Assembly (NCBI GenBank): GCA_964418925.1
Contig: CAYQNY010000001.1
Location: 1 to 51,612 of the forward strand
Direction of reading: 5' to 3'
Length of the DNA: 51,612 nucleotides
Source of the DNA: an uncultured Verrucomicrobiota bacterium
GTDB lineage: Bacteria > Verrucomicrobiota > Kiritimatiellia > JAAZAB01
Each line of letters opens with the position of its first letter. Within the stretch, counting starts at the first letter, position 1. The notes under the pieces are model-generated. The model searched no databases. It saw only the letters and a program-made list of their open reading frames with translations, and had not been told where the DNA came from. Both the position numbers and the translations under genes were made by a program. Below, one piece after another: positions 1-51,612 of the stretch.

Positions 1-1
1 G

Positions 2-154
2 GCCGGGCTCACCGGCAATCGCGAGCTTGCTGTCCTGGCGCTGGCCAACGACCCGGCGGTTCCCAGTCCGGATATTGCCCAAAAAATGGCGGACGAATTT
101 TTTGAGGAATTCCGCCCCTTACTGCCTCAATTCAATGGCCAATGGTCACTCTAA
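2..154 (+). CDS. 3' end of an upstream gene (partial, product unknown)
   Basis: Frame 2 is open from the window edge. It reads AGLTGNRELAVLALANDPAVPSPDIAQKMADEFFEEFRPLLPQFNGQWSL up to TAA at 152-154. Composition is protein-like but I recognise no motif. Confidence 0.35.
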   Translation, partial: AGLTGNRELAVLALANDPAVPSPDIAQKMADEFFEEFRPLLPQFNGQWSL

Positions 155-252
155 GGAGCTGACACAAACTAACCGCTTCAGGCTGGATATGAGCAAGCCT
201 GGTAGTTAATATGTTGAGATTGGCACTGTAAGAACCATCAGGAGAAAGTTGC

Positions 253-1644
253 ATGTCCAAACAAGTTTTATTTTTTTGTTGCGACCAGCTTTTATATAAC
301 GCCTTGGGATATGCCGGTCATGCTATTGTCAAAACACCGAACCTTGATCGACTGGCGTTAAAAAGCACCAATTTTAAGCATGCATTCTCAGCTAATCCCG
401 TGTGCGTGCCGGCCAGAATCTCCATGTTTACCGGCCAGTATTCACATCGTCACGGGCAACAGCATAATTCTACGCCGGTTAGACCGGCGACAGTAATGCT
501 GCCGGATCTGTTGCATGCTGCGAATATTCATAGCGGCGCCATCGGAAAACTGCATATTCTGCCGGTAAAAGAGACCCGTAGATTCGATACGGTACGCTTG
601 CATGATGGCTGGGGGCAGGATTCAGATTATATTAAATACCTGCGGAAAATAAAACCGGAACTGGCTGAATATGAATACTCCGCCCTGCCGGTGGAAAAAG
701 GCCAGGGCGTGCTTTTTGGTAAAGATATTGACACCGGCAAATCTATCGAAGCTCTTATTTACGGACAATCACAAATCCCTGAAGAATACTCTTACACTCG
801 TTGGATGGCGGATGAGACTATTGAATTCCTTGGCGCGCATAGGGCGGCCCCGTTTTTTCTGTTTGTTTCGTTTTGCGGCCCGCACAGTCCATTTATGGTT
901 CCGGCACCGTACGATAAACTCTATGATCCGGATCAAATCCCGTTACCGGCTACCTGTCGGGAGAATCCGGAAAACTTCCCTTTGAGTAAGCAAAGACAGC
1001 AAAGCAAATGGGGCACAAGCTCAATGTCCGATGAACAGATTAAAAAAGTGACGGCTCTTTATTATGGACATATAACGCTGATTGATAAATATATCGGGAA
1101 AATTCTCGATCAGTTGGAAGCAGATAACCGGCTGGATGAGATGATGATAATCTTTTCTGCGGATCACGGGGAACTGCTGGCGAATCATGGCATGTTTTAT
1201 AAAGGCACCATGCATGATGAGGCGTTGAGGGTTCCCCTGCTGATACATATGCCCGGTCAGCAAGCGGGTAAAATATCTGAAACAATGGTTTCCCAGGTGG
1301 ATTTTATGCCGACCATCCTTGATTTTCTTGGATGTGCCATACCGCCTTGGAACCAGGGCCTCAGTATGATGCCGGTGTTGAATGGGGAACAGATGGAATT
1401 GCGCTCAGAAATCTTTGCTGAGAATCATGTCGCGGCAGACACCCCCAGGTTGGGGTATCGAACCAAAGAATGGCTGTTGGCTTATGAAATCAAAAAAGGT
1501 TGTTTCACCGGCGAAGGTGAACTGTACAATTTACAGGCTGACCCTTTACAGATCAATAACCTGTTTAACACGCCTGAATGTCAGGACCAAATCGCCCAAT
1601 TCAAAAACCGGATGTTGCACTGGTTTATCCACACAGCCGAATAA
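253..1644 (+). CDS. Cys-type sulfatase (arylsulfatase family), apparently cytoplasmic
   Basis: 463-aa ORF with ATG preceded by AGGAGA. It carries the formylglycine signature C-V-P-A-R-I-S-M-F-T-G (Cys codon 403-405) and a later FSADHGE block typical of sulfatases. The N-terminus runs straight into the catalytic core, with no signal peptide. Confidence 0.9.
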   Translation: MSKQVLFFCCDQLLYNALGYAGHAIVKTPNLDRLALKSTNFKHAFSANPVCVPARISMFTGQYSHRHGQQHNSTPVRPATVMLPDLLHAANIHSGAIGKLHILPVKETRRFDTVRLHDGWGQDSDYIKYLRKIKPELAEYEYSALPVEKGQGVLFGKDIDTGKSIEALIYGQSQIPEEYSYTRWMADETIEFLGAHRAAPFFLFVSFCGPHSPFMVPAPYDKLYDPDQIPLPATCRENPENFPLSKQRQQSKWGTSSMSDEQIKKVTALYYGHITLIDKYIGKILDQLEADNRLDEMMIIFSADHGELLANHGMFYKGTMHDEALRVPLLIHMPGQQAGKISETMVSQVDFMPTILDFLGCAIPPWNQGLSMMPVLNGEQMELRSEIFAENHVAADTPRLGYRTKEWLLAYEIKKGCFTGEGELYNLQADPLQINNLFNTPECQDQIAQFKNRMLHWFIHTAE

Positions 1645-1744
1645 AGCCCCGGCTGGTTTTACACCCGACGTATTGTAGTTGACCCTTTTGGCCGTGCATT
1701 TGTACGGGATTATTTTGCGTTTTAAATATTAATGGAAAGGAACG

Positions 1745-3823
1745 ATGATGAGTAAACAGACCTACATTTATTCAAAGGCAGAAGATATAACGCTGGGCAA
1801 TGTTAATATGGCAATGAAAATTTGTTGTAAGACCGGCCGGATTTTAAAACTTACCCATCTCAAGAAACACTTTGATTGGAATACACATCTTGGAGATATT
1901 GAAATTTATGACGGTCTTGCCGATAAGCATTTCAGCGGGGCCGAAAGTCCGGCGGCAACGACAGTTAAGATTAAACGCGGGGATGCACCTTCGGTCACCA
2001 TTTGGCGTCGTTTCCGCGGCGCAGATTTTTCCGTTAAAGAGATGTTTCAGGCAGTGGAAGATTGTATCTACTGGAACGTAGAACTTTACCTTGGCGCCGG
2101 CAAACGGGACAGAAGCGTTGAGATACGCCAACTCGTTCCTTATCCGACCGCGCCCTGGGGATGGAAGGCGTGGTCGGCGAATTTCAACTTCCCGGCCTAT
2201 ACTCACAACATTGCAGGTTTTCATCTTGAGTACGGCGACATCTGCTTTGGTACGGTAATCCCGGCTGTAGCCGTGTATCATCCGCATAAGGACGTCGGGC
2301 TTGCGATTGCCAAGCCCTTCGGGCAGATTAATCCACAATTGCGTTTTCACTTCACTGACTACCATAGTGCAGGTATTTATGTTGAAAACAACCTGCTTGG
2401 ACTGCGGCGCAGGCAACCGGTTAAATCCAGCATTATGCTACGTTTTCATGAAGGGTGCTTCCGACCGACATTGGCTTGGCTCTTTAAAAGATATCCCCAA
2501 TATTTTTTACCAGGCAATCCAGCTGTCAAACAGTATGAGGGCGGCAGTATGTTCGGCCCTCCGCACGTCAGCAAGAAGGATGCCGACAAAATGGCAAAAG
2601 TCGGCCTGAAATGGTACGAAATACATCATAGCATGCCGTATTACGGCCAATACTGTCCCGACGAAAAAGAATGGTTTGACGGGTCAGATCCTTCTCGAAA
2701 AATGGATTACGGCAAGCCTATCAGCAGGAAAGTAATTAATGCTTGTGGCAAAACACTGGCTAAACGCGGGATTGCGAGCCTGCTTTATTTTCAGGTAACA
2801 GGTGATGCCTATCTTCCCCGCTGGCCTCAAAAATGGAAATCGTCACTGGCACGCGATATGAACGGCCATCTCTTTCCGAGTATTACGGATGGCGCGTTTG
2901 TCAACTCGGACCCTTCATTGCCGTTCGGCAAGGAAATGCAGCGCCAGGTAAAAGGTGTTCTTGAGCGCTATCCTGACATCACCGGTATCTTTTTAGATCA
3001 GGCCTGTTATAACTGTACCGACTGTGCTCACGATGACGGCATAACCATGTATAGGAACAAATCCGCCTATCGCCTGCGGTACAATTATGCTAAGCACCTG
3101 CCGGCACTCGTTGAAGGGTTACACAAACGCGGTAAGATTATTTATGTAAACGGCACCTATGATATCGAATTAGGCCGGGGTATTGACGGTAATATGGCGG
3201 AAAGCACCGCCGTGAATGTCGCCACCATGAAATACATGCATATTGCCAAGCCGATTCTTTTCTTCGGGTACTGTAAAGATGCCGATGATGTCGAGTATAT
3301 GCTGCAGAACTGCCTGCTGGCGGGAGCATCCTGGTCATACTGGGTGACAACTGCAGATGGCTGGTTCGTCAAAAATGATTTTACGGCCGAGCAGAAAAAG
3401 GTCTATGCCCGGTATTTGCCACTCTGCAAAAAACTTCTCGGAAGAAGCATTCTTCTGGAGCCGAATCCATTGAGTTTATTGAGCAGTCCCAACGCTTTTG
3501 AAGCCGAGGATGCTAAGGAAACTACCATTGGGGAGGGTGAGAGCGCCGCGGTGACCGGCGAAATATTTGTCGGTGCAACCGGTGATATCCTCATATCCCT
3601 TATCACCCGCAGGAAAAAATGTTTTGATACCTCCAATCTTACACAGAACTTGCATCTCGTTGTTCGGACCAGGCGCATGCAAGCTGTCCGCCGGGCATAC
3701 GTGCTTGGCGCTGACTATACCGGGGCCAAACCGGTTAAAATAAAACGTAAAGACAAGGAGCTCATTCTAACGCTTCCCGTGCATGGCGCAGCAAGCTTGG
3801 TAGTACTCAAAACGAAGCCATGA
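1745..3823 (+). CDS. hypothetical protein, possible glycan-active enzyme (family not recognised)
   Basis: 692-aa uninterrupted ORF with a GGAAAGGAA ribosome-binding site. It lies between the sulfatase and the GH116-like gene on the same strand. It has no signal peptide and no motif I can assign. Confidence 0.6.
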   Translation: MMSKQTYIYSKAEDITLGNVNMAMKICCKTGRILKLTHLKKHFDWNTHLGDIEIYDGLADKHFSGAESPAATTVKIKRGDAPSVTIWRRFRGADFSVKEMFQAVEDCIYWNVELYLGAGKRDRSVEIRQLVPYPTAPWGWKAWSANFNFPAYTHNIAGFHLEYGDICFGTVIPAVAVYHPHKDVGLAIAKPFGQINPQLRFHFTDYHSAGIYVENNLLGLRRRQPVKSSIMLRFHEGCFRPTLAWLFKRYPQYFLPGNPAVKQYEGGSMFGPPHVSKKDADKMAKVGLKWYEIHHSMPYYGQYCPDEKEWFDGSDPSRKMDYGKPISRKVINACGKTLAKRGIASLLYFQVTGDAYLPRWPQKWKSSLARDMNGHLFPSITDGAFVNSDPSLPFGKEMQRQVKGVLERYPDITGIFLDQACYNCTDCAHDDGITMYRNKSAYRLRYNYAKHLPALVEGLHKRGKIIYVNGTYDIELGRGIDGNMAESTAVNVATMKYMHIAKPILFFGYCKDADDVEYMLQNCLLAGASWSYWVTTADGWFVKNDFTAEQKKVYARYLPLCKKLLGRSILLEPNPLSLLSSPNAFEAEDAKETTIGEGESAAVTGEIFVGATGDILISLITRRKKCFDTSNLTQNLHLVVRTRRMQAVRRAYVLGADYTGAKPVKIKRKDKELILTLPVHGAASLVVLKTKP

Positions 3824-3923
3824 AAATAACCGTATTTTATGCAGGGAATTCAGTTAATATTCAGGCAGCCTTGGTATAAGGTTGCTTGGATAGCAACGCG
3901 TGAAAAAGGAAGAGTGACAGCAG

Positions 3924-6900
3924 ATGCATTGCAGGCAGGGTAATCTTTACTGGATTGAGGCGGAGGATTTTGCGCGCTCAAATTTCGCGGAAAGAGCGGC
4001 TGGGGATCAGCCGGCCAGGTTTGTCATGTCGGCGGCGGCGGCCAGCGGCGGACAACTGGTGGTGTCTTTTCAGAAACCGGATTTTTACCTTGAGTATGAA
4101 TTCAGGGAGGATCGCGATGGTTTCTGGGACTACCAGGTCTGGTTGCGTTATGCCACCACCTGTCCTTCTTCCCGACTGGTCACCACCCTGAATCGCTCGG
4201 AAGTCGGCAACAGTATCCTCCCGGAGACCGACGATTTTTTCCAGAAATTTCGTTGGGAGAAGATCGCGGTCATCCGGGTTCCCAAAGGCCATCATACGCT
4301 GAGTTTGATATTAAAAACCGGGGTTGTTCATCCGGATGTTATTATCCTGACACCGGAAGATACGCTGATTACATCGGGAGCGATTGAGACCAATATCAGC
4401 AACAATGTCCGGGAAATTCCCGTCTCCATAGAACCGGTAACTCGCGATCGTCTCTGGCTTCAGCATCACCGCAATGGCGTTCCCCTGGGCGGACTGGGCA
4501 CGGGTAAAATAGAGTGGTGCCAGGACGGAGGGTTTGCTAATTGCAGTATCAACAACAACCAGGATGCCCCCCTTGCGACCTTGCCGGGAACCTTTTTTAT
4601 TTACCGCGAACATGTTAAGGGCTCACCGGTGCTCGTCCGTATCCTTGAACATACCGGCCGCGCCCTGCCGGAAATCGCATCCATTCACTACCAGGGTCTC
4701 TACCCGTTCGTCCGGATTAACTATGCCGATCCAGTGCTCCAGGGACAACTGGCCGCCGAAGCGTTTTCGCCGCTGATTCCCGGCCAAGTCGATGATTCCT
4801 CGTTGCCGGCGGCTCTCTTCACATTCACGGTCGCCAATCCAGGAGATCAGCCGATCAATGCCGCCGTTGGATTTTCATTGGAAAACGTGATCGGCTGTGG
4901 CGGCCTGGGCGGCAAGCCTGAATGGGGACCGGGCACGGCGCTGCGCGTGGACGGTGAACCATTCTGGGCATGGAATAACCGGACCGGCAACGATCAGCAA
5001 CCCATTCAACTTAGTCATGGGCAAGGGCTTCATTTTGCGACCCATTCCCGTCATGATTATGATTCAAGCGATGGAGAATATGTCGTCGCTTGCGCCGCGT
5101 TGCCCCGGGTCAACGTGGCCTTGACCCGTTCGTATAACGTGGAAACGGATCTACCGCTTTTATCCGCCCGTTTGAATACTGAAATACCCCCTGAATTGCT
5201 GACACTCCCCGGCACGGAGGGACAGATTCATCCTGCCGGCATTGTCTGGGGGCAAACCGATTTGAATCCGGGCGAATCCCGCGTAATAGTCTTCTGCCTG
5301 AGCTGGTTTTTTCCTATTTTAAGAGACCGATATGGCCGGGATCATTCGGTTTATTATATGACCCGGTTTAATTCCGCGGCGGCGGTCGCCGATTACGCCC
5401 TGGCAAAACGGCAACCATTTGCCCGTGACTCGTTTCAGGTGCAGGACCGGATCATGCGGTCCAGTCTCCCCGAATGGTTATCCCGTAAAATCATCAATGA
5501 TCTCTTTCCGTTAACCACCTGCTCCTGGTTTGATAAGGCCGGTCAATTTTCCATCAACGAGGCCCCCTCGATGATGCATGGATGTTTGGGAACTATTGAT
5601 CAGCGTACCGCTTCGCAGGGAGTTTATACGGCGCTTTTCCCGGAACTGGACAAAAATGAACTCTCCCTGTTTGCCGATTTTCAGCATGCATGCGGCATGA
5701 TACCCCATGATCTCGGGCATGGCGGCATTGATCGTTCCCATGCCGGATATATTGTGTGGCCGGACTTGGTCTGTGCCTTTATCATTGAGACCTTGCGCTA
5801 TATGCACGCCACCGGCGACCGGCAGTTCATCCAATCCATTTACCCGCGGGTTACCAAGGCAATCAACTGGGTTATGACTCTGGATGATGACGGGGATGGG
5901 ATTCCAGACATGCGAACCGGGCGCGGCAATACTTATGACAACCGCGAATGGCCGGGTTGTTCCTCATTCATGGGCAGTCTCTGGATCGCCGCTCTGCATG
6001 CGGCGGCGGATATGGCCCGGCTGGCGGCTCATGCCCAAGATGCTGCCCGATTCGTTCAACTCGCGAAAAATGCGGCCGACTCAATGCATGCCAAATTATG
6101 GAATGGACGGTTTTACGACAATTTCAAAGGTGACAATCCCTCCCGTCCCGATGCTAAAAACTGCCTTCTACCCCAGGTAGCCGGCGAGTGGGCGCTTGAT
6201 CTCCTTGATTTGCCGCGCGGACTTCCCGAGGATAAAGTGCGCTCGGCCCTGTTGGCCGTCTTTGAGCGGAATATTACCGGGCTGAACAGGATATTCAAAG
6301 GTCCAACGGATGAAACCACGCCGGAGGGGGATCCGGCCTGGACGGGCACCGCTTTTCTTCAATACTCATGGTTGTATTTCGGCGCGCTGGCTGCCTATCG
6401 CGGGTTGACGGATGAAGCCGCTTTCTGTTGGAAACAAAGTTATGACATGGCGTGGGAAATTAATCGGCAACCCTGGAAAACCCGCCTGTGCGGGTTCGCG
6501 CTTTCCGGAAAATTCAACGGTTTACCCTGGTACATGACCAATACGGCTTCCTGGGACATATTGAATGCGCTCAGCGGTTTTGCTTATTCCCTGCTGGACG
6601 GATGGATCAGAATAGACCCGCATGTACCGTCAACATGGTTTGATAAAAAGAATGGCGCCTCGGAATTTTCAATGCCGTTGTTCGGCAATGGGTTCTGGCT
6701 CTGGCTGGAATATCAGGAAATGCCGGGCAGAAAATTGTTCAGAATAAGCCGGGATATGGTCTGCCATCCCCAAACTGTTTTCAGAACCTTACGGGCCTGT
6801 ATGCCGGCAAACGTTGCGGTAAATAAGGTTGCAGTCAATAACCGTTTGATCCGGAACTACAGGTATGAAAAAGCTACCGGCCGGTTAACCATAAAGATTC

Positions 6901-6959
6901 CGGGCGGTTACGGTACGAACAGTGAATTACTGGCGGAAATAGATTACAGCCTTGAGTGA
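3924..6959 (+). CDS. GH116-like (GBA2-type) beta-glycosidase with an N-terminal carbohydrate-binding-like module
   Basis: 1011 aa. Residues 1-160 look like a CBM-type beta-sandwich (YWIEAEDF...). Next comes NGVPLGGLGTGKIEW, characteristic of the GBA2/GH116 N-terminal domain, then NTYDNREWPGCSSFMGSLWIAAL in the (alpha/alpha)6 region. No signal peptide. Confidence 0.75.
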   Translation: MHCRQGNLYWIEAEDFARSNFAERAAGDQPARFVMSAAAASGGQLVVSFQKPDFYLEYEFREDRDGFWDYQVWLRYATTCPSSRLVTTLNRSEVGNSILPETDDFFQKFRWEKIAVIRVPKGHHTLSLILKTGVVHPDVIILTPEDTLITSGAIETNISNNVREIPVSIEPVTRDRLWLQHHRNGVPLGGLGTGKIEWCQDGGFANCSINNNQDAPLATLPGTFFIYREHVKGSPVLVRILEHTGRALPEIASIHYQGLYPFVRINYADPVLQGQLAAEAFSPLIPGQVDDSSLPAALFTFTVANPGDQPINAAVGFSLENVIGCGGLGGKPEWGPGTALRVDGEPFWAWNNRTGNDQQPIQLSHGQGLHFATHSRHDYDSSDGEYVVACAALPRVNVALTRSYNVETDLPLLSARLNTEIPPELLTLPGTEGQIHPAGIVWGQTDLNPGESRVIVFCLSWFFPILRDRYGRDHSVYYMTRFNSAAAVADYALAKRQPFARDSFQVQDRIMRSSLPEWLSRKIINDLFPLTTCSWFDKAGQFSINEAPSMMHGCLGTIDQRTASQGVYTALFPELDKNELSLFADFQHACGMIPHDLGHGGIDRSHAGYIVWPDLVCAFIIETLRYMHATGDRQFIQSIYPRVTKAINWVMTLDDDGDGIPDMRTGRGNTYDNREWPGCSSFMGSLWIAALHAAADMARLAAHAQDAARFVQLAKNAADSMHAKLWNGRFYDNFKGDNPSRPDAKNCLLPQVAGEWALDLLDLPRGLPEDKVRSALLAVFERNITGLNRIFKGPTDETTPEGDPAWTGTAFLQYSWLYFGALAAYRGLTDEAAFCWKQSYDMAWEINRQPWKTRLCGFALSGKFNGLPWYMTNTASWDILNALSGFAYSLLDGWIRIDPHVPSTWFDKKNGASEFSMPLFGNGFWLWLEYQEMPGRKLFRISRDMVCHPQTVFRTLRACMPANVAVNKVAVNNRLIRNYRYEKATGRLTIKIPGGYGTNSELLAEIDYSLE

Positions 6960-7021
6960 GAGCCCTGGGGGTCAAACCAAAGATTAACAGGCAAATCGGG
7001 TGCAACTGTTTTTGATACGGC

Positions 7022-10000
7022 CTAGCTCATGACGACCAGCTCGGGCGCCTGCATCAGGCCGCATGGCACCAGTTGATAGCCGTCTATCCAGTCTGGGGAT
7101 ATATACTGACCCGGGCCTGTCCAGAGTGGCCACTTTTCGCCGATATGATGGGGCCCATGGGAATTGCGCCGATGGCTGATCACCTCGATTGATAGAGTAC
7201 ATTTGCCGGCGGGCAGCAGGTCGGTGACGTCAACTTCGTTCGGCGCCCATGCCACGATTCCCGCGATGTTGCCGTCAATGCAGACTCGTAGTGCGGTGCC
7301 GCGATAGTCGGGGACCCGCACGATCAGGCGTTGCCCCTTCTTCAGCCTGGGGTTGATGATGTGGTCGTAGGTCACAGATCCACTGTAGAACGCCAGTCCT
7401 TGTTTTACCCAATCACCGAGCTTCAATTTTGCGGGCAGCTTGGTCAAGGTGATCTTGGTATTGTCCACCCTGGTTCCAAAATTACCCAACAGGTAGACTA
7501 TTTCCAGGCCCGGATGTGACTCGGTGTAGTCGCACGTTAGTTCCAGCTTGTTAGGGCCTGGTTTAAGCAGGGCATGGTCTATGGGCACGGTTATGAGGGA
7601 GCGATCAACCCACCATCCCGACTGGGCGTCCATACTCACCGGCGTGTCGTTTAACTTTATGGCGAAGGTTGCGGGTTCTTCGAGCGCGAGTTGTAGCGGC
7701 CCGGTCGGCAGATCGGCCACGTCGAAAGTATACTGCAGGGCAACTATGGTAGAGCTGACTTGCTTCGGCTTGGGCCTGGCCCATGGCTGTACCATTGCCC
7801 CGCCGCGCGGGGGGATCCCGAGCGATTTTCTTACCAGGGTATCCACACGCAGAATCTCATCGGCCTTCTGCCAGCCATTGGCGCCAATCCTGTAGCGCGG
7901 TCGATCCAAGACCAGGCAATTTTGCTCAGACAGGCGGAAGTCCCACTGCGCTGTTGCTAGTGACTGTGTCCTTACCTGTTTTAGCTTCTTTCTCCTGGGG
8001 TAGCTGGCTCTGCTTTTTTTCTTGTTAAGCACGAATAACCGGCTGCCAATAGTGTCCAGGCTGGATTGAATCTGCCAACCGGTCCCGGTTCGTTTCCCAT
8101 TGGCCGCCAGTATCTCGCCCGTGTCAGGCACAAATTCCTGGATATTACCGGAGCCCGGTACGAACACCCCGATATGGACCTCCGGGAAGACCAGTTGACG
8201 GTCCCTGACCATGGGATCAACGTTCCGTTTACCGAAGTTGTTGTGTCCGGTGTTGCAGATGAAGAGGTAATAGGCGTCGGTATCCTCCCGGAGACAATAG
8301 AGAGCTGGTTTTATCTGCCGCCCGTTCCCGTCGGTGATGGAGACGCGCCGGGATGATGGCTCCAGGGCCTTGGCCAGACGTGGCAAGGTCGTCGTGATGC
8401 ACTGTGCCGCCAGGTTCCCCACAGCCTCGGAAGGCAAGGCATCAACGTGATCGGCCACCTCACCGGCGAATACTACCGTTCCGCCGGCCTGGTGGAATCG
8501 TCTGAGCAGAGCGAGGGTTGATTGCCGCATTGTGCGCATTGCCGGGACCAGCACCGCTTTATATTCCGCCTTGCCGACCACGCAAATCGGCGTCGCCCCA
8601 CTGGTCTTGATCCTGGCGTGACGTGCAAGGATATCTTCATCACCGTAGTCGAAGTCGAGATTGGCGGCCAGGAGAGCGTCACGTGTGCGCCAGAAAGAGT
8701 TGTTGATCGCGAGTACTTCTTGGCTGTTGCCCAGGTGGAAGGCGCTCCACTCGCTCTCCAGGGGATGGATGACCAGTATATCCCGGATCTCCTGCCCCCT
8801 GCTCATCAATACGTGGATTCGGGCGAAATAGTCTTCAACCTTGGGATAGGCTTCCCACCAGGGTGATTGATAGAATATCCCGGCAGGGTAGTCACGCTTG
8901 GCTTCGCCCTGCATGGTATACCAGGCGAGGTGTTGGGCGCGCAGATTGATGCCCAGGGCGGTCTGCCAGTCGCCCAGGGCCTTGTGGCCGGCGAAGTTGA
9001 AGTCCCATCCGGTACAACCGTAGGTTTCAGTCAGCCGCCAGCGGCGACCGAATTGGCGGGCGGCGGAGCTGACTTGCTTGGCGGTGTCGTATTCCCGGTT
9101 ATGCTCGGTGAGCAGGTCCATTCCCGGGGCTTGCATGTGTTCATAAAACCGCATACAGCTTCCCACCATCTGTGTCTGGCTGGAGAGTGTGGCCTCGGCG
9201 AGAACGTGTCCGGTAAATTCCATCTTGTTCTGGGCGCACCATTCGCCGATCTGCCGTCCAAAGGCATCGACAAAGAGGAAGGTAGTGCAGTCGTGGTAAT
9301 GCAAGCGCGCCGGGGTCATCTTCTGCCCGTCCACATTCAGGAACACTTCGACAATATGGGGCAGGATGTCATATCCGTAACGCTGCTTGAATATGGCCGG
9401 CAGCTTGTCAGTCCAGGGAATGTTAACGTCCTGCGTGCCTGCTCCCGACCACATGACTCTTTCTTTTTCAACAAAGGATCCGTGGTGGCATCCATAGTTG
9501 GGCTCGTCCGTGAAGATGCCGGGCACGCTCTTGCCGAAAGCTTCCTTGATCTCCCGGCGGTATGCCTTATGCGTGACTGCTATGAATTTCCGTACCGCTG
9601 CATGGTTCATCGTGTCCAGATAGGTATAGCCATTGTACCAGGAAGAGCATTGGGCCAGTTGAACATGGCAGGAGAGGATGGTCTGGCCTGGCGACAGCCT
9701 GGCAGGCCTTTGCCCCTGAGGGATTCGCTTAACCTCTGTCGCATTGCCTCCCTGGATGTCTGCGGTGAAGGCGATTAAGGTGTCTGGGTCCCATTTGAAT
9801 GAGCGGGGTGTGCGGTGGCGGCGCATGATCAGGGAACGGGACCGGTACTTGGGGTTCCTGGTTACCAGGCCGCCGGCTGCGCCGGAAGGCCAACGATCCT
9901 CATCGTAGAGCCAGGCCCTCATATTGAGTTTCCTGGCCTCGTCGACGCATGCCTTGACGCAGTCCATCCACTCGTTCGACATGTAGGCGGTAGCCAGTCC

Positions 10001-10162
10001 TACCCGGCTGTGCATAAAGAAACCACCCAGGCCCATGCGGTGCATCACGCGGATCTGGCGCCGCAGTTCTTCCGGTTCCAGCTTGCCGTTCCACGCCCAG
10101 AAGGGCGCCCCGCGGTACTCACTGCCGGGGTGCTTGAACTCGCTGATTAGTTTGCTATTCAT
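7022..10162 (-). CDS. large glycoside-hydrolase-like protein (GH106-like / 'GH2 sugar-binding'-type architecture)
   Basis: 1046 aa. The N-terminal motif YRGAPFWAWNGKL...MGLGGFFMHSRVGL and the C-terminal GDWVKQGLAFYSGSVTY jelly-roll-type motif resemble those of large Bacteroidota/PVC glycosidases. The exact family is uncertain. No signal peptide. Confidence 0.7.
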   Translation of the reverse strand: MNSKLISEFKHPGSEYRGAPFWAWNGKLEPEELRRQIRVMHRMGLGGFFMHSRVGLATAYMSNEWMDCVKACVDEARKLNMRAWLYDEDRWPSGAAGGLVTRNPKYRSRSLIMRRHRTPRSFKWDPDTLIAFTADIQGGNATEVKRIPQGQRPARLSPGQTILSCHVQLAQCSSWYNGYTYLDTMNHAAVRKFIAVTHKAYRREIKEAFGKSVPGIFTDEPNYGCHHGSFVEKERVMWSGAGTQDVNIPWTDKLPAIFKQRYGYDILPHIVEVFLNVDGQKMTPARLHYHDCTTFLFVDAFGRQIGEWCAQNKMEFTGHVLAEATLSSQTQMVGSCMRFYEHMQAPGMDLLTEHNREYDTAKQVSSAARQFGRRWRLTETYGCTGWDFNFAGHKALGDWQTALGINLRAQHLAWYTMQGEAKRDYPAGIFYQSPWWEAYPKVEDYFARIHVLMSRGQEIRDILVIHPLESEWSAFHLGNSQEVLAINNSFWRTRDALLAANLDFDYGDEDILARHARIKTSGATPICVVGKAEYKAVLVPAMRTMRQSTLALLRRFHQAGGTVVFAGEVADHVDALPSEAVGNLAAQCITTTLPRLAKALEPSSRRVSITDGNGRQIKPALYCLREDTDAYYLFICNTGHNNFGKRNVDPMVRDRQLVFPEVHIGVFVPGSGNIQEFVPDTGEILAANGKRTGTGWQIQSSLDTIGSRLFVLNKKKSRASYPRRKKLKQVRTQSLATAQWDFRLSEQNCLVLDRPRYRIGANGWQKADEILRVDTLVRKSLGIPPRGGAMVQPWARPKPKQVSSTIVALQYTFDVADLPTGPLQLALEEPATFAIKLNDTPVSMDAQSGWWVDRSLITVPIDHALLKPGPNKLELTCDYTESHPGLEIVYLLGNFGTRVDNTKITLTKLPAKLKLGDWVKQGLAFYSGSVTYDHIINPRLKKGQRLIVRVPDYRGTALRVCIDGNIAGIVAWAPNEVDVTDLLPAGKCTLSIEVISHRRNSHGPHHIGEKWPLWTGPGQYISPDWIDGYQLVPCGLMQAPELVVMS

Positions 10163-10334
10163 GGTCTATGTCCTTGATTCAGGTTGTGTTCGAATGAAGG
10201 AATGCTAGACGGTGAGCCAGGAGAGTGCAAGGATTGAGTCACACAGCGGTAAGGTAGGATGCATTGGAAGAAGACCATGGATTAGACCGGGGAACTATGC
10301 TAGTTTATCGGGCAGATAAGGAGAGGAGGCCATC

Positions 10335-10871
10335 TTGAAAAGACATGCGATTGATCCAGCCGATTTATGCATTAACATAGTGCCCCTTTGGGCTGAGCAG
10401 TGGTTTCTGCTTACCGCCGGAATGAATGCGCCGGGTAAGTATAACTCCATGACCGTGGCCTGGGGAAGCTTGGGCGTAATGTGGGCTAAGCCGTTTGCGC
10501 AGATAGTAGTGCGCCCCAGCCGCTTCACCCATGAGTTTACCGAACAGCACGCTACCTTCACTCTGTGCGCGTTCCCACCCGAATACAAGAGCGCTCTGAC
10601 CCTGTGCGGCACCAAGTCGGGGCGGGATATTGACAAAGTAAAGACGACAGGTCTGACCCCGATCGCATCGGAAACCGTCGAAGCCCCGGGCTATGATGAA
10701 GCCGAGCTGATAATCGAGTGTCGCAAAATCTATTGGAGTGTATTTGATTCGGCGCAGTTCCTGGATGATACCATTGAATCCAACTATAATGGCACCGACT
10801 ACCACACCGTATATTTCGGCGAGATATTGCATATCTCGGCTACGGATAAATATGAGCGCACTATTGCTTGA
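10335..10871 (+). CDS. flavin reductase-like (FMN-binding split-barrel) protein
   Basis: 178 aa. TTG start lies 5 nt after a strong GGAGAGGAGG ribosome-binding site. The MTVAWGSLGVMW...VVRPSRFTHEF pattern is typical of the flavin reductase-like domain. Confidence 0.7.
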   Translation: MKRHAIDPADLCINIVPLWAEQWFLLTAGMNAPGKYNSMTVAWGSLGVMWAKPFAQIVVRPSRFTHEFTEQHATFTLCAFPPEYKSALTLCGTKSGRDIDKVKTTGLTPIASETVEAPGYDEAELIIECRKIYWSVFDSAQFLDDTIESNYNGTDYHTVYFGEILHISATDKYERTIA

Positions 10872-11121
10872 TGCAAGATTAGCAGGGTCACGCTTAAGCA
10901 TCCATGCCCAGCCCGGGGATACGTTCGGACCTGGGACTTGCCTGAGACGGGCAAGCATTGCGCCAAGCCATGGAATAGCTAGCCCGGTAACGCCCACAAA
11001 CAAGCAACGACCAAAACCACACCCATCATATATAAATAATGCCATGATATAAGTCACTGTTCACCGCCGGGGGAATTCCCTTTCCCGGCGGAGTCTAAAA
11101 AAAACGTCGAGACAAAGCCCC

Positions 11122-12636
11122 ATGAGATACGCCATTGTTTCAGATATTCATGCGAATCATCAGGCCTGGAAAGCGGTATGGCTGGATATTCGCAGTATGG
11201 CGGTTGATCATGTGATTTGCCTGGGGGATCTCATCGGATACGGGCCCAGTCCGTGCCAAGTGCTGGAATCCCTCTACGCGACAGTGGATTATTTTGTCTT
11301 GGGTAATCATGATGCGGCGTTGTGTGGCAAATTGGATGCTACCTGTTTTAACGACTGTGCCCGGGATATGATCCAGTGGACAGCCGATCAGTTGGGTCAA
11401 CCCGCGATCCGGTTTCTGTCGAAAATACCCCTGACACTGGCTGGTCCGGGATTTCGTTGCGCGCACGGAGAATTCGGTGCCCCTGCGTGTTTTCGCTACG
11501 TGTTGGAGCCGGAAGAGGCGCTACCGGGCTGGGGCGCCGTGGATGATCCGTTGTTGTTTATCGGACACACGCATCGCCCCTGTATCACCGTGATCGGACG
11601 GAGCGGGACCCCGCGCATGATTGAGCCGGAAGATTTCACGCTGGAGGAGGGCAAACGGTTCTTGGTGAATGTCGGGTCTGTGGGCCAGCCCCGTGACTGG
11701 GATCCGCGCGCGTCTTATTGTATTTACGACGCGGAATCCAGGTCGGTATTCTGGCGCCGGATTCCCTTTGATCTGGATGCCTATCGTGACACGCTCCGCG
11801 CAGCCGGCATTCCTTTGACCACCAGCCCGTTTCTGGATGATGACCCGCGCCGGGATCGTCCGCCTTTGCGCGAGATGATTCCGTTTAATCCGCCTGAAAA
11901 TGCCGATCAGGCGGTTCGCAATGTCATTCCGGTTCAGCACCTGGACACGCTCCGTCGTCGGGTCAAATGGTGGCAAAGGCTGGTAACCGGCCTGGCGGTG
12001 GTGCTGGTCGTGATGGCCGGGCTGGGGGGCTGGGTCTGGATGCGGCAGATGCATGCGGAGATTGATATTGCCGGGAGCGGCCGGATGGCCATTCGTGCCG
12101 TGGATACAGCGCCGGCCGTTAACCTGTTGTCTTTTCCCGATCAGCCCGTGACCTCCGGTAATGTCATCCCGCAGTGGGATGTGCATCTGGGTAACCAGTA
12201 TCGCCAGCAGGCATTGTGGACGAGCCTCGATGACGGCCAACAGGGTTTTGTTCTGCGCTCCAAAGATCCGCAGAAAGCCATGTGGATTTCATCGGCGCCC
12301 ATTCATGTGTCCCCCGGCATGCGTCTGACCTTGCAGGCGCTGGTGAAAAAAAGTCCGGATTTTACGGGCAGTATTGCCGTGGTAATGCCCCTGGTAAAAC
12401 GGGTGGAACTCCCGTCAGTGAAAACGGCGCGGCCACCGGGTGCTGACGCCGCCGCCACGTTTGAAACCATCCATCAGTTTGTGGTTAAGGAACCCACCCT
12501 GGATCGGGCGGACGGCTGGTCCCTGGTCAAGCAGACAGTCAGCATGCCGGCCCGGGCTCATGCCGTGGAGTTCCGGGTTCGCGGCCGCTTCACCGGTGTG
12601 GTCCAGGTTCAGAATCTGCGCCTGGAACGGAAATGA
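11122..12636 (+). CDS. membrane-anchored metallophosphoesterase with an extracytoplasmic C-terminal domain
   Basis: 504 aa. Calcineurin-like motifs are present: SDIHAN, GDLIGYGP, GNHD, GHTH. One transmembrane helix (LVTGLAVVLVVMAGLGGWVW) is followed by about 190 aa of beta-rich sequence. Confidence 0.85.
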   Translation: MRYAIVSDIHANHQAWKAVWLDIRSMAVDHVICLGDLIGYGPSPCQVLESLYATVDYFVLGNHDAALCGKLDATCFNDCARDMIQWTADQLGQPAIRFLSKIPLTLAGPGFRCAHGEFGAPACFRYVLEPEEALPGWGAVDDPLLFIGHTHRPCITVIGRSGTPRMIEPEDFTLEEGKRFLVNVGSVGQPRDWDPRASYCIYDAESRSVFWRRIPFDLDAYRDTLRAAGIPLTTSPFLDDDPRRDRPPLREMIPFNPPENADQAVRNVIPVQHLDTLRRRVKWWQRLVTGLAVVLVVMAGLGGWVWMRQMHAEIDIAGSGRMAIRAVDTAPAVNLLSFPDQPVTSGNVIPQWDVHLGNQYRQQALWTSLDDGQQGFVLRSKDPQKAMWISSAPIHVSPGMRLTLQALVKKSPDFTGSIAVVMPLVKRVELPSVKTARPPGADAAATFETIHQFVVKEPTLDRADGWSLVKQTVSMPARAHAVEFRVRGRFTGVVQVQNLRLERK

Positions 12637-12785
12637 ATTGGCGGGCAATGGCGAGTTTGGCGGGAATCGGCATCATTCCGTGAGTGTTGAAAAACATATT
12701 CGGACTCGTGCTTCGTAGCGAAGGCTTTACTTCGCAGAGTAGCACGCGACAAAGCCCAACAGTGTAATAGGCAGAATGTTTTCCG

Positions 12786-12803
12786 CTATATTGATCAATA
12801 TAG
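12786..12803. repeat. perfect 18-bp palindrome CTATATTGATCAATATAG
   Basis: I verified base by base that the sequence equals its reverse complement. It has a central GATC and sits in the AT-rich 410-bp gap upstream of the regulator gene. Confidence 0.9.
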
Positions 12804-13017
12804 ACGGATTTCTTTCTGCATACATAAGCCACGGACTGGGGTTATTTATATCAGGAAAATACTCGGAGAGCGATGCCGAAGTTGCATGCCAAAGTTGGAT
12901 GGATGCCTCTAATGGGTGAAAACCTTGGGCCCCCAAGCTTTATCTTTTGGTTTGACCTAAATCTTCCTGCGCATTGGTGCTGAGCAGTATGAAGAGGATA
13001 TCAAGATCGATCGGCAT

Positions 13018-13046
13018 TTGACAGAGAGTGTCACACCTTCTAAGGT
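13018..13046 (+). promoter_or_regulatory. candidate sigma70-type promoter giving a leaderless mRNA for the wHTH regulator
   Basis: TTGACA (13018-13023), a 17-nt spacer, then TAAGGT (13041-13046). The ATG at 13053 lies 7 nt after the -10 hexamer, so transcription would start at or next to the start codon. Confidence 0.4.
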
Positions 13047-13051
13047 GTGAC
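13030..13051. promoter_or_regulatory. 22-bp palindromic operator candidate, copy 1 (GTCACACCTT-CT-AAGGTGTGAC)
   Basis: Perfect 10-bp arms with a 2-nt centre. It fills the promoter spacer and -10 region and ends 1 nt before the ATG. Confidence 0.6.
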
Positions 13052-13052
13052 C

Positions 13053-13625
13053 ATGCCGCACACATCCAAGAAAGCACTACGGCCTTCTCTGTGGCGAACG
13101 TGCCGAGTACTGGCAAACAGGCCTCGGCTCGAGATGCTTCGAGAGTTAATCCTCAGCCCGGATCAGTCGGTCTCTGAAGTAGCCCGGCGCCTTTGTGTCA
13201 CTCCCGCAGCAGCCACCAAGTACCTGCGGGCACTGAACGCGCGTGGCCTGTTGGCGGCGCGAAGACAAGGCAAGTGTGTGTACTATCGGCCTTGCGCGGA
13301 TGAGTCTGTGATCGGAGCTGTGCTCTTGCTGCAGGCACTTCGAGAGACGTTTGCCAGTAAGAAGGATTCCGTTGAGGTGATCTTTCGGCAGGCAACTGCA
13401 TTCACACATCCTCGACGGATCGACATCATCCGTGCGCTTCAGAATGAACCGCTGGACGGCAGGCATCTACGGGCCGAGACAGGGATGTCCCAAGCCGCTT
13501 TGAGACGTCATCTACGCAAGCTGGTGAGCCGCGGCTTCGTGATGTTTGATGGCAGGAAATACCGTTGCACTACTTCAAGACACAGTCTTACCAAAGTGCT
13601 GTTACGGCTTGCTGGGCAGGAATGA
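13053..13625 (+). CDS. ArsR/SmtB-like transcriptional regulator with two tandem winged-helix domains
   Basis: About 190 aa. Domain 1: RVLANRPRLEMLRELIL...SVSEVARRLCVTPAAATKYLRALNARGLL. Domain 2: FTHPRRIDIIRALQNEPLDGRHLRAETGMSQAALRRHLRKLVSRGFV. The ORF track starts at a GTG at 13047, but the ATG at 13053 is more likely. Confidence 0.8.
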   Translation: MPHTSKKALRPSLWRTCRVLANRPRLEMLRELILSPDQSVSEVARRLCVTPAAATKYLRALNARGLLAARRQGKCVYYRPCADESVIGAVLLLQALRETFASKKDSVEVIFRQATAFTHPRRIDIIRALQNEPLDGRHLRAETGMSQAALRRHLRKLVSRGFVMFDGRKYRCTTSRHSLTKVLLRLAGQE

Positions 13626-13661
13626 GCGTTGAGTATGCAGTCAGTTACCCGTGAGCACATA

Positions 13662-13683
13662 GTCACACCTTAGAAGGTGTGAC
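13662..13683. promoter_or_regulatory. 22-bp palindromic operator candidate, copy 2 (GTCACACCTT-AG-AAGGTGTGAC)
   Basis: It has the same arms as copy 1 with the centre dinucleotide inverted. Like copy 1 it is followed by CATG. It lies 37 nt after the regulator stop codon. Confidence 0.6.
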
Positions 13684-14018
13684 CATGTGCATTGCAGAAA
13701 ATCAGGGTCACAGACAATCAGCGGCGGGAGATTGATTTAGAACTTTACTCATAAGCGCTTTAGGTTGTTCGATTGCTCTCTTGCCAATGCGAGCTGTGCC
13801 CGCAACCCAATTATGCTTCTTCCCCGGCAGTGTGATCGAATCCGGCTCCCGCCGTCGCTAAGGCTATGGCGGGCAGGCCGACGGCAACCGAATTCGCTAC
13901 ACGCTTGTATCGCTATCGCGCAAATCAACGGTTTTATCTTTGGCTATATCATTCATGTAATCAACGAATTACACGCATGATAAAAAATCAACTTGTTTTT
14001 CATCGCGGTTCCCAACGG

Positions 14019-14726
14019 TTAAGGTACTACTGTTTCACTTCGTTTTCTTGTACCCATGCGGCGAAGTATTCGCTTCAATGCCACTCGCGCTCGCGTTAGA
14101 GGAGTGATCCTACCGCCTTCGAGCCGGACTCTGAGTTCGACATAGAATCTGGACAGTGATCTCAGCATCAGTTTGAACAGCTCATCCTGTCCCTCAGTGT
14201 TGCCGCGACAGATATGGTGGTGACATCCAATGGCAACGGCTTGGACCGGCACAACCATTTGTATCTTCGAGAGATCATCTAAATCCAGGTCTTTCTCTGA
14301 TGACTTAATCTGCATCGCAGCCGCGCGTACGTCATGCCTGCCCCTGGCATATTCCTCGTAGCGCATGGCGATGAGCTTTTCCCAGTCCTGAAGATGCTTG
14401 GTCTCGACAGTCAAGGTCCTCAAGTAGTCCACGTATGCCTTGGGGATTCTTTTGTTCAGATCCGCGAGATAGTCGCGGAACTCCCCGGCAGCCCGGAGAT
14501 CGGGTGCCTCGAGCACAAGCATGATCAGGACAACAGACGCAAGAACCAGTTCATTGAAGACCCTGTCCTGCTCAGCCTGACTCAACTGCTCAAAGTCTGC
14601 CAATCGCTGAAATTGTTTGTTGCGAAACACGCGGAATGCGGAACCTGCGGCGGCTTGCGCCAGAACCGCGGCCGTTGCGTCAGCCATCTGATCGAATGAT
14701 TTAAACAGTGGTTTATTCATAGTCAT
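14019..14726 (-). CDS. hypothetical protein (predicted all-helical, no recognised domain)
   Basis: 235-aa ORF, co-directional with and 89 nt downstream of the membrane-protein gene. It contains one hydrophobic stretch (ELVLASVVLIMLVLEA). Confidence 0.55.
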   Translation of the reverse strand: MTMNKPLFKSFDQMADATAAVLAQAAAGSAFRVFRNKQFQRLADFEQLSQAEQDRVFNELVLASVVLIMLVLEAPDLRAAGEFRDYLADLNKRIPKAYVDYLRTLTVETKHLQDWEKLIAMRYEEYARGRHDVRAAAMQIKSSEKDLDLDDLSKIQMVVPVQAVAIGCHHHICRGNTEGQDELFKLMLRSLSRFYVELRVRLEGGRITPLTRARVALKRILRRMGTRKRSETVVP

Positions 14727-14815
14727 GTAATTGGCAGTGGGTACTCTCTTGCCGCCGAACGTCGCAAATCAGCGGCGCGGTATTCCGCGTACGCTGGATT
14801 TGTCTGGTTGGGGAT

Positions 14816-15517
14816 TCATTTCAACAGTTCCTTCACCGAACTCAGATCGCGTAGAAAGATTTTGCCTTCCTGTGCTTTCTGTTTTGGGAACTCGAGTTCA
14901 AAGCGAAATTCACTGTTGATGACGCACACAGCTCGACCACGAACGAGCGTAGCGTCGTTGGGCATCTTACGGAACATTACTTGAACATATTCGGCCCGTT
15001 CGAGCATGTTGACAGGCTTTCCAACGGCGGCGTGCGTCGCGTCCAAATTGAGAATGCCGCGATATAGATACTCGTTTGTCCCCGCGGGTCGACCCCATGA
15101 GTCTGACGCGGCGACAACAAGAAGGGCTTGATCTCCGGCGCCAAACACCAAGTAGCCACCACGGCTAATAAAGTGGCGGCTGGTGGTGTCGCCTCCCTGA
15201 ACCACTAGCTCAACTGTGGCTGTGCATGTGCTGATGGGTTTCTCCGTTGGCGCTGGCAACAGGTTTCTAATCGCGTGCGTCCAGTACGTTGCATTGGCAA
15301 CATAGATAATGAGCGCGATTACGATGGCTTGCGCGATGCCTTTACAGATGGCCAGCACGCCTCTCTTCTGTTTCACCTTAACGGAAAGGTGCTTTGCTAA
15401 CGCCGCGGCAGCCACGTTTATAATCTGGATGACAAAGATGATCGCAACTGCGAGGAGGAAGATGAAGGGCAAACGTGCGGGATCCGTCAGGAGTTGCTTA
15501 AGAAGTTCTGTTTCCAT
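14816..15517 (-). CDS. hypothetical 2-TM membrane protein with a beta-rich C-terminal domain
   Basis: 233 aa. ATG is preceded by AAAGGAG. Two hydrophobic helices are visible (LPFIFLLAVAIIFVIQIINVAAAALA and GIAQAIVIALIIYVANATYW), followed by about 140 aa of soluble sequence. Confidence 0.65.
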   Translation of the reverse strand: METELLKQLLTDPARLPFIFLLAVAIIFVIQIINVAAAALAKHLSVKVKQKRGVLAICKGIAQAIVIALIIYVANATYWTHAIRNLLPAPTEKPISTCTATVELVVQGGDTTSRHFISRGGYLVFGAGDQALLVVAASDSWGRPAGTNEYLYRGILNLDATHAAVGKPVNMLERAEYVQVMFRKMPNDATLVRGRAVCVINSEFRFELEFPKQKAQEGKIFLRDLSSVKELLK

Positions 15518-15863
15518 ATCGCTTCACTCCTTTCAAATCCCCAACAGTATTAATAGGATAAACTTAAGGCAACGGGCGATGGCACGTTCGCTTTTTTAGA
15601 GCCTATCCGAAAGGATCATCGTGTCCAATCTTTTATTCGCCTTTGTTAGAATACTCCGTGGCTCTTGTCGTGCCGAAGCCTTGCGTAGGCGGATGACACG
15701 GGGGGGCCGGTGTTACCAGGCTATGCCGCGTCAAGATGGCGAGCCGACCACGGCGACTTACCTGTGCGAAGCGCTACGGCGTAGCCTGGAGTCCAGCGAA
15801 GCAAGACGCAGCCGTCCAGCGCGGCGCCTGGTTAGATACAATCCATTCGTTCAGCACAACATA

Positions 15864-16487
15864 CTAGAAAATGCGCTCGATATCCTTATCGGCAATAATA
15901 CTGCTTCCGCCGTCGGCAAGGACAAAAACTTCGGCAGCTTCATTAATCTCCTCGGCTATGTTGAACGCGTGTTGCATATCGCTGCCCACGGCAATCAGTC
16001 CATGGTTTTGCAGTAGGAGTGCCAGCGTCTTGGTGTTGACGAAATGCCGGGCAACAGCATCTGCCAGCTCGGCTGTGCCGGGAACATAAAACGGCAACAT
16101 TGCCAGCGGATACGCAAAGTAACAAAAACCAGGGGTTACCGGAGGCAAACTGCTGTCGCCGGGAGTCATTTTAGTGGATGCGGCGATCAAATAGCTTCCA
16201 TGTATATGGCAGACAACATTCACATCTGCTCTGGCTTCCAGGATACGCGAGTGCATCAGAAATTCTTTAGTGGGATTACCATTCCCCCCCAGCACGCCAG
16301 CATCGGGCGTGACAAGAACAATATCGTCAACTGTCATATCTCTTAAAGACAATCCCGATGGCGTTGTCATGATATTGTCGTCTAATCTGACGGATACATT
16401 GCCGCCAACACCACACACCAAATCTTTTTCATAAAGCAATCGGCAAAATACGACAAATGATTCTTTGGTTGGATTCTTGCTTAGCAT
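15864..16487 (-). CDS. class II aldolase/adducin-family protein (fuculose-phosphate-aldolase-like)
   Basis: 207 aa with GGNVSVRL, the His-containing VVCHIHG block, and overall class II aldolase length and pattern. Confidence 0.8.
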   Translation of the reverse strand: MLSKNPTKESFVVFCRLLYEKDLVCGVGGNVSVRLDDNIMTTPSGLSLRDMTVDDIVLVTPDAGVLGGNGNPTKEFLMHSRILEARADVNVVCHIHGSYLIAASTKMTPGDSSLPPVTPGFCYFAYPLAMLPFYVPGTAELADAVARHFVNTKTLALLLQNHGLIAVGSDMQHAFNIAEEINEAAEVFVLADGGSSIIADKDIERIF

Positions 16488-16665
16488 TTCTTGCCCTCCT
16501 TATTATATTTAATGGATAGTGTCAATTTAGATTAAGGGTTTCCGGCGCTGAGACAGCGGATGAGGAAACACAAGTCCCTTCGTTTGCCTCTTTGCCGCAT
16601 CAAAAGCTATTTGTAATGTCCAGACGTGATCCCGATCTTCTGTGTTTTTAATGGAAGAGAGAACG

Positions 16666-17094
16666 TCAGCCTTGAACCGCTTCGGATGCCGCGCCGCGCG
16701 AGGTATGCGCAGTCACGTTCGAAGGCATTGTTGGCTTTTCTCCATCTTCTAGTTCAAGACTTGCCTCCCAGCCATCGTACTTTCCGTCGAACTCGGATGC
16801 CAGGTCCATGCAGAACTGGCTAATGCCGTCGAGGAGGCCTTCGTCGGGAACGTGGGGGCAATAAAGGAGGCAAAGCCACAGGGAATCGTCGGAATCCTTC
16901 AGGGGCGGCGAGACCTCGGGCTTAAGCCCGGTGGATGCTGCACGACGACTCGCCCGTTGCGCCGAGTCCTCATTGGGGAAGTACAGCCAGAAGGAAACCT
17001 CGTGCTTCCGGTTCACATCCGAACCGAACCTTTGGAGTTGCTCCAGAATAAACTCTCCAGAGTACGGATTGCTTTCTTGTATATCCTTGTTCAT
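16666..17094 (-). CDS. RraB-like (regulator of ribonuclease activity B family) domain protein
   Basis: 142 aa. HEVSFWLYFPNEDSAQRA... and the C-terminal GKYDGWEA match the pattern I recall for the RraB domain. Confidence 0.55.
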   Translation of the reverse strand: MNKDIQESNPYSGEFILEQLQRFGSDVNRKHEVSFWLYFPNEDSAQRASRRAASTGLKPEVSPPLKDSDDSLWLCLLYCPHVPDEGLLDGISQFCMDLASEFDGKYDGWEASLELEDGEKPTMPSNVTAHTSRGAASEAVQG

Positions 17095-17122
17095 TCAATA
17101 AATCATATATTAGGTCCGAGTC

Positions 17123-18427
17123 TTAGTGGTTAGTGTTTGATTGCCCAATGTTAGCGCCGGCAAGGTTGGCCACGACGTTTTTCAATCCTGCGACCACCAG
17201 TGTGAACCGGTCATAGTTAAGTTTCTCCGGGGTGTCGTCCGGCGTGTGATACCAGCGGTACCGGAACAGCGCCGTATCCGTCACCATGACGGCCGGATAG
17301 CCCTCCCGCCAGAATGCCCAGTGGTCTGACCAGCTGATGCCCGTGATCCATGCCGGCAGGGCCGCGGCTTCCGAGGGACACAAAGCCGTCTGGCGAAAGC
17401 TTCTCACCACGGTTCGAACTAATGAGCGCGAACGGATGTTACCGATGAATGCCACAAAATTGCCGGTAGTCGGGTAAAACAGGCTGAAGAGTCGAAGCGG
17501 ATAGTGCTGGCTTTCTTTTTCATCGGAATAATATCCCAGCGTTTCCAGGCTGAGCATGGCGATGATCTGTTCATTGCGCGCCCGGCATTGCCGGGCATAT
17601 ACCAGGCTCCCCATGTTATGGGTCCAGAAAAACGGCGGCTCTTCATTGACAAAGGCCACGAAACGGAGCGTCCGCTCAGGTTGGGAGCCGGCCAACGCGC
17701 GCGCCAGCGCCAGCATTGCGGCCACGCCGCTGGCGTTGTCATTGGCGCCGGGGACTTGCTCCACCGAGTCATAATGAGCGCCGATCAGAACAATATCATC
17801 GGGATGGAGGGTTCCACGGAGTTCGACTTCCAGATTGTAACAGGGGCGGCCTTTCAGCCAGTCCACTTCATAACCTTGGCGCCGGACCTGGTAACCCGCT
17901 TTAGACAACGAGCCTTCGATATAGTCGGCCGCCGCACAGAGCGCGTTGTATCGGGAAATGACATTGCGCTCGCCGATTGTTCCAGCCAGCGTATAAACAT
18001 CCGCTTTCAGCGTCTCGCCGAGCAGGCGCTGGTCGGCCGTCAGCGGCAACATCGGCTCAGCTCTATGCATATCCGGCATGCGCATCATGATACCACCGAT
18101 CAAGACCAGTACAATGGGGAAGCATCCCAGGAAACAGACGGCGATGCCTGCCAGGATATCTTTCATCGCCGCCGTGTGCCGGCGGAGCCGCGCCAGGTAC
18201 AGTATCGCCCGCGCAATGGCCAGGAGGGATAGGACCCCCCAGGCCGTGCCGAAAGCCAACGCCATGCATGATAAAACGACCCGGAGATTACCGACCGGAC
18301 CCGTCGCTCGAACCGGCAGTACAACCAGCAGGACCGAGGTGATGATGAAAATGCCGAAGGTGATAGCCAGCGTTATGGCAACCCGGCGCATGGACATCGC
18401 TCGCTTGGACAGCGGATAAAGGTCCAC
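17123..18427 (-). CDS. M28-family aminopeptidase with a polytopic N-terminal membrane anchor
   Basis: 434 aa. Several N-terminal transmembrane helices are followed by GAHYDSV...GANDNASGVAAMLALARAL, the M28 zinc-ligand blocks. The start codon is ambiguous (Met1, Met11 or Met13). Confidence 0.85.
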   Translation of the reverse strand: MDLYPLSKRAMSMRRVAITLAITFGIFIITSVLLVVLPVRATGPVGNLRVVLSCMALAFGTAWGVLSLLAIARAILYLARLRRHTAAMKDILAGIAVCFLGCFPIVLVLIGGIMMRMPDMHRAEPMLPLTADQRLLGETLKADVYTLAGTIGERNVISRYNALCAAADYIEGSLSKAGYQVRRQGYEVDWLKGRPCYNLEVELRGTLHPDDIVLIGAHYDSVEQVPGANDNASGVAAMLALARALAGSQPERTLRFVAFVNEEPPFFWTHNMGSLVYARQCRARNEQIIAMLSLETLGYYSDEKESQHYPLRLFSLFYPTTGNFVAFIGNIRSRSLVRTVVRSFRQTALCPSEAAALPAWITGISWSDHWAFWREGYPAVMVTDTALFRYRWYHTPDDTPEKLNYDRFTLVVAGLKNVVANLAGANIGQSNTNH

Positions 18428-18711
18428 GGATCAATTCCTTTCAGACATTTGTTCGCTAACGTTTCAATCGGCTCTTTTGTAGATGGGTAAGCAACATTAA
18501 CAACCCTGAATCCCCTCAGTGAAAGCTGCTTTTCCACCTTCCGCATCGACCATTTTGTTCTGCCCATCCCATGCAGCAGTATAACATAGTCTCCTTGGCC
18601 GATCGTGTCTTGATTATCAGCCTTTGGCGCTATATCAGAAATCACTATGCCAAATGGAATGAATGCAACGATGATTAGCGCAAGCTGCATTTTAACAGAA
18701 TCAGGTTTCAT
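18373..18711 (-). pseudogene. N-terminal relic of an alpha/beta hydrolase (truncated)
   Basis: 112-aa ORF: a signal-like N-terminus, then DYVILLHGMGRTKWSMRKVEKQLSLRGFRVVNVAYPS, which is the beta3/oxyanion HG region. The ORF ends before any GxSxG nucleophile elbow and overlaps the M28 gene start by 55 nt. Confidence 0.45.
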
Positions 18712-18732
18712 TTAGAACTTGGGAACCGTTGC

Positions 18733-19404
18733 TTACCGATGATAAGGCGGTTGAGACGCGGACGATATCTGCTCCCGGACAAATTCACGGATCGGTTTAT
18801 TGCCCACATACATTGCTTCCAGGACGGCATTGCCGGAGCGGACTCGAACCATAACATAAGGATTCTGTAGAAGCTGATTAAACCGTTCGCGAATGAATTG
18901 ATCTCTAGCCTGCCAATCCTTGTCCTTCCCAAGGTGTTTTTGTGCTTCGGCGCTGATCCGAGCGCGTTGATCCCGGAAAAACGCCTCGATGGCCGGCGCA
19001 TCTTTTTCATTCATATAATACCGATCAAAGGGCAGATTCAGGTGAACTGTATTTTTGTTCACCCGCCTTACACGTGCCGTGATATAGGATTCCGTTTTGG
19101 GCCGCTCCCGCGTGATATGGTTCAACTGAGCGAATCCGTTATCACCCTGCCGAATAACAACCCACACCTTATCATTGCGTCCAAAGCTCATACCATCGGG
19201 CAAGGGAACGGTGTTGGATTCAACGCGCACCGCCACATAGCGCCCACGAAACGGATCCGCCGGATCGTATAGCGCAATTCGAAACCGAAAGGGAACACCG
19301 GTTTTGAGCGTCTGTTCATGGGTGATGATCATTGCTGCCACCACGCCGACCTGCGCCAGCACCATAAGCGCAAAGAAACCATATATCCATCTGCGTCGAG
19401 TCAT
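18733..19404 (-). CDS. GDYXXLXY-domain protein
   Basis: 223 aa with an N-terminal transmembrane helix. PFRFRIALYDPADPFRGRYVAVRV matches the DP.D.FRGDY..L.Y signature region. Its ATG overlaps the stop of the upstream gene (ATGA at 19401-19404). Confidence 0.7.
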   Translation of the reverse strand: MTRRRWIYGFFALMVLAQVGVVAAMIITHEQTLKTGVPFRFRIALYDPADPFRGRYVAVRVESNTVPLPDGMSFGRNDKVWVVIRQGDNGFAQLNHITRERPKTESYITARVRRVNKNTVHLNLPFDRYYMNEKDAPAIEAFFRDQRARISAEAQKHLGKDKDWQARDQFIRERFNQLLQNPYVMVRVRSGNAVLEAMYVGNKPIREFVREQISSASQPPYHR

Positions 19405-20726
19405 ACGGCACCTCCTTTACTCTGCCGAGCCAAAACAAGATTGGCTATGAGGAAACCAAGGCCCACCCCAATAAAGGCAAGGCCGCGGATTAAAAAGTTC
19501 AAGTCGCTGTCAAAAAACCGCGCTAGAATTACCGCTGCCAGCAACAGCAAGCCGGCATTCAATTTGCCGGCCCGGCCCTGTCGGAGGGCGCTAATCATAA
19601 CGCCTAACCCCAGAACGAACACATAGCCGTTGAACAAAAGCATGGGCATAATTGCCGTTTGATCCCAGGCGGCCACGGAATATCCTATAACCGCGATCAA
19701 TGGCGCCACACCAAACAGCCAGAGGAGATTATCGGATACGCGCCGCCGGGCGTACATAAGCAGGCTTATCGCCGCGATGGGAAGCCCTGCCGCCAGCACA
19801 TAATCGATAATCGCCGGCAGTTCATGGTGATGAGATGCTGTGCGATAGTAATGCCAACCGATTTCATGCCAGGGCCAGCGATATGTCAGCAGAAAAGAAT
19901 GGCAGGCAATGCCGATCGATCCGACAAGGAATAACGGTTTTTGCCAGACCTTGGGAATATCCCTGAACCATAACTGACCGACCAGATACATGACAGCAAA
20001 CAATCCACTGTAAATGATGATCCATAGACCAGGAATGATTTTTTCAAGGACAATACCAAGGGCGATGGTCAGACAAAGCGCGAATCCCCACCTCAGCAAA
20101 ACGGATCGCATGGTATATCGATCGCGCCGGATTTCCATCCACACGCAGGGGACCATCAAGGCGGCCAACGACCAGAAGAGTAACGCCTGCCCGGACATAG
20201 ATTCCGCGTAACCTGCCCAGGCGGTAATCCCTGCGAGGTAAAGAAGTGCAACCGTTGTCGAGCGCATGATATACACGATCGGGAAACTCAATAGCATCCA
20301 GGTCAACAGAAAATTGCCAAGATCGCCCGGAATCTGATAGGTCTGCGCAATAAGCGCAATAGCCGCTGATACCGCCAGCATGAGAAAGACCCCGCTTCCT
20401 TCCCGCCAGGTCGTGGAGACCGTTTTTTTCCAGAGCACCCATCCGGCCAACGCTTGAGCCGTCACAAGCGGCGTGAACGACAATACCGCACGAAGCGGAC
20501 GGTTCAAGGCATCCCAGTTATGGGCAAATAGCAGGATAACTCCAGCCCCGATGAGAGCGGACCCCAGGATTCCACATACGATTAAGGCAATGTTGCGGGA
20601 TTTCGGCTGATCGACGGCTCCATAATAGTCACGTAATTTTCGAGACGTCTCCGCGGAAATAATCTGCCGCTTCACCCACTCCGGTAATTCGCTGTACAAC
20701 CATTGAATATATTTTTTATGTTGCAT
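19401..20726 (-). CDS. polytopic membrane protein, DUF2157/DUF4401-like
   Basis: The N-terminal soluble segment (YIQWLYSELPEWVKRQIISAETSRKLRDYY) is followed by more than 10 hydrophobic helices. The ATG at 20726 has a strong GGAGGAGGA ribosome-binding site. The ORF-track start at 20777 is probably an over-extension. Confidence 0.7.
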   Translation of the reverse strand: MQHKKYIQWLYSELPEWVKRQIISAETSRKLRDYYGAVDQPKSRNIALIVCGILGSALIGAGVILLFAHNWDALNRPLRAVLSFTPLVTAQALAGWVLWKKTVSTTWREGSGVFLMLAVSAAIALIAQTYQIPGDLGNFLLTWMLLSFPIVYIMRSTTVALLYLAGITAWAGYAESMSGQALLFWSLAALMVPCVWMEIRRDRYTMRSVLLRWGFALCLTIALGIVLEKIIPGLWIIIYSGLFAVMYLVGQLWFRDIPKVWQKPLFLVGSIGIACHSFLLTYRWPWHEIGWHYYRTASHHHELPAIIDYVLAAGLPIAAISLLMYARRRVSDNLLWLFGVAPLIAVIGYSVAAWDQTAIMPMLLFNGYVFVLGLGVMISALRQGRAGKLNAGLLLLAAVILARFFDSDLNFLIRGLAFIGVGLGFLIANLVLARQSKGGAV

Positions 20727-20867
20727 CTGTTTTCCTCCTCCTCTCTGTAACAATGACCATTGCGAGAACTTGAACAATATCCATCACGCACAACACTGCT
20801 GAAAAGCACGCGTGGACGGGTTGATGCGGTTCACCGTGACAGATTTCTTTCAATCATTACACGATAT

Positions 20868-21713
20868 CTACGGATTTCTGGCACTCAGACAGCGAGTCAA
20901 AAATTCATCCAATATGCGGCGATAGGACGCCTCGGTGAAGCCTTCGCCGTCGTTATGTCCCCCTGATAGTCGGGCAAATACTTTCGGCGCGGCCGCCGCC
21001 TGAAAAAGTTTTTGACCGTGGGCAAAGGGAATCATCTCGTCGTCCCCGCTGTGCGCCACCAGCACCGGACAGCGGACATTGCGCATATGCTTCAGGGTCG
21101 GATAGCGGTAGCGGCAGAGCAGCCGTACCGGCAAATACGGGTAGATGGTGGCGCCGATAGCGGACAGCGAGGTGAAGGATGCTTCCAGGATAAGCCCGGC
21201 CGGTTGTTGCCGGTCAGCCAGCCAGGCGGCCACGGCGCCGCCCAGCGACCGGCCCATGATAATAATCCGGTCCGGCGGCAGGCGCCGTTCCTGCGTCAGA
21301 AAATTCCAGGCGCCCAGGGCGTCCGCGTAGGTACCCTTTTCCGAAGGCGAGCCGGCACTGTTGCCGTAGCCGCGATAATCGAAAATAAAGACATTCAATC
21401 CCAATTCGTGAAATAGCTGAATGGCGTGGAGCCGGTCGCCGATATTGCCGCCGTTGCCGTGGCAAATCAGGATGGTGCCGCGTGCGGGGTTTGCCGGCAC
21501 GAACCAGGCGGCGATCCGCTGGCCGTCGCTGGTGACGAAGCGCACGTCTTCAAAGGGCAGGGGTAATGCCGCCGGTGTTGCCGCAATGGCGCGGGAGGGA
21601 AAATAGACGTAACGCGACTGAAAGATAAACATCAGCAGGCAAAGCCCGATATAAACTGCCAGCCCGATTTTCAGGATGGACCATGCCACCTGCAATATGC
21701 CGGTAATGTTCAT
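20868..21713 (-). CDS. alpha/beta hydrolase (BEM46/ABHD13-like)
   Basis: 281 aa with an N-terminal transmembrane helix, an HGNGGN oxyanion block, the nucleophile elbow G-R-S-L-G-G, and a C-terminal D...H. Confidence 0.85.
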   Translation of the reverse strand: MNITGILQVAWSILKIGLAVYIGLCLLMFIFQSRYVYFPSRAIAATPAALPLPFEDVRFVTSDGQRIAAWFVPANPARGTILICHGNGGNIGDRLHAIQLFHELGLNVFIFDYRGYGNSAGSPSEKGTYADALGAWNFLTQERRLPPDRIIIMGRSLGGAVAAWLADRQQPAGLILEASFTSLSAIGATIYPYLPVRLLCRYRYPTLKHMRNVRCPVLVAHSGDDEMIPFAHGQKLFQAAAAPKVFARLSGGHNDGEGFTEASYRRILDEFLTRCLSARNP

Positions 21714-21792
21714 GATTTATCGTTGATTGTCAATGTAGCCACGGATTATCTTTGAGCAGCATAGCCACCACTAAATGATGCAAAGCATCTTT

Positions 21793-21888
21793 GGAGTGCG
21801 GGAGCCATGCTCCCGCTTTGTCCCGCGAAGCCATCGCTTCGCGGAAAAAAACCGCAAGCTTCGGCGGACAAGCTGGCTTGCGCACTCC
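21793..21888. repeat. 96-nt GC-rich multi-hairpin extragenic element
   Basis: The closing stem is GGAGTGCG (21793-21800) with CGCACTCC (21881-21888). Internal hairpins: CGGGAGC-CAT-GCTCCCG; CCGCGAAGC-CATC-GCTTCGCGG (9 bp); and GCAAGC...GCTTGC. Confidence 0.6.
21845..21881 (-). terminator. possible intrinsic terminator downstream of the exonuclease gene
   Basis: On the minus strand, stem GCAAGC/GCTTGC (or the inner CCGC/GCGG) is followed by GG and a T7 run (A7 at 21845-21851 on the plus strand). It is embedded in the multi-hairpin element. Confidence 0.4.
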
Positions 21889-22024
21889 ACATATACCTCA
21901 CGTCATATTGGGTTGTCATGTCGCTATGCAAGTGGCCACTTGGCGCCAAAGGCGCTGACGTGGCAGCCAAGGGCTGCGCCAAGTTCATCCATGGCTACGA
22001 CAAGATGTTGAAGTCAACAGGCCA

Positions 22025-22876
22025 TTACACCGCGTGCGATTTGGTATGCTCGCTCTTCGTTGCCGCCGGCGCAGGCGGGCCTGCCACGCCGTAGCGTTCG
22101 GGCGCAGGCGGGAAACGGCCTTCCAGCGCGTCGGCGACAATCTTTTTGGTATCGCTGGGAAAATCGCTTTTCAGGATCCATTTCAGAAACTTGGCGTTAT
22201 TCTGCGCCAGGTCGCGCAGTTTCTGGCCGATATACTGCGCGCCGAAATTTATTACCAGTTCGCCGTTGACCCATTTGAGCCTGCCGGCCCGGTCGGCCCA
22301 GGCGGGATTGCGCGGTGGATTACAATAGGTGTTCAACTCGTCCATCGTTTGCGGCAGGTCCGGGTACTTATGGAACTGTCCGTCGAGGACATCCAGTGTG
22401 GCCAAGGCATCAGCTTCGGCGCCGTGCGCGCCAGTATGCGGCTTGTCGCAGTAGAAGGCGACAGCGGCGGTCAGGTTGCGGGGTTCCTTTTTGTGATAGA
22501 TTCGCTGGGCGTCCAGAACGTGAAAGCCGTCTAAATTAAACGTGAAGCCGGCCCGGGTGAATTCCTCGGCCAGGAGGGGAATATCGAAGCGGGTGACGCC
22601 GAAGCCGGCCAGGTCGCACCCGTTAAGGATCTCCATGATTTGGGTTGCTTGCTCCTGAAACCGGGGGCAGTTTGCGACATCAGCGTCGGTGATGTGATGA
22701 ATAGCCGTTGTTTCCGGCGGGATAGGTCTTTCCGGGTGAAACCGGAACGTGAACGTTTCGCGTTTTCCGTCGGGATGCAGCTTGATAATGGCCAGATCAA
22801 TGATCCGGTCCAGGCGTGGATTCGTTCCTGTCGATTCGATATCAAAGACTGCCAGGGGTTTGTCCAGTTTGATCAT
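22025..22876 (-). CDS. DnaQ-like 3'-5' exonuclease (DEDDh) with a C-terminal extension
   Basis: 283 aa with Exo I VFDIESTG, Exo II GFGVTRFDIPLL, and Exo III HGAEADALAT. Confidence 0.85.
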   Translation of the reverse strand: MIKLDKPLAVFDIESTGTNPRLDRIIDLAIIKLHPDGKRETFTFRFHPERPIPPETTAIHHITDADVANCPRFQEQATQIMEILNGCDLAGFGVTRFDIPLLAEEFTRAGFTFNLDGFHVLDAQRIYHKKEPRNLTAAVAFYCDKPHTGAHGAEADALATLDVLDGQFHKYPDLPQTMDELNTYCNPPRNPAWADRAGRLKWVNGELVINFGAQYIGQKLRDLAQNNAKFLKWILKSDFPSDTKKIVADALEGRFPPAPERYGVAGPPAPAATKSEHTKSHAV

Positions 22877-23076
22877 AATAATGGATCACTTTCAGTTGTT
22901 GCATAAAATGTTCGGCCCAAGCCGGCCCCGTCACCATCGAGTTTTCCGGTTATATCTGCTCCGTAACAATGTGGCATGCCTGCCCTGCACAGGCCAGGGT
23001 TGAAACGCAACGGCCTGATGTCTGCCGACATCATTCTGTATTCTTTCGGTTGTGTCAAAAATATTCTGAACGAATT

Positions 23077-23105
23077 TTGACAAAATGGAAAAAAAAAGGC
23101 ATATT
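23077..23105 (+). promoter_or_regulatory. candidate promoter with an A9 tract in the spacer
   Basis: TTGACA (23077-23082), a 17-nt spacer containing nine consecutive A (23089-23097), then CATATT (23100-23105). It lies 43 nt upstream of the ATG at 23148. Confidence 0.3.
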
Positions 23106-23147
23106 TCATTAAACGCAATACCTGAAGAAAGAAAGGATTGGTCATTA

Positions 23148-24053
23148 ATGAAACCAACATTAGTTGTTATGGCCGCGGGTGTAGGCAGTCGTTATGGTGG
23201 TTTGAAGCAGATTGATCCGGTGGGGCCGTCAGGCGAGATTATGCTCGATTATTCCGTGTTTGATGCCATTCGCGCCGGATTTGGCAAGGTAGTGTTTATT
23301 ATCCGGCATGATATTGAGCAGGATTTTAAAGCCGTGATCGGTTCCCATTTCGTTGATCATGTGCAGGTCGAGTACGTGTTCCAGGAATTAACCGCTCTGC
23401 CCTCCGGCTTTACCGTGCCGGCGGACCGCCAAAAGCCATGGGGCACCGGTCACGCTGTTCTCCAGAGCCGGGCCATGGTTCAGGAACCGTTTGCCGTCAT
23501 CAATGCGGATGATTTTTACGGACAACGATCCTACGCCGTTCTGGCCGATTATCTGCGGAACACAGCGCCGGATGGTAATGCCTATGCCATGGTGGGGTTC
23601 AAACTGGTGAACACGCTGTCGGATCACGGCACGGTCACTCGCGGCATTTGTGAAACCGATGCGGCCCGGAATCTGATCAGCGTTGCGGAGCGGTTCAAGA
23701 TCGAAAAAACCGCCACGGGCTCCCGTTTTGAGAATGAAACCGGCCAGTGGGTGGATTGCCGGGGTGATGAAATCGCGTCCATGAACATGTTCGGATTTAC
23801 ACCCACAATGTTCACGTGGTTGGAAGAACAATTTCCGCTGTTCCTGCAAGGGGCGATGTCCAAGCCCAAGGCGGAGTTTCTGCTCCCGGCCATCGTCAAC
23901 ACGCTGATTCAGGAGCGCCGGGTCACGATGACCGTTCTGCAAACGCCGGAACCATGGTTTGGCGTCACCTACAAGGAAGACAAAACATTTGTCAGCGCCG
24001 GCATTCGGAAGCAGATTACCGCGGGCGTTTATCCCGAGCGGCTCTGGACTTAA
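23148..24053 (+). CDS. sugar-phosphate nucleotidyltransferase family protein
   Basis: N-terminal VVMAAGVGSRYGGLKQIDPVG (the GxGxR nucleotide-binding loop) and PWGTGHAV. The ATG at 23148 follows an AAAGGA ribosome-binding site. The ORF-track start at 23085 is less likely. Confidence 0.8.
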   Translation: MKPTLVVMAAGVGSRYGGLKQIDPVGPSGEIMLDYSVFDAIRAGFGKVVFIIRHDIEQDFKAVIGSHFVDHVQVEYVFQELTALPSGFTVPADRQKPWGTGHAVLQSRAMVQEPFAVINADDFYGQRSYAVLADYLRNTAPDGNAYAMVGFKLVNTLSDHGTVTRGICETDAARNLISVAERFKIEKTATGSRFENETGQWVDCRGDEIASMNMFGFTPTMFTWLEEQFPLFLQGAMSKPKAEFLLPAIVNTLIQERRVTMTVLQTPEPWFGVTYKEDKTFVSAGIRKQITAGVYPERLWT

Positions 24054-24082
24054 CGCGGCCATGCCGCGTTAAGAATTTAATT

Positions 24083-25165
24083 ATGTTTACCGGTCATGGA
24101 GGAACAGGAACCACGGAGGCCAAAACGCTGGGTTGGCCGGTTCTGGATGTGTCGGCCAGTATTGCGCCGTTTCCGGCGCCGGAAGCCGCCCTGTGTGCCT
24201 ATCATGAAGCGGCGGCGGACCTGGGACATTATCCTCAAATCGAAGGGTATGCCCTTTGCCAGGCCCTGGCCGCGCGCCTGGGACTGAATCCGGAAAATGT
24301 GCTCGTCGGCAGCGGGGCCACGGAATTTATTTACCTGATTCCCCGCGCCCTGCGGCCCGGTCGCGTGCTGGGTTTTGTTCCCGTCTATGGGGATTATGCT
24401 GATGCCGCGCGGCTGGCGGCATGTTCCTGGGTGTCTTTACCGACCATATGGGAACAGAGCTTTACACGCGACCTGGCCGGCCTGTCGGACATGGTGCGGC
24501 CGAACGACCTGGTTTTTCTCTGCAACCCCAATAATCCCACGGGCCATATGCTCGCGCCCGGCGCCATTCACGCTATGTGCTCCCGTTGTCCGCAGGTAAC
24601 CGTGGTCGTGGATGAAGCTTACGTGGAGTTTATCGGGCCCGGCGCCTCATGTCTGGATGTGGGCCTGCCGCCCAATCTGCTGGTACTGCGCAGTCCGACA
24701 AAATTTTACGCGTTGCCCGGCGTTCGACTGGGCTATTGTCTTGGCCATCGCGATTTGATAGCAGCATTGCTGGATGCCAAGGAACCGTGGACAGCCAGCG
24801 TCCCGGCGCTGGCCGTGGGACTCGCCCTGCTGAATTGTGCCGAGTACGATGCGCGGGTCCGGGACACTCTCGCCCATGAAAAATCCGCGTTGGAATCCTT
24901 GTTGACAGCCATTCCCGGGTTATCCGTTTGTTCCGGCGCGGCCAATTTCCTGTTGTGCCGGATCCGGGCCGCGGCGCCGACAGCGGCGGATTTGCGCGCC
25001 GCCTGCCTGAAGCAGGGTCTGCTTATCCGGGATGCGTCTAATTTTGAGGGCCTTGACAGTCATTATTTCCGTGTTGCCGTCCGGTTAGGGGCCGAGAATA
25101 ACCGTCTGGCTCAGATCATCCGGGAAGTCTTCAGAGTTCTTCATGCCGCTGAAACGGCACCATGA
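24083..25165 (+). CDS. cobD: PLP-dependent L-threonine-O-3-phosphate decarboxylase (aminotransferase class I/II fold)
   Basis: It begins MFTGHGG... (the HGG motif of the CobD type), then CNPNNPTG and a PLP-lysine block SPTKFYALPGVRLGY. It is adjacent to cbiB. The ORF-track start at 23816 overlaps the previous gene. Confidence 0.7.
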   Translation: MFTGHGGTGTTEAKTLGWPVLDVSASIAPFPAPEAALCAYHEAAADLGHYPQIEGYALCQALAARLGLNPENVLVGSGATEFIYLIPRALRPGRVLGFVPVYGDYADAARLAACSWVSLPTIWEQSFTRDLAGLSDMVRPNDLVFLCNPNNPTGHMLAPGAIHAMCSRCPQVTVVVDEAYVEFIGPGASCLDVGLPPNLLVLRSPTKFYALPGVRLGYCLGHRDLIAALLDAKEPWTASVPALAVGLALLNCAEYDARVRDTLAHEKSALESLLTAIPGLSVCSGAANFLLCRIRAAAPTAADLRAACLKQGLLIRDASNFEGLDSHYFRVAVRLGAENNRLAQIIREVFRVLHAAETAP

Positions 25166-25188
25166 GACTATAAAAACAAATGTTTTCA

Positions 25189-25280
25189 GCCACAGATGAA
25201 CTTGGATTTTCACGGATAATCGAGTAACTATGAAGCAGCGCAATGAACCTAGCAAGGTTTCATCCGTGTCAATCCGTGGC
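25189..25280. repeat. imperfect inverted repeat in the cobD-cbiB spacer
   Basis: GCCACAGATGAA...CACGGAT (25189-25217) faces CATCCGTG..AATCCGTGGC (25261-25280). The core arms CACGGAT and ATCCGTG occur on both sides. Confidence 0.5.
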
Positions 25281-25300
25281 TATTGGTTCGAGCAGGGATT

Positions 25301-26329
25301 ATGACCGTTGTCTCTTTTTTTCTATTGTGTGGTCTGCAGGCCCTGGTGGGCATGGTCGTTGACTTTATCATCGGTGATCCCGGTCGTTTTCCGCATCCGG
25401 CCCGGGGAGTGGGGTGGCTGATTGGCAGGCTGGAAGTCTGGCTGCGGCGGCGATGCCGGCATCTGCCAGCGGCCGGCGTCGTTCTTTGCGTGGGCACCAC
25501 GCTGTCGGTCGCGGGGCTGGCCCTGATGATCATGCTGATCCTGGCCCTGATTGACGCCGGGCATATTGCCGTCGGTTTGTCCTGGTTTGGCGGCGGATGG
25601 TCATCCGTTCCCTGGTTCAGCATCCTGGGCGGTGGCTTCCTTTGCGGTATATGGTTTTCGTGGCGTTCGCTGGGCGACGAAGCCTTGATTATCTTCCGTC
25701 TGCTGGAGGCGAACCGGTTGGAGGAAGCCCGCCGGGCCTTGGCCATGATTGTCGGTCGGGATACCCGGCATCTGGAGGAGCGCGAGATTGCGCGAGCGGC
25801 AGTCGAAACCGTGGCGGAAAACACGGTGGACGGCGGTGTGGCGCCGGTCTTTTATGCCTTGCTGGGTGGACCGGTGCTGGTGACCTTTTTCAAGGCGGCG
25901 AGCACGCTGGATTCCATGGTCGGCTATCATAATGCAAGATATTGCGATCTGGGTAAGGTATCGGCCCGGCTTGATGATGCGCTCAATTACATTCCCGCCC
26001 GTCTGTCAGTGTTGCTGATTCCGCTGGCCGCGATATTTGCCGGCCTGCATCCGCTGGCCGCGTTCCGGATCGGTCTGCGGGATCATGCGCGGCATCCGAG
26101 TCCTAATGCCGCCTGGGGCGAAAGCTGCTTTGCCGGCGCCCTGGGCGTACAGCTGGGTGGGTCCGTCACGTATGGCGGCATACCTTCTGCCAAGCCTGTG
26201 CTGGGCGATCCGGTCCGCATCCTGGTCCGCGGTGATATTCTGCGGGCTCGCCGGCTGCTGTTCTGCACGGCGGGTATCATGGCTTTTTTCGTCCTGAGTG
26301 GTATAATAATGTATTTCAATGGGCAATAA
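25301..26329 (+). CDS. cbiB: adenosylcobinamide-phosphate synthase
   Basis: Membrane protein with the hallmark N-terminal D.IIGDPGRFPHPARGVGWLIGRLE motif. The ATG at 25301 is preferred over the TTG at 25283. Confidence 0.85.
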   Translation: MTVVSFFLLCGLQALVGMVVDFIIGDPGRFPHPARGVGWLIGRLEVWLRRRCRHLPAAGVVLCVGTTLSVAGLALMIMLILALIDAGHIAVGLSWFGGGWSSVPWFSILGGGFLCGIWFSWRSLGDEALIIFRLLEANRLEEARRALAMIVGRDTRHLEEREIARAAVETVAENTVDGGVAPVFYALLGGPVLVTFFKAASTLDSMVGYHNARYCDLGKVSARLDDALNYIPARLSVLLIPLAAIFAGLHPLAAFRIGLRDHARHPSPNAAWGESCFAGALGVQLGGSVTYGGIPSAKPVLGDPVRILVRGDILRARRLLFCTAGIMAFFVLSGIIMYFNGQ

Positions 26330-26416
26330 TCTTTCCACGGGCTAAAAGCCAAAACATTAATGGCTGGATTGCGCTGGATTTAATAATTTTCTCATGCAAG
26401 CTCGAACCGTGGTATC

Positions 26417-27877
26417 ATGCGGTTGATGAAGATCATGAAATATCTTATCACTGGGATGGGATTATGGGGGCTAGCGTTTTGCGCGGGTGCGCTGGCGGGA
26501 GCGGCCGACGAGGAACTGGAGGCGTTGGTCGCGGAAGCCTTGGCGCAGAATCCGCAGGTGGCGCTGGCGAAATACCAGGTGGATGGGGCGCTCGCGCGCC
26601 GGGACGAACTGCGGGGGTTCTTTGATCCCCAGCTGGCGCTGTCTCTGGAACAGACGGATTCGGTCCTGGGCTATAACCAAAGCTCGTTGAGCGCCGGAGT
26701 GGATACGGCGGTGCTTCCCGGCGCGTATATCGGCGCCAGCCTGGAGGAGAATTATTTTAACCACCTGAAGGGCAGTTACGAATACCCGGATGTCCAAAGC
26801 GACTATGATCATCTGCTGCAAAGTATGGCCGGGCTGCGGATGGGCGTGCCGCTCCTGCGCGATCGTGGCTTTCGCCAGTGGCAGTTGTCCGATCAACAGG
26901 CGTTACGGAACTACAGTGCGGCCTGCAATCGTCTCTTGGAAGTGACGCAATCCATCCGTCACAATGTCGAACTCCGTTACATCGGGATTCTGGAATCGCT
27001 GGCATTATGGTCCGTGGCCCGGTCGGCCACGGAGCGTGTTCAGAAACTCCTGACGGAAGCCGAAGAACTCGTGAAACTCTGTACAGTGCCGGAATATCAA
27101 CTCTTTGCGGCGCGGTCCGAGGTGGCCTTGCGCCAGGAAGAGGAAACATTCGCCCGGCAGGTTTATGAAAACCGTCTTTCCCGTCTGGCCGAACTGCTGG
27201 GACAATCGGATCAGAAGCTGCAAGTGACCACGATGCCCGATGGGTTTACCCAGTGGGCGGAAACCGTGGATCTCCAGCCAACCTATTCGAAAGATCAGGC
27301 CCGGAAAGCGCGCGGTGATTACCGGCGCATCCTTGATCAAATCGGCGCCACCGAATTGGAAAAGGCGCGCAACATGGACAATCTTCGGTCGGATCTGTCA
27401 CTGCATATGGAAGTGGATTTACAGGGGGAGGACCCGGACCGGTTCATTGCCACCCAGCATTTTTTGAGTGATCATGGGCTGGGCGGCATGATCGGCCTGA
27501 CCTGGAGCCGGCCCTGGGGTTATCGGGCGGAGCATGCCCGTGTCCGCGCCCTGGATGCCGGCCTGTCGGAGCGGCGAGAATTGCTCCGGCAGATCGACCT
27601 GCGCATCCGGACGGAACTTGAGGTTGCGCACCGCGATTTCCGGCTGGCGCAGAAACGCTTTCGCCTGGTGACCAGGGCGGTATTCTCGGCCCGACAGGCG
27701 CTGGAAGCCGAGGACGAGCGTTTCCGGCTGGGTGAAGGACGTAGTCGGAACGTGCTGGACGCTCAAAAAGACTTGACGGCCGCCCTGAAACGGCGAACAG
27801 TATTGTCGGCTGAGTTGTTAAAAACATATTTTAATTTTCTCTTTGCATGCGGGTATAGCATTCAGCCGTCGCAGTGA
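26417..27877 (+). CDS. TolC-family outer-membrane efflux protein
   Basis: 486 aa with a signal peptide (LWGLAFCAGALAGAA). Two repeated coiled-coil halves carry typical OEP-family sequence (NPQVALAKYQVDGA..., ...RNVLDAQKDLTAA). Confidence 0.8.
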   Translation: MRLMKIMKYLITGMGLWGLAFCAGALAGAADEELEALVAEALAQNPQVALAKYQVDGALARRDELRGFFDPQLALSLEQTDSVLGYNQSSLSAGVDTAVLPGAYIGASLEENYFNHLKGSYEYPDVQSDYDHLLQSMAGLRMGVPLLRDRGFRQWQLSDQQALRNYSAACNRLLEVTQSIRHNVELRYIGILESLALWSVARSATERVQKLLTEAEELVKLCTVPEYQLFAARSEVALRQEEETFARQVYENRLSRLAELLGQSDQKLQVTTMPDGFTQWAETVDLQPTYSKDQARKARGDYRRILDQIGATELEKARNMDNLRSDLSLHMEVDLQGEDPDRFIATQHFLSDHGLGGMIGLTWSRPWGYRAEHARVRALDAGLSERRELLRQIDLRIRTELEVAHRDFRLAQKRFRLVTRAVFSARQALEAEDERFRLGEGRSRNVLDAQKDLTAALKRRTVLSAELLKTYFNFLFACGYSIQPSQ

Positions 27878-27995
27878 ATCCCGCCCGGCGGGGAATAGCT
27901 GGCGCGGCGTGTCATTTCGTCCGGTGACAGTAAGGCGGTATTTATTGAGTTTAACGGTTGGTTTCGACCAAGCGCCGCGTTAGGAGGAGTAGACT

Positions 27996-28820
27996 ATGGA
28001 CTGGACAATGCATCGGTTAAAGGAAATCTTTACGGGGCGGGAAGCCGTGAATGGGGAGAATCAGTCGTCGCCTCTGGCAGATACGGTCTTGCCGGATCAA
28101 CAGCGGGACGAGCTGGAACGCAACATTCTGCTCCTGGAAGACGAGTATGGGCTCAAGGAAAAGAAGCTCTACCGGCAGGCGGAAAAAGAGGTTCAGGACT
28201 CGGCGGAAGACTCGCTGAAACGCCTGCATATTATTCAGATGGGTCTCTGCCCGCGTTGCGGTGAATACCTGAGCAGGCATCTATTCACCAAGATTTGCGT
28301 GACCTGTGGCTGGAATCACTACGAAGTGCCCCGCCAAGGGCCCGTGCGCATTCACCTCCGGGACAAACCGACGCCGATCGAAGGGGAGCGCTGTTACGCC
28401 ATTGCCGCCGGTGACGTGTTTGTCGTGAAGAACGATGTGGTTATTGCCAGAATCTCCCAGGCATCCGTGAGCTGGATCGAATACAGCTGGACGAAGGAGG
28501 AGATTGACCAGCGTTATAAACAGGTGGTGGACCGCCTGAAAATCATGTGCAGCTGGTGCAACGGCCCGGCCGATCCCGAAAAAGAAGGTTTCAGTCTGGT
28601 GCAAATTGCCTTTGGATCCGGCCAGGACCGCTACGTATTTTGTTCCGAACAGTGTTATGAGGCGTTCCGGAAAATGTACCCGTCAAGAGTGCATCGGAAT
28701 TGTTACGAGCACAACTGCGCCGACTGCAATCTCTGCACCAAGCGCTATGACGATGAAACCGACGGCATTCGCCTGATCGCCAAGGATTTCCTGAAAAATA
28801 AGAACCTGAAGAAGCCGTAA
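27996..28820 (+). CDS. cytoplasmic Cys-rich protein with zinc-ribbon and TRASH-like motifs (uncharacterised)
   Basis: 274 aa with a strong AGGAGG ribosome-binding site and no signal peptide or transmembrane helix. An N-terminal coiled-coil is followed by CPRC-x12-CVTC. Further on come CSWC-x27-FCSEQCYEAF (a CxxC...CxxxC, TRASH-like spacing) and a terminal C-x5-C-x2-C-x2-C cluster. Confidence 0.65.
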   Translation: MDWTMHRLKEIFTGREAVNGENQSSPLADTVLPDQQRDELERNILLLEDEYGLKEKKLYRQAEKEVQDSAEDSLKRLHIIQMGLCPRCGEYLSRHLFTKICVTCGWNHYEVPRQGPVRIHLRDKPTPIEGERCYAIAAGDVFVVKNDVVIARISQASVSWIEYSWTKEEIDQRYKQVVDRLKIMCSWCNGPADPEKEGFSLVQIAFGSGQDRYVFCSEQCYEAFRKMYPSRVHRNCYEHNCADCNLCTKRYDDETDGIRLIAKDFLKNKNLKKP

Positions 28821-28847
28821 TGGAGCCGAAGTTGGCGGCCGGACGGC

Positions 28848-29981
28848 ATGTTCGTTCCGATGCCATCGTTCCGAAGCGTCAGAGCGAGGGGTCAGAGCGA
28901 ACAGCATGCCATACGGACCTGCCGGCTTACGGATCATGCCATGGGAGATGTGCGAACGACGCGTGATGGAGTCCTGCCGTTGACTTCGAAGGAACGTCGG
29001 CTGCAACGCCGGCGCCTGCTGCTGCTGATCGTGATTGGCGCGGTGCTGGTGATCAGCGCCGGTTTTGTCATTCCCGTTAATCAGTATATCATGGCCAGTG
29101 GCTATGTAACCACCGAGCGTTATGCGGAAGTCCGTTCTCCGGCCATTGGCACTGTCGCCAAAATCCTCGCGCAGTCGGGAATGCGCATGCAGGAAGGCGA
29201 CGTGCTTGTTCAGCTTGATAGCACGGAAGCGCAGGCCATCCTTGAGGAAACCATCAGCCAGGTGCAGAAAGCCGAGGCGGAAATCTCCCGGCGCGCCGCT
29301 GAAATCACCGAACGCAAGCGACGGCTGGCCGAAGACATCATCGTGGCCAAACTTCGCCTGCAGAATGCCGTCAGCCGCCTGGTCCGCACGCGGGAACTGA
29401 TGGCCAAGGGTCTGGTGGCGGGCAGTATCCTGGAGGATGACCAGCTGAAGGAAAAACTGGCTCGTGCCGAGGTGCAGTCGCTTACGAATACCGATATCAG
29501 TGTGTTCGACAAGGAGCTGATGGTGCTCCGCCATGAACTGCAGGCCCGCCGCGAGATGGTTGACCACGCTGAAACTGCCATCCGGGCCAGGGAAATCCGC
29601 GCGCCTATTTCCGGACAGGTCCTGCGTTACGAGTTTGTGGTCGGAGAGCTGGTGCGGCCGGATACGGTGCTGATGGAAATATTCGGCGGCGATCGGCAGA
29701 TTCTGAAATTGCGCGTGTCAGAGCGCCATGCCGCCCGCGTGGCAGTCGGCGCCCGTTACCGGGCCCGGCTGGCGACCTATCGAGGCTTGAGAAGCATCTG
29801 GTTTACCGGTAAAATCCAGTACCTGCGCAATGTCATTCAGTCGGAGGGACAGACCACCTACCGGGTGGCGTACTGCAGTTTTGATCCGAAGGGACGCACC
29901 GTTTCTCCGGGCACTACCGCGGAAGCCAAGGTCTATTGTGGTAAAACCTGTTTCTGGTTCTTTCTCTTTGGGGTGAATTAG
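28848..29981 (+). CDS. HlyD-family membrane fusion (periplasmic adaptor) protein
   Basis: A single transmembrane helix (LLLLIVIGAVLVISAGF) is followed by a lipoyl-like motif (SPAIGTVAKILAQSGMRMQEGDVLVQLD), a long coiled coil, and a beta-barrel ending IRAPISGQV. The start is uncertain (28848, 28860 or 28941). Confidence 0.8.
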   Translation: MFVPMPSFRSVRARGQSEQHAIRTCRLTDHAMGDVRTTRDGVLPLTSKERRLQRRRLLLLIVIGAVLVISAGFVIPVNQYIMASGYVTTERYAEVRSPAIGTVAKILAQSGMRMQEGDVLVQLDSTEAQAILEETISQVQKAEAEISRRAAEITERKRRLAEDIIVAKLRLQNAVSRLVRTRELMAKGLVAGSILEDDQLKEKLARAEVQSLTNTDISVFDKELMVLRHELQARREMVDHAETAIRAREIRAPISGQVLRYEFVVGELVRPDTVLMEIFGGDRQILKLRVSERHAARVAVGARYRARLATYRGLRSIWFTGKIQYLRNVIQSEGQTTYRVAYCSFDPKGRTVSPGTTAEAKVYCGKTCFWFFLFGVN

Positions 29982-30006
29982 CGCAGGTTATTCCCTTGGA
30001 CTGACC

Positions 30007-31779
30007 ATGATCGGCACGCGCACATCACAGCTAAAAAAAGTCATTCAATTCCTCGCCTCCTCCCGCTGGCGGTTGTTGGGTCTCCTGCTTTTGACCGCGG
30101 TATTGTCGGTGCTGACGATGGTTCCGCCGCTCCTGATGCGGGCGTTCATTGACCGTGTGATTACCCGGGGAGAGCATTCGCTCTTTTTACCGCTGGGCAT
30201 CTGCATGGTAATGATTCCTCTCCTGGTAGCCGTGTCCAGCTACCTGCAGACCCAGGGCATTGCCTATGTCGGCCAGCGCTTTGTGTTTGATCTCCGCTGC
30301 GCCCTGTATCGGCATATGCTGAACATGTCCCTCCGGTTTTTCGGCAAGCGCAGTACGGGCATGCTGGTTCATCGTTTGATGGGCGATACCGGCATGGTTG
30401 CTCAAGCGCTGTCTGCCCAGACGATCGGCATTGTGTCGGATCTGGTGTGCGCCATGTTTGCCATCACCGCCACGGTGATATTAAACTGGCGCCTGTCCCT
30501 GCTCGTCATACTGATCGTGGCGGCCTTCCTGCTCAACTATCATTTTAATATCGATAAACTCCGTAAAGCGTCCCAAAGCTATTGGCGGTCGTTTGACCGG
30601 CTGTCGGGTGGTGTCCAGAACCGGCTGACGGCCAGCATGGTGATCAAGTCCTTCGGTAAGGAAGACCAGGAGCAAAAGGTATTTCGGGAACAGTCCGAGA
30701 CCAGCGTACTCCTGTTTCAGGATGCCAATCTGATCGGAACCGCGTTTTCACAGAACACGGTCATTATTCAGAACCTTGGGCGGGCCCTCCTGTATTTCCT
30801 GGGATGTGGAATGGTCATTCGCGGTGATATGTCCTATGGAGATGTTGTGGCCTTCACGACCTTTGCCATGCAGTTGCTGGGGCCGGCCGTCCGTTTTTCG
30901 GAGCTGGCGCCGCAGATTCAAAACGTGCGCGTTGCCATTGAGCGTATCCTGGAAATTTACAGCGAACAGCCGGAAATTCTTGAAAAGCGTGGGGCGGTGG
31001 AAATCGGCCGCTCGCGGGGACGGATTGACTTTAACCACGTGACGTTCGGCTACGAACCGGGGCGCTTGGCCGTACGGGATTTTGATCTGCACGTTCAGCC
31101 CGGTGAAACCGTGGCGCTGGTCGGGCCGACGGGGTGCGGAAAAAGCACGCTCCTGTTATTGCTCCTGCGCTTTTTTGACGTCAGTGCCGGCAGTCTGAAA
31201 CTGGACGACCGGGATATTCGTACCCTCCGGCTGAAGTCGCTGCGGGCCCAGTTTGGCATCGTTCTTCAGGAACCGCTGTTGTTTCACGTCAGCATGGCCG
31301 AAAATATCCAGTATTCGCGGGTGAACGCGAGCCAGGCCGAAATCGAAGCGGCCGCAAAAATCGCGGAAATCCATAATTTTATCCAGACTCTGCCAGATCG
31401 TTATCAGACCGTGCTGGGAAGCGAGGGCCTGCAGTTGTCCGTGGGCCAGAAACAGCGGCTGACCATTGCCCGTGCCATCCTGGCCGATCCGGCGGTGCTC
31501 ATCATGGATGAGGCCACCAGTTCGTTGGACAGCGAGTCCGAGCATGCCATTCAACTGGCCATGCGCCGGGTTCTGCGGAATCGGACGGCGTTTATTGTGG
31601 CGCATCGTTTGAGCACGATCCGTGATGCCCATCGCATTGTAGTCATGCGGGATGGCGGCATTATGGAGATCGGCAGTCACGACGAACTGATGACCGTTCC
31701 CGGCGGGCAGTATCGCCAACTGTATGAACAGCATGTTCATAAGGGGATTATCGAAGATGATAAGGATCTAAAAGATTAA
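30007..31779 (+). CDS. ABC exporter half-transporter (TMD-NBD), consensus NBD
   Basis: 590 aa with a six-helix transmembrane domain. Walker A GPTGCGKST, signature LSVGQKQR, Walker B LIMDEATSSLD, H-loop VAHRLST. Confidence 0.9.
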   Translation: MIGTRTSQLKKVIQFLASSRWRLLGLLLLTAVLSVLTMVPPLLMRAFIDRVITRGEHSLFLPLGICMVMIPLLVAVSSYLQTQGIAYVGQRFVFDLRCALYRHMLNMSLRFFGKRSTGMLVHRLMGDTGMVAQALSAQTIGIVSDLVCAMFAITATVILNWRLSLLVILIVAAFLLNYHFNIDKLRKASQSYWRSFDRLSGGVQNRLTASMVIKSFGKEDQEQKVFREQSETSVLLFQDANLIGTAFSQNTVIIQNLGRALLYFLGCGMVIRGDMSYGDVVAFTTFAMQLLGPAVRFSELAPQIQNVRVAIERILEIYSEQPEILEKRGAVEIGRSRGRIDFNHVTFGYEPGRLAVRDFDLHVQPGETVALVGPTGCGKSTLLLLLLRFFDVSAGSLKLDDRDIRTLRLKSLRAQFGIVLQEPLLFHVSMAENIQYSRVNASQAEIEAAAKIAEIHNFIQTLPDRYQTVLGSEGLQLSVGQKQRLTIARAILADPAVLIMDEATSSLDSESEHAIQLAMRRVLRNRTAFIVAHRLSTIRDAHRIVVMRDGGIMEIGSHDELMTVPGGQYRQLYEQHVHKGIIEDDKDLKD

Positions 31780-31793
31780 GTGGTCAACTTGCC

Positions 31794-33755
31794 ATGCATA
31801 TGCATCATCGTAATTATGCCTTTCGTCCGCCCTACATGGAACGGGATCGTACGGCGGGGAAGCTGAACCTGTTTGCCCGCTTTCTGCGGACCTATGTGGG
31901 CCCCTATAAATGGTCCGTGGCGTTGTGCGCTTTGCTGATGTCCCTGGACTGGTGCGGCTCGTTTTTTTTGATTGCCTATTACAGCCGGGTGGTGGTGGAT
32001 TCAATCCTGGTTGTTCAGCCGGCGCTGGAGTCACCCGCGTCAATGCCGCGGGGACGATATACAACGATGCCCCGGATCAGCAGAGGGGACTTAAAGTCAT
32101 CCGCGTCATCGCGGCCCCGGGAAAGTATGGGCCGGAGAATTGATCGGGGGATTCAGGTGTCGCCCCGGCCGCCGGATGCCAACCGGCGGTTATGGCTTAT
32201 ATTTCTCCTATATGTAGCCACGCTGGTGACAGGCAATATTTTAACCCGCGTGGCGTGGCGGCGGCGCATCATGATTGGCCAGCGCATTACCGCCAGGCTC
32301 CGCGATGATGTGCATGCAAAGGTGCTGAAATTGTCACTGGCCTACCATACCGCTCATACGCCGGGGCGTCTTCAGTCCCGTATTCTTTGGGATGTCAACG
32401 TTGTTCAGGAACAGCTGATGAATATTATTATCGGATCCATCAGTCAGGTTTTTATGATCCTGATCGGATTTATCCTGTTGTTTATCATCGAGTGGCGCAT
32501 GGCGCTGATCGTGCTGGTATGCCTCCCGTTCTATGTGTTGATATATCGGGTGGCCCGACCGTATCTTCGCCGGGTGCACCGGGAGATGAGCCATACCAAT
32601 GCCTGCCTTTACGGGCTGGTGTCGCAGAAACTGGATGCAATCAAAATGATCCAGGCCTATGGCCGGGAAGGGCAGGAATACCTGACGTTTCACCGGCTGG
32701 CGGCCTGCTTTTTCAGGGATGCCCGGTTTCAAATCCGGCTGGGGGCGGCCAGCGGGCAACTGGCGAAATTGTTGAGTGCCCTGGGCACCAGCGGCGCGAT
32801 TTTCCTTTACGGAGTGTATCAGGTACTCCAGGGGGGCATGTCGCTGGGTCAGATGCTCTTTGCCTACGGAACGGCGGCCACGCTTTTCGCGCCGGTACTC
32901 AGCCTGAGTTCCCTCAACGTGATGATGTCCAACCTGCTGGTGTCTCTGAATCGCCTGACGAATATCATGGATGAACCCATGCGCATCAAGGAGGCTCCGA
33001 ATGCTGTGGAGTTTCCATCACCTTTGCGATCGGGCCTCACCGTGAATCATCTTCAGTTCCAATTCGATGCCGAAAGTGAGCCGGTTTTACAGGAGGTGTC
33101 CATCAATATTCCCGCCGGCTCCAGTTTCTGTATCATGGGCGCCAGCGGCAGCGGCAAGAGTACGTTGTTAAGCCTGCTGGCCCGTTTGTATGACGCCGAC
33201 AGCGGGGAAATCCTGATTGATGGCGTGCCCCTGAAAACAATTAGGATTGCCTCCCTCCGCCGACACATTGCTCTGGTGCCTCAGGAGGCGCAAATTCTCA
33301 GCGGAACGGTGCGTGACAATATCTGCTATGGGTATTCAAATGCCCATGCGGAGGATATTATGGCGGCGGCCCGCGCGGCGGAATTTCATGATTTTGTCAT
33401 GACCCTGCCGGTGCAGTATGAAACCCTGCTGGGGGAAAAGGGCACCAGCCTCTCCGGCGGCCAGAGACAGCGTCTGGCGCTGGCCCGCGCGCTGTTGACC
33501 CGGCCGGAAGTGCTTCTTCTCGACGACTGCACCTCGGCGTTGGATGCGGAAACCGAACGGCGCATTCAGCAGACATTGACGTCGGCGCTGGCCGGCAAAA
33601 CCGCTGTCATTGTGTCACAGCGCATATCAATGGCTCAGCGCTGTCACCGGATTTGTGTGCTGGATAACGGCATTATCTCGGAGGAAGGAACCCACGAAGA
33701 ACTCCTGACCCAGGGCGGGTTTTATGCCCGTCTCCATGCCCAACAGACCGAATAG
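31794..33755 (+). CDS. ABC exporter half-transporter (TMD-NBD), degenerate catalytic residues
   Basis: 653 aa. Walker A GASGSGKST, signature LSGGQRQR, Walker B LLLDDCTSALD (the catalytic Glu position is Asp), H-loop position VSQRIS (Gln instead of His). There is an extra hydrophilic segment of about 58 aa between TM1 and TM2. Confidence 0.9.
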   Translation: MHMHHRNYAFRPPYMERDRTAGKLNLFARFLRTYVGPYKWSVALCALLMSLDWCGSFFLIAYYSRVVVDSILVVQPALESPASMPRGRYTTMPRISRGDLKSSASSRPRESMGRRIDRGIQVSPRPPDANRRLWLIFLLYVATLVTGNILTRVAWRRRIMIGQRITARLRDDVHAKVLKLSLAYHTAHTPGRLQSRILWDVNVVQEQLMNIIIGSISQVFMILIGFILLFIIEWRMALIVLVCLPFYVLIYRVARPYLRRVHREMSHTNACLYGLVSQKLDAIKMIQAYGREGQEYLTFHRLAACFFRDARFQIRLGAASGQLAKLLSALGTSGAIFLYGVYQVLQGGMSLGQMLFAYGTAATLFAPVLSLSSLNVMMSNLLVSLNRLTNIMDEPMRIKEAPNAVEFPSPLRSGLTVNHLQFQFDAESEPVLQEVSINIPAGSSFCIMGASGSGKSTLLSLLARLYDADSGEILIDGVPLKTIRIASLRRHIALVPQEAQILSGTVRDNICYGYSNAHAEDIMAAARAAEFHDFVMTLPVQYETLLGEKGTSLSGGQRQRLALARALLTRPEVLLLDDCTSALDAETERRIQQTLTSALAGKTAVIVSQRISMAQRCHRICVLDNGIISEEGTHEELLTQGGFYARLHAQQTE

Positions 33756-33913
33756 TTCATGCAGAATGGTGGATGAAGAATGGTTGATGGACCACCGGCG
33801 TGCCTGTTTGCCATATGTTCTTGTTTCCTCATCTTCCATGAACCATCATCCATGCCCCATTCGCAGGGCATCTTGACTTTCATGATGATTTTGCACACAA
33901 TAGTAATGATTAT

Positions 33914-34330
33914 ATGGGGATTTTCATGAAGCTCAATAAACGACAAATTCGGGCGGATGTTCTGAAAGAACTCAGTTTTCTTGAATCCTTGTCCTTACGC
34001 TGTCCGCAGGATGTGGAGATTCTTCAAGCACTGGGCAATTTGTACACCAAAACGGGCCGCTACAAAGATGGATTGAAAGTTGATCTGGCATTAAGCCGGC
34101 TGTGTTCCCGCGAACCAATCGTGTGGTATAATCTAGCCTGCAGTTACGCGTTGATGGCCCGCACGGATGAAGCCCTGTCTGCTTTATCGCGCGCGGTTGA
34201 TATGGGATACAAGGATTATCGCTGGATTCGGGAAGACGCGGATTTGAAGTCCATTCGGAAAGACCAGCGCTTCGAAAAACTTCTGCAGCGCCTGATGACC
34301 GGTAAGGATGCCCCGCACCATTCCGCGTGA
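33914..34330 (+). CDS. small TPR-repeat protein
   Basis: 138 aa with TPR-like helices (LQALGNLYTKTGRYKDGLKV; WYNLACSYALMARTDEALSALSRAV) and a C-terminal ...LKSIRKDQRFEKLL pattern. Confidence 0.6.
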   Translation: MGIFMKLNKRQIRADVLKELSFLESLSLRCPQDVEILQALGNLYTKTGRYKDGLKVDLALSRLCSREPIVWYNLACSYALMARTDEALSALSRAVDMGYKDYRWIREDADLKSIRKDQRFEKLLQRLMTGKDAPHHSA

Positions 34331-34338
34331 AATAGTTT

Positions 34339-34545
34339 TCATTTCACCGGTTTGGGAATTGGAATCTGGGTCCGGCATGATGGACAGAGAATCTTTTTCC
34401 CCTGCCACTCTATTTTCGAAGCCAGTTTCTGCTGACAAGCCGGGCAATAAAACTTGAATATTTCCGCCGCTTTCGTGATGGGCGCGAGCGGCCGGGCGGT
34501 CTTCGGCTGAAGGGAGATTGATTTCGAATCAGTTGGGGCAGGCAT
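34339..34545 (-). CDS. 68-aa zinc-ribbon protein
   Basis: CPACQQKL-x11-CPSCRTQIPIP (CPxC-x14-CPxC). It starts 3 nt after the stop of the FGE-like gene. Its ribbon is paralogous to the one in the 36325-36960 product. Confidence 0.5.
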   Translation of the reverse strand: MPAPTDSKSISLQPKTARPLAPITKAAEIFKFYCPACQQKLASKIEWQGKKILCPSCRTQIPIPKPVK

Positions 34546-34548
34546 CAG

Positions 34549-36225
34549 TTAAAGCCCCTTTTCATTCTTGGACCCTATCACCACCCGGAAACCGATATAG
34601 CTGTTTTTCCGGCTTTCCGGTTCACCGGTGCGGTTGGCCACTTTCAACGAATCCGCCGGTGAGACATTCCACGCACCGCCGCGGATAACCCGGTATTGCC
34701 GGGACGGATCATAAAGGTCGGCACACCATTCCCAGACATTTCCGCCCATACCGTAAAGCTCCCATTCATTCTGTCCGCTCTTTTCAACAGGACACGTAAC
34801 AGATGCGCCATCGTCATAGCCCTCGATGGGGCCGTAGTTTCCGTATTGCGGCGGCCATTGATTGCCCCAGGGATATGCGCGGGTCTGTCCGCAGGTGGCG
34901 GCAGTTTCCCATTCCGCCTCGGTCGGCAGGCGGAATCCGCGACCGGCTTCCAGATGCTCCGCCAGGCGTGTGTTTAGCCATTGGCAGAAGGCCATGGCGT
35001 CATCCCAGCTGACATTGACCACAGGCTGATCGGGGTCATCAAGCGACTGGTCCTTGAAGACGCCGCTGGTGTGACCCGGCTGGAATTCTCTGAACTGCTT
35101 GTTGGTCACTTCGTATTTACTCATCCAGATATTCAACGGCTTGACACGGATGCATTCCAGGGTCACGGCATCGGATAGATCGAATGTCCTGGTCTGGTCC
35201 AGGGCAGCAAATCCTTGGTCGGAAAAAGCATCCTTGCCGTAATCCTTCTCATATTGGATAAGCCGGGTGGATGCCGGATCGAATTTTTTGTCCTCGATCA
35301 GCTTCTGAATGAGGGTCTGATCGCCGGTTTTCTTTTCCTGCTTGGCGGCCTCGGTTTGTTCCTTGTTGTCCGTGGTCTGACGCGCCGGTTCGGCTTCCGG
35401 CGTAACTTTGGCGGCCGGCCCCTTTGGCGGAGCCTGTTTCCCGGCGTTGATATCAGTGACATCCGCCACCACGCGAAAGCCCAGGCTGGTAAACCGGTAA
35501 TCCGGAGTGTTGCTGCGGCGGCAAGTCAGTTTCAGGAAATACGGGTGGCAATCCGCCCACGAGGCGCCCTTGAATACCCGGGCCTTCGATTCGCCGTCGG
35601 TATCTTCGCACCATTCCCAGACGTTGCCGCCCACACCGAAAAGACGCCAGATGTTTTTCCCGCTTTGCGGCCCCGGACATGACACGCGAAAGCCGTCATT
35701 ATTATCAAGTTTCCGGGTGGGTTCCGGGTTTTCGCGGCCGAAATAATTCCAGGTGTTGGGCGGCGGCCAGTTGGTGCCCCAGGGATAATCCACCGGTTGC
35801 CCGCAGGCGGCATAGGTTTCCCATTCCGATTCCTTGGGCAGGCGAAAATGATAACGCTTGGCGCCGGCGACGCCATATTTTTTATTGAGCCACTGGCAGA
35901 ATGCCTGGGCATCCTTCCAGCTTACGTTCACGGCCGGCTGATCGTCCCGGTTCAAGCCCATCTGGTTATGCTGTCTGCTATAGTGTCCCGGCTTGAAGCG
36001 ACGGAATATTTTGTTGCTGACCTCGTATTTGCCGACGAACAAATCCATCGGCTCAATCCAAATAAAACGCATTTTGATTTTGTCACCCAGGTCAAGAATC
36101 AAGTCCCCCGTCTGATCCTTGCTGGTCTCCGTTGATTTCAGCCAATGACAGCCGGTGAGTGTAACAGCGGCTAGTGCCAGGACCAGGCCCATCGCACAGG
36201 CGGAATAACATTGTCCGTTTTTCAT
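34549..36225 (-). CDS. lipoprotein with two FGE-sulfatase (SUMF1/EgtB/PvdO-type) domains
   Basis: Start at ATG 36225 gives MKNGQCYSACAMGLVLALAAVTLTGC, which has a lipobox. Two copies follow the pattern ...PVVNVSW.DA.AFCQWLN...RLP.E.EWE.AA.CG...GGNVWEWC. They are separated by a K/E/P/A/T-rich linker of about 60 aa. Confidence 0.85.
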   Translation of the reverse strand: MKNGQCYSACAMGLVLALAAVTLTGCHWLKSTETSKDQTGDLILDLGDKIKMRFIWIEPMDLFVGKYEVSNKIFRRFKPGHYSRQHNQMGLNRDDQPAVNVSWKDAQAFCQWLNKKYGVAGAKRYHFRLPKESEWETYAACGQPVDYPWGTNWPPPNTWNYFGRENPEPTRKLDNNDGFRVSCPGPQSGKNIWRLFGVGGNVWEWCEDTDGESKARVFKGASWADCHPYFLKLTCRRSNTPDYRFTSLGFRVVADVTDINAGKQAPPKGPAAKVTPEAEPARQTTDNKEQTEAAKQEKKTGDQTLIQKLIEDKKFDPASTRLIQYEKDYGKDAFSDQGFAALDQTRTFDLSDAVTLECIRVKPLNIWMSKYEVTNKQFREFQPGHTSGVFKDQSLDDPDQPVVNVSWDDAMAFCQWLNTRLAEHLEAGRGFRLPTEAEWETAATCGQTRAYPWGNQWPPQYGNYGPIEGYDDGASVTCPVEKSGQNEWELYGMGGNVWEWCADLYDPSRQYRVIRGGAWNVSPADSLKVANRTGEPESRKNSYIGFRVVIGSKNEKGL

Positions 36226-36324
36226 ATAAGGGATTCTTAATAATGTTGGCCGATCATTCTTTATCCGCCAACGGATGCGGGGCAAAAGAACCCGGCATGA
36301 CCGGCACACAGGAACGGGAAGCGT

Positions 36325-36960
36325 TCAAACATCCTGAACCTGTACGCGCACGGTTGCGTTTTTCAGCGCTTCGGCCGTCATGTCTTCCGTGGCCGGCTTG
36401 ATTCCGATGGACAGCGTGCTCAGCAGCTTAGTCATGGCCGACTGGAACGATTCTACGTCATTCCGGATCAAGGGGATGATGGGAATGCTCTCCGGCAGCA
36501 TCAGCTGGGATTTCAAGTGATCGGCCTGTGAAAGAATGATGAACGGTTTCTTGCAGTTCGGGCACCGGCCGCGTTTGCTGATGTCCGTGTCGCGCAGCCA
36601 TAATTTCTGGCCGCAGGAGGGACAACTGATCTTAAAATCCACTTCCCCCTTGTCACGGAGTAGGAAAATGGCCATTGGCACGTTGAGTTCGTCGGGAAGA
36701 TGGCGGTAGATCATTTTAACCTTGTCCAGGGAGAGCACGTCCAGAAAGCGGGCGACAATCGCGATCGCATCCGCCTTGGCAATATGTTCCTCGAATGTTG
36801 GATCCTGGCCGGGATCGCCGGCGATGATGTCGAAGACGACCGGATGATCGCCGATAGTCAACTCGTTTTTCTGCTCCGATTCCAAAGGCTCGATAAATGC
36901 TTCCGCCAGTTCCTGGTAAATGGACAAGACTAAAGTATGAATGGATTTTGGTTCGCTCAT
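36325..36960 (-). CDS. hypothetical protein with a central zinc ribbon
   Basis: 211 aa. The motif CPSCGQKLWL-x10-CPNCKKPFIIL is paralogous to that of the 68-aa protein. The N-terminal ~115 aa loosely resemble a P-loop-less small-GTPase fold (FDIIAGDPGQD; ADAIAIVARFLD; VPMAIFLLRDKGE). Confidence 0.6.
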   Translation of the reverse strand: MSEPKSIHTLVLSIYQELAEAFIEPLESEQKNELTIGDHPVVFDIIAGDPGQDPTFEEHIAKADAIAIVARFLDVLSLDKVKMIYRHLPDELNVPMAIFLLRDKGEVDFKISCPSCGQKLWLRDTDISKRGRCPNCKKPFIILSQADHLKSQLMLPESIPIIPLIRNDVESFQSAMTKLLSTLSIGIKPATEDMTAEALKNATVRVQVQDV

Positions 36961-37164
36961 GATATACTCCTGTATTGTTGCCTCATAAAAAACGGTTAAA
37001 TATTCTGAACAATAAACAATACTAATAATTTAATCAGATTAATGCAAGGGTTTCAAGCAAAAAATCGATGATGTTAATCAATGCGATCATTTGACAATCA
37101 TGGGGATTGGTTTAACATACCAGCGAGTTAATTATAAAACTCCCGCGGATGCGACCTGTCTGTG

Positions 37165-37340
37165 TCTGACTTCGGCGTGGCAGGCAAAACGCGTCACTCC
37201 ACTCGTGGCCACGCTAAGATCGTGGCCAGCGCCGCTTGTCCTGCGCTTCGCAGGAAGACGAGCCATTGCCGCCGCAACAGGCTGTTACTCGCCCTGTTGG
37301 CGGGCCAGGCCGTGGCGTGGCTGTCTTTTCAGAGTGACTC
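37165..37340. repeat. GC-rich multi-hairpin element in the anSME 5' leader
   Basis: Hairpins: TGGCCACG-ctaagat-CGTGGCCA (37206-37228), CCTGCG-CTT-CGCAGG (37240-37254), and CAACAGG...CCTGTTG (37275-37299). The outer pair is GTCACTC (37193-37199) with GAGTGAC (37331-37337). Confidence 0.4.
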
Positions 37341-37361
37341 AACCGGTACGAATTATCCGTC

Positions 37362-38594
37362 ATGGCGGTCAATAAACCATTCTCGCTGCTCATTAAACCG
37401 GCTGGACCGGACTGCAATTTGCAATGCCGGTATTGTTTTTACCGGAGTAGGATGGCCTTATTTCCTGCCACCCGGGTTCACCGCATGTCCGCCGCTATTC
37501 TGGAGAAATTGGTATCAGGGTATATGGCCACGGACCAGGCGTGTTATGCCTTTGCCTGGCAGGGGGGTGAGCCCTTGCTGATGGGACTGGATTTTTTCCG
37601 GCAGGTAACCGATCTTCAGAACCAATATGGACGACCGGGTGTTACGGTCCAAAACAGCTTGCAGACGAATGGTATTTTGATAACCGACGTGCTGGCAAAA
37701 CATTTTTTACGTTACCGCTTCCTGCTGGGAGTCAGCCTAGACGGCCCGGAATCCATGCATGACATGTACCGGGTCAATGCGGCCGGCGCCGGGTCGTTTT
37801 CCGCGGTTTGGCGCGGGATCGAGTGTCTCCGCCGGAATAACGTGGATTTTAATATTTTGACGTTGGTAACTCAGGCCAATATCCGCCGGGGCCGGGAAGT
37901 ATATCAGTATTTATGTGAACATGGACTTTTGTTCCAACAATATATTCCGTGTGTGGAAGTGGATGCGCATGACGAATTATTGCCGTATGGCATTTCCGGC
38001 GAGGCGTGGGGCGAGTTCCTGTGTGCAATCTACGATCAGTGGATCCGGCATGATACCCGCCGCGTATCAATTCGGCTCTTTGACTCCATCCTGAATATCA
38101 TGGTGGATAACCAATACGTTGACTGCGCCATGCGTCCCGCTTGCGATACGTATTTTGTGGTGGAACATAACGGGGATATTTTCCCGTGTGATTTTTTTGT
38201 TGAGTCCCGCTGGCGCCTGGGCAATATTGCCACCACTCCGTGGAACGGCCTGTTTGCCGGACAGCTGCAGCAACAATTCAGCCGTCGCAAAAGCAACTGG
38301 AATGCGGCCTGCTCAGCTTGTGAATGGCGGCCATATTGCGCCGGGGATTGTCCCAAGCATCGCCCGGCGTCGGCAGGTGATACCCGTCCGATCAGTCGCC
38401 TGTGCCAAGGCTGGAAAATGTTTTATACGCACGCGTATCCCGGCTTTCAGCGGTTGGCTGATCAACTCCGGAAGGAGCGCCTGCCGGACCGGACTTCAGC
38501 CGGCGCCGCGTTGAATAATCCGGGCCGCAATGATCCCTGTCCGTGCGGCAGCGGGTTGAAATATAAGAAATGTTGTCAGCGCATTAAATTATGA
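37362..38594 (+). CDS. anaerobic sulfatase-maturating enzyme (radical SAM/SPASM) with a C-terminal SEC-C motif
   Basis: 410 aa. LLIKPAGPDCNLQCRYCFY (CX3CX2C), FAWQGGEPLL, NSLQTNGILI, VSIRLFDSIL, FPCDFFVESRWRLGNI and the SPASM cysteines closely parallel characterised anSMEs. The tail GRNDPCPCGSGLKYKKCC is a SecA-type zinc motif. Confidence 0.9.
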   Translation: MAVNKPFSLLIKPAGPDCNLQCRYCFYRSRMALFPATRVHRMSAAILEKLVSGYMATDQACYAFAWQGGEPLLMGLDFFRQVTDLQNQYGRPGVTVQNSLQTNGILITDVLAKHFLRYRFLLGVSLDGPESMHDMYRVNAAGAGSFSAVWRGIECLRRNNVDFNILTLVTQANIRRGREVYQYLCEHGLLFQQYIPCVEVDAHDELLPYGISGEAWGEFLCAIYDQWIRHDTRRVSIRLFDSILNIMVDNQYVDCAMRPACDTYFVVEHNGDIFPCDFFVESRWRLGNIATTPWNGLFAGQLQQQFSRRKSNWNAACSACEWRPYCAGDCPKHRPASAGDTRPISRLCQGWKMFYTHAYPGFQRLADQLRKERLPDRTSAGAALNNPGRNDPCPCGSGLKYKKCCQRIKL

Positions 38595-39409
38595 ACATTA
38601 TGGATTTGATCCTGGATATTCTGCGGAACGGGAGCGCCGGTTTTTTTGTAGGAGTTCTTATAGGCTTGACCGGCATTGGCGGGGGCGCGGTCATTCAACC
38701 GGTACTGATTTTCATACTGGGTCTTTCCCCGGTGGCCTCAGTGGGTACGGGTCTGCTTTTTTCCATGATTGCCAAAATCGGCGGCGCCGTGGCGCATATT
38801 CGGCTGCGGAACATCCGGCCGCGCCGGGTGTTGTTCTTTCTGTGCGGCAGTGTGCCGAGTGTGCTGATCGTTCCCTGGATTGTGAATAGGTTCGTGTCAT
38901 ATTGCGGGGTGGACATGATCAACCGGTATCTGCAGAACGGCATGGCCGTGGTAATGCTGGTTACGGCTGTTCTTATGGTGCTGCAGTATCTGTTTATGGC
39001 CGAATCTTTGCAGGAAAACCGGCGGATTTATCATAAAGGCGGACCGTTTCCGCTCCGGAAAAAACTGCTGGCGCTGGCATCCGGAGGGATTATAGGTGCG
39101 ATCATTGGCGCTACGTCGATTGGCGGAGGTGTGCTGATCATCCCGGTTTTCATGCTGTGGCTGGATGCCGGCATTGCTGAAGCCGTGGGCAGCAGTATTG
39201 TCATCGCGCTGCTGCTCTCCGGTCTGGGCGGGTTCGTCTATTTGATAGAAGGCAACATCCAGTTACAGACGGTACTGACCTTGTGCCTGGGAGCTATCCC
39301 GGGCGTAATGCTGGGCAGCCGGTTAACCGGCCGGATTCCGGAACGTATTCTGCAAGTGCTTGTCATCGTCCTGGTCGCCGGCAGCGGGATATGCTTGTTG
39401 CTTTTATAG
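38591..39409 (+). CDS. TauE/SafE-family sulfite/anion exporter
   Basis: 272-aa polytopic membrane protein with the duplicated 4-TM pattern and G-rich helices (LTGIGGGAVIQP; TSIGGGVLIIP). Its ATG overlaps the anSME stop codon (ATGA at 38591-38594). Confidence 0.8.
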   Translation: MNIMDLILDILRNGSAGFFVGVLIGLTGIGGGAVIQPVLIFILGLSPVASVGTGLLFSMIAKIGGAVAHIRLRNIRPRRVLFFLCGSVPSVLIVPWIVNRFVSYCGVDMINRYLQNGMAVVMLVTAVLMVLQYLFMAESLQENRRIYHKGGPFPLRKKLLALASGGIIGAIIGATSIGGGVLIIPVFMLWLDAGIAEAVGSSIVIALLLSGLGGFVYLIEGNIQLQTVLTLCLGAIPGVMLGSRLTGRIPERILQVLVIVLVAGSGICLLLL

Positions 39410-39433
39410 TCACGGGCATTGACGCGGCCAACC

Positions 39434-39466
39434 CGGATATTTCACGTGTTTCACGTGAAATATCCG
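39434..39466 (+). terminator. perfect 15-bp stem / 3-nt loop hairpin after the TauE gene
   Basis: CGGATATTTCACGTG-TTT-CACGTGAAATATCCG, with every pair verified as Watson-Crick. It lies 25 nt after the stop codon. No U-tract follows, so terminator function is uncertain. Confidence 0.45.
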
Positions 39467-39650
39467 CCTGAAAGGCTTCGACGCGCACACTGGAGCATGC
39501 TTGCTCAGGATTATCCTTTCAGTGCGTCGAAGGGTGAATCTTGAGCCGTTTCGACAATGCTCAAGGCCCTGAGCGAAGCCGAACGGGCAAGGCGTATTTT
39601 ACGCCGCGCCGAAACTTTGGCTATCCGCCACGGTGGATAGCCAAAGCACA
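39467..39650. repeat. cluster of GC-rich hairpins (REP-like)
   Basis: CTGAAAGG/CCTTTCAG; CTTCGACGC/GCGTCGAAG; CTTGAGC/GCTCAAG; GGCGTA-TTT-TACGCC; and the 12-bp stem CTTTGGCTATCC/GGATAGCCAAAG (39615-39646). The last could also terminate the minus-strand cca gene. Confidence 0.45.
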
Positions 39651-39694
39651 TATTTTATGAGCGATAATTCACTCATTAAATATGTGGGCCAACT

Positions 39695-41041
39695 TTAATC
39701 GTTTTCTTTGTGTTTCGCCGTAATCAGCTTTTTCAGCCAGGCCAGTGCCGCCTCCCGGCTGGCAACGAACTTTTCCAGTTGCGCGTCATAGGCCAGTTTC
39801 TTCCAGCGGCCGATTTCCCGGCCATTTGGCACGCCCATCGCTATGATATCATGGCCCGTGATCCAGGCCCTGGGCAGAACCGGTTTGGATTGGCACTCCC
39901 GCTGAAATGCCTGCAGGAACTCGAAGTTTTGCATATCACCGTGACTGGCCGCGCAGTCCAGGCGGTGCAGTTCCAATTCGAGCGGTAAGGTGGGCGCCCC
40001 CACCAGCCGGTGCAAAGTAGCGCGCCGCATTTTACGGACATCCATGAAGCGCATGTGATTGGCGATGGCAAACGTGATGGCTTTAATGTCTTCCGTGGGC
40101 AGGCGCAACCGCTTCAGGATCGTATCCGCCATGGCGGCGCCATGGGCGGCATGCCGATTGAACCGGATGCGGCCATCCGTAAGTTTGGCCGTCGGGGGCT
40201 TGCCGACATCATGTAGCAGGATGGCATAGGCCAGGCGCAGACTGGGTTGAGGCATGGCGTTCAGCATGAGCATGGTGTGCGTGAATACGTCCCCCTCCGG
40301 ATGAAACTGAGGCGGTTGGGCCTGTCCTTGCATGGCCGTCACTTCGGGCAGGATGATCTGGAGCAATCCGGATTGAAGTAGCAGTTCCCCGGCGTCGCCT
40401 GCCCGCTTGGATTCCAGTAAAATACGGGTCAATTCCTGCTGTATCCGCTCGACGCTGATTTTTTTAATTTGTTCCGCGTTGTTCCGGATCGCCTCGAAGG
40501 TCAGAGGGTCCAGCTTGAAATCCAGTGTCGCGGCGAAACGGACGGCGCGCAGCATCCGCAAATGATCCTCGGCAAACCGGTCGTCGGGATTACCCACGGC
40601 CCGGATGAGACCGGCGGAGATATCGGCCTGACCGCCGGCATAATCATGGATCTTGTCTTTCAGCGGATCGAAAAACAGCGCGTTAACAGTGAAGTCGCGG
40701 CGCAAGGCGTCGGTTTTTTCGTCCGTAAAGCTCACGGCATCGGGATGGCGGCCGTCCTTGTACGCGTGGTCTTTCCGAAACGTGGCCACTTCGTATTCAT
40801 TATCCTGTACGATGACGCGCACAACGCCGAATGACTTGCCGACAGCAATGGCGCGCGGAAAAATGGTCATGACCTGGGTGGGCGTGGCGTTGGTCGCGAT
40901 ATCATAATCCTTCGGCGACCGCCCCATGATCATGTCACGGACACATCCGCCCGCCCATAAGGCGGTAAATCCCGCGGCTTGAAGGCGCTCGGTGATATTG
41001 CGGGCGCCTTTGCTCAGCGATGTTGAAATATCATGAACCAT
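39695..41041 (-). CDS. cca: CCA-adding tRNA nucleotidyltransferase with an HD domain
   Basis: Start at ATG 41041 gives MVHDIST.... The PolyA-pol head domain has WAGGCVRDMIMGRSPKDYDIAT, and an HD motif LLHDVGKP is present. The longer ORF-track N-terminus (to 41425) overlaps cdd and is rejected. Confidence 0.85.
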   Translation of the reverse strand: MVHDISTSLSKGARNITERLQAAGFTALWAGGCVRDMIMGRSPKDYDIATNATPTQVMTIFPRAIAVGKSFGVVRVIVQDNEYEVATFRKDHAYKDGRHPDAVSFTDEKTDALRRDFTVNALFFDPLKDKIHDYAGGQADISAGLIRAVGNPDDRFAEDHLRMLRAVRFAATLDFKLDPLTFEAIRNNAEQIKKISVERIQQELTRILLESKRAGDAGELLLQSGLLQIILPEVTAMQGQAQPPQFHPEGDVFTHTMLMLNAMPQPSLRLAYAILLHDVGKPPTAKLTDGRIRFNRHAAHGAAMADTILKRLRLPTEDIKAITFAIANHMRFMDVRKMRRATLHRLVGAPTLPLELELHRLDCAASHGDMQNFEFLQAFQRECQSKPVLPRAWITGHDIIAMGVPNGREIGRWKKLAYDAQLEKFVASREAALAWLKKLITAKHKEND

Positions 41042-41181
41042 GCCGGCATCATACCGGTTTCCACGCCGGTAACAAAGCGGAAAAGAGTCAATGTCGCTGG
41101 ACAAAGAATCAACGGTAGGGGCGGTGCCATGCCTCCGGCGTGGTAAACTTGCGGGCCACGATTTTAGCGTGGCTGGGCCCA

Positions 41182-41589
41182 CTATTTCCGAGTCAGCTTG
41201 AATGTTTTTGGCAACAGATCCTTCAACCGGCAGGTTTGGATCGCCGCCGGCCGGGCGCCGGCGGCCAGGATAATCAGGCAATCGGGCCGGCAGAATTCCG
41301 CCAGGACCTGGAGACAGGCGCCGCAGGGGTAGGGTGGCGTCCGTCTTCCGCCCACAATGACAATAGCCTTGAATTGCTGATATCCCGCGCTGACAGCGGC
41401 CGCCACTGCCGCGCGTTCCGCGCACAGGGTCATTCCATAGGACGCGTTCTCAACGTTGCATCCGGAAAATATCCGCCCCGTGGATGTCAGCAGCGCCGCG
41501 CCGACGTTGAATTTTGAGTAAGGCGCATAGGCCTGCCGCCGGGCTGACGCCGCTTTCCGGATCAATGACTGAATCTGTTGGGTTTGCAT
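41182..41589 (-). CDS. cdd: cytidine deaminase
   Basis: 135 aa with the zinc motifs CAERAA and PCGACLQVLAEF, preceded by YAPYSKFNVGAALL. Confidence 0.9.
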   Translation of the reverse strand: MQTQQIQSLIRKAASARRQAYAPYSKFNVGAALLTSTGRIFSGCNVENASYGMTLCAERAAVAAAVSAGYQQFKAIVIVGGRRTPPYPCGACLQVLAEFCRPDCLIILAAGARPAAIQTCRLKDLLPKTFKLTRK

Positions 41590-41684
41590 GGCCGATCCTT
41601 TGTTTAATCGCGTGGAACCGAAAACTGTTCGGCTTGCCGGTTTGGCGCCCTGTTGGAATTAAACGCTGCGCCCCTAAATGTTTC

Positions 41685-42533
41685 TTACTGCTCACTGCTT
41701 ACCGCCAACTCCTTCCAGAATCCCTTGATCAGCGCCTGCATGGCCGGGGAGGTATTGATGGCCGTGGCGTGAATATTGTCGTGGACGAGAGGACCGTCAC
41801 TGATGCCTGCCGCCATATTGGTAATACAAGACAGACCGGCCACGCGCATTCCGGCGGCGTTAGCCAATATAGCTTCCGGCACCGTGGAGGAGCCCACCAC
41901 ATCGGCGCCCCACGACCGGAACGCGCGAACTTCCGCCGGTGTTTCGTACATTGGTCCGGAGACGGCCAAATAGATTCCATGGGCTGGCGTTGCGCCCAGT
42001 TGGGCCGCCGCGCGATCCAGCATGGCTCTCAGCTTGGCATCATAGACACATGATTGATCCGGAAACCGTTCACCCCACAGCGGATCGTGCGGACCGATAA
42101 GCGGCTGGGCGTTCATGGCGTTGATGTGATCGTCAATTACCATGAGTGTGCCCGGTTGCCAATCCTGGCGGAGGCTTCCGGCGGCGTTGGTCAGGACTAC
42201 AGTGGCGGCGCCCAGTTTCTTGAGAAGATAAAGGGGAATTGCCACCGGCTCCCAGCCGGCGCCCTCGTACCAGTGCCGGCGTCCCTGGAAAATGAATGTT
42301 TCCAGGCCGGCCATGTTGCCCCAAAGCAATTGGCCGGCGTGTCCGGTTACCGTAGTACTTCCCAGGCCCGGAATGTCCCGGTAGGTCAAAGACCCCTGAA
42401 TCGTGAATGACTCGATTACCGCCGGCCAGCCGGTGCCCAGGATCAGTCCGCCAACCGGGCGGGCATCAGGCCAGGCCTTCTTTACCGCTTGAAAAGCCTG
42501 GTTGAGTAGTTCTGAATTCAATTTTACCTCCAT
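41685..42533 (-). CDS. purine nucleoside phosphorylase (trimeric PNP/MTAP family)
   Basis: GHAGQLLWG, GRRHWYEG, VLTNAAG, GPMYETPAE and MVGSSTVPE-type blocks. The ATG at 42533 is preferred over the TTG at 42548. Confidence 0.85.
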   Translation of the reverse strand: MEVKLNSELLNQAFQAVKKAWPDARPVGGLILGTGWPAVIESFTIQGSLTYRDIPGLGSTTVTGHAGQLLWGNMAGLETFIFQGRRHWYEGAGWEPVAIPLYLLKKLGAATVVLTNAAGSLRQDWQPGTLMVIDDHINAMNAQPLIGPHDPLWGERFPDQSCVYDAKLRAMLDRAAAQLGATPAHGIYLAVSGPMYETPAEVRAFRSWGADVVGSSTVPEAILANAAGMRVAGLSCITNMAAGISDGPLVHDNIHATAINTSPAMQALIKGFWKELAVSSEQ

Positions 42534-42705
42534 CGCGGATAAGACCAATCATTTTACCCGCGCAACCCGCGAATTGACGCGCAATTAAGAATAATGATAA
42601 AAATCATATTGTGAAAATATTTTCTGCAATTTTTTTTAGCGTTATTTCGTGTTGCGCGGGCTAATTTTAATATGGAAAATTTTATTCCTCTTGCTGGTGA
42701 ATCAT

Positions 42706-44010
42706 TCAGACTAATTCGGTGATAATCAAGGCCGGCGGCGCCACCGGTTTATCCGTATAATCAAAAGCAGCGCTGACCAGCGCGCGGGCCGCGGCCATAT
42801 GTTTCCGGTTGCGGGCGTGAATGACGGCCAGGGGTTCATTGCGGGCCACGGATTCGCCGACTTTTTTCAGAGCGGAAAGTCCCACAGCATGGTCAATCGA
42901 ATCCGTTACACAAGTCCGTCCGGCGCCCAGCAACAGACAGGCTTTGCCGATCTGCTCGGCATTAACCGCTTGAATGAATCCAGCGTGCCTGGCTCGCACC
43001 GGGTCCCGGATTGGAGCGGCAGGTAATAGCCCCGGCTGATCCAATACCCGGACATCGCCGCCCTGCATATGGACCATAGCCTTGAATTTTTTAAAAGCCG
43101 CGCCGGACCGAATGATCGCGCGCAGACTCTTGATTGCCGCGGTCCGATCCGATGCCTTGCGGCCGATTATCAGCATGCGCGCAGTGAGTTCCAGCGTGAG
43201 TTCCGTGACATCAGCCGGGCCGCGTCCCTGCAAGATCTCAATGGCTTCGACAACTTCCAGGGCGTTGCCTGCAGTGCGGCCCAGCGGCTGGTTCATGTCT
43301 GTTATCAGGGCGGTTACCCGCAATCCGAGTTGCCGGCCGACTGCCACGAGCGTCGCGGCCAGCGCCTGGGCGTCCTCCGGCGTTTTCATGAACGCGCCCT
43401 GTCCTTGTTTAACGTCCATCACCAATCCATCAAGTCCCGCCGCCAGCTTCTTGCTGAGAATACTAGCGACAATGAGTGGGATGGACGGCACCGTGCCGGT
43501 TACGTCGCGCAGGGCGTAAAGCTTTTTATCCGCCGGCGCGATGCGGTCGGTCTGGCCCGCCATGCAGCAGCCGCAGGCTGCCAGAACGCCGAGTATTTCC
43601 TTTTCGCTCAATCGGACCCGGTAACCGGGGATGGATTCCAGCTTATCCAGCGTGCCGCCGGTAATTCCCAGGCCGCGCCCGGAGATCATGGGCACAACGA
43701 GGCCGCCGGCCGCGGCCAGGGGGGCCAGAATCAGGGAAAGCTTGTCGCCGATGCCGCCGGTGGAGTGCTTGTCTATTTTCGGGCCCGGGATTGAAGCGGT
43801 ATTGAGGACCATTCCCGATTCCAGCATGGCACTCGTCAGGCCGGCGGTTTCAGCGGGCGTCATGCCGCGCCAGAGCACCGCCATGGCCCAGGCCGCCACC
43901 TGGTAATCAGGGATTGTTCCAGCCGCGTAGCCGTTGATGAAGCCCCTGAGTTCTTTATCCGTCAGGGCCTGGCCATCCCGTTTTTTTTCAATAATCCACT
44001 GTGGCATCAT
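42706..44010 (-). CDS. thymidine / pyrimidine-nucleoside phosphorylase
   Basis: 434 aa with the KHSTGGIGDK phosphate-binding motif and SGRGLGITGGTLDKLESIPG. Confidence 0.9.
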   Translation of the reverse strand: MMPQWIIEKKRDGQALTDKELRGFINGYAAGTIPDYQVAAWAMAVLWRGMTPAETAGLTSAMLESGMVLNTASIPGPKIDKHSTGGIGDKLSLILAPLAAAGGLVVPMISGRGLGITGGTLDKLESIPGYRVRLSEKEILGVLAACGCCMAGQTDRIAPADKKLYALRDVTGTVPSIPLIVASILSKKLAAGLDGLVMDVKQGQGAFMKTPEDAQALAATLVAVGRQLGLRVTALITDMNQPLGRTAGNALEVVEAIEILQGRGPADVTELTLELTARMLIIGRKASDRTAAIKSLRAIIRSGAAFKKFKAMVHMQGGDVRVLDQPGLLPAAPIRDPVRARHAGFIQAVNAEQIGKACLLLGAGRTCVTDSIDHAVGLSALKKVGESVARNEPLAVIHARNRKHMAAARALVSAAFDYTDKPVAPPALIITELV

Positions 44011-44388
44011 GATGAAAGCGCCTTATTTCACGCACTTCGTTGAGTATTTTTTAGTCGCGAGTTGGCGGTTGACTTTGCAGGATAAACGCCTACCATAATC
44101 CGAAATAACTTAATAATAACAGCGGCCAAATTGACCGAACAAACACTCAATATCAAGTTATCAGATCACAAGATTCTGTCAATCAAGGGTTCGAATAGAA
44201 GCCAAAAAACACGCCAATGGACGCTTATCAATCACAGAGATTCACTTTCTCGGAGGACATTCCCCTGGCATTTTCCGCTATGCGACAATTGAATGCAAAA
44301 TGTTTGCGCCGTTATTTGCAGTTTACGTTTTACCCTGGCTGGGCAAGGGCGTTGTGGGCTAGGTAATCTGAAAGGTTGGAGTTATCGC

Positions 44389-44967
44389 ATGGCAGAAACA
44401 CGGGTGAAGGTAGGCATCATCGGACTTGGTCACAACGGCCGTCAACATGCGGTCGCTCATGCCGCGTCGCCGAAGTCTGAACTGATTGCCCTTTGCGACA
44501 GAGACGAGCATAAGCTGCGCTGGATCAAGGGAGGCAACCCCAGCACAGTATTCGCTTACAGCAACCATTTTGCATTCCCCGAGTTGCCAAGGGATGACTG
44601 CATGGTGTCGCTCTTCAAATTCCAGGACGGGGCCGTGGCGAAGGTTGCCGCCCTGTGGGCGCCGGTATGTCCGCAGCCCGTCTTCTATAATCTCCGTGTC
44701 TACGGGACAAAAGGCACGGTTGTGGGCGATCAGCTCTGCACCGGGCGAGGCCTGTCAGGACAAGAACTGAGGTCCGAGCCCATAGCAGCGCCGAGGATAG
44801 CAGGCCATCCCTATGATCCGGAGATAGACGATTGGCTTAGTGCGATCATTGAGGACGGCGAGGTCAGAACGAGTTTGATTGATGGCGCGAACTCAACCAT
44901 GGCGGCATTAAGGGCGGCGCGGGCCGCCCGCGAGGCAAGGGAAACAAAAATCCCTCTGTTCGCATAG
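44389..44967 (+). pseudogene. Gfo/Idh/MocA-family oxidoreductase with a large internal deletion
   Basis: About 192 aa. The N-terminal Rossmann beta-alpha-beta (KVGIIGLGHNGRQHA...ELIALCDRD) joins almost directly to the C-terminal domain (VSLFKFQDGAVAKV...LRVYGTKGTVVGD). The central ~130 aa, including the EKP region, are absent. Confidence 0.5.
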
Positions 44968-44993
44968 GCCTGCTACACTGTTGACTGCAGTCT

Positions 44994-45084
44994 GGGGGAG
45001 TCGGAAAGGATTCCGCGCATCAAGCCTTCGAGGCGTCCGTATTGGTTTTTCGACAGTCTCGTTCGGTGAACGATATACGGATGC
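44994..45084. repeat. REP-like element, copy upstream of the SPFH gene
   Basis: Its tail is GCGTCCGTATTGGTTTTTCGACAGTCTCGTTCGG (45033 onward). It matches the tail at 46180 onward at 28 of the first 33 positions. Confidence 0.55.
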
Positions 45085-45142
45085 GAAGATTAAGGAAGTT
45101 ACGCGATTCATAACGGAACCAGTAATATATAGGAGGTAGGCT

Positions 45143-46009
45143 ATGCTGATTGTTATTGTCTTGATTATAGCGGCCGTGTTCTTTTTGTCAGGGATCAGAA
45201 TCGTACGGCCGACCCATCGCGGCCTGGTCGAGCGCTTGGGACGCTACAGCAGATTTGCGAATCCGGGGTTCACCTGGATTCTCCCGGTGATAGACAAGAT
45301 GTACCAGGTCAACATTACCGAACAGATGTTCGACGCGGAGCCGCAGGAGATCATCACCAATGACAACTTGAACGCCAAGGTTGACGCACAAGTCTATTTC
45401 AAAGTCAGGGTTGACGAGGAAAGCGTCAAGAGTTCACAGTACAATGTGAACAACTACTCTTACCAGATGGTGAACCTGGCGCGGACCACGCTCCGGAACA
45501 TCATTGGTACGCTTACCTTGAAATCTGCCAATAGCGAACGGAGTAAAATTAATATTGAACTGCATAAGACGCTCAGCGAGGAAAGCGGGCACTGGGGCCT
45601 GGAGATTGTCAGGACAGAACTGAAGGAGATAGATCCGCCGCGCGATGTACAGGAGACGATGAATAAGGTTGTCAAAGCGGAGAACGAAAAGGTGGCGGCC
45701 ATTGATTTTGCCACGGCCATGGAGACAACGGCAGACGGCGAAAGACGGGCGCAGATCAAGAAAGCGGAAGGCTTAAGGCAATCAAAAATCCTGGCTGCGC
45801 AAGGCGAGGCCGAGGCAATCCAACTTGTCAATGAAGCCGCTGAAAAATACTTTATCGGCAATGCCCAGTTGCTCAGGAAACTGCAGATGACGGAAAATGC
45901 CCTGGAAACCAACGCCAAGATCGTAATTCCAGCTGGCACCGAGTTGGTAAATGTGATCGGGGAAATGGCCGGAGTCTTACCACTCGTCAGGGAAAAGACC
46001 CAGCCATGA
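45143..46009 (+). CDS. SPFH/band-7 (stomatin/prohibitin-like) membrane protein
   Basis: 288 aa with an AGGAGG ribosome-binding site and an N-terminal transmembrane helix. The SPFH core reads RIVRPTHRGLVERLGRY...ITNDNLNAKVDAQVYFKV...LRNIIGTLTL, followed by an A/E-rich coiled coil. Confidence 0.9.
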   Translation: MLIVIVLIIAAVFFLSGIRIVRPTHRGLVERLGRYSRFANPGFTWILPVIDKMYQVNITEQMFDAEPQEIITNDNLNAKVDAQVYFKVRVDEESVKSSQYNVNNYSYQMVNLARTTLRNIIGTLTLKSANSERSKINIELHKTLSEESGHWGLEIVRTELKEIDPPRDVQETMNKVVKAENEKVAAIDFATAMETTADGERRAQIKKAEGLRQSKILAAQGEAEAIQLVNEAAEKYFIGNAQLLRKLQMTENALETNAKIVIPAGTELVNVIGEMAGVLPLVREKTQP

Positions 46010-46120
46010 TATATCCCCTGGCGTGGTGGCAGGTGCCGGGCCACGGTAGCAATCAAGAGCAACAGCCGCGCCGAAGCGTGGTCCTCCCGCAGACATATAA
46101 AACGGGCGTTATGGTTTATG

Positions 46121-46232
46121 GAGGGACGCGTCCCGCCCAACGCGGGACAAGCTTCGTTTACCACGCGTTTCGCGTGGTCGCGTCCGCATTAGTTTTTTGA
46201 CAGTCTTGTTTGCTTCACGCAAAGAAGGATGC
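46121..46232. repeat. REP-like element, copy downstream of the SPFH gene and upstream of msrAB
   Basis: It holds the palindrome GGGACGCGTCCC (46123-46134), GTCCCGC-ccaac-GCGGGAC, and CCACGCG-TTT-CGCGTGG (46161-46177). Its tail is GCGTCCGCATTAGTTTTTTGACAGTCTTGTTTGC (46180 onward). Confidence 0.55.
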
Positions 46233-46308
46233 TTGAGAAATTAACCATGAACTCAATGCAGTAGCATCCCATAGGATGCTACTGTTCTGTCTTTAAAAGG
46301 GAAAATTA

Positions 46309-47244
46309 ATGCGCAAGCATATAATAATTGTGTTTGCAATAGGATTAATGTTTAACCTGATCTCGTGCGCGGGGGAATTAGTCATGGATAAAAAGTCCTA
46401 CAACAAACTTTCAACGGAGGAAGCAAGAGTTATTGTCCACAAAGGTACAGAGGCCCCATTCAGCGGGGAATATAACGACTTCTTTGAAAAGGGTGTTTAC
46501 CAATGCAAACGATGTAATGCCCGGCTTTATAGTTCAGACGATAAGTTTGCCTCTGCCTGTGGATGGCCCGGCTTTGACGATGAAATCAAAGACGCCGTCA
46601 AAAGACAAAAGGATGTTGATGGCCGCAGGACCGAGATATTATGCGCCAATTGCGGGGCGCATTTAGGCCACGTTTTTGAAGGCGAAGAACTAACCGCGAA
46701 GAATATCAGACATTGTGTCAATTCCGTCTCCTTGATATTTGTACCCCATAAAAAAGCATCTCAGATAGCCAAAGCCTACTTTGCCGGCGGCTGTTTCTGG
46801 GGGGTGGAATATCTCTTTGAGCATAAAGATGGTGTTATTGCGGCCAGCTCAGGTTATATGGGCGGTTCCATGGCCAACCCTTCCTATCGGGATGTGGCTC
46901 AGGGCAATACCGGCCATTTGGAGGTTGTCGAGGTAACCTATGATCCGACTAAAGTGAATTATGAGCAACTGGTCCGATTTTTTTTTGAGATTCATGATCC
47001 GACACAAGTCGATGGGCAGGGGCCGGATATTGGGGGGCAATATCTATCCGCTATTTTCTATGCCAATGCTGATGAGAAGAAGATAGGGCATAAGTTGATA
47101 GACATCCTCAAAACCAAGGGATATCAAAGCGTAACCAAAGTACTTCCCGCCAGTACCTTTTGGAAAGCCGAAGAGTACCATCAGGACTACTACGACAAGA
47201 AAAAACAGCAACCATCTTGCCATGTGTACCAAAAGAAGTTTTAA
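46309..47244 (+). CDS. msrAB: fused methionine sulfoxide reductase MsrB-MsrA, predicted lipoprotein
   Basis: Signal and lipobox (FNLISC). The MsrB half has CKRC...CANC zinc cysteines and RHCVNS. The MsrA half has the AGGCFWGVE active site. Confidence 0.9.
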   Translation: MRKHIIIVFAIGLMFNLISCAGELVMDKKSYNKLSTEEARVIVHKGTEAPFSGEYNDFFEKGVYQCKRCNARLYSSDDKFASACGWPGFDDEIKDAVKRQKDVDGRRTEILCANCGAHLGHVFEGEELTAKNIRHCVNSVSLIFVPHKKASQIAKAYFAGGCFWGVEYLFEHKDGVIAASSGYMGGSMANPSYRDVAQGNTGHLEVVEVTYDPTKVNYEQLVRFFFEIHDPTQVDGQGPDIGGQYLSAIFYANADEKKIGHKLIDILKTKGYQSVTKVLPASTFWKAEEYHQDYYDKKKQQPSCHVYQKKF

Positions 47245-47330
47245 TTAAACCCCTTTTGCCACCAGCAGCCTTATTAAGGCAGTGTTATCCTGAACAAGAA
47301 ACAGCAGGTGTGCCCACCCAAGGAGATATC

Positions 47331-49649
47331 ATGCCAGCCAGTCAACGCATCCGCGACAGGTTTGAGCGGCAATGGCGTTTTTTCAAGGGTAACGCGCCGA
47401 ACGCGCATAAAGTTTCCTTTGATGATTCGAAATGGCGGCTACTCAACCTGCCCCATGATTGGAGCATTGAGAGTTCTTTTGACCCCCGGGATTCAGGCGG
47501 TTCCGGCGGCGGCTATCTTCCCGGCGGATACGGCTGGTATCGCAAGACTTTTACCCTTCCCCAAGCATACGGCCATCAGCGGGTCATAGTCGAATTTGAC
47601 GGCGTTTATATGAATGCCACGGTCTGGATCAATGGTCACAAGCTCGGTACCCACGCTTATGGCTACACCGGATTTTACTTTGCGCTGACTCCTTATCTGA
47701 AGTTTGGAAAAGCCAAGAACGTGTTGGCGGTGCAAGTCAACAACTCGAAGCGTCCGAACACACGCTGGTATTCAGGATCAGGTATCTACCGCCACGTCTG
47801 GCTCACCATCACCGACAAAGTCCATGTTGCCCACTGGGGAACCGCCGTCACGACTGTCAAGGCGACGCCGTCGTCGGCAACGCTCGAGATCGTCACCAGT
47901 GTTGAGAACGAAACCGATTCCGCATCCGAGGTCGGAATTGTCACTCGCATCGTGGGTCCGAACCAAAAGACAGTTGGTTCTGTTGAAAACACGAAGCAGA
48001 TTCACGCCGGCGCGACGAATAAATTTGTTCAGCGCATAGGCGTGCCGCAACCGTCTCTATGGGACGTCAATTCCCCGGTGCTTTACCGGGCGGTCACCAG
48101 TGTCAAGACAGGCGGCCAGATGACGGATGGCCATGTCACCCCCTTCGGTATCCGCACGTTCCGTTTCGATCCGGACAAGGGTTTCATACTCAACGGCAGA
48201 TGCCTGCAGCTTAAAGGCGTGAACTTGCACCACGACAACGGTTGTCTGGGCGCGGTTGTCTATGACCGGGCCGAAGAGCGGCGGGTCGAATTGATGAAGT
48301 CCATCGGCGCCAATGCCATTCGTACCAGCCATAATCCGCCTTCGCCGGAATTTCTCGATGCCTGTGATCGCCTGGGGGTTGTGGTGATAGATGAAGCCTT
48401 TGATGAATGGGAAGAGGGCAAGCTCAAGTATGGCTACAAGGACCACTTCAGGAAATGTTGGCGCGCTGACCTCACCAGCATGGTTAGGCGCGACTGCAAC
48501 CACCCGTCAATTGTCCTGTGGAGCATCGGCAACGAAGTGCCGGAACAGGGTAAGCTGAAAGGCGCCCGGACGGCCGGCAAATTAGCGCGATTTATCCGCA
48601 AGCTTGATCCTACGCGACCCGTCGGGTACGGCGCTCACCCGGGAGCGTGGACGCCGCAACTATGGGCCGCGCTGGATGTCTGCGGCTACAACTATAGAGA
48701 TGATCTATACGCCTCGGACCACCAGTCTTTCCCGCAACGCTGTATACTGGGATCGGAGACCTTTGCTCTCTACGCGTTCAGGACCTGGACACGCGCGACC
48801 GATAACCGTCATATTATCGGCGAGTTCATCTGGACCGGCATGGACTACATGGGCGAGTCGGGCATCGGTTATGCCAAAGACGTGTATACCAGGTATCCTG
48901 TCAATACCGCCTGTTGCGGTGAATTGGATATTTGCGGCTTCAAGAAAACGCGGTCCTACTATCGCGACATCCTCTGGAGTAACGGTGCGCCATTGCACAT
49001 TGCCGTGCGCCAGCGTCTTACCGCCGGCGAGGTTTTCAAACTCAGCCCCTGGGGTTGGCCGGCAGCCAAGTCAAGCTGGACCTGGCCCGTGCCTGGTAAT
49101 AAGGATGTTCATGAGGATGTGCATGTGGACGTTTATTCCGCTTGCGAGCAAGTGGAACTGCGGCTTAACGGCCGGGTGATCGGCCGGAGCACGACTTCCC
49201 GCGCTTCACAGTACATGGCCACGTGGCTCATTCCATACGCGCCGGGAACATTGGAGGCTGTGGGCTACAGGCACGGCCGGCAGGTAGCCTCCCGGACACT
49301 GCGCACTGCCGGCGATCCCGCTAAGATCCGGCTGACGGCAGACCGCCGGACGATCAGGGCTGACGGCTATGACCTTTCCTTTGTGACCGTGGAGGTGCTG
49401 GACCAAAAAGGTATACTGCATCCCAATGCTGACAATGAAATCCAGTTTGCCGTCAACGGTCCCGGCGAAATTATCGGTGTCGGCAATGGCGATCAGAAGA
49501 GCGTGGAGTCGTTCCAGGCCAGGCAACGGAAGGCGTACAACGGCCGTTGCCTGGTGGTCATAAGATCCACCCGTAGAGGTGGCCGGATCAAGTTGACGGC
49601 TGAATCGCGCGGCCTGGCACCGGCCCAAGCGATAATCGTAACCACATGA
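47331..49649 (+). CDS. glycoside hydrolase family 2 (beta-galactosidase-like)
   Basis: The ATG at 47331 follows AAGGAGA. WRFFKGN...NLPHDWSIE, HHDNG, RTSHNPPS and WSIGNEV (acid/base Glu) are typical of GH2. The ORF-track start at 47160 overlaps msrAB. Confidence 0.9.
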   Translation: MPASQRIRDRFERQWRFFKGNAPNAHKVSFDDSKWRLLNLPHDWSIESSFDPRDSGGSGGGYLPGGYGWYRKTFTLPQAYGHQRVIVEFDGVYMNATVWINGHKLGTHAYGYTGFYFALTPYLKFGKAKNVLAVQVNNSKRPNTRWYSGSGIYRHVWLTITDKVHVAHWGTAVTTVKATPSSATLEIVTSVENETDSASEVGIVTRIVGPNQKTVGSVENTKQIHAGATNKFVQRIGVPQPSLWDVNSPVLYRAVTSVKTGGQMTDGHVTPFGIRTFRFDPDKGFILNGRCLQLKGVNLHHDNGCLGAVVYDRAEERRVELMKSIGANAIRTSHNPPSPEFLDACDRLGVVVIDEAFDEWEEGKLKYGYKDHFRKCWRADLTSMVRRDCNHPSIVLWSIGNEVPEQGKLKGARTAGKLARFIRKLDPTRPVGYGAHPGAWTPQLWAALDVCGYNYRDDLYASDHQSFPQRCILGSETFALYAFRTWTRATDNRHIIGEFIWTGMDYMGESGIGYAKDVYTRYPVNTACCGELDICGFKKTRSYYRDILWSNGAPLHIAVRQRLTAGEVFKLSPWGWPAAKSSWTWPVPGNKDVHEDVHVDVYSACEQVELRLNGRVIGRSTTSRASQYMATWLIPYAPGTLEAVGYRHGRQVASRTLRTAGDPAKIRLTADRRTIRADGYDLSFVTVEVLDQKGILHPNADNEIQFAVNGPGEIIGVGNGDQKSVESFQARQRKAYNGRCLVVIRSTRRGGRIKLTAESRGLAPAQAIIVTT

Positions 49650-49828
49650 GCCGCGCTTTTTTGTCAGTATAACATGGAGTCCATTTGCTAATGGACTATG
49701 GTAAAAATTGGGTTGGTTTATCCTCATCAGCAAGTATATGAGTGGAAAGCCCGATCAATTACTACTGCTGACCGTTATTCTGTTGAGGGCAAATTCATGG
49801 GTGTGTTACTGCCACGATAGCGTCATAG

Positions 49829-50011
49829 GGACAGCCGCGGGCGCATAGCCCGCAGCTGATCTCCACGGATTATTCCGTCAAGGAAATTGCGCAACGCGTG
49901 GGTATGCCCAATGAATACTATTTCAACCGGACTTTCCGCAAGATCGTCGGCCTGCCGCCGGGGCGATTCAGGCTCAGCCCCGGCCGGCACTGGAAAGCCA
50001 TGGCGCGATGA
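49829..50011 (+). pseudogene. C-terminal relic of an AraC-family HTH regulator
   Basis: The frame opens after a TAG at 49826-49828 and has no start codon. It reads ...LISTDYSVKEIAQRVGMPNEYYFNRTFRKIVGLPPGRFR..., which matches the second HTH of AraC/XylS proteins. Everything N-terminal to it is missing. Confidence 0.6.
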
Positions 50012-50202
50012 CGGGTTAACAATACTCAGGCTGGAGTTCCGAAAAAATCAAAACCGGATTTAGTGAAGCTCCCCACGGCACTTGTCCTGCATAGCCTTGG
50101 CGACGCAGGGAGCCGCGGGGCAATCTGTTCCGCCGGAGAAGAAGGGCAAAGTGAGAGATCGAGCAAAAAAATCGCGGCATTAGTTCGCCCCTGGCCGGAG
50201 CA

Positions 50203-51549
50203 TTATCCGGGCTGGGATTTGATGTAGCCCCATGCCACCAGGCGCTGGTAGGCGTGTTGGGCGTGTTCACCCTGCCGGACCTGCTGGAGAAATTGCAGGT
50301 ATTGTTTTGCCGCGGCCTGGCGGCGGCCCATGCCTTCCAGGGCGTAACCCTTATAGAAAATCGTGTTCGGATTACCCGGCAGGAGTTGTTCGTAGCGTGA
50401 GAAGGCGTCGTAGGCGGCGTCAAAATGTTGGCCGCTGATTTGTGCCAGGCCCGAGACGAACAGCGCCAGGGGTTCCCGTGGATAAATCGCCCGGGCTTCT
50501 GCGGCCAGCCGTTCCGCTGTCTGCCACTGTTGCTGCGTAAGCCGGCAGTTGGCCAGCATGAGCAGGCCGGTGTAATCCTGGGGCGCCAGCTTCAACCCGG
50601 TCTGGAAGTATTCGGCCGCCGCCGTCAGTTTGCGCGCGCTCATGGCTTTGGCGCCCTTCTGCATCTGTTCGATCGCGCCTTGCTGGGCGCGAATCTGCGC
50701 CGTCTGGTCCAGGTATTGTTCCCTGTTGACGGGATAAGCCTGCGCCAACGAGTATTTTTCGCGAATGGTCCGGATCGCCGTCTGGTAGCGTTCCTCGCTC
50801 ATCGGGTGCGTGGCAAACATGAGCTCGATGATGTTGGGTTTGTCTTGCGATAATTTCCGCAGCATATCCATGACGGCAATACACCCGTCCGGGTTGTACT
50901 CGGAGCGGGTCATATATTCCAGCGCCAGCGCGTCGGCTTCCCGTTCGGCGGTGCGGCTGTAATGCGCCAGCAGAACGCCGGCTGAAATGGCCCCGATACC
51001 GGAGGCCAGCGCGGAGTAGTCGGCGGCGAATTCCTGCATGGCGGCGGCGCCCAGTGACAGGGCGATGTTAAGGGCCATGCCCTTGCTCATGCTGGCGGCC
51101 GAGTGACGCGAGGTAACGTGTCCGATTTCATGGCCCAGTATGGCCGCCAGTTCCGCCTCGCTCTGAAGATTCAGGAGCATCCCGCGCGTCACGGCAATCG
51201 TGCCGCCGGGAAAGGCGTAGGCGTTGACATAGACGGCGTTCACACAGCGAAAAGTGTAGGGCATGTTGGGCCGATGCGAATGCGCGGCCAGATGTTCACC
51301 GATCGTCGTCAGGTAACGGTTTAATTCGGGATCCTGAATAGTACCGTAGTCGGCGGAAATCTGGTGGGGCGATGAGGTCTGATCCATGTTGATTTCGCTG
51401 TCTTCGGAAACCAGCATGAACTGCTTTCTGCCCGTGACGGGGTTGGTGGCGCAACCCGCCAGAAAAGCGGCGGCGGACGCTCCCGACACAATCAGAAAGT
51501 CCCGGCGGGATATCTGCGTGTTCTGCCAATGATGCATATATCGGCTCAT
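50203..51549 (-). CDS. M48-family zinc metallopeptidase with C-terminal TPR repeats (BepA-like), Tat/lipoprotein-type signal
   Basis: 448 aa. The N-terminus SRRDFLIVSGASAAAFLAGC has a twin-Arg-like motif plus a lipobox. The zinc site is HEIGH, with a downstream E. TPR-like repeats fill the last ~150 aa. Confidence 0.85.
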   Translation of the reverse strand: MSRYMHHWQNTQISRRDFLIVSGASAAAFLAGCATNPVTGRKQFMLVSEDSEINMDQTSSPHQISADYGTIQDPELNRYLTTIGEHLAAHSHRPNMPYTFRCVNAVYVNAYAFPGGTIAVTRGMLLNLQSEAELAAILGHEIGHVTSRHSAASMSKGMALNIALSLGAAAMQEFAADYSALASGIGAISAGVLLAHYSRTAEREADALALEYMTRSEYNPDGCIAVMDMLRKLSQDKPNIIELMFATHPMSEERYQTAIRTIREKYSLAQAYPVNREQYLDQTAQIRAQQGAIEQMQKGAKAMSARKLTAAAEYFQTGLKLAPQDYTGLLMLANCRLTQQQWQTAERLAAEARAIYPREPLALFVSGLAQISGQHFDAAYDAFSRYEQLLPGNPNTIFYKGYALEGMGRRQAAAKQYLQFLQQVRQGEHAQHAYQRLVAWGYIKSQPG

Positions 51550-51612
51550 GGCTAAAATTAATTAGGCGGCTTCGCCGCAACTTTGCCGTTCTCCCGAACG
51601 GCCACTACACAA

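Follow-up and report, generated by a model that had tools for sequence, protein, structure and literature searches.

Can an ABC exporter of the ABCB fold have a cytosolic regulatory subunit, and how is a degenerate ATP site used if the pump must also drive an adaptor and a channel? Both questions are raised by a five-gene operon from an uncultured member of the Kiritimatiellia, for which we analyzed a stretch of 51,612 nucleotides (hereafter, the window). Asymmetric heterodimeric ABC exporters have mainly been studied as stand-alone drug pumps, and tripartite ABC systems have mainly been studied as homodimers. This operon joins an asymmetric heterodimer to a tripartite system, and it adds a conserved, soluble, and putatively metal-binding partner.

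A five-gene operon

An earlier, sequence-only reading of this DNA placed five co-directional genes at 26417-33755, and all five open reading frames are present there on the + strand (Table 1). In order, they encode a TolC-family channel, a 274-amino-acid Cys-rich protein, an EmrA/HlyD-type adaptor, and two ABC half-transporters (ABC1 and ABC2), with intergenic gaps of 118, 27, 25, and 14 nt. The same reading reported an AGGAGG ribosome-binding site for the Cys-rich gene, which we also found (27982-27987), and the parts that it named were recovered with Pfam: OEP in gene 1, HlyD_3 and HlyD_D23 in gene 3, and ABC_membrane with ABC_tran in genes 4 and 5.

Table 1. Coordinates of the genes and motifs of the operon within the window.
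Feature	Position	Strand	Details
Outer-membrane factor (TolC/OEP family)	26417..27877	+	486 aa; signal-like hydrophobic N-terminus; Pfam OEP
AGGAGG ribosome-binding site	27982..27987	+	8 nt 5' of the ATG of the Cys-rich gene (27996); read from the sequence
Cys-rich protein, unannotated family	27996..28820	+	274 aa
Zinc-ribbon motif CPxC-x12-CxxC (C85, C88, C101, C104)	28248..28307	+	
YHS/TRASH/FCS-like finger, CxWC-x27-FCSxxCxxxF (C185, C188, C216, C220)	28548..28655	+	
C-terminal cluster HRNC-x4-C-x2-C-x2-C (H233, C236, C241, C244, C247)	28692..28736	+	
Periplasmic adaptor (membrane fusion protein), one N-terminal TM helix	28848..29981	+	377 aa; HlyD_3/HlyD_D23
ABC half-transporter 1 (TMD-NBD)	30007..31779	+	590 aa; ABC_membrane + ABC_tran
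ABC half-transporter 2 (TMD-NBD)	31794..33755	+	653 aa; ABC_membrane + ABC_tran

The channel protein has the OEP repeats of an outer-membrane factor, with two stretches that match the Pfam model (E = 8.9e-21). It scores below the NCBIfam cutoffs for TolC and NodT, and a comparison to PDB sequences gave no relevant match (one weak and unrelated match, E = 0.0014). The adaptor matches HlyD_3, HlyD_D23, and Biotin_lipoyl in Pfam, and its short basic N-terminus is followed by a hydrophobic stretch (LLLLIVIGAVLVISAGFVI), so that it has both the lipoyl/barrel-sandwich region and the membrane anchor of a periplasmic adaptor. Its best NCBIfam scores are 85.7 bits for RND_mfp (cutoff 94.9) and 78 bits for type_I_hlyD (cutoff 208), and EmrA is the solved structure that its sequence matches best (E = 5.8e-9). 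Homologs of the adaptor align only from residue 32 onward; therefore, translation probably begins with the ATG at 28941 rather than at 28848.

The Cys-rich gene is linked to pump genes

We examined the gene neighborhoods of homologs of the Cys-rich protein in 80 species genomes, and we tallied loci from metagenomes separately. TolC is directly upstream of the Cys-rich gene in 61/67 genome loci and 18/21 metagenome loci, and the adaptor is directly downstream in 62/66 and 21/22. The full adaptor-ABC1-ABC2 set follows the Cys-rich gene in 38/46 genome loci and 6/11 metagenome loci. This conserved co-location of channel, adaptor, and ABC exporter is what a tripartite assembly would be expected to show, and the linkage to transporter genes, on which the sequence-only reading had staked its proposal, is strong. 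Chance does not explain the arrangement, because dozens of species genomes share the order and strand of the genes. The locus is a conserved operon of a housekeeping type that is confined to one branch of the PVC bacteria, Kiritimatiellia/Lentisphaeria. The full operon is also present in a cultured host, Oligosphaera ethanolica DSM 24202 (locus L041), which could serve for experiments.

Where the operon is fragmented, the Cys-rich gene remains with a pump gene: either TolC or the adaptor, the latter alone or together with the ABC pair. The partial forms are TolC-Cys only (loci L038, L039, L053, L061, and L168), TolC-Cys-adaptor (L014, L017, L018, and L120), Cys-adaptor only (L117 and relatives), and Cys-adaptor-ABC1-ABC2 without TolC (L007, L010, L024, L028, and L077). 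There is also a divergent clade of the Cys-rich protein (~35% identical; one member is labelled Candidatus Latescibacteria). In this clade, the Cys-rich gene often adjoins an ABC pair with the asymmetry described below, in three different gene orders; some of the clade's loci (L092, L094, L099, and L166) show no transporter gene in the stretch covered.

An MFS gene precedes TolC in some Lentisphaeria loci only, some loci consist of MFS-TolC-Cys without the adaptor and ABC genes, and the Cys-rich gene is head-to-head with an OEP gene at three loci (L101, L104, and L105). For the MFS-TolC-Cys and head-to-head loci, a local regulator is at least as good an explanation as a pump subunit.

In the flanks (10 kb in 80 loci), we found no sixth gene that is conserved. 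Could the Cys-rich gene be an unrelated passenger in the operon? We consider this scarcely credible: the linkage is kept across two deeply divergent clades and in at least five gene arrangements, the flanking genes are not conserved, and, with identities of 33-67%, the linkage is unlikely to be an artefact of having sampled a single recent lineage. The median identity across loci is 53% for the Cys-rich protein, 57% and 51% for the ABC subunits, 48% for the adaptor, and 36% for TolC. In other words, the Cys-rich protein is as conserved as the ABC subunits.

An asymmetric pair of half-transporters

ABC1 and ABC2 are ~30% identical to each other (from cross-matches), and their genes are always adjacent. 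In this they are like TM287/288, TmrAB, and BmrCD, which are also encoded by adjacent genes for different TMD-NBD half-transporters. The nucleotide-binding domain of ABC1 has the motifs GPTGCGKST, LSVGQ, IMDEATSSLD, and AHR: the Walker B Glu and the H-loop His are the consensus residues, but the signature (LSVGQ) is degenerate. ABC2 has GASGSGKST, LSGGQ, LLDDCTSALD, and SQR: the signature is canonical, but Asp replaces the catalytic Glu (Walker B "DD") and Gln replaces the H-loop His. The TM287/288 class shows the same division, with one subunit that lacks the catalytic Glu and the H-loop His and another with a degenerate signature.

A single degenerate ATP site in two non-identical half-transporters was also what the sequence-only reading had proposed, and the asymmetry is kept across orthologs. 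The xS[VT]GQ-type signature occurs together with Walker B "DE" and the H-loop His in at least 55 of 56 ABC1 orthologs. Among the ABC2 orthologs, LSGGQ is found in 48/48 and Walker B "DD" in 47/48, and none of the variants listed has the H-loop His. The degenerate site is thus conserved across 48-56 orthologs, and partly in the divergent clade. Also, the bacterial half-transporter in the PDB that is closest to ABC1 is TM_0288 (316 bits). By these motifs, ABC1 and ABC2 are an asymmetric pair in the style of TM287/288, and we predict that they form a heterodimer that hydrolyzes ATP asymmetrically.

Pumps of the TM287/288 class have been described as stand-alone inner-membrane exporters (PMC8277102). 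Unlike these, the pair described here shares its operon with genes for an adaptor, an outer-membrane channel, and the conserved, putatively soluble Cys-rich protein. Another difference is that ABC2 has a conserved N-terminal motif (HHRNYxFRPP) and a loop of 42-68 residues between TM1 and TM2, which is predicted to be periplasmic. The PVC orthologs keep both the motif and the long loop. The divergent clade has neither in its ABC2-like subunits, and no adaptor gene adjoins the Cys-rich gene at the loci of this clade.

Comparison with known export systems

All five proteins score below the cutoff of every curated NCBIfam family for a characterized system, so the operon does not match a characterized efflux system by this measure. 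The sequence-only reading also held that the combination of components was unrecognized, which is correct only in part: two different ABC proteins with a HlyD-type adaptor and TolC are not unprecedented. The MARTX system of Vibrio requires two different ABC proteins (RtxB and RtxE), the HlyD-type adaptor RtxD, and TolC (PMC3034196), and it shares this set of components with our operon. Unlike the MARTX system, the operon lacks rtxH and rtxC genes as well as an RTX or MARTX cargo, the scores of its adaptor and ABC proteins are far below the cutoffs for type I secretion families, and the Cys-rich partner has no MARTX counterpart. The NHLP/Nif11 export cluster also combines one HlyD-like protein (TIGR03794) with two non-identical ABC permease/ATPases (TIGR03796 and TIGR03797) (PMC2887384). 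We rejected a bacteriocin exporter of this type: neither ABC protein has a C39 peptidase domain, there are no conserved precursor-peptide genes nearby, and the scores are below the cutoffs (330.8 versus 853.3 for TIGR03796, 305.4 versus 709.4 for TIGR03797, and 23.3 versus 156.2 for TIGR03794). What is new is the dedicated zinc-finger partner, which probably adds to the pump a component that has not been described before.

Classical type I secretion was also rejected. The ABC proteins score 381.7 and 335.2 against TIGR01846 (HlyB; cutoff 725.55), the adaptor scores 78.2 against TIGR01843 (HlyD; cutoff 208.65), and the channel scores 26.8 against TIGR01844 (TolC; cutoff 225.15). The sequence-only reading saw no obvious cargo, and this holds in the wider sample: within 10 kb in 80 loci, there is no conserved extra gene that might encode a linked cargo (RTX, Gly-rich, or leader peptide), and none of the large ORFs that we scanned in the window is RTX-like. 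As it also stated, C39 is missing from both ABC proteins, and Pfam shows no other N-terminal domain on them. HasD/PrtD-type type I systems lack an N-terminal domain as well, so the missing C39 domain is no argument against type I secretion. The best-scoring family was the lipid A flippase MsbA (TIGR02203; 398.6 and 371.2), which is still below threshold (602). Finally, a MacB-type (type VII) pump was rejected, as both ABC proteins carry the six-helix ABC_membrane domain and not the four-helix FtsX/MacB permease with its large periplasmic domain.

The operon is like EmrAB-TolC and MacAB-TolC in having an outer-membrane channel and a single-TM adaptor. Unlike either, its pump is a predicted heterodimer of the ABCB fold, which is neither MFS nor of the MacB/FtsX fold. 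Among solved structures, EmrA is the nearest to the adaptor, and no conserved cargo gene lies nearby; both points favor a small molecule, a lipid or glycolipid, or a peptide whose gene is elsewhere as the substrate, rather than a protein of the RTX type.

The Cys-rich protein family

We found 186 homologs of the Cys-rich protein, of ~270 amino acids each, and every one is labelled hypothetical. The family is very small (50 clusters among 1.84 billion representatives). No family in Pfam or NCBIfam reaches threshold. The sole Pfam match is to YHS, at 18.3 bits versus a cutoff of 30.3; other members are equally weak, and we rejected membership in YHS/TRASH by Pfam score. Sub-threshold matches to YHS were found in 26 of 40 members (best E = 9.1e-4), and a few members had matches to zf-FCS or TRASH.

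Twelve cysteines are invariant in the family alignments (A1 and A2), which is enough for three Cys4 sites. The protein has a variable acidic N-terminus, a long helix (residues 34-81), a zinc ribbon, a small beta-barrel (residues 117-163), a YHS/TRASH-like finger, and a C-terminal Cys cluster. The AF2 model has a pLDDT of 71. The cysteines of the zinc ribbon (C85, C88, C101, and C104) are invariant in both alignments, and the motif is weakly similar to the zinc ribbons of L32/L37 and RpoM. The finger motif (C185-x2-C188-x27-C216-x3-C220) is also invariant, and in the AF2 model it forms a beta-hairpin and then a helix. Its pattern of CxxC ... FCSxxCxxxF (residues 185-224) is like that of YHS/TRASH/zf-FCS fingers, but with 27 residues between the Cys pairs, and it lies within a larger protein that has two more Cys4 groups and a beta-barrel.

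The C-terminal cluster (H233, C236, C241, C244, and C247) is invariant in both clades, and the C-terminal tail is absent in the divergent clade. The cluster has low AF2 confidence, as expected for a cofactor-dependent fold, and three members have weak matches to Fer4_21. It may be a third metal site, for Zn or possibly Fe-S. With Foldseek, the best matches of the C-terminal model were to ribosomal chains and were not significant (E = 0.03-0.1). Fold searches with the model of the Cys-rich protein gave no significant match that points to a function, and the beta-barrel was likewise unmatched.

The sequence-only reading described a cytoplasmic protein that looked metal-binding. The protein has no hydrophobic N-terminus, and with the three invariant Cys4 groups, this suggests that the protein is cytoplasmic and binds metal.

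If it binds metal, it could be a metallochaperone or cofactor carrier that feeds a metal species to the ABC heterodimer, so that the module would be for efflux or delivery of a metal or cofactor. The three Cys4 groups would suit this role, as would the poorly modelled CxxCxxC cluster; one group resembles YHS/TRASH, and these domains are associated with metal trafficking and sensing (PMC4626032). But the spacings of the cysteines are those of structural zinc ribbons and treble-clef fingers, every match to YHS/TRASH is below threshold, and we found no metal-resistance genes that recur in the flanks. Also, tripartite metal efflux is normally RND-based. We consider a metallochaperone unlikely.

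That a type I secretion system exports the Cys-rich protein as its cargo is far less plausible. The protein is encoded within the operon, it is acidic, and there is no other conserved candidate for a cargo. However, its 12 invariant cysteines are set out as Cys4 sites of an intracellular type, it matches the ABC subunits in conservation, it lacks Gly-rich and RTX repeats, and its C-terminal tail is absent in the divergent clade. The adaptor's score far below the type I HlyD cutoff also argues against a secreted cargo.

Proposed role of the Cys-rich protein

On balance, and with moderate confidence, we propose that the module is a tripartite envelope-spanning ABC exporter with the Cys-rich protein as a dedicated fourth component. 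The TolC-family channel would lie in the outer membrane, and the single-TM EmrA/HlyD-type adaptor would bridge the periplasm. In the inner membrane, the ABCB-fold heterodimer would resemble TM287/288 or TmrAB in pairing a catalytically competent ATP site with a degenerate one. The Cys-rich protein, which would be soluble and have three Cys4 metal sites, most likely docks on the cytoplasmic face of the pump. It might bind the nucleotide-binding domains and intracellular loops of ABC1 and ABC2, or else the short N-terminal tail of the adaptor. (No partner stood out in a mirror-tree comparison.) Once docked, it could be a regulatory or substrate-handling subunit, possibly tuned by its metal or redox state. 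We infer that its role is most likely that of an accessory subunit or regulator.

The Cys-rich protein might instead act on the pump genes, as a local regulator at the transcriptional or post-transcriptional level, with its zinc fingers sensing metal, redox, or an envelope signal. The Cys-rich gene adjoins whichever pump gene a locus has, as is typical of a local regulator. The head-to-head loci and the MFS-TolC-Cys loci point the same way, and the zinc ribbons and the long N-terminal helix could serve in nucleic-acid binding and dimerization. However, domain searches found no recognized DNA-binding domain in the protein, and it is acidic overall (net charge of about -6, pI ~5.9). The strong consensus ribosome-binding site inside the operon suggests expression above the level of a regulator. 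Furthermore, in the window, we found no inverted repeat in the TolC-Cys spacer or in the sequence that precedes TolC, and the tail-to-tail layout with the ABC pair in the divergent clade is atypical for a regulator. Regulation of the pump genes therefore seems rather improbable to us, although less so than a metallochaperone.

A more specific form of the fourth-component proposal is that the Cys-rich protein is a stoichiometric soluble subunit on the cytoplasmic face of the pump, and that it uses its three Cys4 sites (with Zn or Fe-S) to gate the pump or to load it according to metal or redox state. We put this forward only tentatively. To our knowledge, and in the literature that we searched, an ABCB-fold exporter within a tripartite envelope-spanning machine has never been described with a dedicated cytosolic subunit. 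If it is correct, a stoichiometric fourth subunit would define a PVC-specific export pathway, with a substrate that is possibly related to the envelope.

Implications

The module is among the few strongly conserved lineage-specific envelope systems of the Kiritimatiellia and Lentisphaeria. These bacteria are abundant polysaccharide degraders of guts, sediments, and digesters, and the substrate of the module may bear on the biology of their envelopes.

Parts of the module

The sequence-only reading described five co-directional genes, and the ORFs on the plus strand and their Pfam assignments agree with this, save that the Cys-rich protein has no assignment (see the table). Its sole Pfam match, to YHS, scores 18.3 bits, well under the cutoff of 30.3. 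In gene order, the spacers within the module are 118, 27, 25, and 14 nt. The strong ribosome-binding site reported for the Cys-rich gene is indeed present (AGGAGG at 27982-27987, 8 nt 5' of the ATG). Because alignments with adaptor homologs begin no earlier than residue 32, the true start of the adaptor gene is probably at 28941.

The five genes of the export module; median identity is to the window's protein
Gene	Position	Strand	Length (aa)	Pfam	Median identity
TolC-family channel	26417-27877	+	486	OEP (E 8.9e-21)	36%
Cys-rich protein	27996-28820	+	274	no match above threshold	53%
Adaptor	28848-29981	+	377	HlyD_3/HlyD_D23	48%
ABC1	30007-31779	+	590	ABC_membrane + ABC_tran	57%
ABC2	31794-33755	+	653	ABC_membrane + ABC_tran	51%

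In NCBIfam, the families nearest to both ABC proteins are MsbA-like and HlyB-like. Both ABC proteins, the adaptor, and the channel fall well short of every curated cutoff, so none of them matches a characterized system. The best solved relative of the adaptor is EmrA (E 5.8e-9); the channel is too divergent for a PDB sequence search to give a relevant match. An Rfam scan of the window found no RNA element, and hence no riboswitch that might hint at the substrate. Terminator-like sites were not enriched in our scan, and an inverted-repeat scan found no operator-like repeat. Promoter-like matches were about twice as frequent as the shuffled mean, but most of them lie inside genes.

An asymmetric pair of half-transporters

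ABC1 has a consensus Walker A motif, a Walker B motif with the catalytic glutamate (IMDEATSSLD), the H-loop histidine, and a degenerate signature (LSVGQ). ABC2 has the canonical signature (LSGGQ), aspartate in place of the catalytic glutamate (LLDDCTSALD), and glutamine in place of the H-loop histidine. In such dimers, each ATP site takes its Walker motifs from one subunit and its signature from the other, so one site is consensus and the other is degenerate. This pattern, which had been proposed from the window, is nearly universal among 56 ABC1 and 48 ABC2 orthologs from related loci. TM287/288 and TmrAB likewise have one consensus and one degenerate site.

Judging from sequence similarity, ABC1 and ABC2 both have the ABCB fold. 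The nearest bacterial half-transporter to ABC1 in the PDB is TM_0288 (316 bits), and the nearest to ABC2 are Sav1866, MsbA, and TmrA. ABC2 has two features of its own: a conserved N-terminal motif (HHRNYxFRPP) and a TM1-TM2 loop of 42-68 residues, which is predicted to be periplasmic from the standard topology of the ABCB fold.

The sequence-only reading did not recognize this combination of parts. Two different ABC proteins with one HlyD-type adaptor have precedents, however, in the NHLP/Nif11 three-gene export clusters (PMC2887384) and, together with TolC, in the MARTX system RtxB/RtxD/RtxE/TolC (PMC3034196). Stand-alone pumps built as asymmetric heterodimers with one degenerate site are well documented (PMC8277102). 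What stands as unfamiliar is the Cys-rich partner: in the journals covered by our literature search, we found no account of this family or of an ABC exporter with a zinc-finger partner. A study of the PVC bacteria reports HlyD- and OEP-linked modules that include a further cytoplasmic protein, SecA_DEAD (PMC4452313), but this is only an analogy, as those modules lack ABC genes.

A small family with 12 invariant cysteines

Among 5.8 billion proteins searched, 186 are homologs of the Cys-rich protein, with lengths of about 270 amino acids among the matches listed. The few named homologs are labeled as hypothetical or, incorrectly, as ribosomal protein L32, and all belong to the Kiritimatiellia or Lentisphaeria; the cultured Oligosphaera ethanolica is among the hosts. 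When all 1.84 billion cluster representatives were read in a profile search, just 50 clusters matched, with no remote homologs or informative fusions, so the family is small and compact and has no detectable remote relatives. From its sequence, we read the one match of 380 amino acids as a likely chimera whose C-terminal domain is of the TonB type.

The 12 invariant cysteines form three groups of four. C85/C88/C101/C104 is a zinc ribbon. C185/C188/C216/C220 (CxWC ... FCSxxCxxxF) is of the YHS/TRASH/FCS type, and sub-threshold matches to YHS occur in 26 of 40 members of the family. The third group, C236/C241/C244/C247 (C-x4-C-x2-C-x2-C), is preceded by an invariant histidine, and this cluster could hold zinc or an Fe-S cluster. 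We consider it rather unlikely that the protein is a metallochaperone or takes part in cofactor delivery.

In the AlphaFold2 model (mean pLDDT 71), the acidic N-terminus is disordered. It is followed by a long helix (34-81), the zinc ribbon, a small beta-barrel modeled with confidence (117-163), another helix, and a YHS-like hairpin with a helix; the C-terminal Cys cluster is modeled with low confidence. Neither the whole model nor a separate C-terminal model had a Foldseek match with E < 0.03. Sm/YgdR-like small barrels came up for the barrel and ribosomal zinc proteins for the C-terminal part, but these matches are not significant and neither points to a function. A PDB sequence search gave zinc-ribbon matches at chance level only.

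The protein is acidic overall. Because inspection found no hydrophobic N-terminus or transmembrane segment, we infer that it is cytoplasmic. That it is itself a secreted cargo seems very improbable.

Conserved linkage to transporter genes

We scanned one genome for each of 185,579 species, found relatives of the Cys-rich protein in 162 of them, and fetched 80 loci. The organism labels are all Kiritimatiellia or Lentisphaeria under various namings, except for a few that are generic or odd. Considering only loci with enough flanking DNA, the TolC gene is directly upstream on the same strand in 61 of 67 genome loci, the adaptor gene is directly downstream in 62 of 66, and adaptor, ABC1, and ABC2 follow in order in 38 of 46. 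Independent metagenome loci give 18/21, 21/22, and 6/11, respectively, and some of them consist of the Cys-adaptor pair only. The linkage to transporter genes is thus conserved, and we give very little credence to the idea that the Cys-rich gene is a mere passenger. Across loci, the conservation of the Cys-rich protein matches that of the ABC subunits. Mirror-tree correlations between it and each partner did not discriminate, and the ABC2 column was noisy from cross-hits.

The exceptions are of several kinds. Six loci lack TolC and keep the Cys-rich gene and the adaptor gene; in five of these, the two ABC genes are kept as well. Three loci have TolC-Cys-adaptor followed by unrelated genes; in one of our numbered homologous loci, L017 (12420-19064), a Tad/Flp pilus cluster (prepilin peptidase, TadE, TadG, RcpC, and secretin) comes directly after these three genes. 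Four loci have TolC-Cys only. And in one metagenome-assembled genome (L009, 3579-9143), a 5.5-kb sugar-catabolism cluster on the opposite strand lies between the adaptor gene and ABC1. This insert encodes a class II aldolase, a PfkB kinase, and a Zn-dependent dehydrogenase, and it is either a true split of the operon or a misassembly.

In Oligosphaeraceae/Victivallales-type genomes there is a longer operon (L170-L172, 2404-13520): sulfotransferase, MFS, OEP, Cys, adaptor, ABC1, ABC2, and two unannotated ORFs of about 280 amino acids. A second type of locus has MFS-OEP-Cys only (L168/L169, 5036-8810); L027 (7118-8332) is grouped with these loci. Both types occur in metagenome sample 3300060803 and may be paralogous loci of one genome. 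A search for ABC1 orthologs, aimed at finding the ABC pair elsewhere in a genome with a TolC-Cys-only locus, did not recover that genome.

The sequence-only reading saw no RTX-like cargo, and none turned up among the ORFs that we scanned in the rest of the window, which encode sulfatases, glycoside hydrolases, and FGE-sulfatase proteins. All-against-all clustering of flanking ORFs from the 80 loci did not reveal a sixth gene that is widely conserved. A classical RTX-type secretion system is disfavored by the EmrA-like adaptor, by the lack of a conserved cargo, and by scores below threshold for all type I secretion families. The window's flanking genes (CbiB, an aminotransferase, and a TPR protein) are conserved in no locus of the census. 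Two other genes recur in the flanks of some loci: an MFS transporter, in 8 loci, and a GT9 heptosyltransferase of the LPS core type, immediately upstream of the module in 12 Kiritimatiellia loci that are closely related to one another (L001 7374-8411, L007 1157-2254, L010 7305-8336, and 9 others). The GT9 gene, next to pumps that score best against MsbA-like families, hints weakly at an envelope or LPS connection.

A divergent clade with other gene arrangements

The exhaustive search also found shorter members of the family (236-258 amino acids), about 35% identical to the window's protein, which keep all 12 cysteines. One is labeled Candidatus Latescibacteria. In this clade, the Cys-rich gene may be tail-to-tail with a pair of half-transporter genes, 2-4 nt away (L082, L083, L086, L089, L161-L165), or may run in the same direction as such a pair, ahead of it or behind it (L097, L122, L142). 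In L101, L104, and L105, it is head-to-head with an OEP gene. No transporter gene is in view at L081, which has little flanking DNA, or at L092, L094, L098, L099, and L166. The ABC pairs have the same asymmetry, with LSVGQ, FSAGE, or FSTGQ plus DE in one subunit and LSGGQ plus DD in the other. They have neither the extended TM1-TM2 loop nor the N-terminal motif seen in ABC2, so these two features may be tied to adaptor coupling in the PVC version.

That the linkage has outlasted several independent rearrangements, and has done so in two distant clades, is strong evidence for a functional tie between the Cys-rich protein and the transport system. The main alternative to a part of the pump is that the protein is a local regulator, which would suit the loci where its gene is left with TolC alone or is divergent from the OEP gene. 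The protein's acidic composition, the absence of a DNA-binding domain, the strong internal ribosome-binding site, and the tail-to-tail layouts argue against this, and we regard it as possible but doubtful.

Upstream of the Cys-rich gene in L082 (5039-7841) and L161-L163 are two URO-D-family genes and a gene for a thioredoxin-domain protein. Cobalamin-biosynthesis genes (CbiB and the aminotransferase) lie upstream of the module in the window. This tetrapyrrole or corrinoid theme may be a coincidence.

Other genes in the window

The aminotransferase ORF (23816-25165, GTG start at 23816) overlaps the preceding nucleotidyltransferase gene (23085-24053) by about 240 nt. Its Pfam match begins at residue 123, so translation probably begins near 24100-24180. 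Two small proteins encoded on the minus strand (34339-34545, 68 amino acids; 36325-36960, 211 amino acids) have a common zinc-ribbon motif, CPxCxQKL ... CPxC, and they bracket a 586-amino-acid protein with two FGE-sulfatase (SUMF1-like) domains (34549-36309, minus strand). The region 34339-36960 may be a recurring zinc-ribbon/FGE module. The window also encodes a sulfatase and GH116, GH106-like, and GH2 glycoside hydrolases (253-1644, 3924-6959, 7022-10162 on the minus strand, and 47160-49649). The contig looks like that of a Kiritimatiellia-type degrader of sulfated polysaccharides, which agrees with the taxonomy of the closest homologs.

Proposed role of the Cys-rich protein

If it is soluble and cytoplasmic, as predicted, the Cys-rich protein could touch only the cytoplasmic parts of the machine. 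We lean towards a dedicated accessory component, that is, a regulatory or substrate-handling subunit of the pump. It would act on the nucleotide-binding domains and intracellular loops of ABC1 and ABC2, or else on the N-terminal tail of the adaptor, and its action might be sensitive to metal or redox state.

These comparisons support a tripartite ABC exporter whose pump is a predicted asymmetric heterodimer, with a tightly linked, putative zinc-finger component that had not been annotated before. The linkage of the module is solid, and the system is testable in a cultured organism.

Follow-up and report, generated by a model that had tools for sequence, protein, structure and literature searches.

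What is a soluble, cysteine-rich protein doing among the genes of an envelope exporter? The window, by which we mean the whole 51,612-nucleotide stretch of DNA that was analysed, raises this question through a protein here called X, which the initial annotation had placed inside an exporter operon. The gene order OEP, X, MFP, ABC1, ABC2 bears out that placement (Table 1).

Table 1. Positions of X, its regions and its neighbours in the window
Feature	Position	Strand	Evidence
Outer-membrane factor, OEP (TolC/OEP family)	26417..27877	+	PF02321 at 75 bits
X, 274-aa cytoplasmic Cys-rich protein	27996..28820	+	ORF, RBS, homologue clusters, invariant Cys/His
X, acidic N-terminal region, residues 1-82	27996..28241	+	pI 4.85; AF2 helix 34-81
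X, putative C4 zinc ribbon, residues 83-110, C85-x2-C88-x12-C101-x2-C104	28242..28325	+	Invariant Cys; pLDDT 71-83
X, predicted small beta-barrel domain, residues about 111-165	28326..28490	+	Six predicted strands, pLDDT 74-89
X, putative TRASH/YHS-like treble-clef module, residues 185-227, C185-x2-C188-x27-C216-x3-C220	28548..28676	+	Invariant Cys; sub-threshold profile matches
X, third cluster, residues 233-247, H233-x2-C236-x4-C241-x2-C244-x2-C247	28692..28736	+	Five residues invariant
X, C-terminal amphipathic helix (G-I-R-x-x-A-K-D-F-L) and basic tail	28764..28820	+	Predicted helix 259-270
Membrane-fusion/periplasmic adaptor, MFP (HlyD family)	28941..29981	+	HlyD_3, HlyD_D23
ABC1 half-transporter	30007..31779	+	Canonical Walker B (LIMDE), H-loop His, signature LSVGQ
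ABC2 half-transporter	31794..33755	+	Degenerate ATP site (Walker B LLLDD, H-loop Gln), signature LSGGQ

The X reading frame is a genuine gene, which starts with ATG and has a strong ribosome-binding site, AGGAGG (positions 27982-27987), 7 nt upstream. Cysteines (residues 85, 88, 101, 104, 133, 185, 188, 216, 220, 236, 241, 244 and 247) make up 4.7% of X, compared with 0.8-1.5% across the four neighbouring proteins. Together with the invariance of the clustered residues, this difference places the cysteine richness of X beyond chance: all 81 full-length homologues examined keep the 12 clustered cysteines and H233, and these residues still do not vary at identities as low as 28%. The earlier proposal is thus not refuted on the ground it had named, a lack of cysteine conservation among homologues. 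C133, which lies outside the clusters, is variable. No transmembrane helix or signal peptide was found in X (maximum Kyte-Doolittle average over 19 residues, 1.39), in agreement with the cytoplasmic location first assigned to it, and its N-terminus is acidic as had been described. This N-terminal region is predicted to form one long helix (AF2, pLDDT about 65); it is weakly conserved apart from an AAEDSLKxLH motif and is missing in short forms of the protein. With a pI of about 8 the C-terminal half of X is basic, and the predicted helix at its end is kept in Kiritimatiellia and Lentisphaeria and missing in divergent members and one short form. The AF2 model of full-length X has a pLDDT of 66 and a model of the C-terminal domain, built on 76 sequences, one of 64; Foldseek searches of the PDB with both models gave no match at E <=1e-3.

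The cysteines fall into three clusters, of which the initial annotation had read the first as CPRC-x12-CVTC and the second as CSWC-x27-CSEQC. Both patterns were recovered exactly, at C85, C88, C101 and C104 and at C185, C188, C216 and C220, respectively. The first has the two C-x2-C knuckles, about 10-20 residues apart, that define a zinc ribbon, with strands predicted around both. It aligns weakly, cysteines in register, with the ribbons of bL32, S27ae/eS31, eL37 and RpoM, and no specific zinc-ribbon family scored above its cutoff. The predicted barrel that follows resembles Sm/Hfq-like small barrels weakly in structure (Foldseek E 0.16-0.3, target TM-score about 0.6, about 54 residues), and no match of the barrel to Sm/Hfq was found at the sequence level. 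A PilZ-like c-di-GMP-binding barrel was considered and rejected, as X has no PilZ match and the R-x-x-x-R and D-x-S-x-x-G motifs are absent or unconserved.

The middle cluster had been assigned tentatively to the TRASH/YHS type. A weak signal of this kind does exist. YHS (PF04945) scores 18.3-19.6 bits against a cutoff of 30.3, over a stretch of 15 residues, and weak YHS matches occur in 13 of 20 and in 63 of 76 family members. Further sub-threshold matches were to zf-FCS (best E 7e-5, in one member), TRASH_HVO_1752_C (0.0097) and DUF7576 (2e-4), and weak profile matches linked the cluster to the PHN chain of phenol hydroxylase and the MYM finger of ZMYM5. In the AF2 prediction, residues 200-215 form a hairpin and residues 218-227 a helix (pLDDT 70-86), and the best Foldseek matches of the C-terminal domain are Rlp24/eL24 chains (E 9e-3 to 5e-2). 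The assignment is weakly supported, with all profile scores below cutoff and the Rlp24/eL24 group as the closest fold (E about 1e-2); the middle cluster may be called weakly TRASH/YHS-like from its profile matches and model. TRASH, YHS, zf-FCS (MYM) and ribosomal L24e treble clefs are metal-binding modules of the Pfam TRASH clan. X shares with them the C-x2-C ... C-x3-C arrangement, the F-C-S-x-x-C-x-x-x-F motif that encloses the second pair, a beta-hairpin predicted to lead into a helix, and weak family matches in most members. It differs in that no member reaches a gathering score, that 27 residues separate the two cysteine pairs of the window protein (and more in the homologue P0130) where the initial annotation quoted 19-22, and that the module runs directly into a second invariant H/C4 cluster, absent from those families, within a new multi-domain protein. 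For the TRASH domain, PMC4700571 cites Ettema et al. 2003.

That second cluster, the third in X as a whole, contains the four cysteines first reported, at C236, C241, C244 and C247, with the spacing C-x4-C-x2-C-x2-C and not C-x5 at the first step. It sits in the most conserved stretch of the protein, YPxRVHRNCYE, and has a pLDDT below 55 in both AF2 models. Because the cluster resists modelling, it may hold either zinc or an iron-sulfur centre. Fer4_21 scores 13.8 bits against a cutoff of 35 and is sub-threshold in 53 of 76 members (best E 0.0019); X has C-x4-C-x2-C-x2-C and no C-P in place of the ferredoxin-type C-x2-C-x2-C-x3-C-P. An iron-sulfur cluster of another type would be compatible with this result.

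X had been described as an orphan, which holds in the sense that it belongs to no named family but not in the sense that it stands alone. Its homologues form at least 186 clusters, present in 150 species genomes, and are restricted to Kiritimatiellia, Lentisphaeria and related PVC bacteria. Scans of X with Pfam, NCBIfam, PADLOC and PHROGs gave nothing above cutoff, so that the profile search which had been recommended yielded no confident assignment to an unrelated family. PDB sequence and profile searches produced no significant match, with weak zinc-ribbon, MYM and phenol-hydroxylase similarities only, and literature searches found no description of the family. In joining a TRASH-like treble clef to an H/C4 cluster, the X family sets up a new domain, with no Pfam or NCBIfam entry and no solved structure. 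Short forms of 131-176 aa retain only this C-terminal module of eight cysteines and a histidine, lack the zinc ribbon, the barrel and the acidic N-terminal region, and are still encoded between OEP and MFP. Among 1.84 billion representatives, no Rosetta-stone fusion of X to ABC or MFP was found. An apparent 805-aa fusion in one genome (G035) was rejected as an open frame extending upstream in high-GC DNA. The longest match, a single sequence of 380 aa (P0146), combines a TonB-C-like region, recognised by eye, with the X C-terminal module and is possibly an assembly artefact.

The neighbours of X have the composition of a tripartite ABC-type envelope exporter, with PF02321, PF13437/PF16576 and PF00664 plus PF00005 all above their cutoffs. 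The exporter does not qualify as a type I secretion system: the ABC genes score 382 and 335 bits against the type_I_sec_HlyB cutoff of 725.55, MFP 78 bits against 208.65 for type_I_hlyD, and OEP 26.8 bits against 225.15 for type_I_sec_TolC. Profile scans found no C39 or C39-like domain in ABC1 or ABC2, and no conserved candidate substrate appeared in 80 loci. The closest half-size structures for ABC1 and ABC2 are generic (TM287/288, Sav1866, MsbA and TmrAB), and ABC2 carries a long insertion in its TM1-TM2 loop. The true start of MFP is probably M32 of the reading frame that opens at 28848. Its cytoplasmic N-tail of 25 residues (tail peptide MGDVRTTRDGVLPLTSKERRLQRRR) is strongly conserved (MG[DE]YRTTxGExxP...RRR), and the N-tail of HlyD-type adaptors is a cytoplasmic interaction site.

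X and this exporter are closely coupled in related genomes. X and an MFP orthologue are both present in 18 of 41 genomes and both missing from the other 23, a perfect co-occurrence. MFP lies directly downstream of X in 63 of 67 named loci, OEP directly upstream in 61 of 70, and the gene order of the exporter is kept in 42 of 50 loci with enough flanking sequence. The four loci with no downstream MFP are split operons, whose genomes carry MFP-ABC1 at a second site. Divergent X genes (28-33% identity) occur in the order ABC-ABC-X with no adjacent MFP or OEP, and the ABC pairs beside them are orthologous to ABC1/ABC2 and have the degenerate site in common; another divergent X gene converges on an ABC NBD gene. 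In about 17 loci the X gene adjoins that of MFP closely or overlaps it (gaps of -72 to +10 nt), which would be compatible with translational coupling. Median identity is 53% for X, 56% for ABC1, 50% for ABC2, 47% for MFP and 35% for OEP, and conservation on a level with the ABC subunits would suit a core component inside the cell. The co-occurrence, together with synteny that survives rearrangement, links X to the exporter very strongly and backs a functional tie between the two. Among 80 loci there was no other broadly conserved neighbour of X; recurrent neighbours were lineage-local, namely a GT9-like gene (11 loci, judged by eye) and an MFS gene (10 loci).

The same evidence leaves very little room for the idea that X is an operon passenger with a function unrelated to transport. 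Against it stand the perfect co-occurrence with the MFP orthologue and a linkage that survives at least three gene arrangements as well as split operons, and we strongly disfavour it as a very remote prospect.

Since X carries three invariant cysteine clusters and always accompanies one particular ABC export pump of two subunits, it is most likely a previously undescribed metal-binding subunit of this pump or a regulator of it. We put at an even chance the full reading that it is a dedicated metal-binding cytoplasmic accessory subunit or regulator which docks on the exporter. Metal binding by X, contact with the pump and a direction of regulation are what we infer, in the following form. The exporter would be an asymmetric ABCB-type heterodimer of ABC1 and ABC2 with one degenerate ATP site, presumably extended by a HlyD-type adaptor and a TolC-type channel in Kiritimatiellia and Lentisphaeria. 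X is presumed to hold three Cys4-type metal sites, and its functional core would be the C-terminal module of about 95 residues, with the TRASH-like treble clef followed by H-x2-C-x4-C-x2-C-x2-C. Stabilised by metal, this module may dock on the cytoplasmic face of the pump, with candidate sites on the nucleotide-binding domains, on the adaptor's cytoplasmic tail of 25 residues or on both, and once docked might control ATPase activity and gating or recruit cargo. The zinc ribbon, small beta-barrel and acidic helix would then be lineage-specific additions, lost in some lineages. A more specific version makes X a fifth subunit by which the heterodimeric ABCB exporter becomes sensor-gated and spans the envelope: a labile zinc-thiolate or iron-sulfur centre in the C-terminal double cluster would, on oxidation or metal loss, alter the clamping of the NBDs and adaptor tail, so that export is switched by redox or metal state. 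We think this version unlikely, and we know of no description of redox or metal sensor gating for tripartite ABC systems.

Several observations weigh against the subunit reading. Equally strong coupling would fit an expression regulator, a cargo-modifying factor or a chaperone; we found no homology of X to known transporter accessory proteins; and one divergent member (L102) adjoins Opp-type importer ATPases, not an ABCB pair. Local regulators likewise co-occur with and adjoin their targets, and X could be a dedicated regulator of exporter gene expression, a nucleic-acid-binding zinc-finger protein, possibly metal- or redox-responsive, with operon DNA or mRNA, not the pump, as its target. Archaeal transcription regulators can carry TRASH modules as their sensor domains, which would suit such a role, as would the basic C-terminal half of X and the RNA-binding nature of its weak structural neighbours (Rlp24/eL24 for the C-terminal domain, Sm/Hfq-like proteins for the barrel, and ribosomal zinc ribbons). 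Every one of these structural similarities has E >1e-3, however, profile scans detected no HTH or recognised DNA- or RNA-binding family, and the short forms dispense with both zinc ribbon and barrel. The X gene also sits among structural genes, often overlapping that of MFP, and conservation equal to that of the ABC subunits would be unusual in a local regulator. An expression regulator is in our judgement improbable, and similarly improbable is a metallochaperone or cargo carrier that hands a Cys-bound metal ion, metal or iron-sulfur species to the ABC pair for export. Soluble metallochaperones deliver metal to metal pumps, and the TRASH/YHS-like signal in the middle cluster, the sub-threshold Fer4_21 matches and the mostly anoxic habitats of the hosts, as judged by their names, would all be in keeping with this. 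Metal trafficking was the role first proposed for TRASH domains, and the ABCB-type transporter LmABCB3, with a part ascribed to it in the biogenesis of heme and Fe-S, carries one in cis (PMC4700571). The TRASH, YHS and Fer4 matches of X nevertheless all lie under family cutoffs, the ABC pair has no specific similarity to Atm1-type or metal exporters, and no metal-resistance genes or metal regulators were found near X. In eL24, in MYM fingers and in phenol hydroxylase, moreover, the zinc site of the same treble-clef fold has a structural role only.

Substrates and helpers of type I systems are often encoded beside ABC, MFP and OMP genes, which raises the alternative that X is itself secreted by a type-I-like system, or is a cytoplasmic chaperone or modifier for an unlinked substrate. 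Its C-terminal amphipathic helix recalls the location of C-terminal secretion signals, but this helix is missing in divergent X proteins, whose genes adjoin ABC pairs and have neither MFP nor OEP next to them. Substrates of type I systems are exported in the unfolded state and tend to be acidic and poor in cysteine, whereas the twelve invariant, presumably metal-liganding cysteines of X imply folding in the cytoplasm. Few proteins of the module are as well conserved as X, which has no RTX repeats, and the ABC genes encode no C39 peptidase or C39-like domain. We consider this explanation quite improbable.

The usual account of tripartite ABC exporters and type I secretion systems is one of machines with three components. 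The coupling of X to such a system points to a fourth kind of component, a soluble, cysteine-rich and probably metal-binding protein that throughout two PVC classes is conserved like the ATPase subunits and does not occur apart from them, and, if X does bind the pump, to a new type of ABC-transporter accessory subunit. X may also offer a handle on the export cargo of a widespread, uncharacterised pump in anaerobic glycan-degrading bacteria of sediments, digesters and guts. One carrier, Oligosphaera ethanolica DSM 24202, is in culture, which makes the question of X testable.

Several known systems resemble parts of this arrangement. In the MlaFEDB ABC transporter, the STAS-domain subunit MlaB binds the MlaF ATPase, and by functional analogy only, it is like X in the role proposed here: small and soluble, located in the cytoplasm, encoded within the transporter operon and reserved for a single ABC system. 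The two have no relation in sequence or fold; MlaB has no metal site, and Mla is a lipid transporter of a different ABC fold. LmABCB3 of Leishmania major also associates a TRASH-type Cys module with an ABCB-type exporter (PMC4700571), but there the module belongs in cis to the transporter itself, as part of the N-terminal extension of a mitochondrial protein of a eukaryote, which lacks a zinc ribbon, barrel, third cluster, adaptor and outer-membrane partners. HlyB-HlyD-TolC and MacAB-TolC share with the present system an OEP-family channel, an adaptor of the HlyD family, with a single TM helix and its N-tail in the cytoplasm, and ABC exporters. In contrast to these, the ABC proteins encoded here form a predicted asymmetric heterodimer with no C39 or C39-like domain, scores are far under the NCBIfam type I cutoffs, and a cytoplasmic Cys-rich protein is a fixed fifth component; the sections consulted of a large tripartite-system review (PMC8277102) mention no Cys-rich cytoplasmic subunit. 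As in TM287/288, TmrAB and BmrCD, the two subunits divide the work: Walker B reads D-E in one, which also has the H-loop His, and D-D in the other, whose H-loop residue is not His. Of these systems, TM287/288 and TmrAB count among the half-size structures closest to ABC1 and ABC2. To our knowledge, TM287/288, TmrAB and BmrCD act alone in the inner membrane, with no dedicated soluble partner, adaptor or channel, whereas genes for a soluble partner, an adaptor and a channel all accompany ABC1 and ABC2.

Five co-directional genes in the window form a module, encoding an OEP/TolC-family outer-membrane channel, the Cys-rich protein under study (X), an HlyD-family adaptor and two ABC half-transporters (ABC1 and ABC2). 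X lies between the channel and adaptor genes, inside an exporter operon as the initial annotation had placed it, and its start codon follows an AGGAGG sequence by 7 nt. Cysteine makes up 4.7% of its residues (positions 85, 88, 101, 104, 133, 185, 188, 216, 220, 236, 241, 244 and 247), compared with 0.8-1.5% in the four flanking proteins. All three cysteine clusters first described were present, except that the third opens with C-x4-C and not C-x5-C, an error of one residue. The N-terminus is acidic, as previously read, with a pI of 4.85 over residues 1-82. We also agree that X has no signal peptide or membrane helix, because its Kyte-Doolittle maximum over 19-residue windows was just 1.39.

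Features of the exporter genes (window positions) and of X (residues; elements with pLDDT or marked AlphaFold2 are predicted)
Feature	Position	Strand	Details
OEP/TolC-family channel	26417-27877	co-directional with X	
X ORF	27996-28820	+	ATG start, 274 aa
ABC1 half-transporter	30007-31779		Walker B LIMDE, H-loop AHRLST, signature LSVGQ
ABC2 half-transporter	31794-33755		Walker B LLLDD, H-loop Gln (VSQRIS), signature LSGGQ
X helix	residues 34-81		single long helix, AlphaFold2
X cluster 1 (zinc ribbon)	between helix 34-81 and beta-domain		CPRC-x12-CVTC, AlphaFold2
X small beta-domain	residues 117-163		six-stranded, pLDDT 74-89
X helix	residues 167-180		AlphaFold2
X cluster 2 (TRASH/YHS-like)			CSWC-x27-CSEQC
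X hairpin, then helix	residues 200-215, 218-227		AlphaFold2
X cluster 3			C-x4-C-x2-C-x2-C; with His, H-x2-C-x4-C-x2-C-x2-C; left unmodelled, pLDDT < 50
X C-terminal helix	residues 259-270		AlphaFold2

X had been called an orphan, and this did not hold. A word-indexed search found 186 homologue clusters at E <= 1e-3, and X turned up in 150 species when one genome of each was scanned. All clusters with a functional name were called "hypothetical protein", except for three JGI entries named "ribosomal protein L32"; the organism labels were Kiritimatiellia, Lentisphaerae and, once, Candidatus Pacebacteria. When 1.84 billion representatives at 50% identity were searched exhaustively with HMMER, just 45 matched. 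The family is narrow; X occurred in 39 of 401 sampled genomes of the phylum. By the depositors' own taxon labels, the 80 loci kept were from Kiritimatiellia, Lentisphaeria/Victivallales/Oligosphaera or the broader PVC group or Verrucomicrobiota, with one "uncultured bacterium"; they include a cultured carrier, Oligosphaera ethanolica DSM 24202. Aligning 81 full-length sequences showed the 12 clustered cysteines and His233 to be invariant throughout and the thirteenth cysteine (C133) to be variable. The same 12 cysteines and His233 were unchanged in members of only 28-33% identity, which argues against the possibility, raised at the outset, that the cysteines are not conserved. Four representatives (P0131, P0148, P0158 and P0160) turn into low-complexity sequence rich in Ala/Thr/Ser/Arg or Pro within or soon past the beta-domain region, and look like frameshifted metagenome gene calls rather than true variants. 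A single representative of 380 aa (P0146) joins an N-terminal membrane anchor and, by eye, a TonB-C-like region to the C-terminal module of X; this could be a genuine variant architecture or could have arisen from faulty assembly or a frameshift.

The distribution of X follows that of the exporter. Of 41 related genomes, 18 have X and 23 lack it; the adaptor orthologue shows an identical pattern, occurring in each of those 18 and in none of those 23. Among the 80 named loci, the adaptor gene was directly downstream of X in 63 of the 67 with enough flank, the channel gene was directly upstream in 61 of 70, and no other neighbour was broadly conserved. The adaptor, ABC1 and ABC2 genes followed X in 42 of 50 loci. 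In the four loci lacking a downstream adaptor, the genomes carry adaptor-ABC1 at a second site, and these are therefore split operons. Median identities to the window proteins in the 41 loci with all five genes were 56% for ABC1, 53% for X, 50% for ABC2, 47% for the adaptor and 35% for the channel, and X ranked first or second in 27 of these loci. Some Kiritimatiellia families have an X of only 131-176 aa, which keeps the C-terminal eight-Cys-plus-His module alone and is still encoded between the channel and adaptor genes. This C-terminal double-cluster module is the conserved core of X.

The divergent members (28-33% identity) came from metagenomic contigs; GroEL on the contig of locus L106 had its nearest relatives in MAGs labelled Chlamydiota, Omnitrophota or Verrucomicrobiae. 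On two contigs X lay downstream of a pair of ABC genes (ABC-ABC-X), and neither an adaptor nor a channel gene was close by; these ABC pairs were one-to-one orthologues of ABC1 and ABC2 with the same D-E/D-D Walker B asymmetry. The conserved partner of X is the asymmetric ABC1/ABC2 heterodimer. A third divergent X was convergent with an ABC ATPase gene. Downstream of the fourth (P0126, locus L102, 6753-10468) lay genes for an unannotated 334-aa protein and for two ATPases of the Opp type (oligo_HPY) rather than the ABCB pair, so that X-like proteins might also pair with other ABC ATPases.

ABC1 and ABC2 are generic ABCB-type exporters, and the half-size structures closest to them were TM287/288, Sav1866, MsbA and TmrAB. 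Their motif asymmetry indicates that one ATP site is of the consensus type and the other degenerate. Exporter components scored far under the NCBIfam cutoffs for type I secretion, and the window ABC proteins lack a C39 or C39-like domain; we therefore name the system a tripartite ABC exporter and do not treat it as an established type I secretion system. In the adaptor, the membrane helix is preceded by a cytoplasmic tail of ~25 residues that is strongly conserved, MG-[DE]-Y-R-T-T-x-G-E-x-x-P...R-R-R. Since all homologues begin at MG[DE]YRTT, the true adaptor start is probably M32 of the window ORF (28941) rather than 28848.

The profile searches proposed in the initial annotation gave X no significant family assignment. 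Nothing exceeded the Pfam cutoffs, where the sole match was to YHS (18 bits against a cutoff of 30.3, over 15 residues); NCBIfam gave one chance-level L37e match, and PADLOC and PHROGs gave none. Across the C-terminal domains, sub-threshold matches recurred consistently for YHS (63 of 76), Fer4_21 (53 of 76) and DUF7576 (49 of 76), and, with members scanned separately, for zf-FCS and TRASH_HVO_1752_C in a few members each. Against PDB sequences, the family profile weakly matched ribosomal and RpoM zinc ribbons at cluster 1, and a phenol hydroxylase chain (PHN) and the ZMYM5 MYM finger at cluster 2.

The full-length AlphaFold2 model (26-sequence alignment, mean pLDDT 66) had no Foldseek match in the PDB at E <= 1e-3, and its beta-domain weakly resembled Sm/Hfq-type small barrels (E >= 0.16). 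Cluster 3 failed again when the C-terminal 115 residues were modelled from 76 sequences. In fold, this second model came closest (E 9e-3 to 5e-2) to chain "u" of pre-60S particles and to chains LW/LX of 80S ribosomes; going by the chain names, we take these to be Rlp24 and eL24. These proteins belong to the same Pfam clan as TRASH and YHS. The proposed TRASH/YHS reading of cluster 2 therefore stands as a weak fold and profile likeness, for which "TRASH-like treble clef" is a reasonable description; membership is not established, because the match is below the profile cutoff and the spacer is outside the quoted length. No counterpart of the His-Cys motif of cluster 3 was identified. Triplets of the form C-x2-C-x2-C are able to bind either zinc, as CXXC-type fingers do, or three of the irons in an Fe-S cluster.

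The sequence features of X, their invariance and the genomic coupling to the exporter are shown by these data, whereas metal binding, physical contact with the pump and the mode of action are inferred. The most likely reading, to which we give about even odds, is that X is a soluble metal-stabilised subunit or regulator acting at the pump's cytoplasmic face. It could dock on the nucleotide-binding domains, on the adaptor tail or on both, and would control pump activity or recruit cargo. The nearest functional analogy is MlaB on MlaF, with no homology. A metallochaperone or metal-cargo carrier has a precedent in TRASH domains, including one fused to the ABCB transporter LmABCB3 (PMC4700571), and we regard this role as improbable, to the same degree as that of a dedicated nucleic-acid-binding regulator of the operon. 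That X is a substrate of the exporter or a substrate chaperone is somewhat less probable still, given its high conservation, the invariance of its putative metal ligands and the contexts without adaptor and channel. An unrelated operon passenger is very unlikely.

Neither the components of the exporter nor the zinc-ribbon and treble-clef modules are new in kind. The X family, its domain combination and the invariant cluster 3 seem to be undescribed, and we found no description of the family in the literature. The same seems true of the role proposed for X, which in two bacterial classes and a more distant PVC branch would be an obligatory additional part of a heterodimeric ABC exporter. In the passages of a comprehensive review of tripartite systems (PMC8277102) that deal with heterodimeric ABC exporters, no such subunit is mentioned. 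The cultured carrier and simple recombinant experiments make X testable.

Several minor features accompany the module. The first 31 codons of the adaptor ORF (28848-28940) are probably untranslated, making the gap after X 120 nt and not 27 nt. Just upstream of the channel gene was a GT9-type heptosyltransferase-like gene (by eye, VLVVKLSSLGDLFHALP motif) in 11 Kiritimatiellia loci (e.g. L019, 7374-8411) and an MFS transporter gene in 10 Lentisphaeria loci; neither is universal. In the window, three genes upstream of the exporter (23085-26329), read from translations only, appear to encode a nucleotidyltransferase, a class I/II aminotransferase-like protein and a membrane protein resembling CobD/CbiB (cobalamin lower-ligand pathway), and are not kept beside X elsewhere. 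Between the first two membrane helices of ABC2 (residues ~60-125) is a long insertion rich in Arg, Ser and Pro, presumably a periplasmic loop; the orthologues in Oligosphaera (672 aa) and the related genome G035 (682 aa) are of like length.
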